From the NCBI GenBank assembly GCA_000002445.1, contig CM000208.1:2400001-2464000 (forward strand): a stretch of DNA of 64,000 nt. Direction: 5' to 3'. Both the position numbers and the translations under genes were made by a program. This DNA is from Trypanosoma brucei. Taxonomy: Eukaryota. Under the pieces are notes generated by a model that saw only the letters and a list, made by a program, of their open reading frames with translations, did no database searches and had not been told where the DNA came from. Positions 1-64,000 of this stretch are shown here, in pieces (position 1 is the first letter of the stretch; the number at the start of each line of letters is the position of its first letter).

Positions 1-448
1 CGACCGTTGCCATTGCGAGCCGTGCTCACCAGGATGTTTCCTTGGAAACGGTGTGGGTCCCATGATCCCTTTCATCCACGAATGGAGTGTTGTGGTACTG
101 ACTTGCACTGATTCACTAGTTTTCTTGTAAATTACTGCTACCATTACTAGTATCGCCGTTAGTGCCGCAGATGCACTTGTGTTGTGATGATATATTTAGT
201 TTTCAACGTCACCGCTGAATGAATACCACTACGGTAAGGGAAGCCCGTCGCAAAGAGGTACGCAAAGGGAGCTGTGAGCGCCCCTTCCTTCTTGTGCTTT
301 GCTGACGCTCGGAAGACCCCACCTATAAATGGCTAGTATTACAGTTATTATTTTAGTGTCATTTGTTACGAGTTTTGTAAAGAATCTGCATGTTTCTGCA
401 TCTGAGTTTTATTCTTAGAAAGAAAGTGGAAACAGGAAAGAGGCGACG

Positions 449-1246
449 ATGGTTCTTATTGAGTGCAAGCGTTTACCAAAGGATGAGTATAGTAAGGACT
501 ATGACGTATTTCTAGTGTCCATGCCTGGAAGTACAAACATTGGTGAAGCGACGGATGCACTTCAAAAAATGCGCAACACTCGGGTGCGTATAAAATGGAT
601 GTGTGCGGCAGCGAAGCAGCTTGCAAAAGATTTCTGCTCGGATGAGCAAAAGCACCACCTGTTGGGGGCTGTAGAGGATGCAGAGCGCTACATGGCCATT
701 GAGCGAGCAGAAAATCGTCAGTTGTGCTCTCAGGAAGACCTAGACGCCCATATTGCAGCCTTCAAGGGAAGTGCGATGATTTTGTTCCCGGCGGAATGCA
801 GTGGCACCGACGCCGTGAAACGGCTGGCCCTCGTTCTTGATGATGAAAACACAACTGATTTGGAGCGCTCGAAGGCGCACCGCCTTTTGAGTATCATCGA
901 CGATGGTGCCGCTACTGAGGATATTCTCCAAGGACCAGCGGTAATGTGGTGGAGTGGTAAGCCACTTGATAGAAATGCAGATTTTACCAAGTATGTCGGA
1001 AAGAATGAAAAAACAAAAATAACGATGAAGCTGGCGGCCAAGGATGCACCTCCGCCACCACGCGAACCGGCTGTGGACGCCAAAACACAGTCAGAGATGA
1101 TGGCTTTCTACTTTAAAAAGCAGGAAGAAATGAAGAAACTCATTGAAGACGAGGACCTCACCTATGGTAACAGTGCTTGGGCGGATCCCCGTGGGCTGAG
1201 GTCACAGTTGCACGGTTTCGATGGAGTTAAGTACAAACCTGGGTAA
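449..1246 (+). CDS. CFAP298: Cilia/flagella-associated protein 298 (C21orf59/Kurly/FBB18, DUF2870) homolog
   Basis: 265 aa. The C-terminal half aligns by eye to human C21orf59: YVGKNEKTKI, AP(P)REP, QEE(M/L)K(K/R)LxE(D/N)(E/D)D, NS(A/P)WAD and HG(F/V)xxxK(Y/W)(K/R)P. The N-terminus begins MVL..KR like the human protein. Confidence 0.75.
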   Translation: MVLIECKRLPKDEYSKDYDVFLVSMPGSTNIGEATDALQKMRNTRVRIKWMCAAAKQLAKDFCSDEQKHHLLGAVEDAERYMAIERAENRQLCSQEDLDAHIAAFKGSAMILFPAECSGTDAVKRLALVLDDENTTDLERSKAHRLLSIIDDGAATEDILQGPAVMWWSGKPLDRNADFTKYVGKNEKTKITMKLAAKDAPPPPREPAVDAKTQSEMMAFYFKKQEEMKKLIEDEDLTYGNSAWADPRGLRSQLHGFDGVKYKPG

Positions 1247-1861
1247 AATGTGAAGCAAGTACGTTTTTCTCCCCACGGGCACCTCGTATATTATTTCCAT
1301 TATTATTATTATTGTTCCCAATGGTCTGCTCTTTCTTTTTTTTTTTTGTCCCCTACACTGCGAGGTAGTGTGCTCGCATCTACGTATGCCTCCTCGTGAA
1401 TGCAACGAAACAACATGAGAATGAACGAGGAGAGTGATAAACTTCATGTTAGATTGTTATAGAAACTTCTCAAGTGCGTGCGTGGGGAGTACGTGTTGTA
1501 CCTTGTCTATGCGCCACTGCTGTTGCGTTTTGTTCTCAGATCCCTTATCCCAATATTTTCGCTGTTTGCACCCGCCGGTTTACATCGATGGGTCCGAGCA
1601 CTGTGTTTGTCGGTGCTCACCGCATGTGAAATACTTTCTCCTGCAGAGCGGATGCAACGCGTACTCACACGCACAGGGTTATACATATATACACATATGC
1701 ATATTTCCGTAGTGATAATAGCAAACATAAATTCTTTGACATACCCCTTTGCTTGTCCCTGGAGACCTCGATGTTCCTCAATGCACAACAATCGTACGGC
1801 TTTCACTTCTCTTACCCTTTCTTTTAAAAATACACCTAACCACCTCGTATCACTATAAAAA

Positions 1862-1890
1862 AATATATATATATATATATATAGTATATA
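1862..1890. repeat. (TA)n microsatellite
   Basis: A run of about 11 AT dinucleotides directly visible in the RPL18 upstream region. Confidence 0.9.
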
Positions 1891-1895
1891 ATAAA

Positions 1896-1930
1896 TCATA
1901 GGTTTCAACTCTTTTTCTCTTACCTTCCCG
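1896..1930 (+). promoter_or_regulatory. Polypyrimidine tract + AG: probable trans-splice acceptor region for RPL18
   Basis: ttcaactctttttctcttaccttccc lies 10-40 nt upstream of ATG 1937. This is the kinetoplastid SL trans-splicing signal architecture, from established knowledge. Confidence 0.5.
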
Positions 1931-1936
1931 GTAATA

Positions 1937-2518
1937 ATGGGCGTAGACCTCACCGGAGTGCAGAAGAAGAAGCGGGTGGTACGCCACCACACCTACTCGA
2001 CGAACCCGTACATAAAGCTTCTCATCAAGCTGTACAAGTTCCTTGGGAAACGTACCAATTCCCCATTCAATAAGCTCATTCACAAGCGTCTGCTCAAGAG
2101 CCGTAACAACCGTGCGCCCATCTCACTCAGCCGCATTGCTGTCTGCATGAGGCGCCGCACCGTATGGCTTAAGAAGGGGAAGAAGTCACCAATTGCCGTC
2201 ATTGTTGGTGACGTGCTCGATGATGTTCGCATGACCCGCATTCCAGCCCTCCGTATCTGCGCCCTCCGCTTCTCGAAGAGCGCCCGCGAGCGCATTACTG
2301 GTGCTGGTGGCGAGTGCTTAACCTTTGATCAGCTTGCGATGATGGCACCGACGGGGAAAAACACGATGTTGCTCCGTGGCCGTAAGTCTGGACGCGAATC
2401 AGTGAAACACTTTGGCGCTGCAGGTGTTCCTGGAAGCCACGCGAAACCGCATGTGTCGTCACGTGGAAAGGAAAGGCAGCGCTCGAGCAAACGGCGTCAC
2501 GCCTTCCGTCACAAGTAG
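1937..2518 (+). CDS. RPL18: 60S ribosomal protein L18 (eL18)
   Basis: 193 aa. MGVDLTGV..RHHTYSTNPYIKLLIKLYKFL..NRAPISLSRIA is the conserved kinetoplastid/eukaryotic L18e signature. It is basic throughout, and a polyY tract plus AG lies just upstream (1896-1930). Confidence 0.92.
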   Translation: MGVDLTGVQKKKRVVRHHTYSTNPYIKLLIKLYKFLGKRTNSPFNKLIHKRLLKSRNNRAPISLSRIAVCMRRRTVWLKKGKKSPIAVIVGDVLDDVRMTRIPALRICALRFSKSARERITGAGGECLTFDQLAMMAPTGKNTMLLRGRKSGRESVKHFGAAGVPGSHAKPHVSSRGKERQRSSKRRHAFRHK

Positions 2519-3755
2519 GTGGGGAAATGAAAGAGAGTTTGATTCATCTTTTGTGTTTATTTCCTTCTTTAGTAATTGGTTTTTGACCACGTTTACACCC
2601 CAAACATTCTCTTGTTTTGTTCTGTGATGGAGGAGAGGTTGCGCTGGAGCCCTCTCCCCAGATTTGATTCACGTGAATGTGGCGCTTCTTTGCTATACTG
2701 AAAAACAAAGGTTGTGCTTCCTTTTCTTTGATTCTTTCCGTGCAGCGTTAGTTATGCCAGTGTTATTGGCGCCTTCATGTTACGGTGCGTGTTAGGCCTA
2801 TCTCAACTTTCGGAACCAAACAAGGAAGTTATGGCACCTCCTAATATTTGGTGAATAAGCGTGAACGGTCGGAAGTAACAAAGGAACAGTCCACGTAGCA
2901 AGGGACAATTTCAAACGTCGGCAACACAAAAGGGGCTGGCGGGGGGCCGTGCGTGAGGGAAATCAGGGGTTAAGACAGCGGCCGCGTTGCTGTGCTCTTT
3001 CCTGCAAATTTAGGTCGTCTCGGCTTACTCGTTCGCGAGGTCCCACCTGGGCACCAACGGAGAATTTAGTTTTTTCTTATTCCTCCAGTTGTATCATTTG
3101 TATTCAATGATGATTGGAGAGCGAAACTAACGCCGGAGGTGATCCTATTGGGCGTGATTGCGAGCTACGTGATTCTATTCGCGCTTGCTTCTGTGCTTCA
3201 CGAAGTAGGTGTCCGGCACACCAGCATTGTTCAAATGACACTCATAACTCCACTTCATTGGGTGATCGTGTGAGTTTATTACCTCGGTATGCCACTGCTG
3301 CCTTCTGGCCCCTGAAAACCTCCATTTTTTTAGCTCTTTTTTTTCGCCCTCACTGCAACTATACATTTGGTAGTAACGTGAGACTTTGGGTGCATCCCGT
3401 GTGAGAGATGGTAGTCGTGCGATTGTAGTGCTGGAGTCATTTTCTCCAGGTACCTCCATAACTCAAGGAGCACGTCTCTACCCATGTATGTTTATTGTTG
3501 CGTTATTTCGAATACCTTCTTCCCATTTGTTGTCCATGATGATCCTTAAAAAACGCTCACGTTATTTCAGAAGCCATAATAAGAGCATAGCAGTGTCAAC
3601 AGGAAGTGAAGTTGGAAAACGGGAAAACGCAGGCAGCGTTAGTACGTAAGGAAAAAGAGGTGGCATATACGGAGGAAGAGAGTCAGGAAAGAAAGTGCAG
3701 GTGGGAAAGAAGTGGAGGTGAGCCAATATCCGGTTGCCTTCCGTTAAAGTCCAGT

Positions 3756-6371
3756 ATGAGCGTCTCCTTTTTTGTTCAGGAGGTGCGTTCAAACCCCGCT
3801 GTCGATGCTGAAACAGCAGCTGTGACAAGTCTCAACACGCTCTTTCATAAGTCAGGGCTGTACCTTTCTACGGCCTCCACGCAGCTTCACGTGACGCCAG
3901 AAGCGGTTTGTGTCATTGACGCCCAGGACCTCTACGCAATCGCACGATATGCCCACATTCTTGTCACCAACAGAGATGTGCAGTGTGACTTTAGTGCTCT
4001 TTCCAGTGTGTTGTGGAACCAGGTGAAGAATGTCGGTGACAGGATTGATGTGTATCTTCATTTACTGGAGAGCGCGGGTCACGCACGACAGTCAAGAGCT
4101 GCGTTGGACTTGCAGCCGTTACATCTTACGCTGCTGACCCACGCGCTCTACATTTTACGGCAAATTGAGGAGCCTCACGCAAGGCAGGAAGTACGAGATG
4201 CAGTCAGCATCGTGCAAAAGGATGTTGAAATGGTGGTGCGACTCGGAAAGAAACTTTTGCACGTCCTTGGTGACGCTTTGGACAAAAGTGGCGTTGCTGA
4301 CAACCGTTTTCTGCTAGCAGCGGAGATGGCTTTGTGCGCAGCGGAGATGTTTGCTGCTTCCATCGCGTCACGGAGTGCCATTGATGTGAGCCCTCTAATC
4401 ACTTTTTTCAATTCAGAGGCCTCGTGGCGGCTCAGTGGGATAAGTATCGAGGCGACGGGAAGTTACTGTGGTGCACTACATCGACTTATTCGTACCCTCT
4501 TCGCTAGACAAAACGACTTCGATGGTGTGGAACGCGTGACGGCGAAGCTGCTTGTGAACCGGCTGACGACGAGACCACCATTTGACTGGGAAATGTTCAA
4601 GAGAATACACCCGCCGCACAAGGGGACCGTAACACCGCAGTACATCGTCCTTTGCAACATGAGTACCGTGCAACTCTGCATTCGGAAGCTGCTGCTACAG
4701 AATCATTCCTATGTAAGTGCCTTGAAGAAAAACTGTATACGTCTCTTACAGGAAATGAGTTCTCGAAAAGAGATGCTTTCCTTCTACCAGGTCCCGCTGC
4801 TTGCCGCGCTTCAAGGAATGCCAGAGTTTGATCTCTCTGACGATGCGCAGCTGCAGCTACGAGCGGTGGAAACTCACCTAGGAAATAATGAACAGATAAT
4901 GCAACCCAACTTTCTTCGGATTCTGATGGCGTATGGATACACCGTCCCACATGAGCAACACAATCCACTAACCCGTGGGTCTGTTCTCTCTCTATTTAGG
5001 GCTGTGACTGAGCAACTTTTCCAACTCCCCATGATTCAATCTGGTAATGTGAACAAAATGACCCACACCCTTTTGCAGCCACCTGTCCCGACACTGTCGT
5101 TTATTCGCCTAGTGGTCGAGGCATCATCCAATGATGTGGAAACGGCTTCTGAGGTTCTTGCCGAGATGATGAAGGTTCTCACAACGATGTATGAGGCGAG
5201 CGTAGCGCAATGTGAGCTCTACCAAACTCCGGTGCGGGTATCCAAACCGCTGCGGCGAGTCCTTGCACTTACGATGACGTTATTGTTCGAGTTTTTTAGA
5301 TTCCCATCGTTCGTAAAGGCTGTCAACCACATCACCGCATTGGAGGCGCTTGCGAGGATCTACGCCATAGCGCGATTGTACGTAACTGCCGAAAGCAATG
5401 CAACTGAGACTGAGAGGAAAAGCGCTATGAGATTACTCGTGAGGATGGCCGCGAAACTTGTTGTGGTATCCGAAAGCATGAAGGTGCCGGAGGTGAACAC
5501 ATTTTTCGTGGATTCCCTTTTGCCACTCAGCTCGATGGAGTCGCTGACACACCGTAACCACCAACAGTATGCACTGCTTGAGGCATACCTAAGAGCATTT
5601 GCCTCCGGCGCCGTTGTGACGGTGATGGAGGAGGAAACACTGCTGAAACATTGGGTTGATGTCTCACTGCGTTGCATTACAAATCGCCTTAGTGGCGCGT
5701 TAGCCGTGGCGGGATTAACGTTTCTTTCCGCCGTTTTCCTGTCGAAACGGGCTGTCGCCCCTCTTTTTGTACCAACGTACGTGGAGTTGATGGTCCCCAC
5801 TTCGCAGCCTTCGCGTTATGGGGAGCCGCCCCTATATTTGACGCGACGCTTCGCTAAAACTGTGCGCGCGTGTTGTCAGGCGCTCGAGGGTTGCGATGAG
5901 CGTGCGCTGGAAGAAATTATCCATGATCAAAACTCATCTGTTGCCAAAGTTGTAAGGGATATGTTTGGAAACGACAAGAATCTATCGTTGCTTGAAAATA
6001 TCCGGCCTATAAGTAGTATACTTTTAGTTGTTTCATCACTGTTTGACAAAGTGTGTGCTCTCTTAGGGAATACGGCCGGACCCGCCCTTGCCACCACTCA
6101 AGACCGATTGGCCAGGTTTCAGGTATATTACTCAGCGCTAATTAACCTTCTACAGTGCCGCAGTACTGCTGTACTACATCGAGTGTGTGCTTCCGTAGAA
6201 GCCGTAATGTTGGAGCAGCTTCGTGGTGTACCAAGTGTGCAGGCACAATGGATTAAGCACATTGGAAACATTGTTGATTCACTTCAGGGAATAGGAAAGA
6301 CAGCTGTTGCAGAGTGGTTTCTCGTTCTGAGTGAGAGGACAAAGAAAATGATTCCGCACGCGAGGCTGTAA
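3756..6371 (+). CDS. Hypothetical protein (large, helical; no recognisable domain)
   Basis: The long ORF runs 3606..6371. The first 50 codons are purine-rich and UTR-like, so I place the start at the in-frame ATG 3756 (MSVSFFVQEV). The protein is about 871 aa with protein-like composition. Function unknown. Confidence 0.55.
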   Translation: MSVSFFVQEVRSNPAVDAETAAVTSLNTLFHKSGLYLSTASTQLHVTPEAVCVIDAQDLYAIARYAHILVTNRDVQCDFSALSSVLWNQVKNVGDRIDVYLHLLESAGHARQSRAALDLQPLHLTLLTHALYILRQIEEPHARQEVRDAVSIVQKDVEMVVRLGKKLLHVLGDALDKSGVADNRFLLAAEMALCAAEMFAASIASRSAIDVSPLITFFNSEASWRLSGISIEATGSYCGALHRLIRTLFARQNDFDGVERVTAKLLVNRLTTRPPFDWEMFKRIHPPHKGTVTPQYIVLCNMSTVQLCIRKLLLQNHSYVSALKKNCIRLLQEMSSRKEMLSFYQVPLLAALQGMPEFDLSDDAQLQLRAVETHLGNNEQIMQPNFLRILMAYGYTVPHEQHNPLTRGSVLSLFRAVTEQLFQLPMIQSGNVNKMTHTLLQPPVPTLSFIRLVVEASSNDVETASEVLAEMMKVLTTMYEASVAQCELYQTPVRVSKPLRRVLALTMTLLFEFFRFPSFVKAVNHITALEALARIYAIARLYVTAESNATETERKSAMRLLVRMAAKLVVVSESMKVPEVNTFFVDSLLPLSSMESLTHRNHQQYALLEAYLRAFASGAVVTVMEEETLLKHWVDVSLRCITNRLSGALAVAGLTFLSAVFLSKRAVAPLFVPTYVELMVPTSQPSRYGEPPLYLTRRFAKTVRACCQALEGCDERALEEIIHDQNSSVAKVVRDMFGNDKNLSLLENIRPISSILLVVSSLFDKVCALLGNTAGPALATTQDRLARFQVYYSALINLLQCRSTAVLHRVCASVEAVMLEQLRGVPSVQAQWIKHIGNIVDSLQGIGKTAVAEWFLVLSERTKKMIPHARL

Positions 6372-6968
6372 TCCTTCTTTTCGCCCCTTTTTTGGGATGA
6401 GGTGGGTGTAGATAAACAACAGCAAAAAAAAAGGAAATGTGTGGAGGGAGCCCAAGCTCTTTCTTTCTTTTTTTTTTTTACTTGCCTACCTTTCTTGCGT
6501 TGAGTGGGGTCTGGTTAATCCGTAGGGGAGCTTACGACTAATGGCAGCAGCCTGTCTGGAGCACAGATCGCCTTGTGACATGGTTGATTGAGAGTTGGGC
6601 ACCAAACTAAAAGGGAAATCTGTTTCCAAAGATGTGCAAAGCGGTGGAGAGGGAACGGACTGAGGGTTTGCGTTGGTTGAACCGTAATGCTTAAAAGGCA
6701 ATATTCTACGTAAACGAAGAGAGTTACATGAGTATTTGGACCAAAGCGCCCTCTTAGTCCTTTTTTCTTATCCGCGAATATGGCGAGGATGCGAGGATCC
6801 ACGTCCTTCACAGCGTACCTCAAAGGGGGGTTTGGGTGCATGTCTACGGTGGGAATTATAAATTCAGAAGCAATTTGTAAACGTCACATCAGCTTAAATA
6901 GATGCGAGATTCAAAAAGTAAAGAGGTAGGATTACATCCCCAGCTATTTACGGTGCTGCAAACCGATC

Positions 6969-6996
6969 ATCTTTTTTCTTATCAGTTTATTTCAGA
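6969..6996 (+). promoter_or_regulatory. Polypyrimidine tract + AG: probable trans-splice acceptor for the ABC1 kinase gene
   Basis: cttttttcttatcagtttatttcag lies inside the 5' over-extension of ORF 6902, which is why I prefer ATG 7049 as the start. Confidence 0.45.
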
Positions 6997-7048
6997 GAGT
7001 TCGTTGTTCTTCCCGTGTCTGTGGTTAGGTGCGCCAACACTGAATGAA

Positions 7049-8596
7049 ATGACAGTAAACGCAATTACAGGTTCTATTGGTAATGTGGCGCGTGGTGTTG
7101 CAAAGGTGGTGAGCGCTGTGACTGGAGCTAGCTGTTCAGGTGGGGTATCCTCAAATGTCAATGCTTTCGCATCGGCGGTACAGCGGAGAACTCCTACAGC
7201 CAAAAAACCATCACCATTGCCAAGGGAGCTACAGACACACCTCAATGGTTCCAACAGGGCGAAAATGAGGACCGCCGTGTATCGAACAGTACCCTCAACA
7301 CGGGCCGCCAGGGCGGCTGGGTTTGGCACCCTTTTCCTAAGGCTTGGTTGGGATAAACTTGTGGGCTCCGAGGCGGGAGATAAAATGCTCCCTGTTAACA
7401 GCCACATGCGCATTGTAGAGACCCTTTGCCGGATGCGTGGGGCGGTTATGAAACTCGGACAGATGCTCAGCATTCAAGATGATAATACGATTCCGTCCAA
7501 CATCACCAGTTTATTTGAGCGCGTGCGGGATAGTGCTTATGCCATGCCACCTAAGCAGCTAGAGCAGACGCTGGCGAAGGAGTACAACGACAAAAATTGG
7601 AGGCAGGAACTTTTCAAGGAGTTCATCACGGAGCCCATTGCGGCAGCTAGCATTGGGCAGGTGCACCGAGCTGCCGTTAGCGACCAAGACACGGGTGAAA
7701 AGGTAGCCGTAGCCGTGAAGGTACAATACCCCGGTGTGGCCCAGAGCATTGACTCGGACGTGGCGAACTTACGTATGCTTATGTCGTTGAACATTCTGCC
7801 CCCGGGAATGTTTGTCGACAACATCCTGGACGAATTGCAACAAGAATTGAAGACGGAGTGTTCCTATAGTAAAGAAGCAGAGAAGCAACTGCGGTATGCC
7901 GAATTGTTGCAGCAAAGCCCGGAGCTTAAGGAAGTTTTCGTCGTCCCGAAGGTATATAAGTCCCTTTCAACGGACCGTGTGCTTGTCACGCAGATGCTAT
8001 CGGGTGTGTCGATTGACAAACTTGCCTCGTTGGTGGGGATGCAGGACGTGAAGGATTACGTTGCACGCTCTATGTTGCACCTGACACTTACCGAACTCTT
8101 CCAATGGCGTTTCATGCAGACCGATCCCAACTATTCAAACTTCCTATTTTGTCCCCAAACAAACAAAATTGGTCTTATCGACTTCGGAGCGGCCCGTGAG
8201 TACAACCAAGAGTTTGTGAAGGATTACCTTGATGTTGTTGCCGCGGCCGCACGCCGAGACCGCCAGACAGTTATTGAAAAAAGCATTAAACTGGGGTTTC
8301 TGAAAGGTAACGAGATGAAGGAGATGCTGAACGCCCACGCGGAAAGTGTGTTGCTTTTGGGTTTGCCCTTCAACAACCGGGACGTACCATTCGATTTCTC
8401 AAAGGAGAACTTGCCTTCGCGCATTCAGGGTTACGTGCCAACGATAGTCAGATTGCGGCTTTGTCCGCCTCCTACGCCCATCTACTCACTGCACCGTAGA
8501 CTCAGCGGTGCCATTCTGCTTTCGACAAAACTGAAGGCAACTGTTCCGTCGGGTGAACTCTTTTGGAATATATACGATGAATTAACGAGCGTGTGA
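7049..8596 (+). CDS. ABC1/UbiB-family atypical protein kinase (ADCK/COQ8-like), probably mitochondrial
   Basis: UbiB hallmarks: KLGQ motif (GAVMKLGQMLS), AAASIGQVHRA, VAVKVQYPGV and the DFG-like IDFGA. The ORF-track start at 6902 reads through a polyY tract plus AG at 6969-6996, so I use the first ATG after it, 7049 (MTVNAITG..). Confidence 0.85.
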   Translation: MTVNAITGSIGNVARGVAKVVSAVTGASCSGGVSSNVNAFASAVQRRTPTAKKPSPLPRELQTHLNGSNRAKMRTAVYRTVPSTRAARAAGFGTLFLRLGWDKLVGSEAGDKMLPVNSHMRIVETLCRMRGAVMKLGQMLSIQDDNTIPSNITSLFERVRDSAYAMPPKQLEQTLAKEYNDKNWRQELFKEFITEPIAAASIGQVHRAAVSDQDTGEKVAVAVKVQYPGVAQSIDSDVANLRMLMSLNILPPGMFVDNILDELQQELKTECSYSKEAEKQLRYAELLQQSPELKEVFVVPKVYKSLSTDRVLVTQMLSGVSIDKLASLVGMQDVKDYVARSMLHLTLTELFQWRFMQTDPNYSNFLFCPQTNKIGLIDFGAAREYNQEFVKDYLDVVAAAARRDRQTVIEKSIKLGFLKGNEMKEMLNAHAESVLLLGLPFNNRDVPFDFSKENLPSRIQGYVPTIVRLRLCPPPTPIYSLHRRLSGAILLSTKLKATVPSGELFWNIYDELTSV

Positions 8597-9416
8597 TCTC
8601 CTACTCACAGGGTGTTGGGCTGCGTACACTCTTTTTTGTGGTCATCATCATTTTATTCTGGTGAGTTTTATGCTCTATGCGGCATTATATAAACACATCC
8701 ACGGGGTGCAGATATGCATTCTTCTGTTCATCCTTGTTCTTTGTGTATGCGTTTATCAATTAACAAGCAACCGTCGGTTTACACCTCTGAAAGTACGTAG
8801 AGCCCGCGTGGCTCTTTGTATTCCCTCCGTGTTACGTATAGTGCAGCTTCATCAGCGGTAACGAGAACATCACCACATCCCTTCCACCTTCTTGCTACTT
8901 CTAACGAATCTATCTTTGGAATAGTCTTGTTAGAGAAGACGTAGAGTTGCTTTTCGCATTGGTTTTAAAGGACAACAACCGTCACCTAGAAGTAGAGAGT
9001 ACGAGTTCCCCCTGCTGCGCAACCAGAGGGTTTGTCCGTCCCTTTCTTCGCAGGGTTGACATCACAATAAGGAGAGAGAAAAGACAAACGCAAAAGCGAC
9101 GTAATAGAACATTTATACACTGATTCGAGAGAAAGCTCAAAATTTAAGGGGCAAGTGAGTGTCTTCTTTGTGCGAAAACGTTTCATATTAGTGAACCATC
9201 GAGAACAAATTTCTTACGCACACAAAAAAGGGGGAATTAACGTGGTTGATACGGTGGAACCGAGGCGAGGCGACTCCACAAAACAAAAAGCGCGGCAGCA
9301 AGAACGAACAACGAAAAGGCTTATATTACGAGAAAGCTTAACTGAGTCAACGTAGCACCTGGCTGAAGGTGAAGGGGAACAGTAATAAACAAGAGGGGAA
9401 ATCGCAACAGTGAATA

Positions 9417-10766
9417 ATGCAGCATCAACTTAGAGAAGAGCAGATGCGAGCGACATTGAAACAGCTTCAGACGGATGTAAATGAATTACTTGACGATCAG
9501 GAACAATACATACGGTTTGTATACGGCAAGATTAGGGGACAGCTAGAGAGGATGCACCACATGATAGCCTCGGGCGGCGATGCCGCGACTGCACTTGGAA
9601 ATTGCTCAAGCTACCTCGGAAGCATGGACCATCTCACGCAGGCATATACTGGTTGCATGACAGATGGTCAGCGTAGTGGTGCGGCTGGGGGTTGCTCGCT
9701 TCCGGCTGCCTCCACTCCGTTAAGTGAACGTATACAAGGAATGCTGCCCCCGCTACGTAACCTCATGATGGAGGGCCTTACGCAGACAGACTGTACACAA
9801 TGGGCTGCGTTAACAACGGCCCCAGGCCACGAAGATTCACCAACGAAGTCCCCACAAAAACAATGGGGTGATGAGGGTCAGGTTTGTAGTGCTGTTAATG
9901 CTGCGGTGGACTACACATGCTTTGATCCCATCGGTAGTGTAGGTGGTGATGATGATTTGCAGCAGAGTGCAGAAGGAAGCCTACTTTCACCGTATGCATG
10001 TGGCGATGACCTCAGGCACGAGCAGCTGCATCAGGGGGATCTGATTGGTCAGGGCACCAAAGCAGACGTTATTCACATCGGCACAATCAACTCGTTATCA
10101 AATCAGCATGTCACAACAAGCGTAAGGGTGGAGTATGTAAATGGACGGCCCAAAGCTGTGTCTATCCCCGATGGGGCGCCGGAAGATCCAGAAAGGTTAG
10201 GCATTGATGTCCATTCACCGTGCAAGGTAATGGTGGAATTTAAGAGAAAGCGTGTGCTCCAGTTTGAGTCGAAGGAGTATGTTCCTCCAGGAAGTTGTGT
10301 GGTTGTTGGTGGTGACCGCGGGGAGGATATTGGCCTCGTAACGTACACTTGGTGTGAAACAACACGACCATTAAGTGGGGGAGTTGACACCTCTTGCGCC
10401 TCTGACACCACTAATGGAAGCGTAGGGAGCAAAGGAGTTGTTGTTGGTGTTGGTCTCGCTGGCAGTGCCTTCACGCGTAACATTGGCCTTGGGTCGGGAA
10501 CTGTGCTTCGTCTTGCTGATGAATCGGACGTTACGCAGTTGCACACGGTACAGGTGGAGTTGGAGCGTCGTGCGATTGATGTCTGTTCGCAACGCGTACT
10601 CGAGCGTGGGTTACCCATGACTATCGTTGATGCAGAATATCAATTTGACAAGAACAAGCTTACATTCTTCTACGAGGCACAACAACGCATGGACTTCAGG
10701 GAGTTGGTTCGCGACCTTTACAAAACCTTTCGAGCAAGAATATGGATGGAGGCAGTGGAGAACTAA
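9417..10766 (+). CDS. PSP1 C-terminal conserved-region domain protein
   Basis: The C-terminus (VDAEYQFDKNKLTFFYEAQQRMDFRELVRDLYKTFRARIWM) matches the PSP1-C (PF04468) core KLTFYY..RVDFRELVRDL. The N-terminal two thirds are low-complexity. Confidence 0.75.
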   Translation: MQHQLREEQMRATLKQLQTDVNELLDDQEQYIRFVYGKIRGQLERMHHMIASGGDAATALGNCSSYLGSMDHLTQAYTGCMTDGQRSGAAGGCSLPAASTPLSERIQGMLPPLRNLMMEGLTQTDCTQWAALTTAPGHEDSPTKSPQKQWGDEGQVCSAVNAAVDYTCFDPIGSVGGDDDLQQSAEGSLLSPYACGDDLRHEQLHQGDLIGQGTKADVIHIGTINSLSNQHVTTSVRVEYVNGRPKAVSIPDGAPEDPERLGIDVHSPCKVMVEFKRKRVLQFESKEYVPPGSCVVVGGDRGEDIGLVTYTWCETTRPLSGGVDTSCASDTTNGSVGSKGVVVGVGLAGSAFTRNIGLGSGTVLRLADESDVTQLHTVQVELERRAIDVCSQRVLERGLPMTIVDAEYQFDKNKLTFFYEAQQRMDFRELVRDLYKTFRARIWMEAVEN

Positions 10767-12097
10767 ATTGTATCCCCTACCCATAATTCATTTTCCACTA
10801 CCTTTTTCATAAAATGTGGCGTCCTTTCACATGTAGATCCGGGGCACATTTACGTCACTTTTTTCTATTTTTTTTAAATCCGATTTCGCACATGAACTCT
10901 TTGTTAGTTCTTTGTTCCTGCTATCCGCAACCATTTTCTCCGTTTTTATGGTTGTACAACATTACTTGAACGTTTTCCTAGTGGTTTGTGGTTGTTTTGC
11001 TTTACTTTCCCCTCTGAGTGTGTGGAAATACTGTAGGCGCGGTTGGTTGCGGAGCGACTACATCATTTCCACCATAACACTTTTCTTTCCTCTCCACGGG
11101 GTTTGCTTTATTTTCTTTTTAATATCTGGACGGCGGAGCATATTAAACTCCTCTGGCTCATCACAATTGTTGCGTTCACTGACTGAATTGGATTTGAGAT
11201 CCGGGAAATCCAACATAAGAGGCGCTGAATACAATAAGATAAGGGGAGAACGAGCTGAACTGCCCTTCACTGTGTGCTCCTTTTCCACATCCCCCTCAAC
11301 ACATAACCTTCAGCCGTATACGTGATATGAAGTGAAGTGGAAGAAGAAGGAGGAAGAGGAAGAGGAAAAGGAGGGGAATTTGTACAAGGAAATAACAATG
11401 TGCGTGCGGATATGCTCGCAGAGGGGAATTTTTTTGAGTAGACGAAAGCGAAAAGAAAAGAAAAGGAAGTAGAATGCTATGAGAGATTAAAGCTCACGTG
11501 TGATGATGGTGGTGAAGGGCCCTACATGTCGTAGAATTAGTTTTGACCGAAAATGGCAACAACAGCAACAACAAGGATGGTGGATGATTACTTTTGTTGT
11601 CTGGAGAAGGAGGGGAGAGGTCGATGAGAAACAAAGAAACGAATAAACGAGTTGTTTGGGTTGATATATATATATTAAACTACATTTATCTGATTACCAA
11701 GCGAACAGGAAGGATATTTATGACTTCATGGGGAACTGCAGGTGGCGCACCGCGGAGAATGATACATCTGCTGCGCTGTGCTTATTTCATTTGGTCGCCA
11801 GTGGTGGGGCGAAAAAATGAAGCGGATAGGCGTTTAGCAAAGGAATTATACGGTGGGTGTTGGGGGTTATCGTTCCCGTACCGTGAGCTGACAATATCAT
11901 ATTAATTAATTATATATATAGTATCTTTTTATTAGTTTTGTTTCAATAGGGGGGGTTGGGGACGCAACAGCGGCACTTGACAGCAGTGCAGCTTACATGA
12001 GTGTGTTATAAGTAGTCGGAAGGTATCTCAATGACGTCCGTTGCCGTGTGCCTTCACATGGCAACACTAATATGGTTGAAGGGGAGAAGCGAAGGGA

Positions 12098-12128
<31 letters not shown>

Positions 12129-12137
12129 AATGTGTGT
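12098..12137. repeat. Compound (TA)7(TG)9 microsatellite
   Basis: aatatatatatatatatgtgtgtgtgtgtgtgaatgtgtgt is directly visible. Confidence 0.9.
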
Positions 12138-12544
12138 TTGCGGAAAGTTACTAACAGGGAGGGAAAGGGAGTAATGAAACTGCATACGCGTGTGTAAGAT
12201 CATTGCTATGCAGGAGTGGTAATGTTCCCTTTCATGTTGTAGTCCCCTTTTCCCTGACCCTTCCACACCCCGAGACCCTTGTTATGAGGTTTTTTTTTCA
12301 ATAATAAATGGAGTGGAATATTCATATGGGTCATTAGTCGCACCGCCTTTTTATTTTTTCTCTACCTTCTTAGTACTACGACTGCCACCGAACTGTGATT
12401 TTTTTTTCCTCCTCTTCAGTATATGCGTGTGTGTTAACCTACACATTGAAAACATACTTACAAACTGCGCGCCGCTGATTAAATAAGAGCATGTCAGGCC
12501 GTGCACATTTTTAATTCCTGAGCATCAATATCAGCATTGCACTT

Positions 12545-12650
12545 GTTTTTTTTTTTGACCTTTTGTTTGCTTCGCCGCACTCTTGCCTCATTACCTCCCC
12601 ACCTTCATCTCGTTACTCCATATTTACTTTTTTCTCTTGTGTGTACGTGT
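12545..12650 (+). promoter_or_regulatory. Long polypyrimidine region: trans-splice/polyadenylation signal region upstream of the UTP18-like gene
   Basis: A T/C-rich stretch (tttttttttgaccttttgtttgcttcgccgcactcttgcctcattacctccccaccttcatctcgttactcc...). Confidence 0.4.
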
Positions 12651-12822
12651 GGACGATATATGAAAAAATAAAAAAAAATCTGTATTCAGTTGTTCACAGT
12701 ATAAAGTCGTTGGGTGCCGTAGCCCTACCGTTGTTGTTTATTATTAGGGCTTCGACGCATTGTAGAAAAAACAAAAGGTTGTAATTTATCAACGGTTGTT
12801 TGAATAAGAAGCGGGCAAATAC

Positions 12823-12841
12823 ATATATATATATATATATT
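12823..12841. repeat. (AT)9 microsatellite
   Basis: catatatatatatatatatat is directly visible, just upstream of gene 12887. Confidence 0.9.
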
Positions 12842-12886
12842 GTAGCCTCGGTCTAAACAACGCGGCACGATTTTCGTTCCAGCCGA

Positions 12887-14119
12887 ATGTCCTCACGAGC
12901 ATGGGTTGACGAGGCGGACATCACCATCGAAAAGAATTTGCCCGAATTTATTAAACAGAGCCAAAAACTCCCCGCGTGGGCAAGGAACAATGCAGGAAGC
13001 GGTACTAAAGGGGGTTTAGGTGGAGAATCCTCCTCTCCATTTCCCAACTTAAGTGCGCAACTGGCGGGACAAAAGCGTTTCCGCGATCGTGACCTCGATG
13101 CACTTCTGGCACGTACCGAGCCGTTACTGACATCGAAGCATGAGCGCCGTAGCACAACCGTACCGCCGGTACTATCTGTACTACCGCTACCTTCTGACGC
13201 AGCGCGTACTGTCCATTGGCATCGCAACGGCCAACTGGCCATCGTTGGGGGAAATAATCATGTGTACCTTTTCCATGCCGCTGGTCGTTTTGTTGAGGAA
13301 ATATCAAAGACTCACGTTGGAAAACGCATCAAGCAAACAACACTAACCGCCACAGGAGAGGACCTAATTATTGTTGGTAACGGAATATACACCCCTAATC
13401 TCCTGCACCTCGCTACAGAAAAATTAATCCCTCTAAACTTCCTGTGCACTCGGGAGCTCGCTCCACACCGAAATGGGCGGCGTGACAACAGCAAATATGA
13501 TTTCCACATAAGTAAAGTCGCCACTCCAGAAGGAGGAGCCGGAGAGAATATTGTAGGTATGGCCCATGGAGCCACCATTACGGTTGCTTCCATCGCTTCA
13601 GCTAGTATAATGCATCGCATTGATCTGAGTGACCCCGTGGTAGATATGGCCTTCACTAGTAGTGCTCAGGAACTTACCGTTGCCACACGCAATAAGTTGA
13701 CTGTCTACGATCTTCGCAAGAGTTCACAGTTTCTTCGTGAGCTGCACGACAAGGGTATGGTTGGTATTACAACATTTGCATGCAGCAACTCGATGGTTGC
13801 CGTTGGTTCCACTAGTGGCATCGTGGGACTCTACAGTGGGAGCTCCTTGGCGACGCCGGTCAAGACATTAAAAAATTTAACAACAAGTATCGATTGCGTG
13901 GCTTTTGGTGAGCGGAGTAATGGAGACTCAGTACTAGCATTTTGTTCTGGCAGTCAAAAGGCAGGGTTTAGGTTAGCCTCACTTCCAGATTGCCGTGTTG
14001 TGCCATCGTTTCCTACTGTGAGTGTGCGACATGACTTCGTACAAAGTATGACAATGGCCCCAACGGTGCCAATTTTGTCTGTCGGAGAGAAGACGCGAGT
14101 GACAAACTATGCGCTCTAA
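12887..14119 (+). CDS. WD-repeat protein, probable U3 snoRNP component UTP18 homolog
   Basis: 410 aa. WD-like blades (GSTSGIVGLY, VATRNKLTVYDL). The C-terminal segment NLTTSIDCVAFGERSNGDSVLAFCS..FRLASLPDCRVVPSFPT resembles the UTP18 C-terminus (NLTTSVD.MAF....LLA..S.....LRLVHLPSC.VF.NWPT). Confidence 0.55.
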   Translation: MSSRAWVDEADITIEKNLPEFIKQSQKLPAWARNNAGSGTKGGLGGESSSPFPNLSAQLAGQKRFRDRDLDALLARTEPLLTSKHERRSTTVPPVLSVLPLPSDAARTVHWHRNGQLAIVGGNNHVYLFHAAGRFVEEISKTHVGKRIKQTTLTATGEDLIIVGNGIYTPNLLHLATEKLIPLNFLCTRELAPHRNGRRDNSKYDFHISKVATPEGGAGENIVGMAHGATITVASIASASIMHRIDLSDPVVDMAFTSSAQELTVATRNKLTVYDLRKSSQFLRELHDKGMVGITTFACSNSMVAVGSTSGIVGLYSGSSLATPVKTLKNLTTSIDCVAFGERSNGDSVLAFCSGSQKAGFRLASLPDCRVVPSFPTVSVRHDFVQSMTMAPTVPILSVGEKTRVTNYAL

Positions 14120-15156
14120 AAGTTACGCCAATGTGCGCGCAGCGGGTCAGAGTGGTGTTTTCTTTTTGTTTTTTCCCCCTCTCCCTCGCTGACTCTGCGC
14201 ACTTGGAACTTTTTTGGTGATTCACGTTCCCACTCTGCACCTTGTTGCTATTGCTGTATTATTGGTACTGAGCACCATTGGCATCATTCGCCAGATTCTT
14301 TCCTATGATTGATCGTGGCGTCGCTGCGTACCGCATTGTTGTAGGGGGTGAAAACGGAATTTTGGACCAACGCTGGTGGGAAGAGAGAAGCAAAAGAGAG
14401 AAGTGGCCGGTATTCAAGGAGTGAATCAACGAAACAAGGTGAAGTTCGTAGTTAACCGTCGCTTCACGAATAGGATAACAAAAACTGGAGGGTAAGTTAC
14501 GATTAAAATGCCATTTAAGTGACAGCGGAATATCCCCCTTCCTCGCCTCTCCATGCAAACTTACGCTGGGGAGGCGAGAGTTTGTGTATATGTGCTAAAG
14601 AGGAACTACGCGCGGGCAAAAAAGAGGAAGCTTCCCCCCCCCCTTTATTTTACCTGCGTGTCGGTATCAATAGCACTTTTTCTAATATGATACGGATTAA
14701 AATATGATTTGAATCGCACCTCTTTTTAAGGTGGGATGTTCAACACGATCACCCCATGATATTGTTGAATATTTACTGACCGCGACGGTCTTTCACACTG
14801 CTTCTGCAGTCGTGCCTTTTATACAGTAACTGTTCCGTGGTATATTCTTTTTTGTTGATTCTTCGCTTCCTCCTAACGGTATATTAAGGTTGGAAGGAAG
14901 GGTGGGAACACTTCTGTGCCCATATAGACGAATTGGATGGGTGCGGCGTCGTTAGCCACTGAGAAGGTAATATAGTGATAGCAATAATAACACGAGGAGA
15001 CAATTTTCTCTTTTAAAAAACTTTGGGTAAAGAGAAATAAATTAAAATAAACGCGTATCAAACATATTAAGATATAAAATAAGTACCGTTTGCAGGGCAG
15101 GAAAAGAAAAAGAAGCAAACCATAGAAGACAGGTGAGACAGTGCTAGAGTCCATTC

Positions 15157-16929
15157 ATGCGTATTGTAATCGATGTCGATGCGGTTTTACCCATCAGATA
15201 TGCCGATGACGAGAATAATGTGGACAGCAACTGCAAGCCATTTAATATCATTGAGGACAACTCCCAGTCTGACAATGATGAAGAATCGATTACCAAACGA
15301 GGTACGGAGAAGAAACCCGCAGCTCCCGTAGTGCGAAAGAGGTCAAGGCCTCCCTCTTCTCATTCCTCAAGTGCCCTGTATTCAGCTCTTCAACCCCGAA
15401 AGAACTGGGCCAAGAATATGTTTCGTGGGGATACACCGTATAGTCTGCTGAAGCGGGAGGATCTCTTTGAGCGATGTAACTACATCATGGACCATGACGA
15501 TTTCGTATGGTGCAGTGAGAATAACGTACCGCACACGCTCTTTGCCGACGCCGTTACGCAGCTTGAGAGGAGGTACGCCACGTGCTTGCTGGAGACCGTC
15601 AAAAATAGAACTGCAGCAGGCGGAGCGAGTAGCGAGGAGAATGTTTCCAATTGGAGCGAACAAACCATGGGTCTCGGTGATGGCCGGGGCTACGGTTTGG
15701 CCGGAGGGATAGCATGCGGTGTATGCTCACAGAAAGAGCGTAGTGAGCGAGCGGGTGATCGCTTTCTTCGTTGCAGGCGCTGTGGTGTTCAGGCTCACCT
15801 TAGCTGTTGGTACCTCAATCAACTTCCCCTCGACGTGGAAGACTGGTCATGTCCAGCTTGTCATGTTGCCCGCCGTGAGAAAGGCTTAGGTCATTGTTGT
15901 GTTTGTCGCCGAAAGGGTGGTGTGATGCTACCGTACATGTCGGGTGTGGAGTGGCGAAGGTATGAACAGTTAGCCAGTCACGAAATACCTAAAGAAGATT
16001 CTCCAGCAGCAGCTTTTTGTCATGTTGTGTGCGCCCTTGCATTCTCTGAGTTGTTGATTGATGAGCAACGAAGGGTTGTGCATCCCGCAAAACGAGCTAA
16101 GAGGGTTGGCGTTATTGCATTATGTGTCTTCTGCCGTAGCAACAGTGGTGAGGGTCTAACAATGTGTCACCACAAGCGGTGCTTCACCTCCATGCATCCC
16201 GCATGCGCACAGATTGCTGGTACTATTGAATGTTACCGCGCAGAGAGCGTGCCAGCGGGCTCAGCGTGGGGTGGTTGCAATGTGTATTGTAGCGATCACT
16301 TCAGAGAAGCGCTGAGTGTTGCTGCACATTCAGAGGTGACTAGTGTAAACGCGGAGTCAGCGGCTCTTAAACATGTAACGCCCAGCGGACTGGTGACCCT
16401 CGAGAATGATAACCACGTAGAGGGTTCGAATTTGGCTGGTGTTGTTTCTAATTCTGCTGTAGCTCCCTCTCTGGATGCAGTCAAGTTGCGTTGGGTGGAG
16501 AAGCGGGCACAGCGACTACGTGAAAGTGCACAGATGGTGGAGGAGATTAGAAAGGGAAAGCGTGACATTTTGTCGGTGCTTTTTCGTCCCGAGGTAGTAA
16601 AAGTCTCAGCAACGGAAGTTCAGCTCTCCCGTTTCGTTTTCCTTATACCTGAGCTGCAGCAACATATTAATTCCGCCGTCGAGGGTATATTACCCGTTGT
16701 AGATGACGAGTATGAAGATGTGCAGCGATACAGGAAGGTGCAATCACGTACCCGTCACGCTGGAAACACCGTGCAACTTTACCAAAAGATGCAGCAGGTC
16801 GTTTCGCACGTTGATGTGTTTTGTGAACTAAGTAATGTTATCCGTAAGCGGGCTGCTCTTCGGCGTGAGTGGGTGGAAACTGAACTTAAAATTTTACATC
16901 AGCGCTGTGGTATCGCCGACGACAATTAG
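15157..16929 (+). CDS. PHD - zinc knuckle - extended PHD (PZP-type) finger protein, putative chromatin reader
   Basis: C4HC3 PHD: CGVC..x..CRRC..H..C..x..CPAC. Then CCVCRRKG (Zn knuckle) and an ePHD: CHVVC..x..CVFC..x..C..HHKRCFTSMHPACA. This matches the BRPF/JADE/AF10 architecture. Confidence 0.7.
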   Translation: MRIVIDVDAVLPIRYADDENNVDSNCKPFNIIEDNSQSDNDEESITKRGTEKKPAAPVVRKRSRPPSSHSSSALYSALQPRKNWAKNMFRGDTPYSLLKREDLFERCNYIMDHDDFVWCSENNVPHTLFADAVTQLERRYATCLLETVKNRTAAGGASSEENVSNWSEQTMGLGDGRGYGLAGGIACGVCSQKERSERAGDRFLRCRRCGVQAHLSCWYLNQLPLDVEDWSCPACHVARREKGLGHCCVCRRKGGVMLPYMSGVEWRRYEQLASHEIPKEDSPAAAFCHVVCALAFSELLIDEQRRVVHPAKRAKRVGVIALCVFCRSNSGEGLTMCHHKRCFTSMHPACAQIAGTIECYRAESVPAGSAWGGCNVYCSDHFREALSVAAHSEVTSVNAESAALKHVTPSGLVTLENDNHVEGSNLAGVVSNSAVAPSLDAVKLRWVEKRAQRLRESAQMVEEIRKGKRDILSVLFRPEVVKVSATEVQLSRFVFLIPELQQHINSAVEGILPVVDDEYEDVQRYRKVQSRTRHAGNTVQLYQKMQQVVSHVDVFCELSNVIRKRAALRREWVETELKILHQRCGIADDN

Positions 16930-17279
16930 CCGCGGCAGTAGTGTTGTGAACACATTCCCCCTCCCCTCCGCTGTGTAGACCATGTACCTTCCGGAATTTA
17001 AGTATTTGCAATAGCGCCATGTGTACACCAAGCACAGGGGGCACGGTATGAAGGCGCAAAACAGAAGTAGAGGACCCATTTTCCCACGGGTCTTCGTGGG
17101 GTAATATGAATACGCTCTGTATGGCTTATTGTCATAGTGGAACTTTCGCTCCTCTCCCTTTTTTCCTTCTATCCGTTATTTGTTTTGTTGGTGACCTTCG
17201 TGTGGAATGTTAAGAGGGGGATCCCTTGCAACCCACCAGTTGCTTACCGCGTTTTGTGGTGCGTTCCTCGTTTTTTTAG

Positions 17280-17765
17280 ATGCGGGTACTCACGCACCAC
17301 CGACATGCCGTCAATAGGGGAAGTGCGACCCTCGGTGGTCTGACTATGGTGAACACCGCGTATTCCTTCCTCTTTGCATTCCCTGTTGCTGTGGTTTCGC
17401 TAGTCGTGCGGTGGCACAAAAAACTCACTTTGAATCAGCGAGCGCTTTGCGTAACTTGCCTGGTCGTGTGGACGCTCGTGGACGTGCTGCGTCTACACTT
17501 GGGATATAGCGGTAACCGAAAACAGTACGTGCCCTCTCTAATCGGCTTTTTTGTGATGACCCTTCTGCCGCAGCTTCCCCTCGCCATAGCTTATAACTTA
17601 GCTTGGCCACATCTTAGCTCTCTCGACTACGCCACGAGTACAGTGATGATAATGTTGCTCGTAGCGGAGATCGTGTTTAGTCTCCGGGTGATCGTTCGAC
17701 TTATTCGCAATAATCGCATAGACTACTATGTGTATGGGCCATACCATGTCCGGGATCTCTACTAG
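17280..17765 (+). CDS. Small multi-pass (about 4 TM) membrane protein, hypothetical
   Basis: 161 aa with four hydrophobic segments. An alternative start at ATG 17346 (MVNTAYSF) is possible. No family identified; a TMEM17/216-like tetraspan is only a guess. Confidence 0.4.
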   Translation: MRVLTHHRHAVNRGSATLGGLTMVNTAYSFLFAFPVAVVSLVVRWHKKLTLNQRALCVTCLVVWTLVDVLRLHLGYSGNRKQYVPSLIGFFVMTLLPQLPLAIAYNLAWPHLSSLDYATSTVMIMLLVAEIVFSLRVIVRLIRNNRIDYYVYGPYHVRDLY

Positions 17766-18208
17766 CTGTCATAAGCTTAATGTTACTCATATTGTAACGA
17801 CTTCCACAAACGCTCACGTGCTTCATTCGACGACAATATGGTGTTGCTTGTGGCGTTCAGAATATTTTTTACCATCATTGAGTGTACAGTATACTACTGC
17901 TTAAAGTGTGTCATTTGTTTCTCCACGATTGTTAGTAGTGCGACCTGGCGCGTGAGCCAGTGACACACCTGATTTTGTGGGCACGTGGTGGAGGTGTTCA
18001 CAATGTTTTTCATTCAAATGTCTCTCCTTATTTTCGACGTTGTGGGTTGCTTTGTTTTGTGGGTGCATATGTATATATATATGCAATGAACTGCAGGAAC
18101 GGTTAGGGACGGTGAGGGACTAAAGCACCGCGAACCTTCGGACTCTGCCACCTTTCCATTGCAGCAGCAACAACTGCACCAGGAAAGCATTAGCCATCGT
18201 AAAGGATT

Positions 18209-19393
18209 ATGACGGAGCGTACCGACACTATTCGCGAGTTGTTCCACAAAAGCAGCCCCTATCGCCCCGGTGGCGATGACTTCGCTGAGCTCACTGCTCT
18301 GAAATCTCACACATTTTACGAAACCTTTCAGGTCGTCACATCCACAGCAAAGGTCGCGGTGCGAAACACGCGTGCTAGCATCAAAGCAGCTCTCCGCGCC
18401 ATGGAACAATTTAGCCCCGCAGTTTCAGATCAAGAGAGTGCCTTACTGTTACAGGAGGCGGAGTTACTCGCGGCTTCCGACGCCATAAAGGAACTCATTG
18501 CATCGCTGAAGAACGCGTGTGTGCAGTCGGAGAAGTCTGGAAGCCGGTGGGGTGCTGCTGTGTCAAGGAAAGGGGATGAGGCACAGGACGCTAAGACTGG
18601 GAAGCCGTCAAACCAAATGCTTTTGCATCTCGAGACAGCCCTCGAGGTTGTCGGGCTATGCACCGGTCGATGGAGGCTTTTGCTGGCCCTATGCAAAGAG
18701 GAGCTCATCTTGTATAAGCAGGAGATGTTCTCTTTTGGGCGTATTGGAGTACTTTCTTGTCAAGATCCAGTGAAAGAAAAGTGTGGGGACGCTGAGAGTT
18801 CAATCAGCAGGCGCGAACCGGACGTAGAAAGACCACAAGAACTGGACCTGCCAATTGGCTGTAGTGTAGAGAAGCCAAAAGATGCAACCCAAGCGGTTAT
18901 GTCGGTGGTAGACCGTGTCATGAAGGAGGCAGCGAGGAGGGTGACGGTGGCACCGCTTCCTCTCAATAGCGGTGTATGGTCAAAAATACGGGGAAACAAA
19001 AGCAATTGCAGGAACGTCTGGAACGCGGATATCTCTGAAGTTCCCGTTCCTCAATTCGAGTACAGTTTAGAGGAGCAGCAGCAACTAAGGGTTGAAAATG
19101 CGATGCTGGAAAAGCATCAAAGACTAGTCTCCGCCGAAGATGCGAAGGCTGTTGAAGTCTCTGTTCGTGAATTGTCGCAGTTGACCTCCCTCATCAGCGA
19201 ACGAGTCATTCAGCAGAACGAACAGTTCTCCATTCTTTTGAAAAATACTGAAGCGGCGCAGAACAACATGCAGCGAGGAATAGGCGAAGTTAAGCAAACT
19301 CTTACGCATTTTTGGAACCCAACCCGACAGCTGATAGCAGTTCTGTGGACCAGCATCATCGTGCTTCTGTTAGCCAACTGGATCATTCGCTAA
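18209..19393 (+). CDS. Tail-anchored Qa-SNARE, syntaxin 18/Ufe1-like
   Basis: The C-terminus (VEVSVRELSQLTSLISERVIQQNEQFSILLKNTEAAQNNMQRGIGEVKQ....LIAVLWTSIIVLLLANWIIR) aligns with the syntaxin-18 SNARE motif plus TM anchor (VVEISRLQEIFTEKVLQQEAEID.I...NNAGFRVWILFFLV). The N-terminus (RELFHKSSPYRPGGDDF) resembles the Syntaxin-18 N-domain (RDELFRRSPRPKGDF). Confidence 0.65.
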   Translation: MTERTDTIRELFHKSSPYRPGGDDFAELTALKSHTFYETFQVVTSTAKVAVRNTRASIKAALRAMEQFSPAVSDQESALLLQEAELLAASDAIKELIASLKNACVQSEKSGSRWGAAVSRKGDEAQDAKTGKPSNQMLLHLETALEVVGLCTGRWRLLLALCKEELILYKQEMFSFGRIGVLSCQDPVKEKCGDAESSISRREPDVERPQELDLPIGCSVEKPKDATQAVMSVVDRVMKEAARRVTVAPLPLNSGVWSKIRGNKSNCRNVWNADISEVPVPQFEYSLEEQQQLRVENAMLEKHQRLVSAEDAKAVEVSVRELSQLTSLISERVIQQNEQFSILLKNTEAAQNNMQRGIGEVKQTLTHFWNPTRQLIAVLWTSIIVLLLANWIIR

Positions 19394-19769
19394 GCTATAT
19401 CTGCGTCTAATGCAGACGTGGTGGTTGGAAATGACACAACCGAGGGGGTGAGAAAACCTCGTGTGGAGTCGTCGCGTAATGGTTAATTAAGTGCATGTAC
19501 AAAAGACCGCGTGATGTTGCACGCGTATACTTATCCATACTCACTGCTCGAGTTGTTAGTATCTCCTACTTTTTTCGGTGTTATTCCCTTTTTTTCCTTC
19601 CACGCCTTTGGTTACTGTGAATAGCACTGGTGCTGCCCGCGTGCGGTGCTAGCCTACAGAAGCGACAATATCGATAAGAATCTATTTTTTCGTTTACATA
19701 ACGGCGCAGACATTTTGACCTACTCCCGCTCCTTGCTCACATACAACAAGGAAGCTGGCTCGAGCTGCG

Positions 19770-21149
19770 ATGACGGCGGGACTCGTTTCATCTTTCGGAA
19801 GGTGTGGCGGGGCTGCAGCTGCGCTTTCTACGGTGCTACACACTCGTCAGCCACTTCCATTTGTTTTTTTCACCAAGTGGGCGATGCACGACTTTCATAC
19901 CTCCCGTTGGTCCCGCGCCAGGTCCGATTCACAGCTTCGCCGTACACATCTTGGTAGGAAGTGTACTGAAACACCCATGATGGAAATGGTTTCGGTAAAC
20001 CGTTACGGCGGAAATGCAAAACGTGAGGCGTTGGCACTGGCTTTTCGTACGTACCGTAGTGTGTGTCAATCATCCGAGACCCTGCAAGCTGGACGAGAAG
20101 CCGTGTCTCAAGTTCAACTGGATGACTTTGCATTTGGAGACGACGAAATGGAAGAGGTTGCGACCGATTTCGCATGTCTTTACCTTAATGCCACTGTGCT
20201 TTTTGTGTCTCCACCCTCGGAGGAGATGATGGTGGGACTGCTCTCTTGTCTATCAAAGGTGCTGCACAACTCATTCCACTGGGAATGTGTCCTCTCTGTG
20301 CTTGTTGCATTACTGCATCCAGAGGCAACATCTGCCAGGGTATTTGTCACAGCTTTTACCATGATGCTACGTGAATCACTGGGCGAAAGCGTACCAAAAA
20401 CCTTCTCACGTGACGGTGTAGTGTTGTTGCTGCTTTCCGTAGCACGAGCCACTGCTATATTACGTGAAAATGAAGCGTCGAGTAAAGATATGGTCTACCT
20501 CCTTGCTCTCCAACAGAATGCCTTGGTGGAACTGTGTTGTACACCGGGAGCGGCCCCTTTACCACGGGAGGAGCTACTTGTTCTAACGGACGCCATCTGT
20601 TGGCGGTTTGCAGCCACCGGAGGGTGCTTACACTTGCGTGAGCCGTCACTTGACAGCGTGGTGAAGCAGCTGCAACTATCGAGTAAGGCAGTACTTGATG
20701 TGCTGGTGGTGTCGGAGTGCACAAAACTTTTCTGCGCTTCGTGTTTAGCTTTGGTCCCGCCTAGTTCAGAGGGGAATCCGCGGCCCCAGTGCCAGCACCA
20801 GTGGCAGACGACGCTCGATCCCCTCGTTTCTCATCTGGACCGTTTAGTCCGCGTACACTCCATTGTAGATGCTCTCTGTGTGTTCGTTGGGCTTTCGGTA
20901 AATGGCGATGCGAGAGCCCGGTATCGTAAATATCCATTGGCACTCCTGGAGCATCTACAGGAAGAACAAGACGTGGGAAATATATTTACTGAGTTGTTGA
21001 GGAGCGGCGGCAGCGATGTCTTCGCTGCCCTGACTAGTACCTTAACTGAGTTACGCAACAGCGGAGAGGATGACTTAGCAGATGCAGTAAGCCCCCTGTT
21101 AAACGCACTCTCTACAGAGGTACCGCGTGCGGCAGCGTCGTCCTCGTGA
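19770..21149 (+). CDS. Hypothetical protein
   Basis: 459-aa ORF. An alternative start at ATG 19977 (MMEMVSV) would give 390 aa. Coding-like composition, no recognisable domain. Confidence 0.5.
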   Translation: MTAGLVSSFGRCGGAAAALSTVLHTRQPLPFVFFTKWAMHDFHTSRWSRARSDSQLRRTHLGRKCTETPMMEMVSVNRYGGNAKREALALAFRTYRSVCQSSETLQAGREAVSQVQLDDFAFGDDEMEEVATDFACLYLNATVLFVSPPSEEMMVGLLSCLSKVLHNSFHWECVLSVLVALLHPEATSARVFVTAFTMMLRESLGESVPKTFSRDGVVLLLLSVARATAILRENEASSKDMVYLLALQQNALVELCCTPGAAPLPREELLVLTDAICWRFAATGGCLHLREPSLDSVVKQLQLSSKAVLDVLVVSECTKLFCASCLALVPPSSEGNPRPQCQHQWQTTLDPLVSHLDRLVRVHSIVDALCVFVGLSVNGDARARYRKYPLALLEHLQEEQDVGNIFTELLRSGGSDVFAALTSTLTELRNSGEDDLADAVSPLLNALSTEVPRAAASSS

Positions 21150-21424
21150 CACACGTGGAATTATACGTGCATACCCTTGCTCACTCATCACACACGGAAA
21201 ACCAGCTATTGTTTGCCGTGTGCAATCTGTAGAGAATATTCCGTGCACAGTTGCACCTTCTTCATCTGTTAAATGCTGGGTCTTCCGCTCTTCCTCATAT
21301 GGCACACCAACACATGCGTCCCTTTTGTTTACAAAACCATAGAAAGTATTCAATACACCGTGGGCAGGCTGAGCACATCTGCGAAACGAGTTAAGGCAGA
21401 GTTCTCCACACGTCGTAGGGAACA

Positions 21425-24400
21425 ATGATGGCCAACAAGCGGTTGGGCCGACACGCCTCGTCGCTTCTCTCTCCTTACACGATGGTCCCAACGCCTATTG
21501 CGGCAACAGGGTCTTCATGTCTTTCACAGAGAACATCAGTGCCCTGCTCCCGCGCGGCACTCTTACAGGCCAAATGCTTTTCTTCTGAGAGACTCGCACG
21601 CCTGTTCGCGTTGGAGCTCAACAGAGCTCGAGCCGAGTACCGTCGCACTCCCACAAAGGCTCAGCAAGAGGCCTGCTTACGTACCATTGCAAGCGTGCCC
21701 CTTCAGCAGGTTCGTGGTCTTGATGGCAAGACGGTGGCACAGTGCTTAACCACCCTCGTGACGCTTGACGCACCAGCCGATATGCCAATTATTCATGATT
21801 GTGCGGTTTGGATTTCCGTACACCCTGACGCGTTGTCACCCCATTCACTCGCACAGTCACTTTACTCACTTGTGTGTCTAGAATACAGTGACTCGGCAAG
21901 TGTTGTGTGCGCTGTAAGGCAACAGCTGTTGAGTGCTATGGAGGATATGGCTGCCAGCAGCATTTGCATGGTGCTTGCTGCGGTGCTAACATCGTATGCC
22001 ACTCCAGCGCGGGGACAACTGGCAGCCGGCGCTGGGAAAGGGAGCGAAGAGGGAGTCAGCGGCACGTTACAACTCCCCATGGATATGTCTCAACTTGCAG
22101 AACGTGCACTGCCGTTCATGGACGAAAGCCTGGGCTTGACTGAGAAGGCGATGGTTGCTGTGGCACTTGGGAAGTACCTTTCTCAGACAGCTACAGCAAC
22201 CTGGACGGAGGGGCTTATTGCTGACCGTATAATGGCTCAGTTATCAGCGGTTGTATGGGGTTGTATCCCTGGTGCTGAACTCTCTGTTCTATCGATGGCT
22301 GATATTGTTGGTATCGTTTCTGTCTTGCATGTCGTGCCGTTACCAATCCGTGATTCAGTTGCAACTGCAGCTCTACAGGAACTGAAGACTCGTGTGTGTA
22401 ATCAGTCACTAGAGTCGTCACGAAGCGTTGTGCAAGTGGCCCGCGTCCTCAGTTGCCTCTGTAATGTTAATAGAGAGAGTGTGTACTACAGTGCCTCGCA
22501 GGATGTCTTGGAGAAGGTGGTTTCTGCACTAGAAGCATATGTTGCTAGTGATGCCATTACACTAGATGCCGCGGCGAAACTTCTGGAGGAGTTTTCCAAA
22601 ATCACCGGAAGTTCGATTGCAACGCCCCCTGCATTAACAAGGTACCTAGTACGCGCAATCAATGGCTCTAAGGAGAAATGGGATGCACAGTCGGTTCGTA
22701 CTGTTCTCAGTGTCTTTAGCAAAGATAGTAGTTTACAGGCAGATGCGCAAGCCCTTGCGACACGTCGTGTGGAGCTCATCAAATCGAAATGTACCGCAGG
22801 AGCGTCAGTGGACGCAAGCGATGTTGCTGCTTTGCTAGTGGAGGGTATTGTCGATCCGCATGCAGAGTTGCTTGCAGAGACAGTTACAAATAATATCAGC
22901 CGATGGAGTGTATCACAAGTTATGACATTCCTCCAGGCAGCTGCGCGTGTCAACGGTAAACCTACAAATGCTATTATGCGTGATGTGGCGTCGAAGCTGG
23001 TACCATGCATGGAAAAGGCCACAGCAGCGCAAGTTGCGGCAGTAATGTCATCTTACGGCCGTGCCCGTGTGAGGAATGATGCTTTCTGTGCTGCGGTCAC
23101 CAGTCGCGCTGCTCTATTAGGCCCAGAGCTGACCCTACAGCAAATAAGCACGATACTGGGAGGTCTTGCTGCCGTCGAGTATCGTGATACGAAGCTGTTT
23201 CTTGATGTGGCACCCACAGTTATCGCTCAATCTGCTACAGCTGACGCGACACAAACTGCCAATTTGTTAGCAGCATATGCCAAGATGCTTGTATGGAACT
23301 TCAAAGTGATTTGGTCACTCGCTGAGCGCGCATCGGTTATCCACGAACAGTTCACGTTAACACAGGTGTTTGCTGTGGTGACATCACTTAATCGCATGGA
23401 CGTACAGCACGACGTTTTGGTGCAAGCGTTGCTTCGGAAGGCGATCCGATGCGCCTCGGACGATCCCAACTTACCGCTTCCCGATGTGGTTATGATACTG
23501 AGTGCTTTCTCTCGCAGCGGTGTATGGGATGCTACCCTTTTCGCGGACCTAGGAAAGCGTGTGGTGCAGCAACAACAATCTCTAACACCGGAAGAGCTGG
23601 CAGAAACTTTGATGGCCTTTGCACGTGTCGGTCTCACCCAGTATAACATCTTTGACGAGCTGACACTTCGTGCTCTTGCCGTGGCCCCTACATGCTCACT
23701 TATGGCACTGGCGAACGTGTCAGTGGCGTACGCCACTATTGGGTGCAAGCATGAGGAGCTTTTTTCGATTATTGCAGATCGCTTCGTGAATCAAAAACTC
23801 GACGTTCCGGCTGTGACAATTGCCTCGGTTCTAAGCGCCTTCGCAGCGATTGGCATTCGGAACGATCGGCTCTTCATTGAGGCCATTCCACGCGTGCGCC
23901 ATGTCGGGCAATACGGGACGCCGAAGGATATAACAAATGTGGTGTACGCATATTCTCAAGTTGGCCTATGGCACTACAAATTGTTTGTAAGGCTTGCTGA
24001 CCGAGCGGTCCAGCTCCGTGGCGAGTTCCGTTGCGACCAGCTTGCGCGGCTGTTGGAGGCTTATGCCCGTGTTGACATGAGGTATGAAAAACTCTTTGTG
24101 GAATTCTCTCCACGTGTTCAAACAGTGGCCCATCTTCTTACAGCGGGCGAGATATCGACAGTTGTGAACGCCTACGCAAAGGTGCGTGTACTTGACACTG
24201 CAGTGTTTAAGGCTTGCGTTGACCGAGCGCAGGAGGTACTGAACTCATTCGAGCAGAGTGAAGCCGCACTGTTGGTGGGCGCGCTGCGAAAAGCAAAGTT
24301 CGATCATGAGGGTCTCGCAGTATCACTGGGAAAGATGTTCCCCGGTATGATGGCTTCACTCCAGCAAGTGGAGGACGAAGAAAGGGAAGTGGGCACAACT

Positions 24401-24499
24401 CCGGCGGGCGGCAACGAGGGTGACGAAACAATTTTGGTAAACTCGAACGATTTGGGGTCATCAGTGGTTGAGGCAGCCGATGGGGGAGCATCAGCGTGA
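21425..24499 (+). CDS. Large alpha-helical repeat protein (HPR/FASTK/OPR-like degenerate ~38-aa repeats) with mitochondrial-type presequence; putative organellar RNA-binding protein
   Basis: 1024 aa. The N-terminus is R/S-rich and amphipathic (MMANKRLGRHASSLL..). It has at least 7 repeats ending A[FY][AS]+xGxxxxxLFxxxxxR: AFSRSGVWDATLFADLGKRV, AFARVGLTQYNIFDELTLRA, AYATIGCKHEELFSIIADRF, AFAAIGIRNDRLFIEAIPRV, AYSQVGLWHYKLFVRLADRAV, AYARVDMRYEKLFVEFSPRV, AYAKVRVLDTAVFKACVDRA. Confidence 0.65.
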   Translation: MMANKRLGRHASSLLSPYTMVPTPIAATGSSCLSQRTSVPCSRAALLQAKCFSSERLARLFALELNRARAEYRRTPTKAQQEACLRTIASVPLQQVRGLDGKTVAQCLTTLVTLDAPADMPIIHDCAVWISVHPDALSPHSLAQSLYSLVCLEYSDSASVVCAVRQQLLSAMEDMAASSICMVLAAVLTSYATPARGQLAAGAGKGSEEGVSGTLQLPMDMSQLAERALPFMDESLGLTEKAMVAVALGKYLSQTATATWTEGLIADRIMAQLSAVVWGCIPGAELSVLSMADIVGIVSVLHVVPLPIRDSVATAALQELKTRVCNQSLESSRSVVQVARVLSCLCNVNRESVYYSASQDVLEKVVSALEAYVASDAITLDAAAKLLEEFSKITGSSIATPPALTRYLVRAINGSKEKWDAQSVRTVLSVFSKDSSLQADAQALATRRVELIKSKCTAGASVDASDVAALLVEGIVDPHAELLAETVTNNISRWSVSQVMTFLQAAARVNGKPTNAIMRDVASKLVPCMEKATAAQVAAVMSSYGRARVRNDAFCAAVTSRAALLGPELTLQQISTILGGLAAVEYRDTKLFLDVAPTVIAQSATADATQTANLLAAYAKMLVWNFKVIWSLAERASVIHEQFTLTQVFAVVTSLNRMDVQHDVLVQALLRKAIRCASDDPNLPLPDVVMILSAFSRSGVWDATLFADLGKRVVQQQQSLTPEELAETLMAFARVGLTQYNIFDELTLRALAVAPTCSLMALANVSVAYATIGCKHEELFSIIADRFVNQKLDVPAVTIASVLSAFAAIGIRNDRLFIEAIPRVRHVGQYGTPKDITNVVYAYSQVGLWHYKLFVRLADRAVQLRGEFRCDQLARLLEAYARVDMRYEKLFVEFSPRVQTVAHLLTAGEISTVVNAYAKVRVLDTAVFKACVDRAQEVLNSFEQSEAALLVGALRKAKFDHEGLAVSLGKMFPGMMASLQQVEDEEREVGTTPAGGNEGDETILVNSNDLGSSVVEAADGGASA

Positions 24500-25065
24500 A
24501 AATCTTCAAATGAGTAAGATGAAAAATAGGGAAACATATTGCTTTCTATTTGGATGCAATATCCAACGCCCTTTTGCATACACACCGACTTTTCATCGTC
24601 GTTATACCTACAGGAACTCCTTTCACCTCCCCCATGAGCAAATGGTTCCGTGTTTGTTGCAAGAACTTTACTTATAAGATGTAAGTGTTGTAACTAGTGG
24701 TGTTCTTTATGTTGTTGTTCGCGGACCACATGGCGGATGAAGCTGTCTAAATTGCCCAACTACGGGGGAGTTGAATTGAAAGGTTCTAACTAACTCCGGT
24801 GCCGAAATCGGCTCACCCAGCACATATGCATGTGTGCATATTGCTGCTTGTCTTACCTTTTTTTATGTGCGTGGGTTTTCTCTTCGCGACCATTTGTTCG
24901 GCATTTCTGCGCGGCCCATCGTGCGGCAGACGTTTACCCATTCTGGTACGCACTTTACTTTTTTCAACATCGGTTTCACCTTTGTTCAAGGTTTTTTCTA
25001 CGCTTTCCGAAACTCTTTTTACCTGTATTCCAGGGCCGAAGCTTATCCAGATAATAAATAGGGCG

Positions 25066-26091
25066 ATGAGCTCAAGGAACTGCAGCCTTTCGCAAGGTAG
25101 GTTACTCTCCCGGCAGAAGCGCCCACTAGTTGTGGCACAGTTTCTCAACAAAGTTCCAATAGAAGACCGTCATGCGGCTACAAATGCGCTGCTTTGCCTG
25201 GGACTCCGCGCATACAAGATGGTCCACGCCACCACCCCTCCAGATATGCAAACACTACGGTCTGCGGTTTCTGCGGAGATCTCCGCGGTAGCCAGCGGAT
25301 CTGAGGGCTTAAATGACCAAAAGATAGATGAAGGTACAGCAAGCGGGCGCCAGCGGGGGGCTGTAGATGACGTTGATGCGTTTCTGTTTGCACGCCGCGA
25401 ACGCGGACAGGCGCCTTCATCCTCGCCCCCTGTGGATAGGCGTTTGGAGGGAAATACGGAAGAGGAGGAGTTTTACACGCGTATCGAGAGTGTAAGAAAT
25501 GTTGGCGAACCCTCATACCACGATAGAATGCCCCAGTTGATGGAGGATGTTGATGTATATTCTTCAAGTAAGAGCGGTGCGGACACCAGGGCGCTGAATC
25601 GATTGGCTGGCGACGGAGGTGAAAGCGACAGAGCTGCGGGCAAATCGGGGTGCTTCACTGATGTGCTTGATTTTGTTACGAACTGTGCCGTAGGAAGTTT
25701 GTCATTGTGCACTCCGACGCGCTGTCGAGAAGCAGCGAATGTCAGCTCCTCCCCACCCGCTAACTGTTACAACGCTCCAGGTTCCGAACAACCCAACATG
25801 GGACACGCTTCACCACTACGTGCGAGTGGAAGCCAAGACCTCCCTCTCGGTGGAATGAAAGAGTTTAACATGAACACAGTGGTGCCGTTGCTGGACGATA
25901 ATGGTGTTGTTTATCCTGTTGAATTCATTCACCATCTAATGGCCCGCATCAAAAGCACACGCGGCGTGCGGGAAAACCCCATTCTTGTTGCGGCCTACAT
26001 GCCACAGTCGTTGGCTGTCTACACATTGCAGGGAAGCTTTGGGGATCTTTACAGAAGCCTTTTGGTTTCCTACCATGTTTCCATGTGGTGA
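25066..26091 (+). CDS. Hypothetical protein (low complexity)
   Basis: The ORF 24799..26091 has a hydrophobic, pyrimidine-encoded 5' part that looks like UTR/polyY read-through, so I start at ATG 25066 (MSSRNCSL). About 341 aa, no domain recognised. Weak. Confidence 0.4.
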   Translation: MSSRNCSLSQGRLLSRQKRPLVVAQFLNKVPIEDRHAATNALLCLGLRAYKMVHATTPPDMQTLRSAVSAEISAVASGSEGLNDQKIDEGTASGRQRGAVDDVDAFLFARRERGQAPSSSPPVDRRLEGNTEEEEFYTRIESVRNVGEPSYHDRMPQLMEDVDVYSSSKSGADTRALNRLAGDGGESDRAAGKSGCFTDVLDFVTNCAVGSLSLCTPTRCREAANVSSSPPANCYNAPGSEQPNMGHASPLRASGSQDLPLGGMKEFNMNTVVPLLDDNGVVYPVEFIHHLMARIKSTRGVRENPILVAAYMPQSLAVYTLQGSFGDLYRSLLVSYHVSMW

Positions 26092-26356
26092 GAACGAGAT
26101 GTTCCTTAGTCTAGTCGGGGATGCGCTCCAATTTCCTCATGTATTGTTTCGGATGTTTTTTGCTCAAAGGATGCTGTTTCCACTTGCATGTCCCCCACCT
26201 AAGTCCGTTATAAAGTTTTGTGTTTTTCTCACAGTTCATCGTTTCTTTTCTACCCCTTCAACATTGATAACAAAAGTGTGCTCGGCTGTTCGCATTATCA
26301 GTGGCGGCGAGGGAGGTGCAGAGAACGGAGACTACTTCCGTAAGTCTTTGAATATA

Positions 26357-26962
26357 ATGACTGACGCCAGTAAAACAACCAAATCTGTTGAGAACGCTAA
26401 TATCCCCACGTTGACATTTGTCACGGGGAATGCCGGTAAGCTTCGCGAGGTGCAGGCCTGCCTTGGCGGCTACGTCACGACCGAATCGGTGAAATTGGAC
26501 CTTCCAGAAATACAGGCCTCATCGGTTTCACGAGTGAGTCGAGAGAAGGCTCTCCTTGCGTACGAACGGCTAAAGAAGCCGGTGCTCGTAGAGGACACTG
26601 GGCTGTCTTTTGAGGCTCTGGGAGGAATGCCCGGTCCATATGTCCGTTGGTTCCTCGACGCTGTTGGACCTATTGGACTCGCCAAAATGCTCAACGGCTT
26701 CGAGTCCCGCAGCGCTCAGGTGGACTGCGTCTTCACCTACTGCGCCTCACCGGGAGAAGTGCTTCAGTTCATCGGGAGCAGTCGCGGCAGTATTTCAATG
26801 GTACCACGTGGCGAAGGTGGTTTTGGGTTCGACACCATTTTTATGCCAGACGATGGCAATGGGCAAACATTTGCAGAGATGTCGGCAAGCACAAAAAACA
26901 CAATATCACATCGGGCCAGAGCACTGGTGGAAGTAAGGAAGCATTTTGAAAATAGCAAATAG
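26357..26962 (+). CDS. ITPA: Inosine triphosphate pyrophosphatase (HAM1/ITPase, non-canonical NTP pyrophosphatase)
   Basis: TLTFVTGNAGKLREV..LPEIQ..KALLAYERLKKPVLVEDTGLSFEALGGMPGPYVRWF.......GFGFDTIFMPDDGNGQTFAEMS...KNTISHRARAL are the Ham1 family signatures. The ORF frame opens at 25985, but the first sensible ATG is 26357 (MTDASKTT). Confidence 0.85.
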   Translation: MTDASKTTKSVENANIPTLTFVTGNAGKLREVQACLGGYVTTESVKLDLPEIQASSVSRVSREKALLAYERLKKPVLVEDTGLSFEALGGMPGPYVRWFLDAVGPIGLAKMLNGFESRSAQVDCVFTYCASPGEVLQFIGSSRGSISMVPRGEGGFGFDTIFMPDDGNGQTFAEMSASTKNTISHRARALVEVRKHFENSK

Positions 26963-27754
26963 GGTGCTGTTGTTGGTGTGGTGATCGACATGGGAAACGA
27001 CACACTGAGGGAAGTTGATGCGGTTGTGGTATCGTTGCGCCTCGTATGTGTGACTTTGGTGCGGACTCATTGGTTCTACAGTCGGCCACGATCATACCAG
27101 GACTCCATGGTTCGATTTGAGTTTGGTGGAAAAGTGTACTGCTCCCCGTCATTTGAGGGGCAGTGAAAAGCAGGGAATGGGATGTTCACCCGTAGAAAAG
27201 ACAAATGCGGAAACTGCAGCTTTAAACAAGATTCTGAGGTTCTTTAAGTTTTTTTTTGTGTGTGTGCACGACAGCGTCATGCAAGGAAGCGATGACTCCA
27301 ATCGACTTCACACGCGTGCACCGTGTTGCGTCGGAAGCAAGCCACACAGCTACTCTTACCCTCCGTCGATAGGCCGTGTCCGAGGCATGTGGGAAGGTTA
27401 CCGCACGTTGGATTGTTGATATGATCTTGTGGTTTGGTGCTCGTACTTATTGGAGTGGAGCACTTCTCGCGGCTGCGGCAACGGATTGCTCCTCATACAA
27501 CCCATCTAACTGACTCTCTTTTACCTATCGCACATTTTCCCACATGTATACCTTAACTTCATCTCCTGTCCTTAGGATCAACTAAAGGGGGAACTAAAAA
27601 AGGAGTGCAAAGAAACTTCCCGGGTGTATCGCGGAAGAAAACAAGGCGAAAAGCAAGTGAAGTATTGTTGGAAAGATCATACCCACACGTTCCTGTAGTA
27701 GGTAACCATCTGACATTTTGGAATTGCAATTTTTCCCATTCCTCGGCCGATATA

Positions 27755-28978
27755 ATGCAACGCTGCACACCAGTTTTGCTTTTGCTGCTGTGCTCTCTCT
27801 TAACCCTTCCCAATGATACGGTTGCACGGCCCAAGATGAGTCGAAGAGAACTGAGAAGATATCTCCCTCGGGAACCACCAGCAGAGCCCTCATTTCATCA
27901 CCTTCGAAGCGTAGTCTTGCTTCAACGCACCGGAAGTGAGAAGGATTCAGTATCAGAGTGTAATGGAGAAACTCCATTTCCCACGGGAGAACCGGTTTTG
28001 GTCAACACAACACTGGCCGACGGCACCAAACGTCGGTTCGTCATCTACGTTCCTAGTTCATATGCCGAGCGGAAAGAAAAGGTTAGCCTGAAACTTCTAT
28101 TTCATGGCCTTGCGGGTGATTGTGCCACCTTTCTTAACACTACAGGTTTCATTCCGCATGCAGAAAAGGATGGCTACATCTTAGCGAGTGCTTGTGGAAC
28201 TTCCAGTTTGATGGGTGCTGGATGGAACGCCGGTGAGTGTTGCCTTTTCTTTAATGGCGCCGCCCCTAATGACACTGAGTTCGCGAAACACATCATCGAT
28301 GTTGTATCATCCAAGGCGTGCGTGGACCGGAATAAGATAATGTCGGTCGGTTACAGCAATGGGGCAATGCTGTCCGAATTGCTTGCTTGTCAGAACCCTC
28401 CTATTGTGCGAGCCGTCGCTTCTGTTGCCGGCACTCTGGCAATGTCTCCGGGTGGCGAAGGCGGTATCGCAGCGTGTGCAAAGATGTTGCGGGGTGGTGA
28501 AAGCGGCTGCAGGACTAGCATATTGAAGATTAATGGCATGCGCGATGGGTACGTCCCATTTCGTGGGAGTTCTTTTCTCAATTTACCGGCCATTTCTGAA
28601 AATGTCAAGGGTTGGGTCAGTGCCAACGGCTGCCGCGGACGCGGAGTCACAACAATTAGCAATAGCAAGTTTCGGAACAAGGTGTACAATGATTGCAGTA
28701 GCGAAAACGGTGTGCTTTATCGGTTCTGGTGCTTCATACACCGACTGGCACATTTTCCTACTGGATTAGGGAGCAAAAAGAGTACCGATGTGAATACTAG
28801 TGATGCCAATGAAAAAGATGCAACTGGTGAAGATGCTCCAGCAACCGAGACTTGTAAAAAAACTGTTGTCGAGTCGGTTTATGCGTTGGAGGGTACTCAC
28901 GAGTGGCCCAATAAAGAAAATTTCTCGGCAACGGCCTATATATATGAATTCGGAAAGCGTGTACTCGGCAGTTATTGA
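27755..28978 (+). CDS. Secreted esterase, bacterial PHB-depolymerase/LpqC-type alpha/beta hydrolase
   Basis: Start at ATG 27755 gives a signal peptide (MQRCTPVLLLLLCSLLTLPNDTVA). The family core is LKLLFHGLAGDCATF....GFIPHAEKDGYILASACG...AGWNAGECC....ID......NKIMSVGYSNGAMLSELLACQ, with the GxSxG nucleophile motif GYSNG. Confidence 0.7.
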   Translation: MQRCTPVLLLLLCSLLTLPNDTVARPKMSRRELRRYLPREPPAEPSFHHLRSVVLLQRTGSEKDSVSECNGETPFPTGEPVLVNTTLADGTKRRFVIYVPSSYAERKEKVSLKLLFHGLAGDCATFLNTTGFIPHAEKDGYILASACGTSSLMGAGWNAGECCLFFNGAAPNDTEFAKHIIDVVSSKACVDRNKIMSVGYSNGAMLSELLACQNPPIVRAVASVAGTLAMSPGGEGGIAACAKMLRGGESGCRTSILKINGMRDGYVPFRGSSFLNLPAISENVKGWVSANGCRGRGVTTISNSKFRNKVYNDCSSENGVLYRFWCFIHRLAHFPTGLGSKKSTDVNTSDANEKDATGEDAPATETCKKTVVESVYALEGTHEWPNKENFSATAYIYEFGKRVLGSY

Positions 28979-29111
28979 GATGCTGCTTGTGTTAGTGGAA
29001 AAGTTCGAACGTAAAACCCACCGTTTTATCCGTCTTCTTCCTTTTATTTTAAATTCGAATTGAACTAGAAGGAAGGAGCTCAAGAAAGAAAAATGGTAAT
29101 TTGTTATAGTT

Positions 29112-29134
29112 TGTGTTTGTGTGTGTGTGTGTGT
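29112..29134. repeat. (TG)n microsatellite
   Basis: tgtgtttgtgtgtgtgtgtgtgt is directly visible. Confidence 0.9.
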
Positions 29135-30094
29135 TTATTCTCATGTTAATGTTCATTCTTGTTTTAACCTGTTAACAACAACTGTAATTAGTACTGTTGT
29201 GACAAGTATTTTATTATTTTTTTTCGGTGTGGCGGTAGCGAGAATAACAAATTTTCCTCTCCCTTTCCTCCCTCAGTTTGTCCCCCTTTTTTTAATTTCA
29301 CCCGTTAAGTTAGACGTAGCAAATGTGTAGGGCATGTTGTAAAATCATTATTATACGAGCGGGTTTTAAGACATGTGGTCGTTGTATTAACCTACGGTTT
29401 CGTTCCCTTGATTGAGAATGAAGCTGTAGAGATGGGAGTTAATGTTAATGAAAACGTCAGAACGGGAGTAACCTCACGGTAACACAAATCACGTTGCGAG
29501 TGGGCTGCCGGAAAGAAAAAAGGAAAAGTATAAAATAAAACAATACAAAACGAAAAAAAGAAACGGGGATGGGAGCTGAGGAAACGCGCTAATCTTCCTT
29601 CCTGCCTGCGGGAGGGGTGTTGGTAATCATGATGATAATAGTAATAACCGTGAAGATTGTAATGGTAGAGCTTGGGGACGCGTAACGAGCGGTATTGGTT
29701 TCCCCTTTTGTTGTTTTTGTTATTACTACTTATTTGTTGGAGTACCTACCGTGGTTGTGTTTTTTTTTGTTATTTCTTCGGTTGTGTTTTCTCCACTTAG
29801 GTCGCTTCTTTACTTCGCGTGCCAAGGAACAACTGAGAGACTTGCCACCACTTTCGCCACGAGTGAATATGGTGTTCATGATCGAATGAAGGGAAGCATG
29901 TGAGATTGTAAGGAAGCGATCAAAGCAAACGTGGGGTAATCTTATCTGTTTTCATTAACCGCGCTATTATAAATATGAAGTTCATTTTTCTTTAAATATC
30001 TGCGATCGCTAATGCTAAACATCATATTATCACTGCTGTTATTATTTTATTCAAAGTGAGCTGACGGCACTAGCGGTGGCAGTAGGAGGGAAAC

Positions 30095-30775
30095 ATGCCA
30101 AAATCGAAGCGAGCTACGATTGTCCCACTTACGAAGACGCGTTCGAAAACGCGTGAGGAGAAGGATGAACTTATCAACAAAATTCGCGATGCACTCGACG
30201 ACTACACGGATGTTTATACATTCGAGCTCTCTAACATTCGCACGAACATCCTCCAGCAAATACGCGAGGAAAGGCGCAATGACAGCCGCCTCTTTCTCGG
30301 AAACAACAAGCTCCTTATGATCGCTCTTGGCCGAGACGACTCCAGTTCGCAGAGACCTAACCTACATAAGCTCAGTAAGTACCTTACCGGTTCATGCGGA
30401 CTGCTCTTTACCAACCTCCCTCATCAAGATGTGAAGGAGTACTTCAAGGGTGTCAGTGCGGACGTGTTTGCTCGGACTGGGCAAGTTGCAACTTGTCCCT
30501 TGCTTTTGCGTACGGGGCCTCTCGCACAGTTTCCACACAGCATGTTTGATCACCTCTCACGTCTCGGGCTTCCCATCAAACTGGACAAGGGGGTCATTGT
30601 TCTGCTGCGCGACACGACAGTGTGTGAAGTGGGCGACACTCTTACGGCGGAGGCTGCTCAACTTTTGAAGTTGTTTGGCATTCAGTCAGCGGAGTTTAAA
30701 CTAGAGCTAACAGCCCATTGGGCGAAGGGTGTCGTCAAACGAATGTCAAAGAAAAAGAAGGAGGAAGAAAATTAA
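30095..30775 (+). CDS. MRT4: mRNA turnover protein 4 homolog (MRT4, uL10/P0-like pre-60S assembly factor)
   Basis: 226 aa. MPKSKRA..V.LTKT..K.RE.K..L...IR...D.Y..VY.F...N.R....++IR and LFLGNNKLMxxALG are the conserved Mrt4 N-terminus with ribosomal L10 fold. The tail is K/E-rich. Confidence 0.85.
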   Translation: MPKSKRATIVPLTKTRSKTREEKDELINKIRDALDDYTDVYTFELSNIRTNILQQIREERRNDSRLFLGNNKLLMIALGRDDSSSQRPNLHKLSKYLTGSCGLLFTNLPHQDVKEYFKGVSADVFARTGQVATCPLLLRTGPLAQFPHSMFDHLSRLGLPIKLDKGVIVLLRDTTVCEVGDTLTAEAAQLLKLFGIQSAEFKLELTAHWAKGVVKRMSKKKKEEEN

Positions 30776-31392
30776 AGAGTGTCAGTGGGTGCAGCTACAA
30801 GAACAGGCAAAGAAAAATGGGTTCGCACAGTAGGGGTCTGAGAGCAGCGAGGAAACAGGGGAACAGCGGGGAATGCTGCGCGTCATTCTTGGGGTGAGGT
30901 TCGGTCCTGGGAATTGCCGGTTTTCACTACCTGTTGTCTTTAAAACTATAACGAGTAAATTAGTAAAGAGAAAACGAAAGGGGGTAAGAAAGACCACCAC
31001 CCTGTTCTTCTTAAACTCCGCTTTCGCAGCGCCATAAACCCCAGTAATATCAACTCTTTCATCATTCACATTTCTTATTATTGTGTATATGCTCACCTTA
31101 CACGTGAGAAGAACCGTAGGATATAAAAACCCGGCCAAACAGGTAACAAGGAAAGAGCTGTTTCGTCAAGATAGTACGGGTCGACGTTTTGTAAATTTGG
31201 AGTCCCATTCTCTGTGTTAGGATCAGAGGAAGCGACAAGCACATAACAACGGCAGACCCTCGATAAGACTAAACGTTAACTTCTCCGTCTCTGTTCTTAC
31301 GCAACCACGACGCCATCGACGACGTGGCCTCAGCGGTTGGGAGCATCATATACACCAAACGTAACGCCGGAGCGTGAGGTTTGGAAGATATC

Positions 31393-33198
31393 ATGAATTC
31401 TGCTGCGAGTGAAGAGCAAACTAATGTGTTTCTGATGGCCATTCGGCCCGGAGGAATTCTGTATCCTCAACTTCAGTGTGCACCGATGGAGGTTTTGTGT
31501 TGCCCGCGGCAGTCGTCCCTTGTAGAAACCGGGTTTGCACCTTATCTCTCGCTTCCTGCGCCTGTTGAGAATTCGGTTGTTACGCTTTCTATCAACGAAA
31601 CGACATTTCACTTGACATCAACACAACAGGAAAAGGTGTCGCAGGTCCTTCGTGAGGAATTTCTCGTGTATCACACACTGCGTTTTGCGAGTGTTGCCTC
31701 GTCTTCGTTTGTTACTGGACGTGGACACAAAGGTGAGTTTTCTTCTGATCTGAAGAGCATAGCACGCTTTGGCCGTATCGGTGCCTGCGCGGTGATTGGT
31801 GACTCGATTACCGTTCAGCTGCAACAGCGAGAGGAAAGGACGCTCCCCGATGGAGGCGTCAATGTGTTCATTTTGGAAGAACCCTTTATGGATGCAAGCG
31901 AGAGGCAGAACTCTATCGCGGCGCTAAAGCGTGCAGTTGGTTGCTCAGATGATGGCTCTCCACAAAACGCTTTGGGGAGTAGTGGTGGGGCGTCTCCTTC
32001 GGGTCCCATGCAAGGCCGAGAGTGGCGCTACACGCGCGAGGCCATTGAGAGCTATCGGAGGGGTGTCTCAAAAGAAACAGATGAGCGCTTTGCCGAGTTC
32101 CAGCAGCTCATGAAGAAACCTATGTGCTTTCCCATAGTAAAGACACTTTCTGGATTCTTAGAAGCAGTGGATAAGCGAGACAGCCTCCAGATAAAGAGTT
32201 CGCATGTCACACACGCAATTACACTTTGCATGAACCAATGTAGGCAGATACCACTCCTTCTGGACGACTGGGAGAAGCTTCGCATCATCGAGGAGGGACT
32301 TGAAAAACATATAATGACTAAGTTGTTCAAACGTACGTTCGGCGTTTGCCCAGAAGAGCAAAAGTGTGAAGCGGAACTCAGCGAAAAGTTACACCGGTTG
32401 TCAAAGTCAGTTAGGGCACAGGACCTCGAGGCACTGGAGGAGGTTGAGAGCCATAATTGTTGGGAACAGGCAATGTACGAGTTGGACGCAATGAATTTTT
32501 TTAAATCACCGAGAGGCAAGTTTTTGTGCAGCCTACGTGCTTATCAGCAACTTACTGAAATAGTGAGAGATACTGTAGCAGAGATTAAGAAAGCAAGGGG
32601 CAAAAATCCAAACAAAGCTCTTGATGCTGATGACTTTGGGGCGAACGAATTTCTCCCTTGCTTCCTGTTGCTGGTTCTCCGTGCGTGCCCGCGTAACTTC
32701 TATCTGAATGTGCAATATGTGAAAAACTTTCACAGCCCTGACAGAATGACACCAGAGGAGAGTTACTGCCTTGCTACACTGGAATCAGCAGTGAGTTTCT
32801 GGCAGTCATACTCCAACGCAAGCACAGGCACGGTAACCCCAGCATGCGCAGTACCTGCTGCCCCTGCTCCCGTGTCGTCGGCACCCGTACCTGTTGTGGA
32901 ACCGCAATTACAACCCCAAGCTAACTTCTTGGATAGTCTATTCACCTCTCCAGCCTCTTCTATCATTATTCCAACTTCTGGACCAGTGGATCTGAGTTCC
33001 TCGTATAACTTTGATGACTTCTTTAACGGCGGTGGGGGCACTGTTCTAACGCCCCCAAAGAAGGAGAACAAAATTAATGTGACGAAGTTACTGCTGGACG
33101 ACAAGAAGGCATTTGACGATCTCAGTGTAGCGGAGCTCCGCGCAGTCGTGGAGGAAGCGCGATCTCTCCTTGCAGAGAAGCGGAACGCCCGGTCGTAA
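31393..33198 (+). CDS. VPS9-domain protein (Rab5-family GEF)
   Basis: VPS9 catalytic core: DADDFGANEFLPCFLLLVLRACPRNFYLNVQYVKNF.....MTPEESYCLATLESAVSFW (compare ADDFLP.LIYVV..A.P..L.SNLQYI.RF......GE.GYY.T.L.AA..FI). The track ORF starts at a TTG (31381); the first ATG is 31393. Confidence 0.7.
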   Translation: MNSAASEEQTNVFLMAIRPGGILYPQLQCAPMEVLCCPRQSSLVETGFAPYLSLPAPVENSVVTLSINETTFHLTSTQQEKVSQVLREEFLVYHTLRFASVASSSFVTGRGHKGEFSSDLKSIARFGRIGACAVIGDSITVQLQQREERTLPDGGVNVFILEEPFMDASERQNSIAALKRAVGCSDDGSPQNALGSSGGASPSGPMQGREWRYTREAIESYRRGVSKETDERFAEFQQLMKKPMCFPIVKTLSGFLEAVDKRDSLQIKSSHVTHAITLCMNQCRQIPLLLDDWEKLRIIEEGLEKHIMTKLFKRTFGVCPEEQKCEAELSEKLHRLSKSVRAQDLEALEEVESHNCWEQAMYELDAMNFFKSPRGKFLCSLRAYQQLTEIVRDTVAEIKKARGKNPNKALDADDFGANEFLPCFLLLVLRACPRNFYLNVQYVKNFHSPDRMTPEESYCLATLESAVSFWQSYSNASTGTVTPACAVPAAPAPVSSAPVPVVEPQLQPQANFLDSLFTSPASSIIIPTSGPVDLSSSYNFDDFFNGGGGTVLTPPKKENKINVTKLLLDDKKAFDDLSVAELRAVVEEARSLLAEKRNARS

Positions 33199-33674
33199 GG
33201 CCACGATAAGGCGTGGGGAGAAAATTGGACGTTCTTTATTTTTGAAACTGTTATGTTTCTTCAGTTGCCGCGGTTATTGCGGTTTTTGTACTATAGCGAC
33301 TATCGGCCTGTATTACCTCCCGATTTGTAGGGCATAGGTGAGCCACTAGTGTGCTTTTCCCATAAAGCAGTTGTGTTGAAACCGTCCTCGCGTGCACCTC
33401 CCACACCCGTTTTTTTTTTCATCCTCCAATTTTGGTTTGGCCTTCGTGTACGACGGTGTGGCATCTTTTTTGCTGTGCAAAATGTGTGTGTAGTCCGTCC
33501 ACGGTGCTGAAATGGGGAGGTTACTCTGTTTCCTTTCGGTTTTCCCTTCTTGTGGTCGTTGCTCTTTTACCACACTTCCATCACTGCGTGGTGAGCGAAC
33601 GTAAACCCACGTACTCATCACTGTTTTGTTTTTGTCGTGACATACTTCTTGCTGTTGAAACTATTTCTTGTGCA

Positions 33675-33705
33675 TATATATATGTGTGTGTGTGCTTGTG
33701 TGTAT
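33675..33705. repeat. Compound (TA)n(TG)n microsatellite
   Basis: atatatatatgtgtgtgtgtgcttgtgtgt is directly visible. Confidence 0.85.
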
Positions 33706-33969
33706 TTGCGTCCTTCAATATGCCTTCTTTCTTTTCCCTCCTGGGAATGCACCGTGCTAACTGTAACAGCAGTGATGATGGTTTGCTGTCTTGATGACTT
33801 GTGCTGTTGTTGTTGTTTTTTCCGAACTGGGTTTCCCCTTTTTTCGTGATTTATAACAACATAGTAAAAGGAAGAACCGAAGTTTCTACAAAATTTTTAC
33901 ACATTAATACTCGCAACGTTACGCCGCGCACGCATTCACTTTCGACCTGCTTTCATCTCTTCAACGCTG

Positions 33970-34272
33970 ATGTCCGCCGAGGCCGTAGCAGACCTGGAGA
34001 GGCGTGCCGCCGCCGCTGAAACCGCAATTGGGGAGTTGAGTTTGCGACTTCAAACAATGGGCTCGAGTGTCGGGGCAGGTATTGAACCAAGGCTACGAGA
34101 ACTGCTTAAACTAATGCACGAAGACCGCGCAGAATTTGAGGCAGTGCGGGCCCAGCGCGATGAGCTGAAGGAAGAAAACGAGAGACTCAAGATACAAGTG
34201 GCAAAGCATGAGTATCGCATCAAACACTTATTGAGAACAATAGAGGAAATCTCTCCGGAGGAGAACTCGTAG
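33970..34272 (+). CDS. Small coiled-coil protein (100 aa), hypothetical
   Basis: Heptad-like charged sequence (ELLKLMHEDRAEFEAVRAQRDELKEENERLKIQVAKHEYRIKHLL). Coding-like codon usage, and the polyY-rich 33640-33800 lies upstream. No homolog recognised. Confidence 0.35.
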   Translation: MSAEAVADLERRAAAAETAIGELSLRLQTMGSSVGAGIEPRLRELLKLMHEDRAEFEAVRAQRDELKEENERLKIQVAKHEYRIKHLLRTIEEISPEENS

Positions 34273-35879
34273 TGATATGAAGTAAAAGGGAGTGCATGCG
34301 TCACTTTATTTTCATTCATCCACAGTTGTGTTTGGATGGAAAGAGGCTATCGTGGTCGCGGCAAAGCTCTCCCCACGCCATTATGATAAGCTTCTTCAAA
34401 CTCTTTACCTTGTTCACACCGGCGGTCCATCACGTCCAAGAAAAAGAGTTAAGCGACCACCCATGTTTCGTAAACTATACATTGTCACCTTCCTTTAACG
34501 ACACGTACAGGGGGAAATGTGGACGGGACACTGCATGGCCATGTGTAGGGTGTATGATCCCGTAGCTCACTGCACTTCCTCACTTTACCAACTTTTTCTA
34601 CCCTATAACGTCGTGTTTATGTGGCCTGTTGTTATGCTTCCTCCCTTTCTCCTCTCCTCTCCTCTCCTTCCCCCCTTCTTTTGTCTTTTTAACATTTGCC
34701 TCTGCCCGTCATTTCCCCTTTCTATTTAGTAACGATAATGAAGGCGCTTGAAAGCTGGTGCGGTTAGAGCACATTGCTTGGGTTGGGAGAAACCCCCTCA
34801 CCGTCGTCCAGAGCGAGGTGGCGACGTGGGGAGTGTTGGTGGGGAACATCAACGAAACATTTTGTGGATGGTTGCAGCAATGTGTATACATGTATAAATT
34901 AGAATTGTTGTGTACTTGGATTGGGAGTTGGTTTGCGGGCGATACTCCAAGCAGGAGCACGGAGAGGCAGGGAAAGGAAAACATGCAAATAACAAAGCCT
35001 TTAAGAGAACACCAAGAAGAGTGGGTGGGTGGCGTAATTTCTTCTATATGTTTTATCGTCAGACATCCTCTCGGTACTGTTTGCCGGTATTCGGATATGA
35101 TACCGCAAGTACTGTGCGTGTATATGTGTGTGTGTCGGCCGCAGAATAGTGGTGGTATGAGGAAACGGGGTGTGATAAACACTTTCATGCGACTCTTGTT
35201 GTATGGCAACTTACCCAGTTTTACGTTGAGTAACCACCACATACACGTGGATGAGTATGTGCCGTTGTTGTTACTGTTTTTGGCATCTTTAAGTTATCTG
35301 CTTCATTTTATGGTTCCGCTCCCAGGTGCATAAACAATCATGCGTCTCATTTATTATGTTTTGTTGTTTGTTTCATGTCCCTTACTCCCTTCGTTTTCTT
35401 TTTTTACTAATTATTACACTTAATAGGCTGTGAGAAGTCTGCAAGGAGGCACCCACAGCAACCGAACCGAAGAGGAAGAAGAAAAAAAAAAGTGGGGCGC
35501 ACTGAACTGGGTGTTCCCGTTGTTTGGGAGCACGTGGAGTGGGAGAAGCTTAAGGGTTGAAGAAACAGAAAAGGGTGCGGCGAGACACGTGTAACAAATC
35601 ACGTCTACCCGCACAGCAACACCAATAGTAGCAGCAGCGGTAACAACAAAGGAGGAAGAGGGAAGGAAAAGTTGTGTGAAGGACGGCGCTGCGCTGGAAG
35701 GCGACCGCGGGGAACGAACGGAATCAAAAAGAAAGCAAGAAAAAAAATAAAACCCCGCGAAGGACAGGCGAGGGAGTAAAGGCAAAAGCGGTACAATATA
35801 AGAGTTAGGGAGTCGTATTGTGTGGACAGCAGCAACAGTTATAACAGCGGGCTGTGTCGACAGAACTAAACTCGCATAT

Positions 35880-35950
35880 ACACACACACAAAAAAAAGAA
35901 CACTCTCATACATTCGTCATCTTCCATTTGTCTTTCTTCAGGTGTGCTCG
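35880..35950 (+). promoter_or_regulatory. Polypyrimidine tract + AG upstream of the polytopic membrane protein gene
   Basis: cacacacacaaaaaaaagaacactctcatacattcgtcatcttccatttgtctttcttcag. Confidence 0.4.
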
Positions 35951-36420
35951 TCCGACTCTCGCCTCGCCGTATTCTTGCAATTGTCCAGACGCACTCATTT
36001 GTACCCAATACACTTACAGCCATATATTTATACACCCGGTTGTTAGGTGCTTCCAGGGTGAAAAACGGAACGTGGAGAGGTAACGGTGACATTTTCCTTC
36101 CCCAATCGACGTTGAGCACAAAGGGAAAGGGGGAAGGCATAATATTTTGTTATTGAACGAAGCAAAAAAGAAAGAAAGGGAGGGGGACAAAGGGGGTTTG
36201 GTTTGTTTTTCCGTGTTTACTTTGATCTGTAGGATTATCTGTTGTTTTCAGTTTGTTCCTTAGTTTTGTTTTTTGCCGCATCCAGTGTGGAGCAGCTAAC
36301 GGTTGTATTCAGGAAGAGAGGAAAGGAGTGAGTCAGTTGGAGAAAAGAAGAAAAGGGAGAATATTAATATTAACCAAAATAAACCGACGACAAAGTGTTT
36401 CCTTCTTGGGTGGCTTTATT

Positions 36421-39400
36421 ATGTTGTTGGGGTTGAAAGATCTTTTTATTGTACGCGGGGGAGCTGCCCACAGGCCAACTCTTCAGTGTGATGAAGACGG
36501 TTTCGTCGTGTACCTTATGCTTCTTGTGGCTTATTGCATTTGTGTTTGCTTCACCACATGGAACTACGGGAGGACATGCTCTCCGGTTGTGTTGGAGACC
36601 ATCATTTTACTTGCGCGAGTTATGGTTGGAAATAGTGAATTGTTGTTCAAAGGGGATCAAGCTGCAGCGTGGGCTGGGTTTGGTGGCCCGCATCGGTCTC
36701 CAAACGGGGAAACCTCTTCGCACGGTGTTGGGTCGCAGCAGCGGCGAAAGGATCGAGTAATTTCAAAGCCCACGTTTGCCCCGGTGCCGTTTTTTTCAGT
36801 TTGTGCTGCGGCGTTTTTGATTGTATCTGCTTTTACTACGTTGTTCTGCAAGACAGATGCTTGTTTACTGCACTCCACCCGAATTGCATTTGGTCTCAGC
36901 ATGGTAATCATGCCCGCTACTCTCACGGGTCGCAAGGCGTTCATGCTCGCGGGGGGTTGTTATCTCGTATATGTGTTTTGGGGGCCTTTCGCCCTCTATA
37001 TCCAACAGTTTCAAGAGTCTGGTACGCACACTTGGTGGCACTCTCTTTACTCCCGTTACAGCACGGCCCTTGCACTTACTGTGCTGCTGATGGACGTTAG
37101 AGATTTCACCCAGTGCCAGTTGGGTAGAAAGTGTGTGGCGGCTTTTCCAGCGCTAGAGAAACTGGTGAAAATCATTCCAGATTCTTCGTCACATGGAGAT
37201 GATAAGGTCTGGGGGGTTTCAATCAGTTATGTGTGTTTCGTGTGTTCCATCACCACCATGACGCTTTGTTTGTGGGCGTCTTCGATGATGCTTGAGAGAT
37301 CATTGGATGTGTCATGCACAGGAGTTTTTTGTGCGTTGGTCGTTGTACTGAAAATTGCGGATGGCTGCTTAGCGAAAGGCTTCATGAAGGCATTGCGGGA
37401 ATCCTTTCCATTGCTCACAATTAGTGCTCTTCTGGTCGCTGTTGTTTACTATTGTGTGCCCGTCGAGTCGCACCCGATAGTAGCGGGGAGTATGCCGTGC
37501 TCGATGGTGGTTGTTTACATTGCAAACCGGTGCCCTTGTGGTTCATATTCTGAAACGATATTTTTACTTATGTGGCTGACGATGTTTGGGTCGGTATATC
37601 GGGGCTCGAGCTTCGCCCATGTGATCGAGGGTCGTTACGTATTTCCTAACCAAATGCTTCACTTGGTTACCATTGGTGTTGGCTTTCATACCCTGTTTGT
37701 ATTGGGGTTTGCCACTCTCACACAAGGATCTCACCCATGCAGTGGGCCGTTGCTGCCGCTACTTAAAAGAGTGACCGCCATACTGAGGGAGTTGCGCCTG
37801 TTGAACAAGGGTCGGTGTGGACGAAAAGAGGAGAGAAACACTCGATCATCACCGCCACCACAAACTGTGGTGGAGAGGTCGCCTCTAAGGGTCGAAACGC
37901 GTGGTGCCGAAAAGAATGGTAACTCTACCGAGGGAAATCTCTATGTGATGTCATCTGAGTTGCCTTCATTAACGAAGTTGGTCAAAATGGAGGCAGAACT
38001 CAGCGCAGAAATTTCAAGCACGACAGAACAACCCAGCCAAGACGATGACGAATTTTTTGGTGTTGTACACAGGGGGTCGACGGGTGAGGGTGTGAAGCGG
38101 TTGGAGTGTTTAGTCGATCACGGATCAGCAGTGGAGAGCACACAAGGAGTTTCACAGCATGAGTCCCCAACTGCCACACCCATTTTGGTACACGAGGGAC
38201 ACTTCAATGAATCTCACATGGACGCGAGAGAAGAAGAGGCGGAAACGACACCAGCATTTGAGGACATTAGGGAAATGGAATGCCCCAAAAAAGAGATGGA
38301 GGAGAAGGTGATGATTATATTGGAGGAAAGGCAGGAAAGCAGAGTGAGGGACGTTGCCGACCAGTCGTCAGAGATGGGGAAAAGGAAGTTGTCGGCGAAC
38401 GGTAACAGCAAGGCGACGTATGCAGAGGCCGTCCTCGAGGATCTACAAGCCGAAACCAAGGCGGCGAAACTCATTACTGCTCAACAGAAGGCGCAACAGC
38501 CGGAAGAATCACTTGATAAGCAACAACTTCTGCGAGACTCGGGGCTTTCCGAACCGAAGAAAAACGTTTTGCGTGCCTCCACCTCCGCAGAAGGATCGCT
38601 TAAAAGGAGTGGTGATGCTTCTGAGCGTGTTCCTGTGGGGGCGGTAGTGAAGATGTCGCGGCAACACCAAGCAGCAGCAAAATCGAAGAAAGAATTAACC
38701 GTGCCATTGCCCAAATGCATGGTGACGGCGCAGGAAATGTCAAGCACACCAGCGCTGGTAGCAGCGGATGTGGCAGCTGAAAGGCCTTCAAAGAAAGAAG
38801 TGAAGCACGCAACAACGCCTAAGCGCAATACGGCGGAGGTCGAGGCAGAGAAGCAGAAAGGCACTGCAAAAGGTGTTAATCAAAAAGGTGGTAAAGTCCT
38901 TCAAGATGAACCTGCGAAGAAACCTCGTGCAGTAGCGGACAGCTTGAAACAGAAGGAGAAAGTTGAGTCAAGACGACGGAAAGACGAGAAGGATCCGACG
39001 CGCTGTACTTCTGACAGCAAGCCGAAGCAATTTATCCCTTCACTTCAGAACATTGGGGCCCAAGTTGGTGATAATTGTCGAGAGGACGGGAATGCAAACG
39101 ACACCAAAACAACAACTGCAACTGGTGTTGCAGCGGACCAGCCATCCTGTACTTCAAAGAACTCCGCGGTTGCCAGCGAAACACGTGAGTGTGTAGCCAT
39201 CTCTATACCGCAACCGCGTTCCTGGAGCAGCCCTGCCCAAAATACATCGCTAGTGCTTAATCCCATTGCGGCGGAGGCAAATTCAAGGAAAACCACATGT
39301 TGGAACACTTCTTCAGTAAATGACGGTTGTGAAGCTGCCGGTTTTGGCGATCAGATTTCCTTATTGGGAAAAACATCATCTCCATGGGAGACGCCTCCCT

Positions 39401-40086
39401 CTCTCGGGGAGAGCCCTTTGGCCGAGTTGTCGCAACTGTACCTCACTGCGGGCCCCATGTGTGAGGCTCCACAAGGGGAAACAACACGGTCCATACCTTT
39501 GGAGGCACGCAACGCGCTGGAAAACTTTGCGAAAGCGTGGGAACCCCGCGAGAACGTTACACATCTACCCCGGGAAAGTGGTTTGGAGGGTGGTTCCCCA
39601 CAGAAGGAGGGAAAGAGAAGGCAATCTGTCGGGGGTGTGTGGGCGGGAATTCCCCTTTCCGTTGCAACAGATTCCAAGGGTTTGCAACTCGTAAATCACG
39701 AAGCAGCGAGCTCACCTAACATTTTCAACGTTTCTGAACCCCCTACGACCATGTCAAACAGTGGAATGGCTGAGGGTTTGGAGCACCAAACGGCACCTTC
39801 ATCGGTGGAGGAACATCACTTTGCACGTCTCCAATACCCAGCCGCCCAGCAAGCACAACTGCTCATGATGGCAGACGGGCGGCTGGCAATGTACCCTGTG
39901 TATTCCCCTCCTTACGTGCATCAGGCTGTTGTTATGTCCCCACCGCATGGCGGTGCTGCGGTGCCCCACCACCACGTCCAACATCAACATTCGCTTGCTT
40001 TTTATCCGCAGGTCGTTGTGCCCGTGTCACAGATGCCCTCTGGAACGTGGTCGCCCTACGCCCAAAGCCCCGGAGTTCATCAGTAG
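36421..40086 (+). CDS. Polytopic membrane protein (>=10 predicted TM helices) with ~870-aa disordered, charged C-terminal tail; hypothetical
   Basis: The ORF runs 36253..40086, and the first ATG after the splice-acceptor region is 36421 (MLLGLKDLF). Residues ~20-480 contain many hydrophobic helices. The rest is E/K/S/T/A/Q-rich and ends in a P/H/Q/Y-rich segment (YPVYSPPYVHQAVVMSPPHGGAAVPHHHVQHQH). Confidence 0.6.
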   Translation: MLLGLKDLFIVRGGAAHRPTLQCDEDGFVVYLMLLVAYCICVCFTTWNYGRTCSPVVLETIILLARVMVGNSELLFKGDQAAAWAGFGGPHRSPNGETSSHGVGSQQRRKDRVISKPTFAPVPFFSVCAAAFLIVSAFTTLFCKTDACLLHSTRIAFGLSMVIMPATLTGRKAFMLAGGCYLVYVFWGPFALYIQQFQESGTHTWWHSLYSRYSTALALTVLLMDVRDFTQCQLGRKCVAAFPALEKLVKIIPDSSSHGDDKVWGVSISYVCFVCSITTMTLCLWASSMMLERSLDVSCTGVFCALVVVLKIADGCLAKGFMKALRESFPLLTISALLVAVVYYCVPVESHPIVAGSMPCSMVVVYIANRCPCGSYSETIFLLMWLTMFGSVYRGSSFAHVIEGRYVFPNQMLHLVTIGVGFHTLFVLGFATLTQGSHPCSGPLLPLLKRVTAILRELRLLNKGRCGRKEERNTRSSPPPQTVVERSPLRVETRGAEKNGNSTEGNLYVMSSELPSLTKLVKMEAELSAEISSTTEQPSQDDDEFFGVVHRGSTGEGVKRLECLVDHGSAVESTQGVSQHESPTATPILVHEGHFNESHMDAREEEAETTPAFEDIREMECPKKEMEEKVMIILEERQESRVRDVADQSSEMGKRKLSANGNSKATYAEAVLEDLQAETKAAKLITAQQKAQQPEESLDKQQLLRDSGLSEPKKNVLRASTSAEGSLKRSGDASERVPVGAVVKMSRQHQAAAKSKKELTVPLPKCMVTAQEMSSTPALVAADVAAERPSKKEVKHATTPKRNTAEVEAEKQKGTAKGVNQKGGKVLQDEPAKKPRAVADSLKQKEKVESRRRKDEKDPTRCTSDSKPKQFIPSLQNIGAQVGDNCREDGNANDTKTTTATGVAADQPSCTSKNSAVASETRECVAISIPQPRSWSSPAQNTSLVLNPIAAEANSRKTTCWNTSSVNDGCEAAGFGDQISLLGKTSSPWETPPSLGESPLAELSQLYLTAGPMCEAPQGETTRSIPLEARNALENFAKAWEPRENVTHLPRESGLEGGSPQKEGKRRQSVGGVWAGIPLSVATDSKGLQLVNHEAASSPNIFNVSEPPTTMSNSGMAEGLEHQTAPSSVEEHHFARLQYPAAQQAQLLMMADGRLAMYPVYSPPYVHQAVVMSPPHGGAAVPHHHVQHQHSLAFYPQVVVPVSQMPSGTWSPYAQSPGVHQ

Positions 40087-40539
40087 CGCGGTCCGTGCAT
40101 CTAATATTTTAGATTGAAGTTGGACGGGGGTAAGCAGTGTCCACGAAGTACATTTTTGCGTACTTGCATATGTATGGAAGGGAAGTTGAGTGAGGGAGGG
40201 AGGGAAAACAAAAAGGAAAAGCACAGGTGGCGATGTCCTTGGATCTGTATTTGTCTCTGCAGTGTATCATTTGTTGTGTTAACTCACCCGTCTCTGCTAC
40301 CGCTGCTGGTTTCGTGGACGTTCCGCTCGTGGGAAGATGTACAGCCCGATGTGTCGAACCGAGCATCTACCTCAATGGCAGGTGTGTGTGCGATTTCAAA
40401 GGGATTATTACTTACCTCTCCGAGATGGTATTAAAAGGAGGAGTCCTTTGCGTTGAGGAAGGACGGGGTTAGTCTGACGGGCTGGCGCATTGTTAATTCT
40501 TCTTCGCTGCACTGTGGCACGAGGGTCTTTGCAAATTGC

Positions 40540-40601
40540 ATGTGTGCGTTTGCGTTTGCGCTCACGTGTGTGTGTGTGTATGTGTGTGTGTGTGTGTGTT
40601 A
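40540..40601. repeat. (GT)n-rich microsatellite (~60 nt)
   Basis: catgtgtgcgtttgcgtttgcgctcacgtgtgtgtgtgtgtatgtgtgtgtgtgtgtgtgtt is directly visible. Confidence 0.9.
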
Positions 40602-42075
40602 TGTAAATATGTAAGCACTCGGACCTTTGAAGGAGAGGAGCAGGTGTACTGGGAGGTTACGTATATGTGCACATATATATTACTCATGTATACGTTACGA
40701 AGGTATTACTTGGACAGGTTTATGCGGACGGCAACAAGAGTAAATGAGCATAAGAAGGAAAAGTTAAAAAAAAAACAAAGAAAATAAAAAACAAAGGGAA
40801 TCTGAACGCAACTTTTTGTACGTGAAGGGTAGTGAGGAAGGAGGTGCCTATGTAAACATAGAGAATTTTTTTTCTGAGGAAAAGCCCTTCATTGTCACTT
40901 TTTTTTTTGCTTTTCGGTCCCTACTTTCCTCTTCCATCTTTTTATTTTTGTTCACCGGTGATCGTAACCTAATGTGTTATTGCTCTCCTCTACGTTGTGA
41001 TTACACTTTCACGGATGTGTGATGGAGGTGGTGGTGGTAATCACTCTTTTTGCTTCCTCATGGTTTGTAAACTCGCGACGTTTCGAACACCTCACCCCAT
41101 TTTCTGTTTTTTTACAGCGGTTTGTGGCTGTCATTGACATCCGGTACTGCTGCCACGTGCCCAAGCTGGCCACAGTGGTGCCCACACAACAAACCGGATG
41201 GTGTGTTCTCTCGTCTGCGTGTGAAGGAAAAGGGAATGTAAAGAGTGAGGGGGATTCCACGCAAAAATTGTGTGAAAGGGATGAGATTGCTACGGGGTGG
41301 AGGGGCGGTTGCAGGAACGAAGGGAAGGAGTGGAATGCGATAAACCACCAAAAAAAAGAAAAAAAATAGGAGTTTTCTTTTTTTTTTTTAATTTTCCCTT
41401 TCGTTACTACTTCTCGCGTATTGAGCAATTCTAAAGTACACTCGGTTGATGGTGGGATAGTTTTGTTGATGGTTACTTGGAGGAGGAGAGAAATCTGTAG
41501 GGAAAGCGTGGGTATGTGTGTGCATGAAAGCTTGAAGTATTTTGAAGAGTGATACAATGGTGCCCATGTACTTCGTAGCTAACAATATACATATGTACGC
41601 ACATGCGGAAGATATATCAACACTGGTGAAGCGAAGGGCGGCGAAGAAGCTGCAATCCACACGCCAATCACTTTGTTGGTATCCCTTTTCTACTGCTATC
41701 CCGCGAGAAGAGGAGGAAAAAAAAAGAAAACAAAAAATGGAAAAGGAGACGGGGGAGTCACACGGCATGCTTTTCGCGTACCGCACAGATGTTTTCTCAT
41801 TTTTTTTCTTTTTCGGAGCAGTTGTTGACTCTTCAATGACTTTACGTACACATGCAAGATTAACACTCTCGCACATATCACGTGCGATACCTCATGCTCA
41901 ATTCCGCATGTGTGATGTTTGACCAAACCTCGTCTCGTCTTGATCGAGTATGTTCGGCTTTACGCATTGCATCGGAGCATGCGGGTGGGTTGCTATGCGG
42001 CCTGTTGGCATGGTTATTGTGGTGTGCAGGCGGTGAGAGTGAAAGTAAAGAAATTTATATAATGTCTGTATAGTG

Positions 42076-42104
42076 GTATATATATGTATATATATATATA
42101 TATG
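42076..42104. repeat. (TA)n microsatellite
   Basis: gtatatatatgtatatatatatatatatg is directly visible. Confidence 0.9.
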
Positions 42105-42380
42105 CACATAACAGGGAGTAAGTTTCGACTATATACATTGATTGATTGGGAGGGGAAAGGTACAATGGAGTAAAAGGTGGAAGGAGAAAGGAGGGGAACG
42201 TGTGGAAGATTGTTATCCGAAAAGACACCAATTTACGCTCAAACGTACGTGTCGTCTTTGTTTCATTTTCCTTTAGCTGGTGTTGTCCATTTTTTTTTAC
42301 CTTATTTTTCTTTCTTGTGCACATTACTTTTGTTGTCGACTACCATCCCTTTCTTATTATTTTTTTTTGATAATTCTTTC

Positions 42381-42400
42381 TTTTTTTTTTGGGGGGGGGG
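42381..42400. repeat. T10-G10 homopolymer junction
   Basis: tttttttttt followed immediately by gggggggggg and then aggg. Confidence 0.9.
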
Positions 42401-43587
42401 AGGGTCTTTGTTTAAACGGTATTAATAACGACGAACAGAGAAACTTGACTGCACAGTTTGTTTTCCAACCAGTGGTGATTGATCGTTTCGCAGGACAGTA
42501 GGTCCACTTTGCATCGAACGGTACGTGTGGATTAACTTCTCTACCTGATTTAATCTCTTGAGCACACCCTCGCTTCTCATTTTTCTCATCACATCCCTCC
42601 GTCAGGTTGGGTAAAGTACCCTCAACCCCAGGAAGCAAACAAACAGGAAGGAGAAGTTCTTAGTTCATTGTTCTTTTGTTTATATATTCTATTTTGGTGA
42701 GGAAAATGTTGGCGTTCCATTGGCGGTACACGCGTTAGGCACGCAGATATTACTGTAGGTGCGCTCGAGTGGATTGGACGCATTGACTATGGAAGCAGTT
42801 TTGCTTATTACTATTTTGTTAAAAGGGCATCATCTCAACAAATGTTTATATTATTTTGAAGGTGTTGACTGGATTTTCGGACTACATGTGGAGTGACGAC
42901 GCTGGGTAAATGATGAGCATTCTTACCACAGGTACGCGAGGAAGTTGTTTGTTTTGTTGTTGTTGATGTTGATGATGCTGTTTTCTTGGTCTCTTGTTGT
43001 CCTGTGATTTACTTTCATCTGTGGCGATAATGGATGCCTTCTTCACGTATTCTGCAGAGTAGGTCACCATTTCTGGTCTATCACGGAGAATATTTTGGTA
43101 GGAGTGAGCGAGTATATATTGTCGCAGATGTTGTGTTGAAGGGTGTCAAATAGTGTTAAGCACCTCCCACGCGCGCATTTCCCTCACTGTGTTCGAGAGG
43201 GGGGTGGGTGAAATTAAACAGTGTTATGAATCGTCACCGATCCCTGTGAATTAACTGTAATGCGATGATCGCATTTACTACCCGGACCCCGTGTGTATCT
43301 TCTTCTTTCGTTTTCTTTCCAATTTGCTTCCTCTGCGCAATGAAATTGGGAGCTCACGTGCGTGTCCGCAGCGGGCGTTTTTTTTTTTTAACGCAGCTCG
43401 CTCCACTAGTTAAAGGGTTTCACTTGTAATTGTGTAGGGAAGGTGAATAGGAGGGCGTACACTTGTTTCTTTGTGGAGGCCCGCTTTGTGGGGAACTCCA
43501 TATCGGAGAGGGAAAGCGCGCCGAATTTAATCCGATTGGAACGGAAATTTTTCCATTTACTAGCAGATTAGCAATCTTTCCTAACAA

Positions 43588-45255
43588 ATGGATCTTGACA
43601 ACGTGGTTCTTGATGATGATGTGTTGCTCGGAGATGGTGTAGCCGCTTCCGTGCCGCCTCCCCTGCTGGTGTCGGCGCCCGTGTTGGACCTTGCGATGCA
43701 TCCAACACTTCCGTTATTTGTTGCTGGTCTGGTGACAGGTGATGTAGAGATACACGAATATTGTGGGGCAGAGACTCGTCATCGTCCGACATCGCAGCAG
43801 TACTTTACAGACATGGACACCACACATGCGTTTAGCCCTTACAATATTCGTATGCACCCTCGTGGGGGTGTGACGTCTATGGAATTCACAGAAGACGGGA
43901 AATATCTTGTTTCGGTGAGCAGCGACCGCACAATTAGTGTGTTTGACTGTGTGACTGAAAAGATGGCGTTGCATATTGCTGCAAAAGAGTCTGACACGTC
44001 CGCAGGGGCACCGGCAAAGGCAAAGGTCAAGGAAACAAAAGAAAGAGAGACAAAAGCGAAGAATAAGGTGGGGCAAAATGACAATCTTGTTAAGTCTAAA
44101 AAGAAAAAGAATCCCCATAAATTTGGCATATCCGCGGTTAACGTGTGTGATGCAAACACAATAGCCACGGGTGATGATGACGGCATGATTGTGCTGTGGG
44201 ATATGAGGAAGCGGAAGGCTGCTCATCATTACCACGAACATGGCGACTACGTTTCACAAATGGTCTACTTTTCAGACATTGAGGAACTTGTATCGAGTAG
44301 CGGTGATACCTGTCTAGGGGTGTTCGATATGCGTGCTGGAAAAATTCGTGATTACAGTGAGAAACGTAAGGATGAGTTGAATTGTTTTGCGTTTGTAAAT
44401 AACACAGCAAGCAATAGAAATACCTTCATCCCGAGCATCATATGTGGTACACCGAAGGGCTGCCTGCCTGTGTGGAAGTTTGGCTCGTGGCGCCGTCCGT
44501 ACGATATGATGGATCGGCACCCCGCAGAATGTGAAAGCATCATTTCGTTTAACAACCCTGATAGCCCCTTTAACCACAATATTATTCTCACTGGCGCGTG
44601 TGACGGCCTTGTACGTGTCCTTGAAATGTACCCTGTTCGCCGTAATCTCTGTCAACTGAGTGCGAGGGATTTCACTTATTCGCATCAGAGTGCACTTGGC
44701 TGTGGTGGTAGCAGCAATAGTTACGCGAACACGGCGGTCCGACGACAGAGGGGCAACCAAGGGATTAGCCGAATGCGTTTAAGCTTTGATTCATCCCTAC
44801 TAGCCGTCTGTGGGACCGACAACATCATCGACTTTGTTGATGTTGCATTTCTTTCAAATGAGAAAGAGCTGAATAAACTTCGGTCACAAACGGAGCAGCG
44901 GCATTTGGAGGTCCTGAAGGAAGTAGAAGAGGAACGGAATAAGGAGGCGGAAGAAGATAGTGACAGTGGTAGTGATGGCAGCAGCAGCGCGGAGGGTGTC
45001 GTCTCGGTGGAAGACACCGTTGGCAAAAAGAGAGGGAGGGATGCAGAAAAAACAGAACTGGAGAGTAACGTTGGTCGTGGGGACGGTGTTGACGAAGAGG
45101 AAGCAGATGTCGAGGTTAAGACGGAAAGGCAGAAGAGACGTGAAAGAGTTGCTGCTGCTAAGTGGTTGAAAGTGGAAAAGAAGAAGAAAGTTAATTTCAC
45201 GTTTGAGAAGCGAAGACGACGTGTTCACGGTTTCTTTGGCGATCTTAATTCCTGA
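43588..45255 (+). CDS. WDR55: WD repeat protein 55 homolog (WDR55/Jip5, ribosome biogenesis) with acidic/basic C-terminal extension
   Basis: HPTLPLFVAGLVTGDVEIHEY parallels human WDR55 FHPARDLLAAGDVDGDVFVFSY. TGDDDGMIVLWDMRKRK...HEHGDYVSQMVY....LVSSSGDTCLGVFDMRAGK parallels TGDDTGGIRLWDQRKEG...HEEYIADMAL....LLTASGDGCLGVFNIKRRR. Confidence 0.75.
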   Translation: MDLDNVVLDDDVLLGDGVAASVPPPLLVSAPVLDLAMHPTLPLFVAGLVTGDVEIHEYCGAETRHRPTSQQYFTDMDTTHAFSPYNIRMHPRGGVTSMEFTEDGKYLVSVSSDRTISVFDCVTEKMALHIAAKESDTSAGAPAKAKVKETKERETKAKNKVGQNDNLVKSKKKKNPHKFGISAVNVCDANTIATGDDDGMIVLWDMRKRKAAHHYHEHGDYVSQMVYFSDIEELVSSSGDTCLGVFDMRAGKIRDYSEKRKDELNCFAFVNNTASNRNTFIPSIICGTPKGCLPVWKFGSWRRPYDMMDRHPAECESIISFNNPDSPFNHNIILTGACDGLVRVLEMYPVRRNLCQLSARDFTYSHQSALGCGGSSNSYANTAVRRQRGNQGISRMRLSFDSSLLAVCGTDNIIDFVDVAFLSNEKELNKLRSQTEQRHLEVLKEVEEERNKEAEEDSDSGSDGSSSAEGVVSVEDTVGKKRGRDAEKTELESNVGRGDGVDEEEADVEVKTERQKRRERVAAAKWLKVEKKKKVNFTFEKRRRRVHGFFGDLNS

Positions 45256-45625
45256 GGTGAGCCATTCGACTCAACCTGTTGCGCATCTGAAACCCGACGA
45301 CTCAATGACGCCTTCACCCATCCACTGTAGCTTCATGGTGAGCTTATTCGGTTAAACTTAATGTCCAACTAATTGCAAATAATAAACAGCATAAACCATG
45401 AAAATAACGAAGGGACATGTGGTCGGTTCCGTCGTTCTTGTGCCGTCCTTTCAGTAGTTGTATGGGAGGGCTGTAACCAATTTTTGAAATGTATTATGTG
45501 CACCTTGGCAACCCCCTGTCTGGTGTGTTCGTTAACTCTGGTCTTCGCTTCACCGTGATTTCTTTACTTCCTTATTAATATTATTATTTTGCTTTCAATT
45601 TGTTCGGCAGTCGTTAGCTGTGACA

Positions 45626-46066
45626 ATGCCACCTAAGAAGGACGAGGCAGCGCCAGTGAAAAAGAAAAAGGAACCACCAAAGGAGCTTTGTGGCTGCGGC
45701 GTCGACACTTATCGCCCACCACCAAAGGGGAAGAAAAAGAAGAACCAGCTTCCCATCGAGCACGCACCCGGTTGCCCTTACCAACGAACTGTATGCACCG
45801 CCTATCCCTATCTGCCCCTCTGTTCCGTTTGCCTCAATCCCTGTAAGTATTGCTTGGGAACTAATAGGTGGTGCCCTCACTGCTATGAGAAGCGCTGCAT
45901 CAATGTGTATAAGCGGGTTGTTCATGGCCACGAACGGCTGGATCCGCAACGAAGCGCTTCTACTTTGGGCATGGTCCCTGACCCCAGCGTCGGTATGCTG
46001 GACTCACGAAGCCGACCTCCGAAGTCTTCATCTCCGCGTGAACTGAGGGCAGACAGATCTTCGTGA
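45626..46066 (+). CDS. Small cysteine-rich basic protein (putative Zn-binding), hypothetical
   Basis: 146 aa from ATG 45626 (the track start is a GTG two codons upstream). K-rich N-terminus (MPPKKDEAAPVKKKKEPPKE), then about 12 Cys in CxC, CPxxC and CxxC spacing (CGCG..CPYQ..C....C..C..C..C..C....CPHC....C), then a basic S/P-rich tail. Confidence 0.5.
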   Translation: MPPKKDEAAPVKKKKEPPKELCGCGVDTYRPPPKGKKKKNQLPIEHAPGCPYQRTVCTAYPYLPLCSVCLNPCKYCLGTNRWCPHCYEKRCINVYKRVVHGHERLDPQRSASTLGMVPDPSVGMLDSRSRPPKSSSPRELRADRSS

Positions 46067-46858
46067 GGGAACGATGTCGGTGGATGGGTGCATCAGGGCA
46101 CTTACGTGGAATATCACGAGAGGGAGACGAATGACGATACGGTTGCGGAGAATGGCACATGGAAGCGGTGGGTTTTCCATCCAACATGACTCTTGTTTGC
46201 ATCAAAAAAGAGAGTCCGCACATGTATATGTCTGTTTCACAAATAGAAATGTTGGTGAGGCTCAACAGCTAGGGTGCCTTAGATTACTGAAAAAGTGGTG
46301 GTGTGTGCGGTTTCTTTTCGATCACCGAGTGTGATTGACGCGAAAAAACGCACGGAGATGCTCCTGTGCCTCTGTGCATGTATCTTGTTATTTAGCGGTC
46401 GCTTAACTGTTTGGGTGACGACAACGTACAATGACAATGAAACCAGCTTGAGAATGAAGGTGGGGATGAGGTGGAAGAATAACTTAGCAGAAAATTTAAA
46501 GTTTCCTGACAGACTGGCATTCTTTTTATTTGAGACCCATATGCCGTAGACTCACGGTTATACTGTACACTCATCCCCCTTTATGTCAACCTTTGGTAAA
46601 GCATGACACTCTGATGGCAGGTGTGGCTGACAAGCCAAGGCATGCGTTTTCTCCCACTCTTGTGCTTCATTAGGCAGGGACCAGGAGAGGGCAATTAGGC
46701 ATAATTGATATTTCCCCTTGAAGTGACTCGATTAACTGGGGTTCAGAGATAACCCAGCCACCAGCGAGTCGTCTGGCCCGTGTGCTTGACGCGATAAGAA
46801 GGGTAGGGCACATATCAATCACAGATTTAGGAGGTTTGACACTGTTGGAGACAAAGTG

Positions 46859-49800
46859 ATGTCCGTTGCGCTCGACGAGAACACCGTTTCGATCCCCCTG
46901 TGGCCAGTGAACGGAGTGCCGACGAGGTCGACGGGTCAAATCCTGCAGGCCACGCTGACTGGTAAGGAGACGCCACGGTTCACACTAACGTTCTTTGATC
47001 CCCAGAACCCAACGACGTTGTACGCATGTACCAGCAGCTCGCTAGTTTATGCGTTTTTCCTAAACAAAAATGTGGTCAGATTGTTCATAGCCCTTGAATG
47101 TGCCATAACGGCCATGACATGCTTTAGTTGCTCAGGAAGTTCTTTATTTGTTTGCGCCACTGGTGACAATTCTCTCGTTTGGGTCGATTGCGCCAGCGGC
47201 CGGATAGTGAAAAGAATGAAGACACCGCACCAACACGCGGTCAACATGATCAGATTATCGCATGTAATTGGAGACCACCGGTCTATCGTCACCGCATCAC
47301 GGGAATCACTGGCTGTTTGGGATGTAGCGCGGATGGCGTGCCGCATGTGCAGTAATGGGAAATCGACCAAGGAAAAGCGTGAATTTTTGAGTATCCATAC
47401 GGGCCGACAATCACTGTTAACAGTTGAACGGTTCGGTCGCGTAACAATGTGGGAGCCATCCACATTATCGCCAAGTAAGTCCATAATGCTGGCTATGCAG
47501 CCACGCGCGTCTGCTTTCTGCCAAAAGTGTTTAGCTATTGGTGGACCGGGCCCCCTGGTCGGCCTGCTGGAGGTGGAGGGTTTGACTCCCATCGGGTGCG
47601 TTCAACTTTCAACAGCACCAGTGGCAACACGGTCTCTTTTTATTATTAACGACACTCTTCTTGCGTGTGAGCTAACCAGCGGAACGGTAGTCTTCGTTGT
47701 TATCGGTAATTACACAGTGTCATTTTCCCTTGATGCACCGCATACGGGAGCAGTTCCAAGAAAAATGACGAGTTTTTCTCTGTCTGGGCCATCGTTTGCC
47801 GCTTTTGCGCAAGGAGAGAAGTTGACAATCTTCCATTTGCCTACCGCACGGCAACACTACGTCCACCGAGAGCGATTAGGAGGTGGTTATTCTGACTCAA
47901 CGTTGCCGGCTCGGTTGCATTCGTTCGTGCAGGGGAAGAGCAACGCATACAGAGAGGGTGCATCACGAACAAGCAAAAAGTGCGCAAGAGACGAGAACCC
48001 TGGCAGTGACGTGGAACTTCCACGACCTAATCTTAGACCTGCCGATAAGGACGTGAATAAGTGGGTTAAAGTGAAGGCGCTTCCTGCTGGGGTGCAAGAT
48101 GAGGTCAAGTCCACAAAAGGCAGCGCGGGAGGTCGTGTTGAGCCCCTTGAGCGTACAGGAAAGGATCGGAAGGTGGAGAAAGGCATCGGTCCCAGACCAA
48201 AAGGTGGAGTAGAACTGTCACTAAGACCCTCCTTAGACGAGGAGTCTCGCAAAGCAAATATGAACCACCTCCAGCAGCTGTTGCTGCGCTACGGACTTTT
48301 TCCCGATACGTATCGTGCGGTCACATGGCGGTTCTTGCTGCAGCTACCCGACAAGCGCTTTACAGCGTCGCAGTACGCGCAGTTGGCAAGTAAGGGAACA
48401 CACCCTTCCGCGCATATCCTCATGAAACCGTTTCGTCTTGCCAATGATGGTGTTCAGACTTCAATGGAAAAGGCGTTGTCTGTTTTGGTGTGGCACGTGC
48501 CCATGTTTGCGGCCATCCACTTCCTACCCATGGTTGTATATCCTTTCTTGCACCCTTTCGAAGGTGACGTGCAGTCAGTGGTAGAGGTCGTCCTAGTCTT
48601 CTTATCGAACTGGGGGAAGGAGTTTTTTCAGTTTTACCCGCAACAGCCCGTTGCCCTTACTACGCTTTTAGACCGTCTCCTCCGCGCGGAGGACGCAGAA
48701 CTACACAGACATCTTTCAATGTCCGGTGTTTTGGTAGAAGAATGGGGATGGGAGCCGCTGCGGTCAATATATAGTGATACCGTGAAACCTGCCGAATGGT
48801 TGCAAGTACTGGACCACACCTTTTTCAACGAACCCTTATGGTTCTTTCTTTTCCATATTCGCTGGATGATAAGCATTCGCAGTGACATCATGAAATTTCG
48901 AGATCAGAGGGAAATTATGAACTCTATTTTGACTACACATGACGTCGATGTAAACCGCATTATCGGTGAGACGTACCGCCTGCAGGCACGCTGTCCTAGG
49001 GGGGAACTGACCAATCCCTACAGCAAACTCGAAACCCTTGCGAACTATGCGTACCCTACGTTGTGGAAGTACAATGAAGAGAATGTCGAAAGGAAACTCA
49101 ACGACATGAAATTATTGCAGGAGCAAATAGAGCGGAGTAAGGCCTCCAGTCAGGAGATTGCGAAAATTTGTGACCAACTTGCCCAGGCTGATGTTTTGGA
49201 GGAGGTATACGTCAGGAAACAGCAGGCAGAGGCGGCGGCGCGCGTCAGCGCCAAGGCGGATAGTTGGAAGGGCGAGGTTGCACGTGAAATGGAAAGGCAA
49301 TACACCCGCGACATGGAAAAAATGCTTCGTTTGCGACAGATGCGTCAGCAGATCGAGCAGTCCGGCCGTTTAGAGGTACTTAACGAAGAACTGGAGTGTG
49401 CCAACATTCAGGTCGACCACTTACATGAAATACGCCAAAGGGAAGCAACACACTGGACGCTGGCAGACCAGCTGTCAGAACAGGAGTTACTGCACCTCGA
49501 GGAAGCAGCCCGCAATCGGCTGAAGGGGGCAAAAAAGGCCGTTGAAAGCGGCACCGTGGGGGCCGAACGGTCACCAGTGACTGATGGTGGTGAGTTCGGG
49601 GCAGTGAAATCAAGGATGACAACAGCAACACCAGATGTAGTAAGTGTTGTCAGGCCCCTGTCCGCATCTCCCGGAGAACAGCAGTTAACTTACGACCTCG
49701 GCAACCCCATGAATGTTTATCGGGCGCTACAGAACTCCGCGGCACGGGAAATGGTTGGTCGCCGGATACCTTCAGAGACTGGCGGTAAACGAGTGCAGCG

Positions 49801-50119
49801 TTCTTACGATGATACGCATGTAGCTGAGGTTGTTTCTACCGTCGGTGCTACTTTTCAACGGCAACATGGAGACCATCTCATAGCCGCTTTTGGCAAAGCC
49901 AGTGATAGTCGCAGTGAGAGGGGTGCGGCTCTTTACGATAACCTCCTTCCTCCGGGCGCATCACCGAGCGAAACCCAAACGTTGTGTTCATCAGACCTGA
50001 ATCGCCACACAACCGAACACCGGCAGACGAGTGAGAGTTATGAACCGTCGTCCGCTGCCACTGTTTTGCTCCGCCCTCAGGACCCTGGTGCGTACCGGCT
50101 ACAACGCTGTTCGCGGTAG
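46859..50119 (+). CDS. TBC-domain RabGAP-like protein, TBC1D31/WDR67-like architecture (N-terminal beta-rich region, central TBC, C-terminal coiled coil)
   Basis: TBC motif A RxxxW (YRAVTWRFLLQLP) with a following helical TBC fold. A long C-terminal coiled coil (KLNDMKLLQEQIERSK...RLRQMRQQIEQSGRLEVLNEELE). The track start is GTG 46856; the ATG is at 46859. Confidence 0.7.
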   Translation: MSVALDENTVSIPLWPVNGVPTRSTGQILQATLTGKETPRFTLTFFDPQNPTTLYACTSSSLVYAFFLNKNVVRLFIALECAITAMTCFSCSGSSLFVCATGDNSLVWVDCASGRIVKRMKTPHQHAVNMIRLSHVIGDHRSIVTASRESLAVWDVARMACRMCSNGKSTKEKREFLSIHTGRQSLLTVERFGRVTMWEPSTLSPSKSIMLAMQPRASAFCQKCLAIGGPGPLVGLLEVEGLTPIGCVQLSTAPVATRSLFIINDTLLACELTSGTVVFVVIGNYTVSFSLDAPHTGAVPRKMTSFSLSGPSFAAFAQGEKLTIFHLPTARQHYVHRERLGGGYSDSTLPARLHSFVQGKSNAYREGASRTSKKCARDENPGSDVELPRPNLRPADKDVNKWVKVKALPAGVQDEVKSTKGSAGGRVEPLERTGKDRKVEKGIGPRPKGGVELSLRPSLDEESRKANMNHLQQLLLRYGLFPDTYRAVTWRFLLQLPDKRFTASQYAQLASKGTHPSAHILMKPFRLANDGVQTSMEKALSVLVWHVPMFAAIHFLPMVVYPFLHPFEGDVQSVVEVVLVFLSNWGKEFFQFYPQQPVALTTLLDRLLRAEDAELHRHLSMSGVLVEEWGWEPLRSIYSDTVKPAEWLQVLDHTFFNEPLWFFLFHIRWMISIRSDIMKFRDQREIMNSILTTHDVDVNRIIGETYRLQARCPRGELTNPYSKLETLANYAYPTLWKYNEENVERKLNDMKLLQEQIERSKASSQEIAKICDQLAQADVLEEVYVRKQQAEAAARVSAKADSWKGEVAREMERQYTRDMEKMLRLRQMRQQIEQSGRLEVLNEELECANIQVDHLHEIRQREATHWTLADQLSEQELLHLEEAARNRLKGAKKAVESGTVGAERSPVTDGGEFGAVKSRMTTATPDVVSVVRPLSASPGEQQLTYDLGNPMNVYRALQNSAAREMVGRRIPSETGGKRVQRSYDDTHVAEVVSTVGATFQRQHGDHLIAAFGKASDSRSERGAALYDNLLPPGASPSETQTLCSSDLNRHTTEHRQTSESYEPSSAATVLLRPQDPGAYRLQRCSR

Positions 50120-50587
50120 TTTGTGGGCCTCCCCATCGTCGTCGCCTTTCTCACTCGGGGAGTGGTATTCACCTTCTATTTTTCTAATCTGATATACTCC
50201 TCCTATAAACTCACATAGACTGGTGGTAACGGTGAAGTTGTTGTGGTCTGCAACAATAACGAAATCAATTTGGGTAGTGAAGAGCCCCTTGCGGAAACCC
50301 GAAGGAAGGTGGCGGCAAGGGGAGGAAAGGGAAGGAAACAACAGAGTATATTGCAAACGTTTCCCGGTCTCTCGGTGTTGTTTCCTTTTTATTTTGTGTG
50401 CATATGCCAACGTGCCTTGCTCCGGACTCATATGCTTTCTTCTCACCACTCTTGAAGGTATTTAACTCTATGTATCGTCGGATTGGTACGTAGGAACGTG
50501 GGGCCCGTAAGACGAGAAGAAAAGTCTAGCTGACATAAAGAAATAATTTTTTTTCAGTGACTACTTGTTCGCTAACAATAGAAAAAT

Positions 50588-53056
50588 ATGAATAGCAGTG
50601 GTCTTGTTTTGGAACTCCTCTGCAATCTACGATGGGTTTTGTCGTACATAGTACAACGCCTAGACCCAATAGTGGAGAAGCACTACGGGCGTACAATCGA
50701 ACAAGCGAAACGGATGGAATCTGCAGTGTCTCGATCATTTGCCAATGCACAATCCCTCTCCGATCTTCCACCGGAGGTTCTCACTCTGGCACAGGAGGGT
50801 GTGGTTTACCTTCTCGTTGCAGAAGGCGTGCTTGGCTACTGCCCACCCACAATGCATTCGTTTTTGCTTCGCGGAGCATCGTCCTGTGTTTCAGAAGCAT
50901 TTAGTGGCTGCTTTAGCGGCAACAGCAGCGCTAGTTCCGCTTGTTCAAAGATACACTCAACGGCGAGTAACTACCAGGCTCAGTTTTTAGTTGTACGGTG
51001 GCTGACGGAGGAAGGAATCCTGACAGATGAGGAGTTGCTCGATGCGATGGATGAGGGAGGCGAAGTCCCACTGAATAAGCAAGAAAGTCGCTTTGGTTTA
51101 CATATGGCAATGGCGGAACGCCTTTCAGTCGAATGTTCCTTTTCAGTTCAGGCACATGTCGTTCTCACTCGATCGCTTCTCCTGTACTACTGCTCAACAC
51201 TGATTACTGTGGAGGACGTTGAATTACATCTCAACTTCCTGGACCCAACGTGCGAAAAGGAATTAACCAACATGGAGAGTGCCCTTTTACTCTGGCTACT
51301 CTGCCTACTGAAGAACATGCAGCGGGGAGGGACGATAAATGATCAAGTGTTTCGGGAACTTAAAGGGTCCGCTGATTCCTTGTACAAGACCGTTCAGAGC
51401 GGCACAGTATTAGCTCTTGTGATGAGTTTCTACAAGCCACATTTGCTTCCACCGAGTAGTATTGACGCACGTGCAAGCAACCCATCGGAAATGCTGCGGC
51501 AGCAACAACATTTCGAGCACTGGGGAAAGACGCTTCGTGTAGCAGAGGAGCTGGGGCTTTCTCCATGTCTGTATGCAGATGAGGCTGGACAATATGGTTC
51601 AGTTGTCCTTCAGCTTCATGTTCTTAGATTTATAGGGGAGTTGTTCGCAATGCTGGCCACACAAGCGGAGGATGTAGAAGGTTTTTGTGCTTATGCTGTC
51701 CGGTCGCAGAAACTTCACGCCTCAGCTGACTGTCAGCGTTGGTGTAGTATGATGGGTAGCGATCGGAGTGGAGGTCATGCGGATGGGTCGATGAATGTGA
51801 ATGGCATGGAATCGTCGTGTGAAACCTTTCGAGACGCGGAGTTGTCACAACGCAAAGGTGATAATGAAGACAGTGCCGTTGACCACACGAGGTCTATTAA
51901 CAGCTCTGTCGTTTATAGTTGTTTCCCCTCCGCCCACAACCGCCGTCAATACGATGTGATGAAAGCGAGTCTTTTACGTAGTGGGGAGAACGACATGGCG
52001 GCGCCCAAATACTGTTCCAGTTCTGGGAAGCACTGTGAAGCGCGAAACGTAAGTAGCGTTGAAGGGCACGTGGATTTAGGGGTTGAAGAATCCTTTGCAT
52101 CGGAAGGTCTTGTTCCGTCGGCAAGTGGGGCCCACCGGTCACCCACTGCTGCTCCTTCGTATGCGGGACTAGTTGATTCTTGCCGCACAAGAACAAGGAC
52201 GTCTGTTGCTAAAGTATGGTGGAGCAGCGATGAGGGAGACGTGGAGGTGTTTTCGCACTCAACCTCAGGAACGGGGAACGATGTTTTTCTCAACTCCACA
52301 ATTGTACAAGCTCCCTCCCTACCGAGCAGTGGTTGCGCTAACTCAAGCGTCTGCATGCAGCAAAGAGGATGGAAGCCACGTGACAGCTCGCTCCACCCCC
52401 CAGCGCCGTTCAACATTGAAGAAAGTGACGGGAGTGGAGCATCCCCACGCTTTGGTCACTCAGACATGCTATCACCTCTAAGCAGTACCGCATGCGAGGC
52501 GGAAGTTGTCGTGGGAATCGATGGATCGCGTATCACATCAGAAAATAGTTTCCGCATCAACACTGTAGAAAGAGGGTACACCCCTCAGGCAAGTAGTTCT
52601 GGGCTTTCCCCCCTCACACCTGTTGAAACGACTGACCGTGGTACAATTCCAGTGGACATGGCAATTCAGAAAAATAATGACGCCAAAAATGGCACGTTCC
52701 CGCGCGCACCACATAGTGGGGCGCGGGAACAAATGCAAAACTGTCCGCCGAACGATGAATCGGATGATGATGCCTTGCTACGGGAAGTTTACTCACTGTA
52801 CCCTGCTCTGCCTACTATTGACAGCCGTCAGAAGCTTCTTGAAACATTGGAACACCAGCATGTTTTGATCAAACGCCTTACCCAAAAGCTGTTGGAAGCA
52901 AAGAAGGCAAGCCCTTCACCGGCCGGACTTGCTCCACCAGAAGTCGCCGATCCAAACCGGACGCTTCCATCTATCATGAACAAAGCAAAGGAACGGTTCC
53001 ACCACGAAAGCGCAGCTGGTCGAATGGGTAACGAGAAAATGAATTCCGAAAAATAG
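50588..53056 (+). CDS. Hypothetical protein (822 aa) with structured N-terminal ~400 aa and S/T-rich disordered remainder, C-terminal short coiled coil
   Basis: Protein-like N-terminal region. The C-terminal coiled coil is SRQKLLETLEHQHVLIKRLTQKLLEAKK. No family recognised by eye. Confidence 0.55.
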   Translation: MNSSGLVLELLCNLRWVLSYIVQRLDPIVEKHYGRTIEQAKRMESAVSRSFANAQSLSDLPPEVLTLAQEGVVYLLVAEGVLGYCPPTMHSFLLRGASSCVSEAFSGCFSGNSSASSACSKIHSTASNYQAQFLVVRWLTEEGILTDEELLDAMDEGGEVPLNKQESRFGLHMAMAERLSVECSFSVQAHVVLTRSLLLYYCSTLITVEDVELHLNFLDPTCEKELTNMESALLLWLLCLLKNMQRGGTINDQVFRELKGSADSLYKTVQSGTVLALVMSFYKPHLLPPSSIDARASNPSEMLRQQQHFEHWGKTLRVAEELGLSPCLYADEAGQYGSVVLQLHVLRFIGELFAMLATQAEDVEGFCAYAVRSQKLHASADCQRWCSMMGSDRSGGHADGSMNVNGMESSCETFRDAELSQRKGDNEDSAVDHTRSINSSVVYSCFPSAHNRRQYDVMKASLLRSGENDMAAPKYCSSSGKHCEARNVSSVEGHVDLGVEESFASEGLVPSASGAHRSPTAAPSYAGLVDSCRTRTRTSVAKVWWSSDEGDVEVFSHSTSGTGNDVFLNSTIVQAPSLPSSGCANSSVCMQQRGWKPRDSSLHPPAPFNIEESDGSGASPRFGHSDMLSPLSSTACEAEVVVGIDGSRITSENSFRINTVERGYTPQASSSGLSPLTPVETTDRGTIPVDMAIQKNNDAKNGTFPRAPHSGAREQMQNCPPNDESDDDALLREVYSLYPALPTIDSRQKLLETLEHQHVLIKRLTQKLLEAKKASPSPAGLAPPEVADPNRTLPSIMNKAKERFHHESAAGRMGNEKMNSEK

Positions 53057-53656
53057 CCCACAATATCAACACATTACATTTCCAACTTGGAAGGTGTTTT
53101 AACTTCACAGCGTCGTGACGCAGGGCACAAGGGCTGGCGAGATATCGAATGAACCTCCGCATTTATGAGGAGTGGCGAGGAACCGCTCACGTTGTTGTCC
53201 TCATCATCAACAATTTCAGAAACGGGAGGTCAGCGGGCGTTTCCTCATATCCGAGACAGGCACGTGGTTTGAAACGTGCATCTGGCTGACGTTGCATGTG
53301 TTAGCACCGAACTACCTTACGGCGGTACGTAGCCAGTCGATAGACCGTTTTTTTTTGTGTGTGTGTGAAGCTCACTCTCCATTGGAACCTTACAGATGGG
53401 CTTTATTCACTTAACACTTGCTTGTTTTCCAACCTAAGTTACTTGAGTACAAGTTTGTGGGTTTGCACGTGAGCGCGAGCCTCTGTTTTCCCCCACCAAG
53501 GGGAAAGTAGTCGAGTGGTTATTTTTGTGGGTTGATGTGCCCAGGCCGACATCTTCCGTGCTGCTGTGCGCCCTTCTTACCTTTCTCACTTACCTTTTTT
53601 ATTTGGATTATTGTCACGTAGTTGTCTGGTCTTAGGCCACGTCAACAGCGGATTCA

Positions 53657-54103
53657 ATGCCCCTAAGATGCACTAAACCACTGGGGGCGACACCCGCAAC
53701 GCCAACGGCCCCCCCAACAGGTCGCAAGGGACACCAAGTGGCTATTAACGGTTTCATCACCTGGATACTGGTAACAATGTCGTTGGTGGTGTATTTTCTC
53801 TGGGCGTTTATTCCCACATCATTCCTTGACATGGTCCTCGCGAGTTATTACCCTGACAAGTATTGGGCTGTTGCAATCCCCGCTATATTGGTTATGACTA
53901 TGGTGTACTACTTAACCGTGCATTTTCTGTTAATGTTATACAGGACGGACCCCCTCACCGACGGGTTTTGTGTGGCGCAGACAAACGGAGCGGTGAGGCA
54001 TGAAAGTATTGAGAACTTGGTCGATGTGGAGGACGGTGTTCCACCCATCACGGACATTCCAGTGAGTGTGGCAAGCAGGTTGTTGTTTCAACCGTGGAAT
54101 TGA
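53657..54103 (+). CDS. PIGP: Phosphatidylinositol N-acetylglucosaminyltransferase subunit P (PIG-P/GPI19), GPI-anchor biosynthesis step 1
   Basis: 148 aa with two TM helices. GFITWILVTMSLVVYFLWAFIPTSFLDMVLASYYPDKYWAVAIPAILVM matches the PIG-P core (YGFVLYI.S...F..YLLWAF.P...LHSLGITYYP.KYWA.A.PA.L). Confidence 0.8.
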   Translation: MPLRCTKPLGATPATPTAPPTGRKGHQVAINGFITWILVTMSLVVYFLWAFIPTSFLDMVLASYYPDKYWAVAIPAILVMTMVYYLTVHFLLMLYRTDPLTDGFCVAQTNGAVRHESIENLVDVEDGVPPITDIPVSVASRLLFQPWN

Positions 54104-54399
54104 TAAGGCAGGGGGTGGTCAGCGAGTATGCGTGAGCATGCACGACTGAAAGTTGGGGAATACGGCAGAAAAACTGTCTTTTCCATATACAAAAATTTGT
54201 GCAAACTCTCTTCTTTCGGATCGTGCGGTATGTCGCAACCAGTGGTGCATAGGACACACCAGTTAGAAAATATCTTCTGTTTGTTGTTGTTGTTTTTTTC
54301 CACCTGAGGGTTAGGTAGACAAGGGGTTGGCGGGTGAGATTTACGGTGTGAAGTAGTGGAGGTTTGCATTGTTCCCCACTAGTCCACTGAAGGGGTGGA

Positions 54400-56124
54400 A
54401 TGCGTCGTTGCAAACTGTGGCTACAAGGCAAGGGTCTAACAACGCTGATCTCTGCTGTCTCTTCATGTCGTGTTGCTCTGGCATCTGAGGACGTGTATAA
54501 AATCTGTGCGTTGCTGAAGGCCAAAGAAGATACGCTGCATTTGCAAACGAACCAGAGCTTTATCCATGGACTGCATGTTCAGTACAAAAAACTGGACCCA
54601 GAGGAGGTGACACCTTTTCAGAAGTCATTCATTGATGGTACCTTCGCCGCTTTCCCACTTAGCCCTGACTTGCTGGTTGCCTCCTCCCAGACCGGAAAGA
54701 ACGAGGGTAGTGATATAACCAACATTCAAGCAGGGGAGACAAGCATATCACCAGTTGTCGCCTCCGGAACCGTGGTGGAAAAATGTCCACACGCGGGTTT
54801 GGGGTCCGGTGGGGAGACAGAGGTGGAAGAGAGGTTAGCTGCCGTGTGGGATATTGTACAAGAGTGTCAAAAGTCTAACTTCGTTGGAACGGACGGAATA
54901 CAGAAGATACAAGTACACTGCAAAGCACTGGAGAGGCACTTACGACGAATGAGGCCCTTCGAAATAGTATCCCTCGTTAGGGCCCTCGCCACGATCAACT
55001 ACCAAGATTATGCGCTCACAAATCTGCTCGCTCGTCGGAGCTGTGAGGTCGCGTCAAAGCTGTCCTCTTCTGAAGTTTGCAGAACCTACTTCAACCTCAG
55101 CAAACTACAAAGCCACGACTCGATGGTGGCCTTCGTAAACCAGATTGAGATTCAGATGGACAATTTACATCGTGACCAGGTTCAGTTTGTTGCCATGGCG
55201 CTCGAACGCCAACCGCAGATCGCGTCAGCGCCAGCACGCATGGTGCCAAAGCTTTTGGCTAGAGCGGTTACGCTTCTCCACGAAGTAAATGATGCAGCGT
55301 ACCACAGGTCCCTGTTGGTTGTGGCAGCACGATACAACCTACGACGCCATCCTGCAGTTCCGAAAATAATTGCCAACGTGACTAAACATCTCGGCAGCGT
55401 CTCTGACCGCGATTTACTGACCATGCTGCAGTCCGCAGTGGATCTCGAAATTTCAGCGGGTACCACAGGGATGTCCGAGCTGCTAGAGAGAACAGAAACT
55501 GCGGTGGATACGGTGGAAGTGAGGTCTCTCGACACACTCGTGGACATACTCTCTGTCCTGCCCGTAGACACGGGAAAGATAATGGAAAGGTTGTTAAACC
55601 GTCTCACAGTAGACGCTGGTAAACTGTCCATACCTCAGTTAGCCCTGACGCTCGATCTCTTATCCGGCTATCCGGCTGCAAGGGGCCACCCGTGCATTGC
55701 AGCTTTAGCGTTTGCGGCCTCAATGAGGGCCGACTCCTTCGACGGCGAAGCGCTAGAACAATTGCTGCTGAATCTGGGCCAATTGGGTCAATTCTCCGAT
55801 GACTTTTATGCGTTGGTGCAAGTTTTGCAGAACGTCAAGGGTGGCTTCCGTAGCGCTGAGAAGTTATTCGAGTTGATGAGGTGCTGTACCCGGGACGTTG
55901 TATCAGATGTCCGGGGCCAAGACATGATCACGAGGGGGATTCTGGGATTGGCGCCGGGCATGAACGACGAAAATTTATCAGAGGCTCGCAAACTCCTTGT
56001 GCAGCTCGGTGTTGATGATAAAAACGTTCATCAGATTATTTTCCGTCGTGCGAAGCAGATCCAAAGAGAGTCAGGTAGTCGGTGGGGTCGCCGCGGTTAC
56101 GATGTCTCGGGCGACACCATGTAG
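54400..56124 (+). CDS. Alpha-helical repeat protein (HPR/FASTK-like), paralog A of tandem pair; putative mitochondrial RNA-binding
   Basis: 574 aa. Leucine-rich ~35-40-aa helical units (IVSLVRALATINYQDYALTNLLARRSCEV; LLTMLQSAVDLE..; LVDILSVLPVDTGKIMERLLNRL; LALTLDLLSGYPAA). The N-terminus is homologous to the downstream gene. Confidence 0.6.
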   Translation: MRRCKLWLQGKGLTTLISAVSSCRVALASEDVYKICALLKAKEDTLHLQTNQSFIHGLHVQYKKLDPEEVTPFQKSFIDGTFAAFPLSPDLLVASSQTGKNEGSDITNIQAGETSISPVVASGTVVEKCPHAGLGSGGETEVEERLAAVWDIVQECQKSNFVGTDGIQKIQVHCKALERHLRRMRPFEIVSLVRALATINYQDYALTNLLARRSCEVASKLSSSEVCRTYFNLSKLQSHDSMVAFVNQIEIQMDNLHRDQVQFVAMALERQPQIASAPARMVPKLLARAVTLLHEVNDAAYHRSLLVVAARYNLRRHPAVPKIIANVTKHLGSVSDRDLLTMLQSAVDLEISAGTTGMSELLERTETAVDTVEVRSLDTLVDILSVLPVDTGKIMERLLNRLTVDAGKLSIPQLALTLDLLSGYPAARGHPCIAALAFAASMRADSFDGEALEQLLLNLGQLGQFSDDFYALVQVLQNVKGGFRSAEKLFELMRCCTRDVVSDVRGQDMITRGILGLAPGMNDENLSEARKLLVQLGVDDKNVHQIIFRRAKQIQRESGSRWGRRGYDVSGDTM

Positions 56125-56427
56125 CGGCAACCACGGTGCTTTTACCCAGCTCTGTCGTTAGCGCCACCTACGGTTAGTATCTGTAGCTTTTTTCCCTGTG
56201 GGTTTCACACATTGTCAACCTATTACTGGGCAGCTGTGTCTGTCTCCTGTTTGTATTGGCTCCGCAGCGGTATTTTGATGCGCTGTGTGTGCAAAATTGT
56301 TTTTCCCCTCTTTCTTTCTTGACGGGCGTTGCGGTGGCAAATGTACTCGGTTGTTTATTGATTTATTACCACAGTTCCATAGGCTAAAGTCACGCTAGAG
56401 TGGAAACTTGTGTTCACTGTGGGCACA

Positions 56428-58065
56428 ATGCTCAACGTTCTCTCGAGCACAGCTTCGGCCGCGCTCGCGACAGTAGTAGTGGCACGCCCCTCCGCACTAC
56501 ACCTCATATTTGAGCGATGCAAGCTGAATCTTGTGGAATTCACGGCTCAGGACGTATATCAAATTTGCACCACCGCGTACAACATGGACACGCTGGGCAT
56601 GCTTCAGGATCCGGACTTCATGCGTGGGCTTCATGACGCCTTCCGACGCTCGGATCAGACGGTTATCTCCCCGTTTCAGGCGAACCTTATCGCTGATACC
56701 TTCCGCAAGGTGGGCATCAACAGCATGCCGAAGGAAGTGTCTGTGCCGGAGGAGGACGCCATTTCCCCCGAGTCACTTATACTAGTGCTTCGCAACATGA
56801 ACATCACGAAGCAGCGAGATGAGCGAAAGATTAACGAAGTTTTAAAATTGATGTTTCCTATATTAGACGAATTTAGTCCGACACAGCTGTCTCTCACGGT
56901 AACAGAGTTGGCGAGGCTAAAGTCTACAAATGCCGATTTCGTGGGTAAATTAGCCAAACGGATTATGGAATATAACGATGACTTAAGTGCACTTGACATA
57001 TCGTCAGCTGCTGTAAGCCTCGCCTACTGCCCGGGAATATCGCATAATATACTTTACCGCATGATGCAAATTGTAGAGGAGAGGATGGGGGAATTCCAGC
57101 CAGAGGATTACATTAACGTTTTACACGCTCTTAACACATTAGGGCCCAAGTTTGTGAATACCTTCCGAAAAATAGTGGAGTGTGGCCTGCAGCATGTGGA
57201 AAACATGGATGCCGTAACGTTGACAAATTATATGGTTTGTTTTTCAACAATGGACTACAAGCAGCGTGAACACATTGATATCTACGCAGATGCGCTGGTG
57301 GAAGTTGCGACAGACCTCTCTGAAAAGGATCTGGTGATGGCTTTTATCGCGCTCCAGCGACTTCGACTTCTCAGTGACACAATGTTTGGCACCATGGCGT
57401 CTTGTGTGATACGTTACGCAGCGAAAATGGACCCGCGTAACATCGCACCTATTATGGACATCTGCAGCACCGTCCCTCATGCATCCGATCACCTCATGAA
57501 GGTCCTCATGGATCGCGCTGTCGAGTGTACGCGCATTCTTACAGCGAATCAATTAGGAGACATTCTCGATATATTGGGCCTTTACCCACCAGCACGAGAG
57601 CATCCACTTGTACAGCTGTTCGGAAAGCAGGCTCGGCTCCGCCTGGATTTGATGGGCCCCGATGCGCTCGCTAATGCCACTCGGGGGCTGGCGAACCTTG
57701 GTTACGCGGACCCGGAGTATTACGCTCAAGCGGCGGAGACGGGCTTTCGCTATGGTTTCAAAGACTGGACTCTGCTGGAACCGATGCTCATGGGCCTCAG
57801 CATCACAGGTCAATGCCCACCTACCATGGTGCGAGTGCTCGGTTCACATATAGCGCCAATGGCCCGCTCAATGAGTTTAATGGAAATCGAGAGGGCTAAT
57901 CGTTATTTGAGGCGTCTCGGCTGCGAAGATGACTTTGTTTACAAGGCGATGGCGAGTCGTGTGTTGCAATTTGTGAAAGAGGTTACGCCTGAAATGCCGG
58001 AAGACCTGCAGGTCCTACTGCAGAGGGGGGCGGTTGAGCCTGGAGCTGCTCCCGGAGTTATGTGA
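56428..58065 (+). CDS. Alpha-helical repeat protein (HPR/FASTK-like), paralog B of tandem pair; putative mitochondrial RNA-binding
   Basis: Start at ATG 56428 (MLNVLSSTASAALATVVVARPSAL); the track start is GTG 56410. Aligns with gene A: QDVYQICTTAYNMDTLGMLQDPDFMRGLHDAFRRSDQTVISPFQANLIADTF vs EDVYKICALLKAKEDTLHLQTNQSFIHGLHVQYKKLDPEEVTPFQKSFIDGTF. Similar helical repeats occur throughout. Confidence 0.6.
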   Translation: MLNVLSSTASAALATVVVARPSALHLIFERCKLNLVEFTAQDVYQICTTAYNMDTLGMLQDPDFMRGLHDAFRRSDQTVISPFQANLIADTFRKVGINSMPKEVSVPEEDAISPESLILVLRNMNITKQRDERKINEVLKLMFPILDEFSPTQLSLTVTELARLKSTNADFVGKLAKRIMEYNDDLSALDISSAAVSLAYCPGISHNILYRMMQIVEERMGEFQPEDYINVLHALNTLGPKFVNTFRKIVECGLQHVENMDAVTLTNYMVCFSTMDYKQREHIDIYADALVEVATDLSEKDLVMAFIALQRLRLLSDTMFGTMASCVIRYAAKMDPRNIAPIMDICSTVPHASDHLMKVLMDRAVECTRILTANQLGDILDILGLYPPAREHPLVQLFGKQARLRLDLMGPDALANATRGLANLGYADPEYYAQAAETGFRYGFKDWTLLEPMLMGLSITGQCPPTMVRVLGSHIAPMARSMSLMEIERANRYLRRLGCEDDFVYKAMASRVLQFVKEVTPEMPEDLQVLLQRGAVEPGAAPGVM

Positions 58066-58189
58066 CAAGGCATATGAACTGCATCTCCGTCGATGCTGTC
58101 ACTTCGTTACAAAGAGAGGAGAGTTCTTGGAGGGAGGGCCATTTCCTACACGTACCTCTTAGGATATTTTATGTGTGCGGGTATGCGAT

Positions 58190-58330
58190 CTTCTTTTTTT
58201 TTTTTTGTACCTCTTTGTGCATTGTCTATATGGCTGTAACAACAATTCCACCTTGTGTTCTTTTTCGACTGCCTGTTACCTAATTCTTCCTCTTTTCTCC
58301 TCTCCCCCACACTGCATGTTGGGCACTCGG
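58190..58330 (+). promoter_or_regulatory. Polypyrimidine-rich region upstream of the DUF1749 gene
   Basis: A T16 run followed by C/T-rich sequence (cttcctcttttctcctctccccc). Confidence 0.4.
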
Positions 58331-58459
58331 CTCTCGTTCACTTTTGTGGCCGTCCTTCTAGGTGCCATTCACTCAGACGCACAGGAAACAGGAAGGTGAC
58401 AAAACTCGTTACATTCGGTTTGTATCGATTATATTATTATCCTTCCTTCACAAGCTACT

Positions 58460-59455
58460 ATGTACCGGTCCCGGCCCGAGCCCGTTCAGGGCCACTTGTT
58501 TACCTACTACAAAGATCCCTACTGTAAGATACCCGTTTTCATGATGAATATGGACGCCCGTCGGTGCGTTTTGTGGGTAGGAGGACAGACTGAGTCCTTA
58601 TTAAGCTTTGACTACTTCACCAACCTTGCTGAGGAACTCCAGGGGGATTGGGCCTTCGTTCAAGTTGAGGTGCCAAGCGGGAAGATCGGCTCCGGTCCAC
58701 AGGACCACGCACATGATGCCGAAGATGTGGATGACCTCATTGGTATTTTGTTGAGGGACCACTGTATGAATGAAGTGGCACTATTCGCAACAAGCACAGG
58801 AACTCAGTTGGTGTTTGAGCTGCTCGAAAATAGTGCCCACAAGAGTTCTATCACACGCGTCATACTTCATGGTGTCGTCTGCGACCCTGAGAACCCATTG
58901 TTCACTCCTGAGGGGTGCGCAGCGCGAAAAGAGCATGTCGAAAAGCTAATGGCAGAGGGCCGCGGTGAAGATTCTCTTGCGATGCTCAAGCACTACGACA
59001 TCCCTATTACCCCTGCACGCCTTGCAGGCGGAGGCTTCCCCACCCTCCAGGAAGCCGTTTGGAACCCTTGCATTCGCAAGGAATTTGACGTGCTGCGGAG
59101 GTCCGTCGGTGTGATTAAGGTTCCATTGCTTCTCATGCTTGCCCACAACGTGCAATACAAGCCGTCCGACGAGGAAGTAGGAACTGTCCTAGAGGGCGTG
59201 AGGGATCACACAGGATGCAATCGTGTCACCGTGTCGTATTTCAACGACACGTGTGATGAACTTCGTCGCGTGTTGAAAGCAGCAGAAAGCGAGCATGTGG
59301 CCGCCATTCTTCAGTTTCTTGCTGATGAAGACGAATTCCGCACCGAGACTGAGAAGAACAACCGAATTAAAGCAGCTGAGGATGAAAAGAAGAGAAAATC
59401 GGTCCTACAGGTATCATCTTTTGCTCAAGCCGCTTCCTCAGTGAAAGCTTCGTAA
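58460..59455 (+). CDS. DUF1749/UPF0613-family alpha/beta-hydrolase-fold protein
   Basis: GHLFTY......VLWVGGQTESLLSFDYFTNLAEELQGDWAFVQVEVPSGKIGSGPQDHAHDAEDVDDLIGILL.....EVALFATSTGTQ matches the UPF0613 pattern (V.FIGGL.DGL....Y...LA..L...W...Q...SSSY.G.G..SL..D..E........L.......I.LMGHSTGCQ). Confidence 0.6.
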   Translation: MYRSRPEPVQGHLFTYYKDPYCKIPVFMMNMDARRCVLWVGGQTESLLSFDYFTNLAEELQGDWAFVQVEVPSGKIGSGPQDHAHDAEDVDDLIGILLRDHCMNEVALFATSTGTQLVFELLENSAHKSSITRVILHGVVCDPENPLFTPEGCAARKEHVEKLMAEGRGEDSLAMLKHYDIPITPARLAGGGFPTLQEAVWNPCIRKEFDVLRRSVGVIKVPLLLMLAHNVQYKPSDEEVGTVLEGVRDHTGCNRVTVSYFNDTCDELRRVLKAAESEHVAAILQFLADEDEFRTETEKNNRIKAAEDEKKRKSVLQVSSFAQAASSVKAS

Positions 59456-59851
59456 GGAACCTATGTATTTTTACTGCATGCAAAACAACTTATAAAAAGT
59501 ACCGAAGGCAAGGAAGAAAAACAAGGTGAAGAATGTTTCCAAGGGGCTCCCCGATGTATTTCGATGTTTAAAGAGAGGAGGTTTTGATTCGTTTTGTCCT
59601 TCATGTATCTGGGCAACTAACACTCCGCTCCATTTTTTGTCGCTATTGGCTTGTCCCTAAGCATCTAGTTGTGCCCTCAAAGTGGGTTCATCACTTCTGA
59701 GGTGCGTGCCTTTTAAAGCAACGAGAGTGTTTCCCTGTTTTTTGGCCGCCTTTTCCGGTGCAATGTGTAAACTTCCCACATTTTTTCTCTCATAAATGTG
59801 TAAGCGGCCCTCACCTCCTCGCGGGTGGTTGTGTGGAGCAATAAGGAAAAC

Positions 59852-61837
59852 ATGACAGACGCCGAATCTGACGGCACTGTTGAGTACTACGTGGAAGATG
59901 CCACAGCGATTTCGGTTTTATTCACGCGATCATTGAGCGGGAGCTCGAGTAGGTCATCTACGGGTGGTGAATCACCCGTACCAGCGGCGAAGACTAAACC
60001 TTTCGGTGAGATTGCAGCTTTGGCTCGCTATCCGTTAGGTTCGTGGGAACGCCACGTCGTCGAAGAGCGGCTTCGCGCTATCAAGCGACATGAACGGGAG
60101 CGTATACTCCGCGCTGAAATAGAAAAGGAATGCACCTTTAAACCTCGTGTGATTTCCTCGGATGGGCACACCCGCAGTGCGTCAGCAGGGGCACCCCAAC
60201 CTGAGTCAGATCGACGGACACAGGTGTTCATGCGACTTACCGAGAGGGCGAAGAAACGGGACGCTCGAATTGCTCAACTAAAGGCAGAGAAGGAACTCAA
60301 GGAGGAAGAAGCGCTACGGGATGCCTTTAAGCCTCGTGTCAACGCAGCGGGGGAGCCGAAGAGTGCGCTTAACGTGCGCTCGCTTAACGTTCCGGTGGAG
60401 GAAAGACTCCTTCACTACGGCAAGACCATAGAGGAGAGCCGTCGTTTGCTTCAAGAGGAGCGTCGGCGAGAGGAACTGAAGGAAATGCGCAACGGTTTGC
60501 TTCCTCGGAGGGAGCGAAACAACGCCCCAAAGAAGGAAGAGAGGGATATTGCCTACCGTTCGCAACATTTAATCATAGAGCGCGAAAAGGAACGGGCGCT
60601 TGCCCAAAAGGCCCTTCTGGAGCAACATCCATTTCGCCCAAAGGTGTGCAGTACGTCAGACGCGATCGACCGTGAGCGAAGGGCTCAGTACAACGCCAAG
60701 GATCGTGGAGCACTGCTCTACGCCGAAGGGTTACATAGACAGCGACGACGGCAAGAAGAGGTTGTGCGGCAACAAAAACGAGAGTTCAGTGGATCCGGCA
60801 AACCGACCACGAGCCCGTTAACCAACGACTGGATTTACCATGGGCAACACAGGGCCCTCTTCGAGCAGAATTTCGTTCGCCGACAGGAGTTGTACCAGCA
60901 AGTGCGGGAGGAGCACCAGCGACGACTTGCATTGGCCCTCGAAGAGAATGATAGAAAGGCTGCCGAAATTCCGCGCATTGACCCAGCAATGATTGAGGAA
61001 CAAGTAGAACGCCTTTACCTCGGCGGCTACGGAGTTGGTAAAGAATCCAAGAAATGCAAAGACCGTCTTGATAAGGATGATGGTTGTTCCTTTCGTCCAC
61101 AACTTGCACCTGGAACAGCATATGTTATCGCACACTCCAGGCGTGAGCCGGATGTCGTGAAGCGTTTGGCAGCATCTACGCAGCGGAGGCGGTGTGCATC
61201 AGATGTCAATATATTCGGATCATACGACGAGGGAAATGAGGAAAGGGAAGAAAAGGCGAAGAATAAAAACAGCAATGCACGGACTGTAGGGCCCGAAGAG
61301 GCTGAGGAGTTTTATCAGCGACAGAAGCGTGCTGTGGAAGAGCGGCAAGCACAGTTACGCGAACGCAAGCAACGACTGGCAATGGAAGAACTCTTTGCTT
61401 GTACATTCAGGCCGAAGACGTGTACAGACGGGTATCAGCAACGGCGCCAAAGGGAAGTGTCGCCAGAGAGGCAAAAAGAATATAGAGTGGAGGCTCGCGT
61501 CTCCGGGGTAACCGCCTATCTGCAGCGCCAAGCTGAGGCAAAACGGCAACGAGACGACTTGCGGGCGAGGTACGAAAACCTTGGTCGCTTGTCTTCTTCA
61601 AGTGCGCGGGGCCCAACTGTCATTAAGCCGTTTAACCTGTCAAGCGGACGCGCATCGCGCACGCGCTGCTTGAGTTCCGCCACAGCTTCACAGGGATGTA
61701 ACAGCGAGGTGGAAGAGCGAGAGGGTAATCGTCACACAGATTTATTTACTCAGCAGGAGGTTATCGAGGCGCTTGATGGGAAGCGAGAACCGGCATCTGC
61801 GAGGTGCCACCACCAACGAACGCGGGGCCCCTGGTGA
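59852..61837 (+). CDS. Highly charged R/E/K-rich coiled-coil protein with five spaced xF[KR]P[KRQ] motifs; hypothetical
   Basis: Start at ATG 59852 (MTDAESDG); the track start is GTG 59825. The motifs are CTFKPRV, DAFKPRV, HPFRPKV, CSFRPQL and CTFRPKT, separated by ERR/EEL/KRQ-rich helical stretches. Confidence 0.6.
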   Translation: MTDAESDGTVEYYVEDATAISVLFTRSLSGSSSRSSTGGESPVPAAKTKPFGEIAALARYPLGSWERHVVEERLRAIKRHERERILRAEIEKECTFKPRVISSDGHTRSASAGAPQPESDRRTQVFMRLTERAKKRDARIAQLKAEKELKEEEALRDAFKPRVNAAGEPKSALNVRSLNVPVEERLLHYGKTIEESRRLLQEERRREELKEMRNGLLPRRERNNAPKKEERDIAYRSQHLIIEREKERALAQKALLEQHPFRPKVCSTSDAIDRERRAQYNAKDRGALLYAEGLHRQRRRQEEVVRQQKREFSGSGKPTTSPLTNDWIYHGQHRALFEQNFVRRQELYQQVREEHQRRLALALEENDRKAAEIPRIDPAMIEEQVERLYLGGYGVGKESKKCKDRLDKDDGCSFRPQLAPGTAYVIAHSRREPDVVKRLAASTQRRRCASDVNIFGSYDEGNEEREEKAKNKNSNARTVGPEEAEEFYQRQKRAVEERQAQLRERKQRLAMEELFACTFRPKTCTDGYQQRRQREVSPERQKEYRVEARVSGVTAYLQRQAEAKRQRDDLRARYENLGRLSSSSARGPTVIKPFNLSSGRASRTRCLSSATASQGCNSEVEEREGNRHTDLFTQQEVIEALDGKREPASARCHHQRTRGPW

Positions 61838-62194
61838 CGATATTTTTAAATTCAATGAGAGTGCAGCAGGTGATACTGCTGATGACACGCTGGTACGTGC
61901 CCAGGGACCGACAAGTCAAAAACGGTGTCCCAGCAAGACGCTGCTGATCCCTGTGCTGTATGATGCCGTAGCCGGAGCAAAGAAATGTTCCAAAGGAGAG
62001 GAAGGCTGCTGGCTCTTGGCTTCCCCCGATGAAACGGGGTAATGGACCCTGGCACCACGTTGAGGTGGCCGGCATCGCCATGGGAAACCGCAGGTCCCAC
62101 GCCACATCAATGAGGGCAGAGAACAGCCACGATAATCGTGAGTTCAGTCTGTGTTGCTGTGCCCCCACAAACCGTCCAAAATCTGTTTTTCTTT

Positions 62195-62217
62195 TGTGTG
62201 TGTGTGTGTGTGTGTGT
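62195..62217. repeat. (TG)n microsatellite
   Basis: tgtgtgtgtgtgtgtgtgtgtgt is directly visible in the 5' region of the PPR gene. Confidence 0.9.
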
Positions 62218-62538
62218 TTTAATTATTGTTCTTGTGTGATGCTATTCATCGGTCTCACTTACTTCACAACCAACTGTTCCTCCTCTTTCTCACTTTCTGG
62301 TTACTTTTGCTCATCCTGTTTGCTGTCGTCGTCTACCACCGAAACTGAACGGCTGCCAATTTTATACCTTTCATTGAGCCCGGCGGAGTCCTGTATCACC
62401 ACAGCCCGAACTGACCCAACGGTACTGGAAAAAGTGCGGGTATCACTAATTTCTGTTGTGTACAGCAAAGCCGCGCGTAGGTGCTTTCTTTGTTTTCGGT
62501 TGCCATCGCAGACATTTTGTTCACCCCAGCGCCGTGTC

Positions 62539-63405
62539 ATGGCAATGCTTTCACAGGCTCGCGTAGCAGGTTGGGCGTCGCGCTGGCTTACTGATGAATT
62601 AGTGGCACTCTCTAAGGCGGGGAATTGGGAAGCAGCGATTAGCACCTTTTTACAATTGCAGCAGGCCAACATCGTGCAGAGCAATGTCTTTCATTATACA
62701 ACTGTAATTAGTGCTTGCGGTCGTGCTGGGAAATGGGAAGCAGCCATGTCCATTTTTGACCAGATGACGAAGAACGAAGTGAAACCCAACGTCTACACGT
62801 ACACGGCTGTGATTAATGCCTGCGCCAGCGCCGAGAAAGCAGACGTTGCGCTCCGCATGTTCGCCCATATGAGGTTGGCAGATGTACCACCCAACGTGCA
62901 AACCATGACAGCTCTTGTTAACGCGTGTGCTCGTTCCGGCGAATGGGAACGAGCGATAAAAATACTTCGCGATTGCGAGGAACTTTTTGTAGCGCCAAAT
63001 GTCTTCACATACACCGCTGCAATGGACGGGTGCAGGCGGGGGGGTGTTTGGAAACCTGCGGTGGATTTGCTCAACGAGATGCGCGACCCGACCCGCGTTC
63101 GCCCCAACGAGGTCACGTACAACACTGTGATTAATGCATGTGCGGTGGCGTCCGAGTTGAATGCCGCGCTCCAAGTTTATGCGACTATGGTAAGCGATGG
63201 ATACACTCCTGTCAACTTCACCAAAACACTGCTGATGCAGTTGTTTAGAAACACAGCACTCAGTGGCCTAGCTGATGAACTGAAGGTGCGTAAAACCACC
63301 TGGCGAGAGATAAATGTCCCCGACACTGACCCTGCCACAGCACTTGAAGCTGTCCGCGAGGATTCCCCGGCAGTGGAGGAGGAGGAGGAGGAAGGGAAAG
63401 GGTAA
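62539..63405 (+). CDS. Pentatricopeptide repeat (PPR) protein, predicted mitochondrial
   Basis: Start at ATG 62539 (MAMLSQARVAGWASRWL). About 7 canonical 35-aa PPR units: VFHYTTVISACGRAGKWEAAMSIFDQMTKNEVKPN, VYTYTAVINACASAEKADVALRMFAHMRLADVPPN, VQTMTALVNACARSGEWERAIKILRDCEELFVAPN, VFTYTAAMDGCRRGGVWKPAVDLLNEM, EVTYNTVINACAVASELNAALQVYATMVSDGYTP. The tail is acidic. Confidence 0.8.
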   Translation: MAMLSQARVAGWASRWLTDELVALSKAGNWEAAISTFLQLQQANIVQSNVFHYTTVISACGRAGKWEAAMSIFDQMTKNEVKPNVYTYTAVINACASAEKADVALRMFAHMRLADVPPNVQTMTALVNACARSGEWERAIKILRDCEELFVAPNVFTYTAAMDGCRRGGVWKPAVDLLNEMRDPTRVRPNEVTYNTVINACAVASELNAALQVYATMVSDGYTPVNFTKTLLMQLFRNTALSGLADELKVRKTTWREINVPDTDPATALEAVREDSPAVEEEEEEGKG

Positions 63406-63762
63406 AGAAAAGCTGTCGATGCGCAACGAAGCTCGTCGGAAATTCTCAATTTCACATAACGCGTCTTTCCCAGCATACGCTCGGATGTTAGCGCCTCTGC
63501 TATTCGAGCAGAGACCACCCGAAGTCTCTAGTAAAACTATTTTCGGTGGCCGTTAGTCATTCCCGTCACCATCCCCACGCATTCACCGTGCACTACAAGT
63601 ACATGTTCCTCCACTCTGTTTCTATTTTTAGTTTGATGCCGGCACCCCGTTTACTTCCTTTCGTTTCAAGTCCCTTTTCGTCTTGATTGTTTTTACTCGT
63701 GTAACATAGGAAGGTAAGAATCCAAGTGACGGTTGGGGTGGTAAGAGTGCCGTGCGGCAGAC

Positions 63763-64000
63763 ATGAAATGTGAGCTGGCATCCCTAATAAAGGAGAATGC
63801 GCAGCTTGGACGCGAGATGCGTGGTACTCCCCAGCTCCGTGTTCCACAGGAAACGGATGTTGCGTGGCGGTTGCGCCGTGACGTGCTGCTCCATTCCGAG
63901 TATCCGCACGTCGCGGCGTGTCCAGAAAAGGATGTGGAGCGAAAAGATGGTCGTGCCGTTGTCGTATTTCAGGAGTCCAAGCTGCAAGGGGAGCCTCCGG
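63763..64000 (+). CDS. 5' part of a CDS truncated by the window end; hypothetical
   Basis: ATG at 63763 opens a frame without stops to the window end (MKCELASLIKENAQLGREMRG...VVVFQESKLQGEPP). It is preceded by a polyY-rich region at 63600-63700. Weak. Confidence 0.3.
   Translation, partial: MKCELASLIKENAQLGREMRGTPQLRVPQETDVAWRLRRDVLLHSEYPHVAACPEKDVERKDGRAVVVFQESKLQGEPP

What the first reader, a model, noticed from the sequence alone, without database searches (positions are those of the whole stretch)
54400..58065. Tandem pair of diverged paralogous helical-repeat genes, next to a third family member and a PPR gene: a local enrichment of putative organellar RNA-binding repeat proteins
Genes 54400..56124 and 56428..58065 are adjacent and co-directional. 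Their N-terminal regions align clearly (about 30% identity by eye over ~55 aa, including DVY.IC, F..GLH and ISPFQ/VTPFQ). Both are built from degenerate 35-40-aa leucine-rich helical units, which points to an old tandem duplication. A 1024-aa protein with the same kind of repeat (21425..24499) and a canonical PPR protein (62539..63405) lie in the same transcription unit. All four have basic, hydroxylated N-termini compatible with mitochondrial import. In kinetoplastids such helical-repeat proteins are the main specificity factors for mitochondrial mRNA processing, editing and translation, and uncharacterised members are plausible new factors.
Basis: partly seen in the sequence, partly recalled or inferred. 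Interest (0 to 1): 0.5.

Follow-up and report, generated by a model that had tools for sequence, protein, structure and literature searches.

The report
RESC8 and its uncharacterised tandem paralogue
The two adjacent genes are true ancient duplicates: one is RESC8, a well-studied scaffold of the trypanosome mitochondrial RNA-editing machinery, and the other (Tb927.10.10120) is a mitochondrial sister protein that nobody has studied.

Summary
The window is Trypanosoma brucei TREU927 chromosome 10.

- **Gene B (56428..58065)** is 100% identical to RESC8/MRB10130 (Tb927.10.10130, PDB 8FNC chain 8). [quoted passage not shown]
- **Gene A (54400..56124)** is Tb927.10.10120, annotated "hypothetical protein, conserved". 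It is a full-length paralogue of RESC8: BLASTP E=6e-13 and 2e-8, family profile comparison E=3.4e-50 over 496 columns. Its AlphaFold model matches RESC8 best (Foldseek E=1.8e-12).
- **Age of the pair.** The order PIG-P, A, RESC8, DUF1749 is kept in Leishmania and in some environmental kinetoplastid contigs. A directly precedes RESC8 in four of the five distinct environmental contigs (one gene intervenes in the fifth), some of them Bodo-like. The duplication therefore predates the trypanosomatids.
- **Divergence.** A evolves about twice as fast as RESC8. It retains only 36 of RESC8's 129 highly conserved positions and has a disordered insert.
- **Known biology of A.** It is absent from all solved RESC structures. 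It is a detected mitochondrial protein and is weakly biotinylated by TurboID-RESC6 and TurboID-RESC8.
- **The other two genes.** The "third member" is Tb927.10.9970, which is RESC6-like. The PPR gene is KPAF4, which is already characterised.

The "local enrichment" is a tandem duplicate inside a conserved gene order, with no demonstrated functional clustering. Overall this is mostly known biology plus one uncharacterised paralogue.

The parts
54400..56124 (+). Gene A = Tb927.10.10120 (Q389W5 / XP_823233.1). It encodes a 574-aa, 63.2-kDa protein annotated 'hypothetical protein, conserved'. It is an uncharacterised mitochondrial RESC8 paralogue with an alpha-solenoid fold.
   Evidence: The exact sequence is found in T. 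brucei TREU927. The ID, length of 574 aa and gene length of 1725 nt match, and the molecular weight matches. The family profile comparison with RESC8 gives E=3.4e-50. The best structural match is RESC8. It lies in the mitochondrial reference set and falls on ATOM40 RNAi.
54472..54645 (+). N-terminal module shared with RESC8 (A residues 25-82), containing the DVYxIC, F..GLH and PFQ motifs.
   Evidence: BLASTP gives 34% identity and E=2e-8. The PFQ motif has the same consensus in both families, in at least 70% of sequences of each.
54664..54819 (+). Variable, predicted-disordered insert (A residues 89-140) that has no counterpart in RESC8.
   Evidence: pLDDT is below 50 for residues 89-140. The segment varies in length and sequence among orthologues and is a gap in RESC8 in the profile alignment.
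55513..56070 (+). C-terminal region of A most similar to RESC8 (A residues 372-557). It includes the YPPA(K/R)GH motif and conserved Arg401 and Arg443.
   Evidence: BLASTP E=6e-13. Shared consensus columns are listed.
56125..56427 (+). 303-nt intergenic spacer between A and RESC8. A polypyrimidine tract at about 56298-56320 is followed by AG dinucleotides. I infer these are the polyadenylation and trans-splicing signals of a trypanosome polycistron.
   Evidence: Sequence read directly. The function is inferred from established knowledge of trypanosomatid mRNA processing and was not tested.
56428..58065 (+). Gene B = RESC8 / MRB10130 / REMC1 (Tb927.10.10130). [quoted passage not shown]
   Evidence: It is 100% identical over 545 aa to PDB 8fnc_8. 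The ID is given in the review table and the molecular weight.
21425..24499 (+). Tb927.10.9970 (Q389X9), a 1024-aa, 110.0-kDa uncharacterised mitochondrial protein with a RESC6-like helical domain in its C-terminal half. It is a distant relative only and is not part of the tandem duplication.
   Evidence: The exact sequence is in TREU927. phmmer against RESC6 gives E=3.6e-31 over residues 688-934. It was recovered in KPAF4 and GRBC2 pull-downs.
62539..63405 (+). KPAF4 (Tb927.10.10160), a 288-aa, 31.8-kDa PPR protein. It is the characterised mitochondrial poly(A)-binding factor that stabilises mRNA.
   Evidence: Pfam PPR_2 E=2.6e-49. The computed mass of 31.8 kDa equals the published 31.8 kDa for Tb927.10.10160. 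The identification rests on gene numbering plus mass, because the exact 288-aa sequence is not in the protein collection.
53657..54103 (+). PIG-P orthologue (148 aa), the upstream synteny anchor of the pair.
   Evidence: The ORF is listed. By eye its sequence resembles the PIG-P gene (PF08510) that sits upstream of the A-like gene in L001, L003 and L006. I did not align them formally.
58460..59455 (+). DUF1749-family gene (331 aa), the downstream synteny anchor of the pair.
   Evidence: Pfam DUF1749 E=7.9e-12. The same family lies directly downstream of RESC8 in L001, L002, L005, L006, L007, L009 and the JGI contig.

Best explanation
The finding is an ancient tandem gene duplication inside a T. 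brucei chromosome 10 polycistron.

The downstream copy is RESC8 (MRB10130). [quoted passage not shown] It contacts RNA and stabilises the association of the two modules.

The upstream copy, Tb927.10.10120, keeps the same overall fold and a small set of signature motifs. These are PFQ, YPPA(K/R)GH and four arginines conserved in both families. Beyond that it has diverged about twice as fast as RESC8, lost most RESC8-specific conserved positions and gained a disordered insert. It is not a stoichiometric subunit of any solved RESC particle.

**Shown:** identity of the genes, homology, fold, age and synteny of the pair, expression and mitochondrial location of A.

**Inferred:** A works as a helical scaffold for a mitochondrial RNA-protein assembly. 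It acts either at the periphery of RESC or transiently with it, or in a neighbouring RNA-processing step. It is not a redundant second RESC8.
For: **Identity**
- Gene B is 100% identical to PDB RESC8.
- Gene A is XP_823233 / Q389W5 of TREU927, which is Tb927.10.10120.

**Homology**
- BLASTP E=6e-13 and 2e-8.
- phmmer of A against the PDB finds only RESC8 below E=0.1, at E=8e-16.
- Family profile comparison: probability 100%, E=3.4e-50, 496 columns.

**Fold**
- AlphaFold2 mean pLDDT 78.9, all helical hairpins.
- Foldseek top hits are RESC8 chains (E=1.8e-12, TM 0.53-0.59), then RESC6 and helical-repeat proteins of mitoribosomes.

**Distinct orthologous lineages**
- Every A-type sequence scores far higher with the A HMM than with the RESC8 HMM, and the reverse holds for RESC8-type sequences.

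**Age and synteny**
- An A-like gene lies upstream of RESC8 in L. mexicana and in five distinct environmental contigs, directly in all but L007, where one gene intervenes.
- Three of these contigs carry a RESC8 that is closer to Bodo saltans than to any trypanosomatid reference tested.
- Adjacent locus tags in T. vivax, T. grayi, T. conorhini and T. congolense show the same pairing.

**Rate asymmetry**
- Mean pairwise identity is 0.32 in the A family and 0.55 in the RESC8 family. Only 36 of 129 RESC8 columns conserved at 90% or more are kept in A. There are 33 shared consensus columns.

**Expression and location**
- 11 peptides were detected. A is in the mitochondrial reference set. The ATOM40 knock-down ratio is 0.76, p=0.005.

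**Proximity to RESC**
- TurboID-RESC6 and TurboID-RESC8 give 2-5 spectral counts against 0 in the parental control.

**RESC8 function**
- From PMC6800514, PMC11381364 and PMC12936278.
Against: - There is no functional experiment on Tb927.10.10120. Its ID appears in the main text of no paper in the library.
- It is absent from all solved RESC and mitoribosome structures. It was not found in the KPAF4, KPAP1, MERS1 or GRBC2 pull-down tables that are held, although those files are truncated.
- The TurboID counts are low. Bystander matrix proteins such as citrate synthase and DnaJ are also labelled, and the authors do not single out this protein.
- RNA binding by A is untested. Its predicted pI of 6.7 is not strongly basic.
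- Foldseek TM-scores to RESC8 are moderate (0.53-0.59) with a large rmsd. That is expected for a flexible solenoid, but it does not prove the same curvature or the same interfaces.
Confidence: 0.6

Rival explanations
1. Tb927.10.10120 is an alternative RESC organiser. It would replace or partner RESC8 in a variant RESC particle that is specific to a transcript, a life-cycle stage or an assembly step. This would resemble the paralogue pairs RESC11A/11B and RESC12/12A.
For: - A is a full-length RESC8 paralogue with a RESC8-like fold.
- Motifs are conserved across both families.
- A is biotinylated by TurboID-RESC6 and TurboID-RESC8 but not in the control. The RESC8-TurboID signal is lost after RESC14 RNAi: counts of 2, 4, 2 fall to none.
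- RESC already contains paralogue pairs (table).
Against: - A is not present in the RESC-A, RESC-B or RESC-C structures.
- It is not named among RESC components in the reviews read here.
- Only 28% of strongly conserved RESC8 positions are retained, so the RESC8 partner interfaces are probably not conserved.
- The spectral counts are too low to be statistically meaningful, and the authors did not flag the protein.
Confidence: 0.2
2. Tb927.10.10120 is a scaffold in a different mitochondrial RNA process, with no direct role in editing. Candidates are mitoribosome assembly, mRNA stabilisation or tailing, and translation activation.
For: - After RESC8 and RESC6, the nearest structural neighbours are helical-repeat proteins of Toxoplasma, Polytomella and Chlamydomonas mitoribosomes.
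- A has diverged strongly from RESC8.
- TurboID labelling is weak and comparable to KPAF2, a polyadenylation factor.
Against: - A is not a chain in any solved T. brucei mitoribosome or assembly intermediate.
- No direct association data exist for any such complex.
Confidence: 0.15
3. The upstream copy is a decaying or functionless duplicate. Alternatively, the similarity is only compositional resemblance between unrelated leucine-rich helical repeats.
For: A evolves about twice as fast as RESC8. The held Pfam copy returns no significant family for it.
Against: - Intact ORFs of similar length occur in every lineage examined. This covers Trypanosoma species, Leishmania, Leptomonas, Phytomonas and the environmental kinetoplastids; the Angomonas and Strigomonas entries are shorter or partial.
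- 156 positions are invariant among eight Trypanosoma species.
- The protein has been detected with 11 peptides.
- The alignment with RESC8 is collinear over the full length, at E=3.4e-50 with compositional correction.
Confidence: 0.02

Closest known systems
RESC8 (MRB10130 / REMC1, Tb927.10.10130; PDB 8FNC, 8FNF, 8FNI, 8FNK chain 8)
   Same: Gene B is this protein. Gene A shares its full-length architecture, its alpha-solenoid fold, the PFQ and YPPA(K/R)GH motifs, mitochondrial location and chromosomal position.
   Different: Gene A forms a separate orthologous lineage. It retains 28% of RESC8's strongly conserved positions, has a disordered insert of about 50 aa after the N-terminal module, evolves about twice as fast and is absent from solved RESC particles.
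RESC6 (MRB3010, Tb927.5.3010; PDB 8FN4 chain 6) and the Pfam families named RESC6 (PF26188) and RESC8 (PF26172)
   Same: RESC6 has the same HEAT-like helical-hairpin solenoid. It is the second-best structural match of A (E about 1e-6 to 1e-5) and a sequence match of RESC8 (E=1.8e-6). The 1024-aa protein Tb927.10.9970 matches RESC6 at E=3.6e-31.
   Different: RESC6 is encoded on another chromosome and is much more distant from A than RESC8 is. In the precomputed annotations, A orthologues carry PF26172 but PF26188 is absent or only faint.
FASTK-family N-terminal helical domain (Pfam FAST_1) and RAP-domain proteins of organellar ribosomes
   Same: These are also mitochondrial helical-repeat scaffolds of RNA-protein complexes. 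A published review notes that FASTK N-terminal domains resemble RESC6 and RESC8 (PMC12687428). RESC8 gives a weak FAST_1 match and weak matches to Toxoplasma RAP-domain proteins.
   Different: The FAST_1 match is below Pfam's threshold in RESC8 (20.6 bits against 27.4) and absent in A. No RAP or PD-(D/E)XK nuclease-like C-terminal domain is detected in either protein.
RESC paralogue pairs RESC11A/11B (MRB8180/4150) and RESC12/12A (MRB4160/8170)
   Same: They are a precedent for duplicated genes that encode related components of the RNA-editing accessory machinery.
   Different: As I recall from the literature, those pairs are recent, closely similar duplicates specific to T. brucei with overlapping function; I did not test this here. 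The A/RESC8 pair is ancient, shared by kinetoplastids and deeply diverged (about 20% identity at profile level).
KPAF4 (Tb927.10.10160), the PPR poly(A)-binding protein
   Same: It lies in the same polycistron, three genes downstream of RESC8. It is mitochondrial and takes part in mRNA processing that is coupled to RESC.
   Different: It has a canonical PPR fold that reads bases. It is not homologous to the A/RESC8 solenoid and is already characterised.

Membership tests
RESC8 family (Pfam PF26172 'RESC8' HEAT-repeat domain) | Significant sequence or profile similarity to RESC8 over the helical-repeat domain. | tested here: met
   A against B gives BLASTP E=6e-13 and 2e-8. The family profiles give E=3.4e-50 over 496 columns. 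PF26172 is precomputed for A and all its orthologues. That model is not in the local Pfam copy, which returned no hit.
RESC8 family (Pfam PF26172 'RESC8' HEAT-repeat domain) | An alpha-solenoid fold superposable on the solved RESC8 structure. | tested here: met
   The AlphaFold2 model has pLDDT 78.9. The Foldseek top hits are 8fni_8 and 8fnc_8, with E=1.8e-12 and TM 0.53-0.59. The TM-score is moderate, as expected for a flexible solenoid.
RESC8 orthologue (the protein RESC8 itself) | Orthology to Tb927.10.10130. | tested here: not met
   This row concerns gene A. Its HMM scores are 1075 bits (A model) against 127 bits (RESC8 model), and all A-type proteins behave the same way. Both types coexist side by side in every genome or contig examined except the gapped Bodo saltans contig. 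Gene B does meet this feature, with 100% identity to 8fnc_8.
RESC complex subunit | Stable, stoichiometric presence in purified or solved RESC particles. | tested here: not met
   No PDB chain is identical to A; the only match below E=0.1 is RESC8 as a paralogue. A is not listed among RESC1-18 in the review table. Only low-count TurboID proximity is recorded. Native association cannot be tested with these tools.
RNA-binding protein | Direct RNA binding. | not testable with these tools
   RESC8 binds RNA according to PMC6800514 and PMC12687428. For A there are only four arginines conserved in both families: R213, R401, R443 and R550. These are candidates, not evidence.
FASTK / RAP family | FAST_1 and FAST_2 helical subdomains plus a C-terminal RAP (PD-(D/E)XK-like) domain above Pfam thresholds. 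| tested here: not met
   A has no hit. B matches FAST_1 at E=4.3e-4 and 20.6 bits, below the cut-off of 27.4. Neither has a RAP hit at E up to 1.
PPR / TPR-like sequence-specific repeat proteins | Pfam PPR or TPR repeat matches. | tested here: not met
   A, B and the 1024-aa protein give no PPR or TPR hit at E up to 1. The ORF 62539..63405 meets this feature, with PPR_2 at E=2.6e-49.
Mitochondrial (imported) protein | Experimental evidence of mitochondrial location or import. | tested here: met
   Tested from the literature, not by computation. Tb927.10.10120.10130.9970 and .10160 are all in the mitochondrial reference set. A, RESC8 and Tb927.10.9970 fall significantly in whole-cell extracts on ATOM40 RNAi (A: ratio 0.76, p=0.005, 11 peptides); KPAF4 is borderline there (p=0.012) but falls clearly in purified mitochondria (p=0.002) (PMC5436138 supplements). 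The N-terminus of A has 7 R/K and 2 D/E in its first 40 residues. No targeting predictor was available.

The most novel reading that the evidence does not exclude
Tb927.10.10120 is an unrecognised, substoichiometric RESC8-like organiser. It would define an alternative or transitional RESC state, for example a step in guide-RNA exchange or a transcript-specific step. That would explain why it is conserved next to RESC8 throughout kinetoplastids, yet is missing from the solved particles.
Probability: 0.2. Interest if true: 0.55.

Novelty: new member of a known kind. Interest (0 to 1): 0.3.

Why it matters
RESC remodelling during U-insertion/deletion editing is an open problem. It covers how the guide-RNA module joins and leaves the mRNA-bound module. 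RESC8 is one of the organiser proteins named in that problem, together with RESC10 and RESC14.

A sister protein of RESC8 that is conserved across kinetoplastids, expressed and mitochondrial is a cheap and specific candidate to test for a role in these transitions, or in a neighbouring RNA-processing step. No paper in the library used here mentions it in its main text.

Beyond that, the finding adds nothing new. RESC8 and KPAF4 are well characterised. Protein-family databases already label Tb927.10.10120 and Tb927.10.9970 as containing RESC8-like and RESC6-like domains. Gene order in trypanosomatid polycistrons is not known to reflect function.

Tried and rejected
1. **Local Pfam scan of A, B and the 1024-aa protein.** There were no significant hits, because the RESC6 and RESC8 models are newer than the local copy. 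I therefore relied on PDB sequence search, profile comparison and fold search.

2. **Third word-indexed homologue search, using an alignment that included the Leishmania orthologue.** It returned only the same nine Trypanosoma proteins, so the search was wasted. The exhaustive HMMER search was needed to see the wider family.

3. **Literature searches.** I searched for Tb927.10.10120, the old IDs Tb10.6k15.0160 and Tb10.406.00x0, and the accessions Q389W5 and XP_823233. No main text mentions the gene.

4. **A possible match to the TurboID 'hypothetical proteins'.** I suspected A was one of the three hypothetical proteins highlighted in the RESC14/RESC8 TurboID paper. It is not. Those are Tb927.3.4210, Tb927.10.9280 and Tb927.4.3070.

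5. **Sources that were unavailable or uninformative.**
   - The Science 2023 RESC structure paper is not held.
   - The Mol Cell 2026 complexome paper has no supplements held.
   - The genome-wide RNAi screen paper is not in the library.
   - The bloodstream/procyclic SILAC table lists A only as a reverse-decoy entry, so it gives no stage data.

6. **Bodo saltans.** No A-like ORF lies within 5.4 kb upstream of RESC8. The contig has a run of N there and RESC8 itself is split, so absence cannot be concluded.

7. **The 'enrichment' claim.** I could not test it statistically without genome-wide counts of such genes. I rejected it as evidence of functional clustering, because the same gene order (RESC8 ... 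PPR gene) recurs in distant kinetoplastid contigs as ordinary synteny.

Full report
**1. What is in the sequence**

The window carries 23 ORFs of at least 200 aa, all on the + strand. This is the layout of a trypanosomatid polycistronic unit.

The two ORFs of the finding are present as described: 54400..56124 (574 aa, "A") and 56428..58065 (545 aa from the ATG, "B"). The ORF of B opens at a GTG at 56410.

Exact-sequence look-up places A and the 1024-aa ORF (21425..24499) in Trypanosoma brucei brucei TREU927, on a 4.05-Mb record. They are XP_823233.1 / Q389W5 and XP_823219.1 / Q389X9. Both are annotated "hypothetical protein, conserved".

**2. Identity of the four genes**

[quoted passage not shown] A 2026 review table gives RESC8 = REMC1 = MRB10130 = Tb927.10.10130.
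- **A is Tb927.10.10120.** A proteomics database header reads [quoted passage not shown]. That is the same protein length and the same 1725-nt gene length. Two supplements link this ID to Q389W5 and to 63 kDa, and the computed mass is 63.2 kDa.
- **The 1024-aa ORF is Tb927.10.9970.** It is Q389X9, 1024 aa and 109,999 Da. The numbering is anchored by the Ham1/ITPase ORF at 25985..26962, which is Tb927.10.9990.
- **The PPR ORF 62539..63405 is KPAF4.** It has 288 aa and 31.8 kDa, with PPR_2 at E=2.6e-49. This matches KPAF4 (Tb927.10.10160), published as a 31.8-kDa protein made almost entirely of PPR repeats. KPAF4 binds mitochondrial poly(A) tails and stabilises mRNAs.

**3. Are A and B homologous?**

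Yes, on four lines of evidence.

- BLASTP with compositional adjustment gives two collinear segments. The first is A 372-557 against B 334-518, 26% identity, E=6e-13. The second is A 25-82 against B 36-92, 34% identity, E=2e-8.
- phmmer of A against all PDB sequences finds RESC8 at E=8e-16 and nothing else below E=0.1.
- I built a 25-sequence alignment of A orthologues and a 24-sequence alignment of RESC8 orthologues. Their profile-profile comparison gives probability 100% and E=3.4e-50 over 496 aligned columns, A 12-541 against RESC8 20-519. The homology is therefore full-length and not limited to one module.
- The AlphaFold2 model of A (mean pLDDT 78.9) is entirely helical. It has about 11 hairpins between residues 143 and 558, or about 38 aa per unit. 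Residues 89-140 are predicted disordered. Foldseek against the PDB ranks RESC8 chains first (E=1.8e-12 and 9.5e-12, TM 0.53-0.59). RESC6 follows, then helical-repeat proteins of Toxoplasma, Polytomella and Chlamydomonas mitoribosomes, and then RESC4, RESC9 and RESC3.

**4. Age and fate of the duplication**

*Within Trypanosoma.* A orthologues are 60-65% identical and RESC8 orthologues 81-85%. Adjacent locus tags show the pair is tandem in four species:
- T. vivax: ERJ75_000036100 and 036200
- T. grayi: DQ04_01401040 and 01401050
- T. conorhini: Tco025E_03079 and 03078
- T. congolense: TCIL3000_10_8290 and 8280

*Beyond Trypanosoma.* In L. mexicana the order is PIG-P, a 612-aa (645 aa as called) A-like gene, RESC8, DUF1749. 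T. brucei has the same anchors: a PIG-P-like ORF at 53657..54103 and DUF1749 at 58460..59455.

An A-like gene also lies upstream of RESC8 in environmental or read-archive contigs L003 (and its near-duplicate L004), L005, L006, L007 (and L008) and L009. It is the immediately adjacent gene in all of them except L007/L008, where a 225-aa gene intervenes.

HMMs built from each family separate the two gene types cleanly in every locus. For example, L006 A-like scores 379 bits (A model) against 68 bits (RESC8 model), and its neighbour scores 112 against 891.

The RESC8 copies in L006, L007 and L009 are closer to Bodo saltans RESC8 (71%, 59% and 60%) than to any trypanosomatid reference tested. The duplication therefore very probably predates the trypanosomatids. 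This is an inference, because the taxonomy of those contigs is judged only from similarity.

In the Bodo saltans contig itself, no A-like ORF lies in the 5.4 kb upstream of RESC8. That stretch contains a run of N, and RESC8 is split there, so absence cannot be concluded.

*Breadth of the family.* An exhaustive HMMER search of 1.84 billion representative proteins with the A profile finds only 37 proteins at E up to 0.001. They are A-type or RESC8-type, apart from one ambiguous case and a few fragments too short to classify. The named ones are Leptomonas, Phytomonas, Angomonas and Strigomonas. As far as this shows, the family is restricted to kinetoplastids.

*Unequal rates.* T. brucei against L. 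mexicana is 33% identical for A and 57% for RESC8. Mean pairwise identity is 0.32 within the A family and 0.55 within the RESC8 family.

In a merged alignment, 33 columns have the same consensus in both families. They include PFQ (A 72-74 / RESC8 82-84), YPPA (424-427 / 386-389) and four arginines (213/178, 401/363, 443/405, 550/511). Only 36 of the 129 columns that are at least 90% conserved in RESC8 are kept in A.

Relative to RESC8, A also has a variable and disordered insert at residues 89-140. This pattern fits a copy that kept the fold and a few core contacts but changed most surfaces.

**5. What is known about A experimentally**

Its ID appears in the main text of no paper in the library. 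The RESC8 papers do not mention a paralogue or a neighbouring gene. A does appear in supplements:

- **Importome study.** A is in the mitochondrial reference set. It was quantified with 11 peptides in whole-cell extracts and falls on ATOM40 knock-down (ratio 0.76, p=0.005). In organelle-enriched fractions the ratio is 0.75, p=0.07.
- **RESC14/RESC8 TurboID study.** Spectral counts for A are 0, 0, 0 in the parental line. They are 5, 4, 3 for TurboID-RESC6 without RESC14 RNAi and 2, 4, 2 with it. They are 2, 4, 2 for TurboID-RESC8 without RESC14 RNAi and none with it.

The TurboID counts are low, and abundant matrix bystanders are also labelled. The authors highlight three other hypothetical proteins, not this one.

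A is not a chain of any solved RESC, RECC or mitoribosome structure. It was not found in the truncated KPAF4, KPAP1, MERS1 or GRBC2 pull-down tables. Tb927.10.9970 was found there.

**6. What RESC8 does (from the literature)**

RESC8 is composed almost entirely of ARM/HEAT-like helical repeats. It binds RNA and is essential in procyclic forms. It is needed both for initiation of editing and for its 3'-to-5' progression (PMC6800514).

In the cryo-EM structures it sits with RESC10 and RESC14 between the guide-RNA-binding module and the mRNA-bound module. It is proposed to stabilise their association (PMC11381364 and PMC12936278). [quoted passage not shown]

**7. Most likely mechanism for A**

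*Shown:* A is an expressed, imported alpha-solenoid and the ancient sister of RESC8.

*Inferred:* it acts as a helical scaffold in a mitochondrial RNA-protein assembly. My estimate of about 0.6 covers the whole statement, including the scaffold role. I give about 0.2 that A works specifically as a RESC-associated alternative or transitional organiser. I give about 0.15 that it serves a different RNA process.

A functionless duplicate is excluded on two grounds. Intact ORFs are conserved across all the lineages examined, and the protein is detected by mass spectrometry.

**8. The wider claims**

- **The "third family member".** Tb927.10.9970 is related, but as a RESC6-like protein. Its match to RESC6 is E=3.6e-31. 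Its match to the RESC8 family is probability 94%, E=1e-7, and to the A family only probability 73%. It belongs to the same broad solenoid superfamily but not to the tandem duplication.
- **Other repeat families.** No PPR, TPR, RAP or above-threshold FAST domains occur in A, B or Tb927.10.9970.
- **The rest of the window.** It encodes unrelated functions: CFAP298, an ABC1 kinase, PSP1, WD40 proteins, a PHD finger protein, an ITPase, a hydrolase, an L10-like protein and VPS9.
- **Linkage of RESC8 and the KPAF4-like PPR gene.** It recurs in distant contigs. This is what the generally conserved gene order of kinetoplastids would produce. From established knowledge, trypanosomatid polycistrons are not functional operons. 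I therefore treat the "local enrichment" as unproven.

**9. Gene boundaries**

The 303-nt spacer between A and RESC8 contains a polypyrimidine tract at about 56298-56320, followed by AG dinucleotides. A similar tract lies upstream of A, at about 54275-54300. This is consistent with separate trans-splicing and polyadenylation of each mRNA. That is an inference and was not tested.

**10. Verdict**

However, two of the four genes are already well characterised, the repeat class is HEAT-like RESC6/RESC8 and not PPR-like, and the clustering has no demonstrated meaning.

The only new lead is that RESC8 has an unstudied sister gene, conserved across kinetoplastids, directly upstream of it. Family databases already flag the domain.

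Novelty: new member of a known kind. Interest: 0.3.

Noticed in passing
window 53657..54103 (+): A 148-aa ORF resembles the PIG-P gene (GPI-anchor biosynthesis) that lies upstream of the A-like gene in Leishmania and in two environmental contigs. The block PIG-P, A, RESC8, DUF1749 therefore appears to be an old syntenic unit. The similarity was judged by eye from the translations and by the Pfam labels of the other loci.
   Followed up: partly
window 62029..63405 (+): The KPAF4 ORF stays open 510 nt upstream of the ATG at 62539, giving 458 aa. This extension includes a Cys/Val-rich low-complexity stretch. An older annotation (Q389W1) lists 42.9 kDa, whereas the published protein is 31.8 kDa, which matches the ATG at 62539. 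The upstream part is probably 5' UTR.
   Followed up: partly
L002 (Bodo saltans CYKH01001011.1) 2700..5400: No A-like gene lies upstream of RESC8 in this contig. The region holds a run of N and two near-duplicate short ORFs (3277..4122 and 4345..4689), and RESC8 itself is split into 413-aa and 90-aa gene calls. It may be an assembly problem or a real loss or relocation of the paralogue in B. saltans.
   Followed up: partly
proteins P0099 / P0105 (ENA metagenome, 603 and 685 aa): P0099 scores about equally with the A HMM (47 bits) and the RESC8 HMM (60 bits); P0105 is a member of its cluster. These may represent a third lineage or a form that predates the duplication, from an unidentified organism.
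   Followed up: no
window 54400..56124; PMC11381364 Table S7: TurboID-RESC8 labelling of Tb927.10.10120 (2, 4, 2 spectral counts) disappears after RESC14 RNAi, while TurboID-RESC6 labelling persists. The authors emphasise the same pattern for three other hypothetical proteins. The counts for this protein are too low to be conclusive.
   Followed up: partly
window 21425..24499 (+): Tb927.10.9970 is a 110-kDa mitochondrial protein with a RESC6-like C-terminal half. It appears in KPAF4 and GRBC2 (RESC2) pull-down tables and at very low counts in the RESC TurboID data. It has no dedicated study in the library, so it is a second uncharacterised candidate for a role in mitochondrial RNA processing.
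   Followed up: partly
window about 50588..54103: Tb927.10.10110, the gene numbered just before A, is also listed in the mitochondrial reference set of the importome study. I did not determine whether that ID is the 822-aa ORF (50588..53056) or the PIG-P-like ORF.
   Followed up: no
JGI metagenome 3300059473 contig (no DNA held); L003 14881..15620: A 286-aa or 279-aa PPR gene, KPAF4-like by size and domains, lies three genes downstream of RESC8 in distant kinetoplastid contigs, as it does in T. brucei. The linkage of RESC8 and KPAF4 is therefore old synteny.
   Followed up: partly
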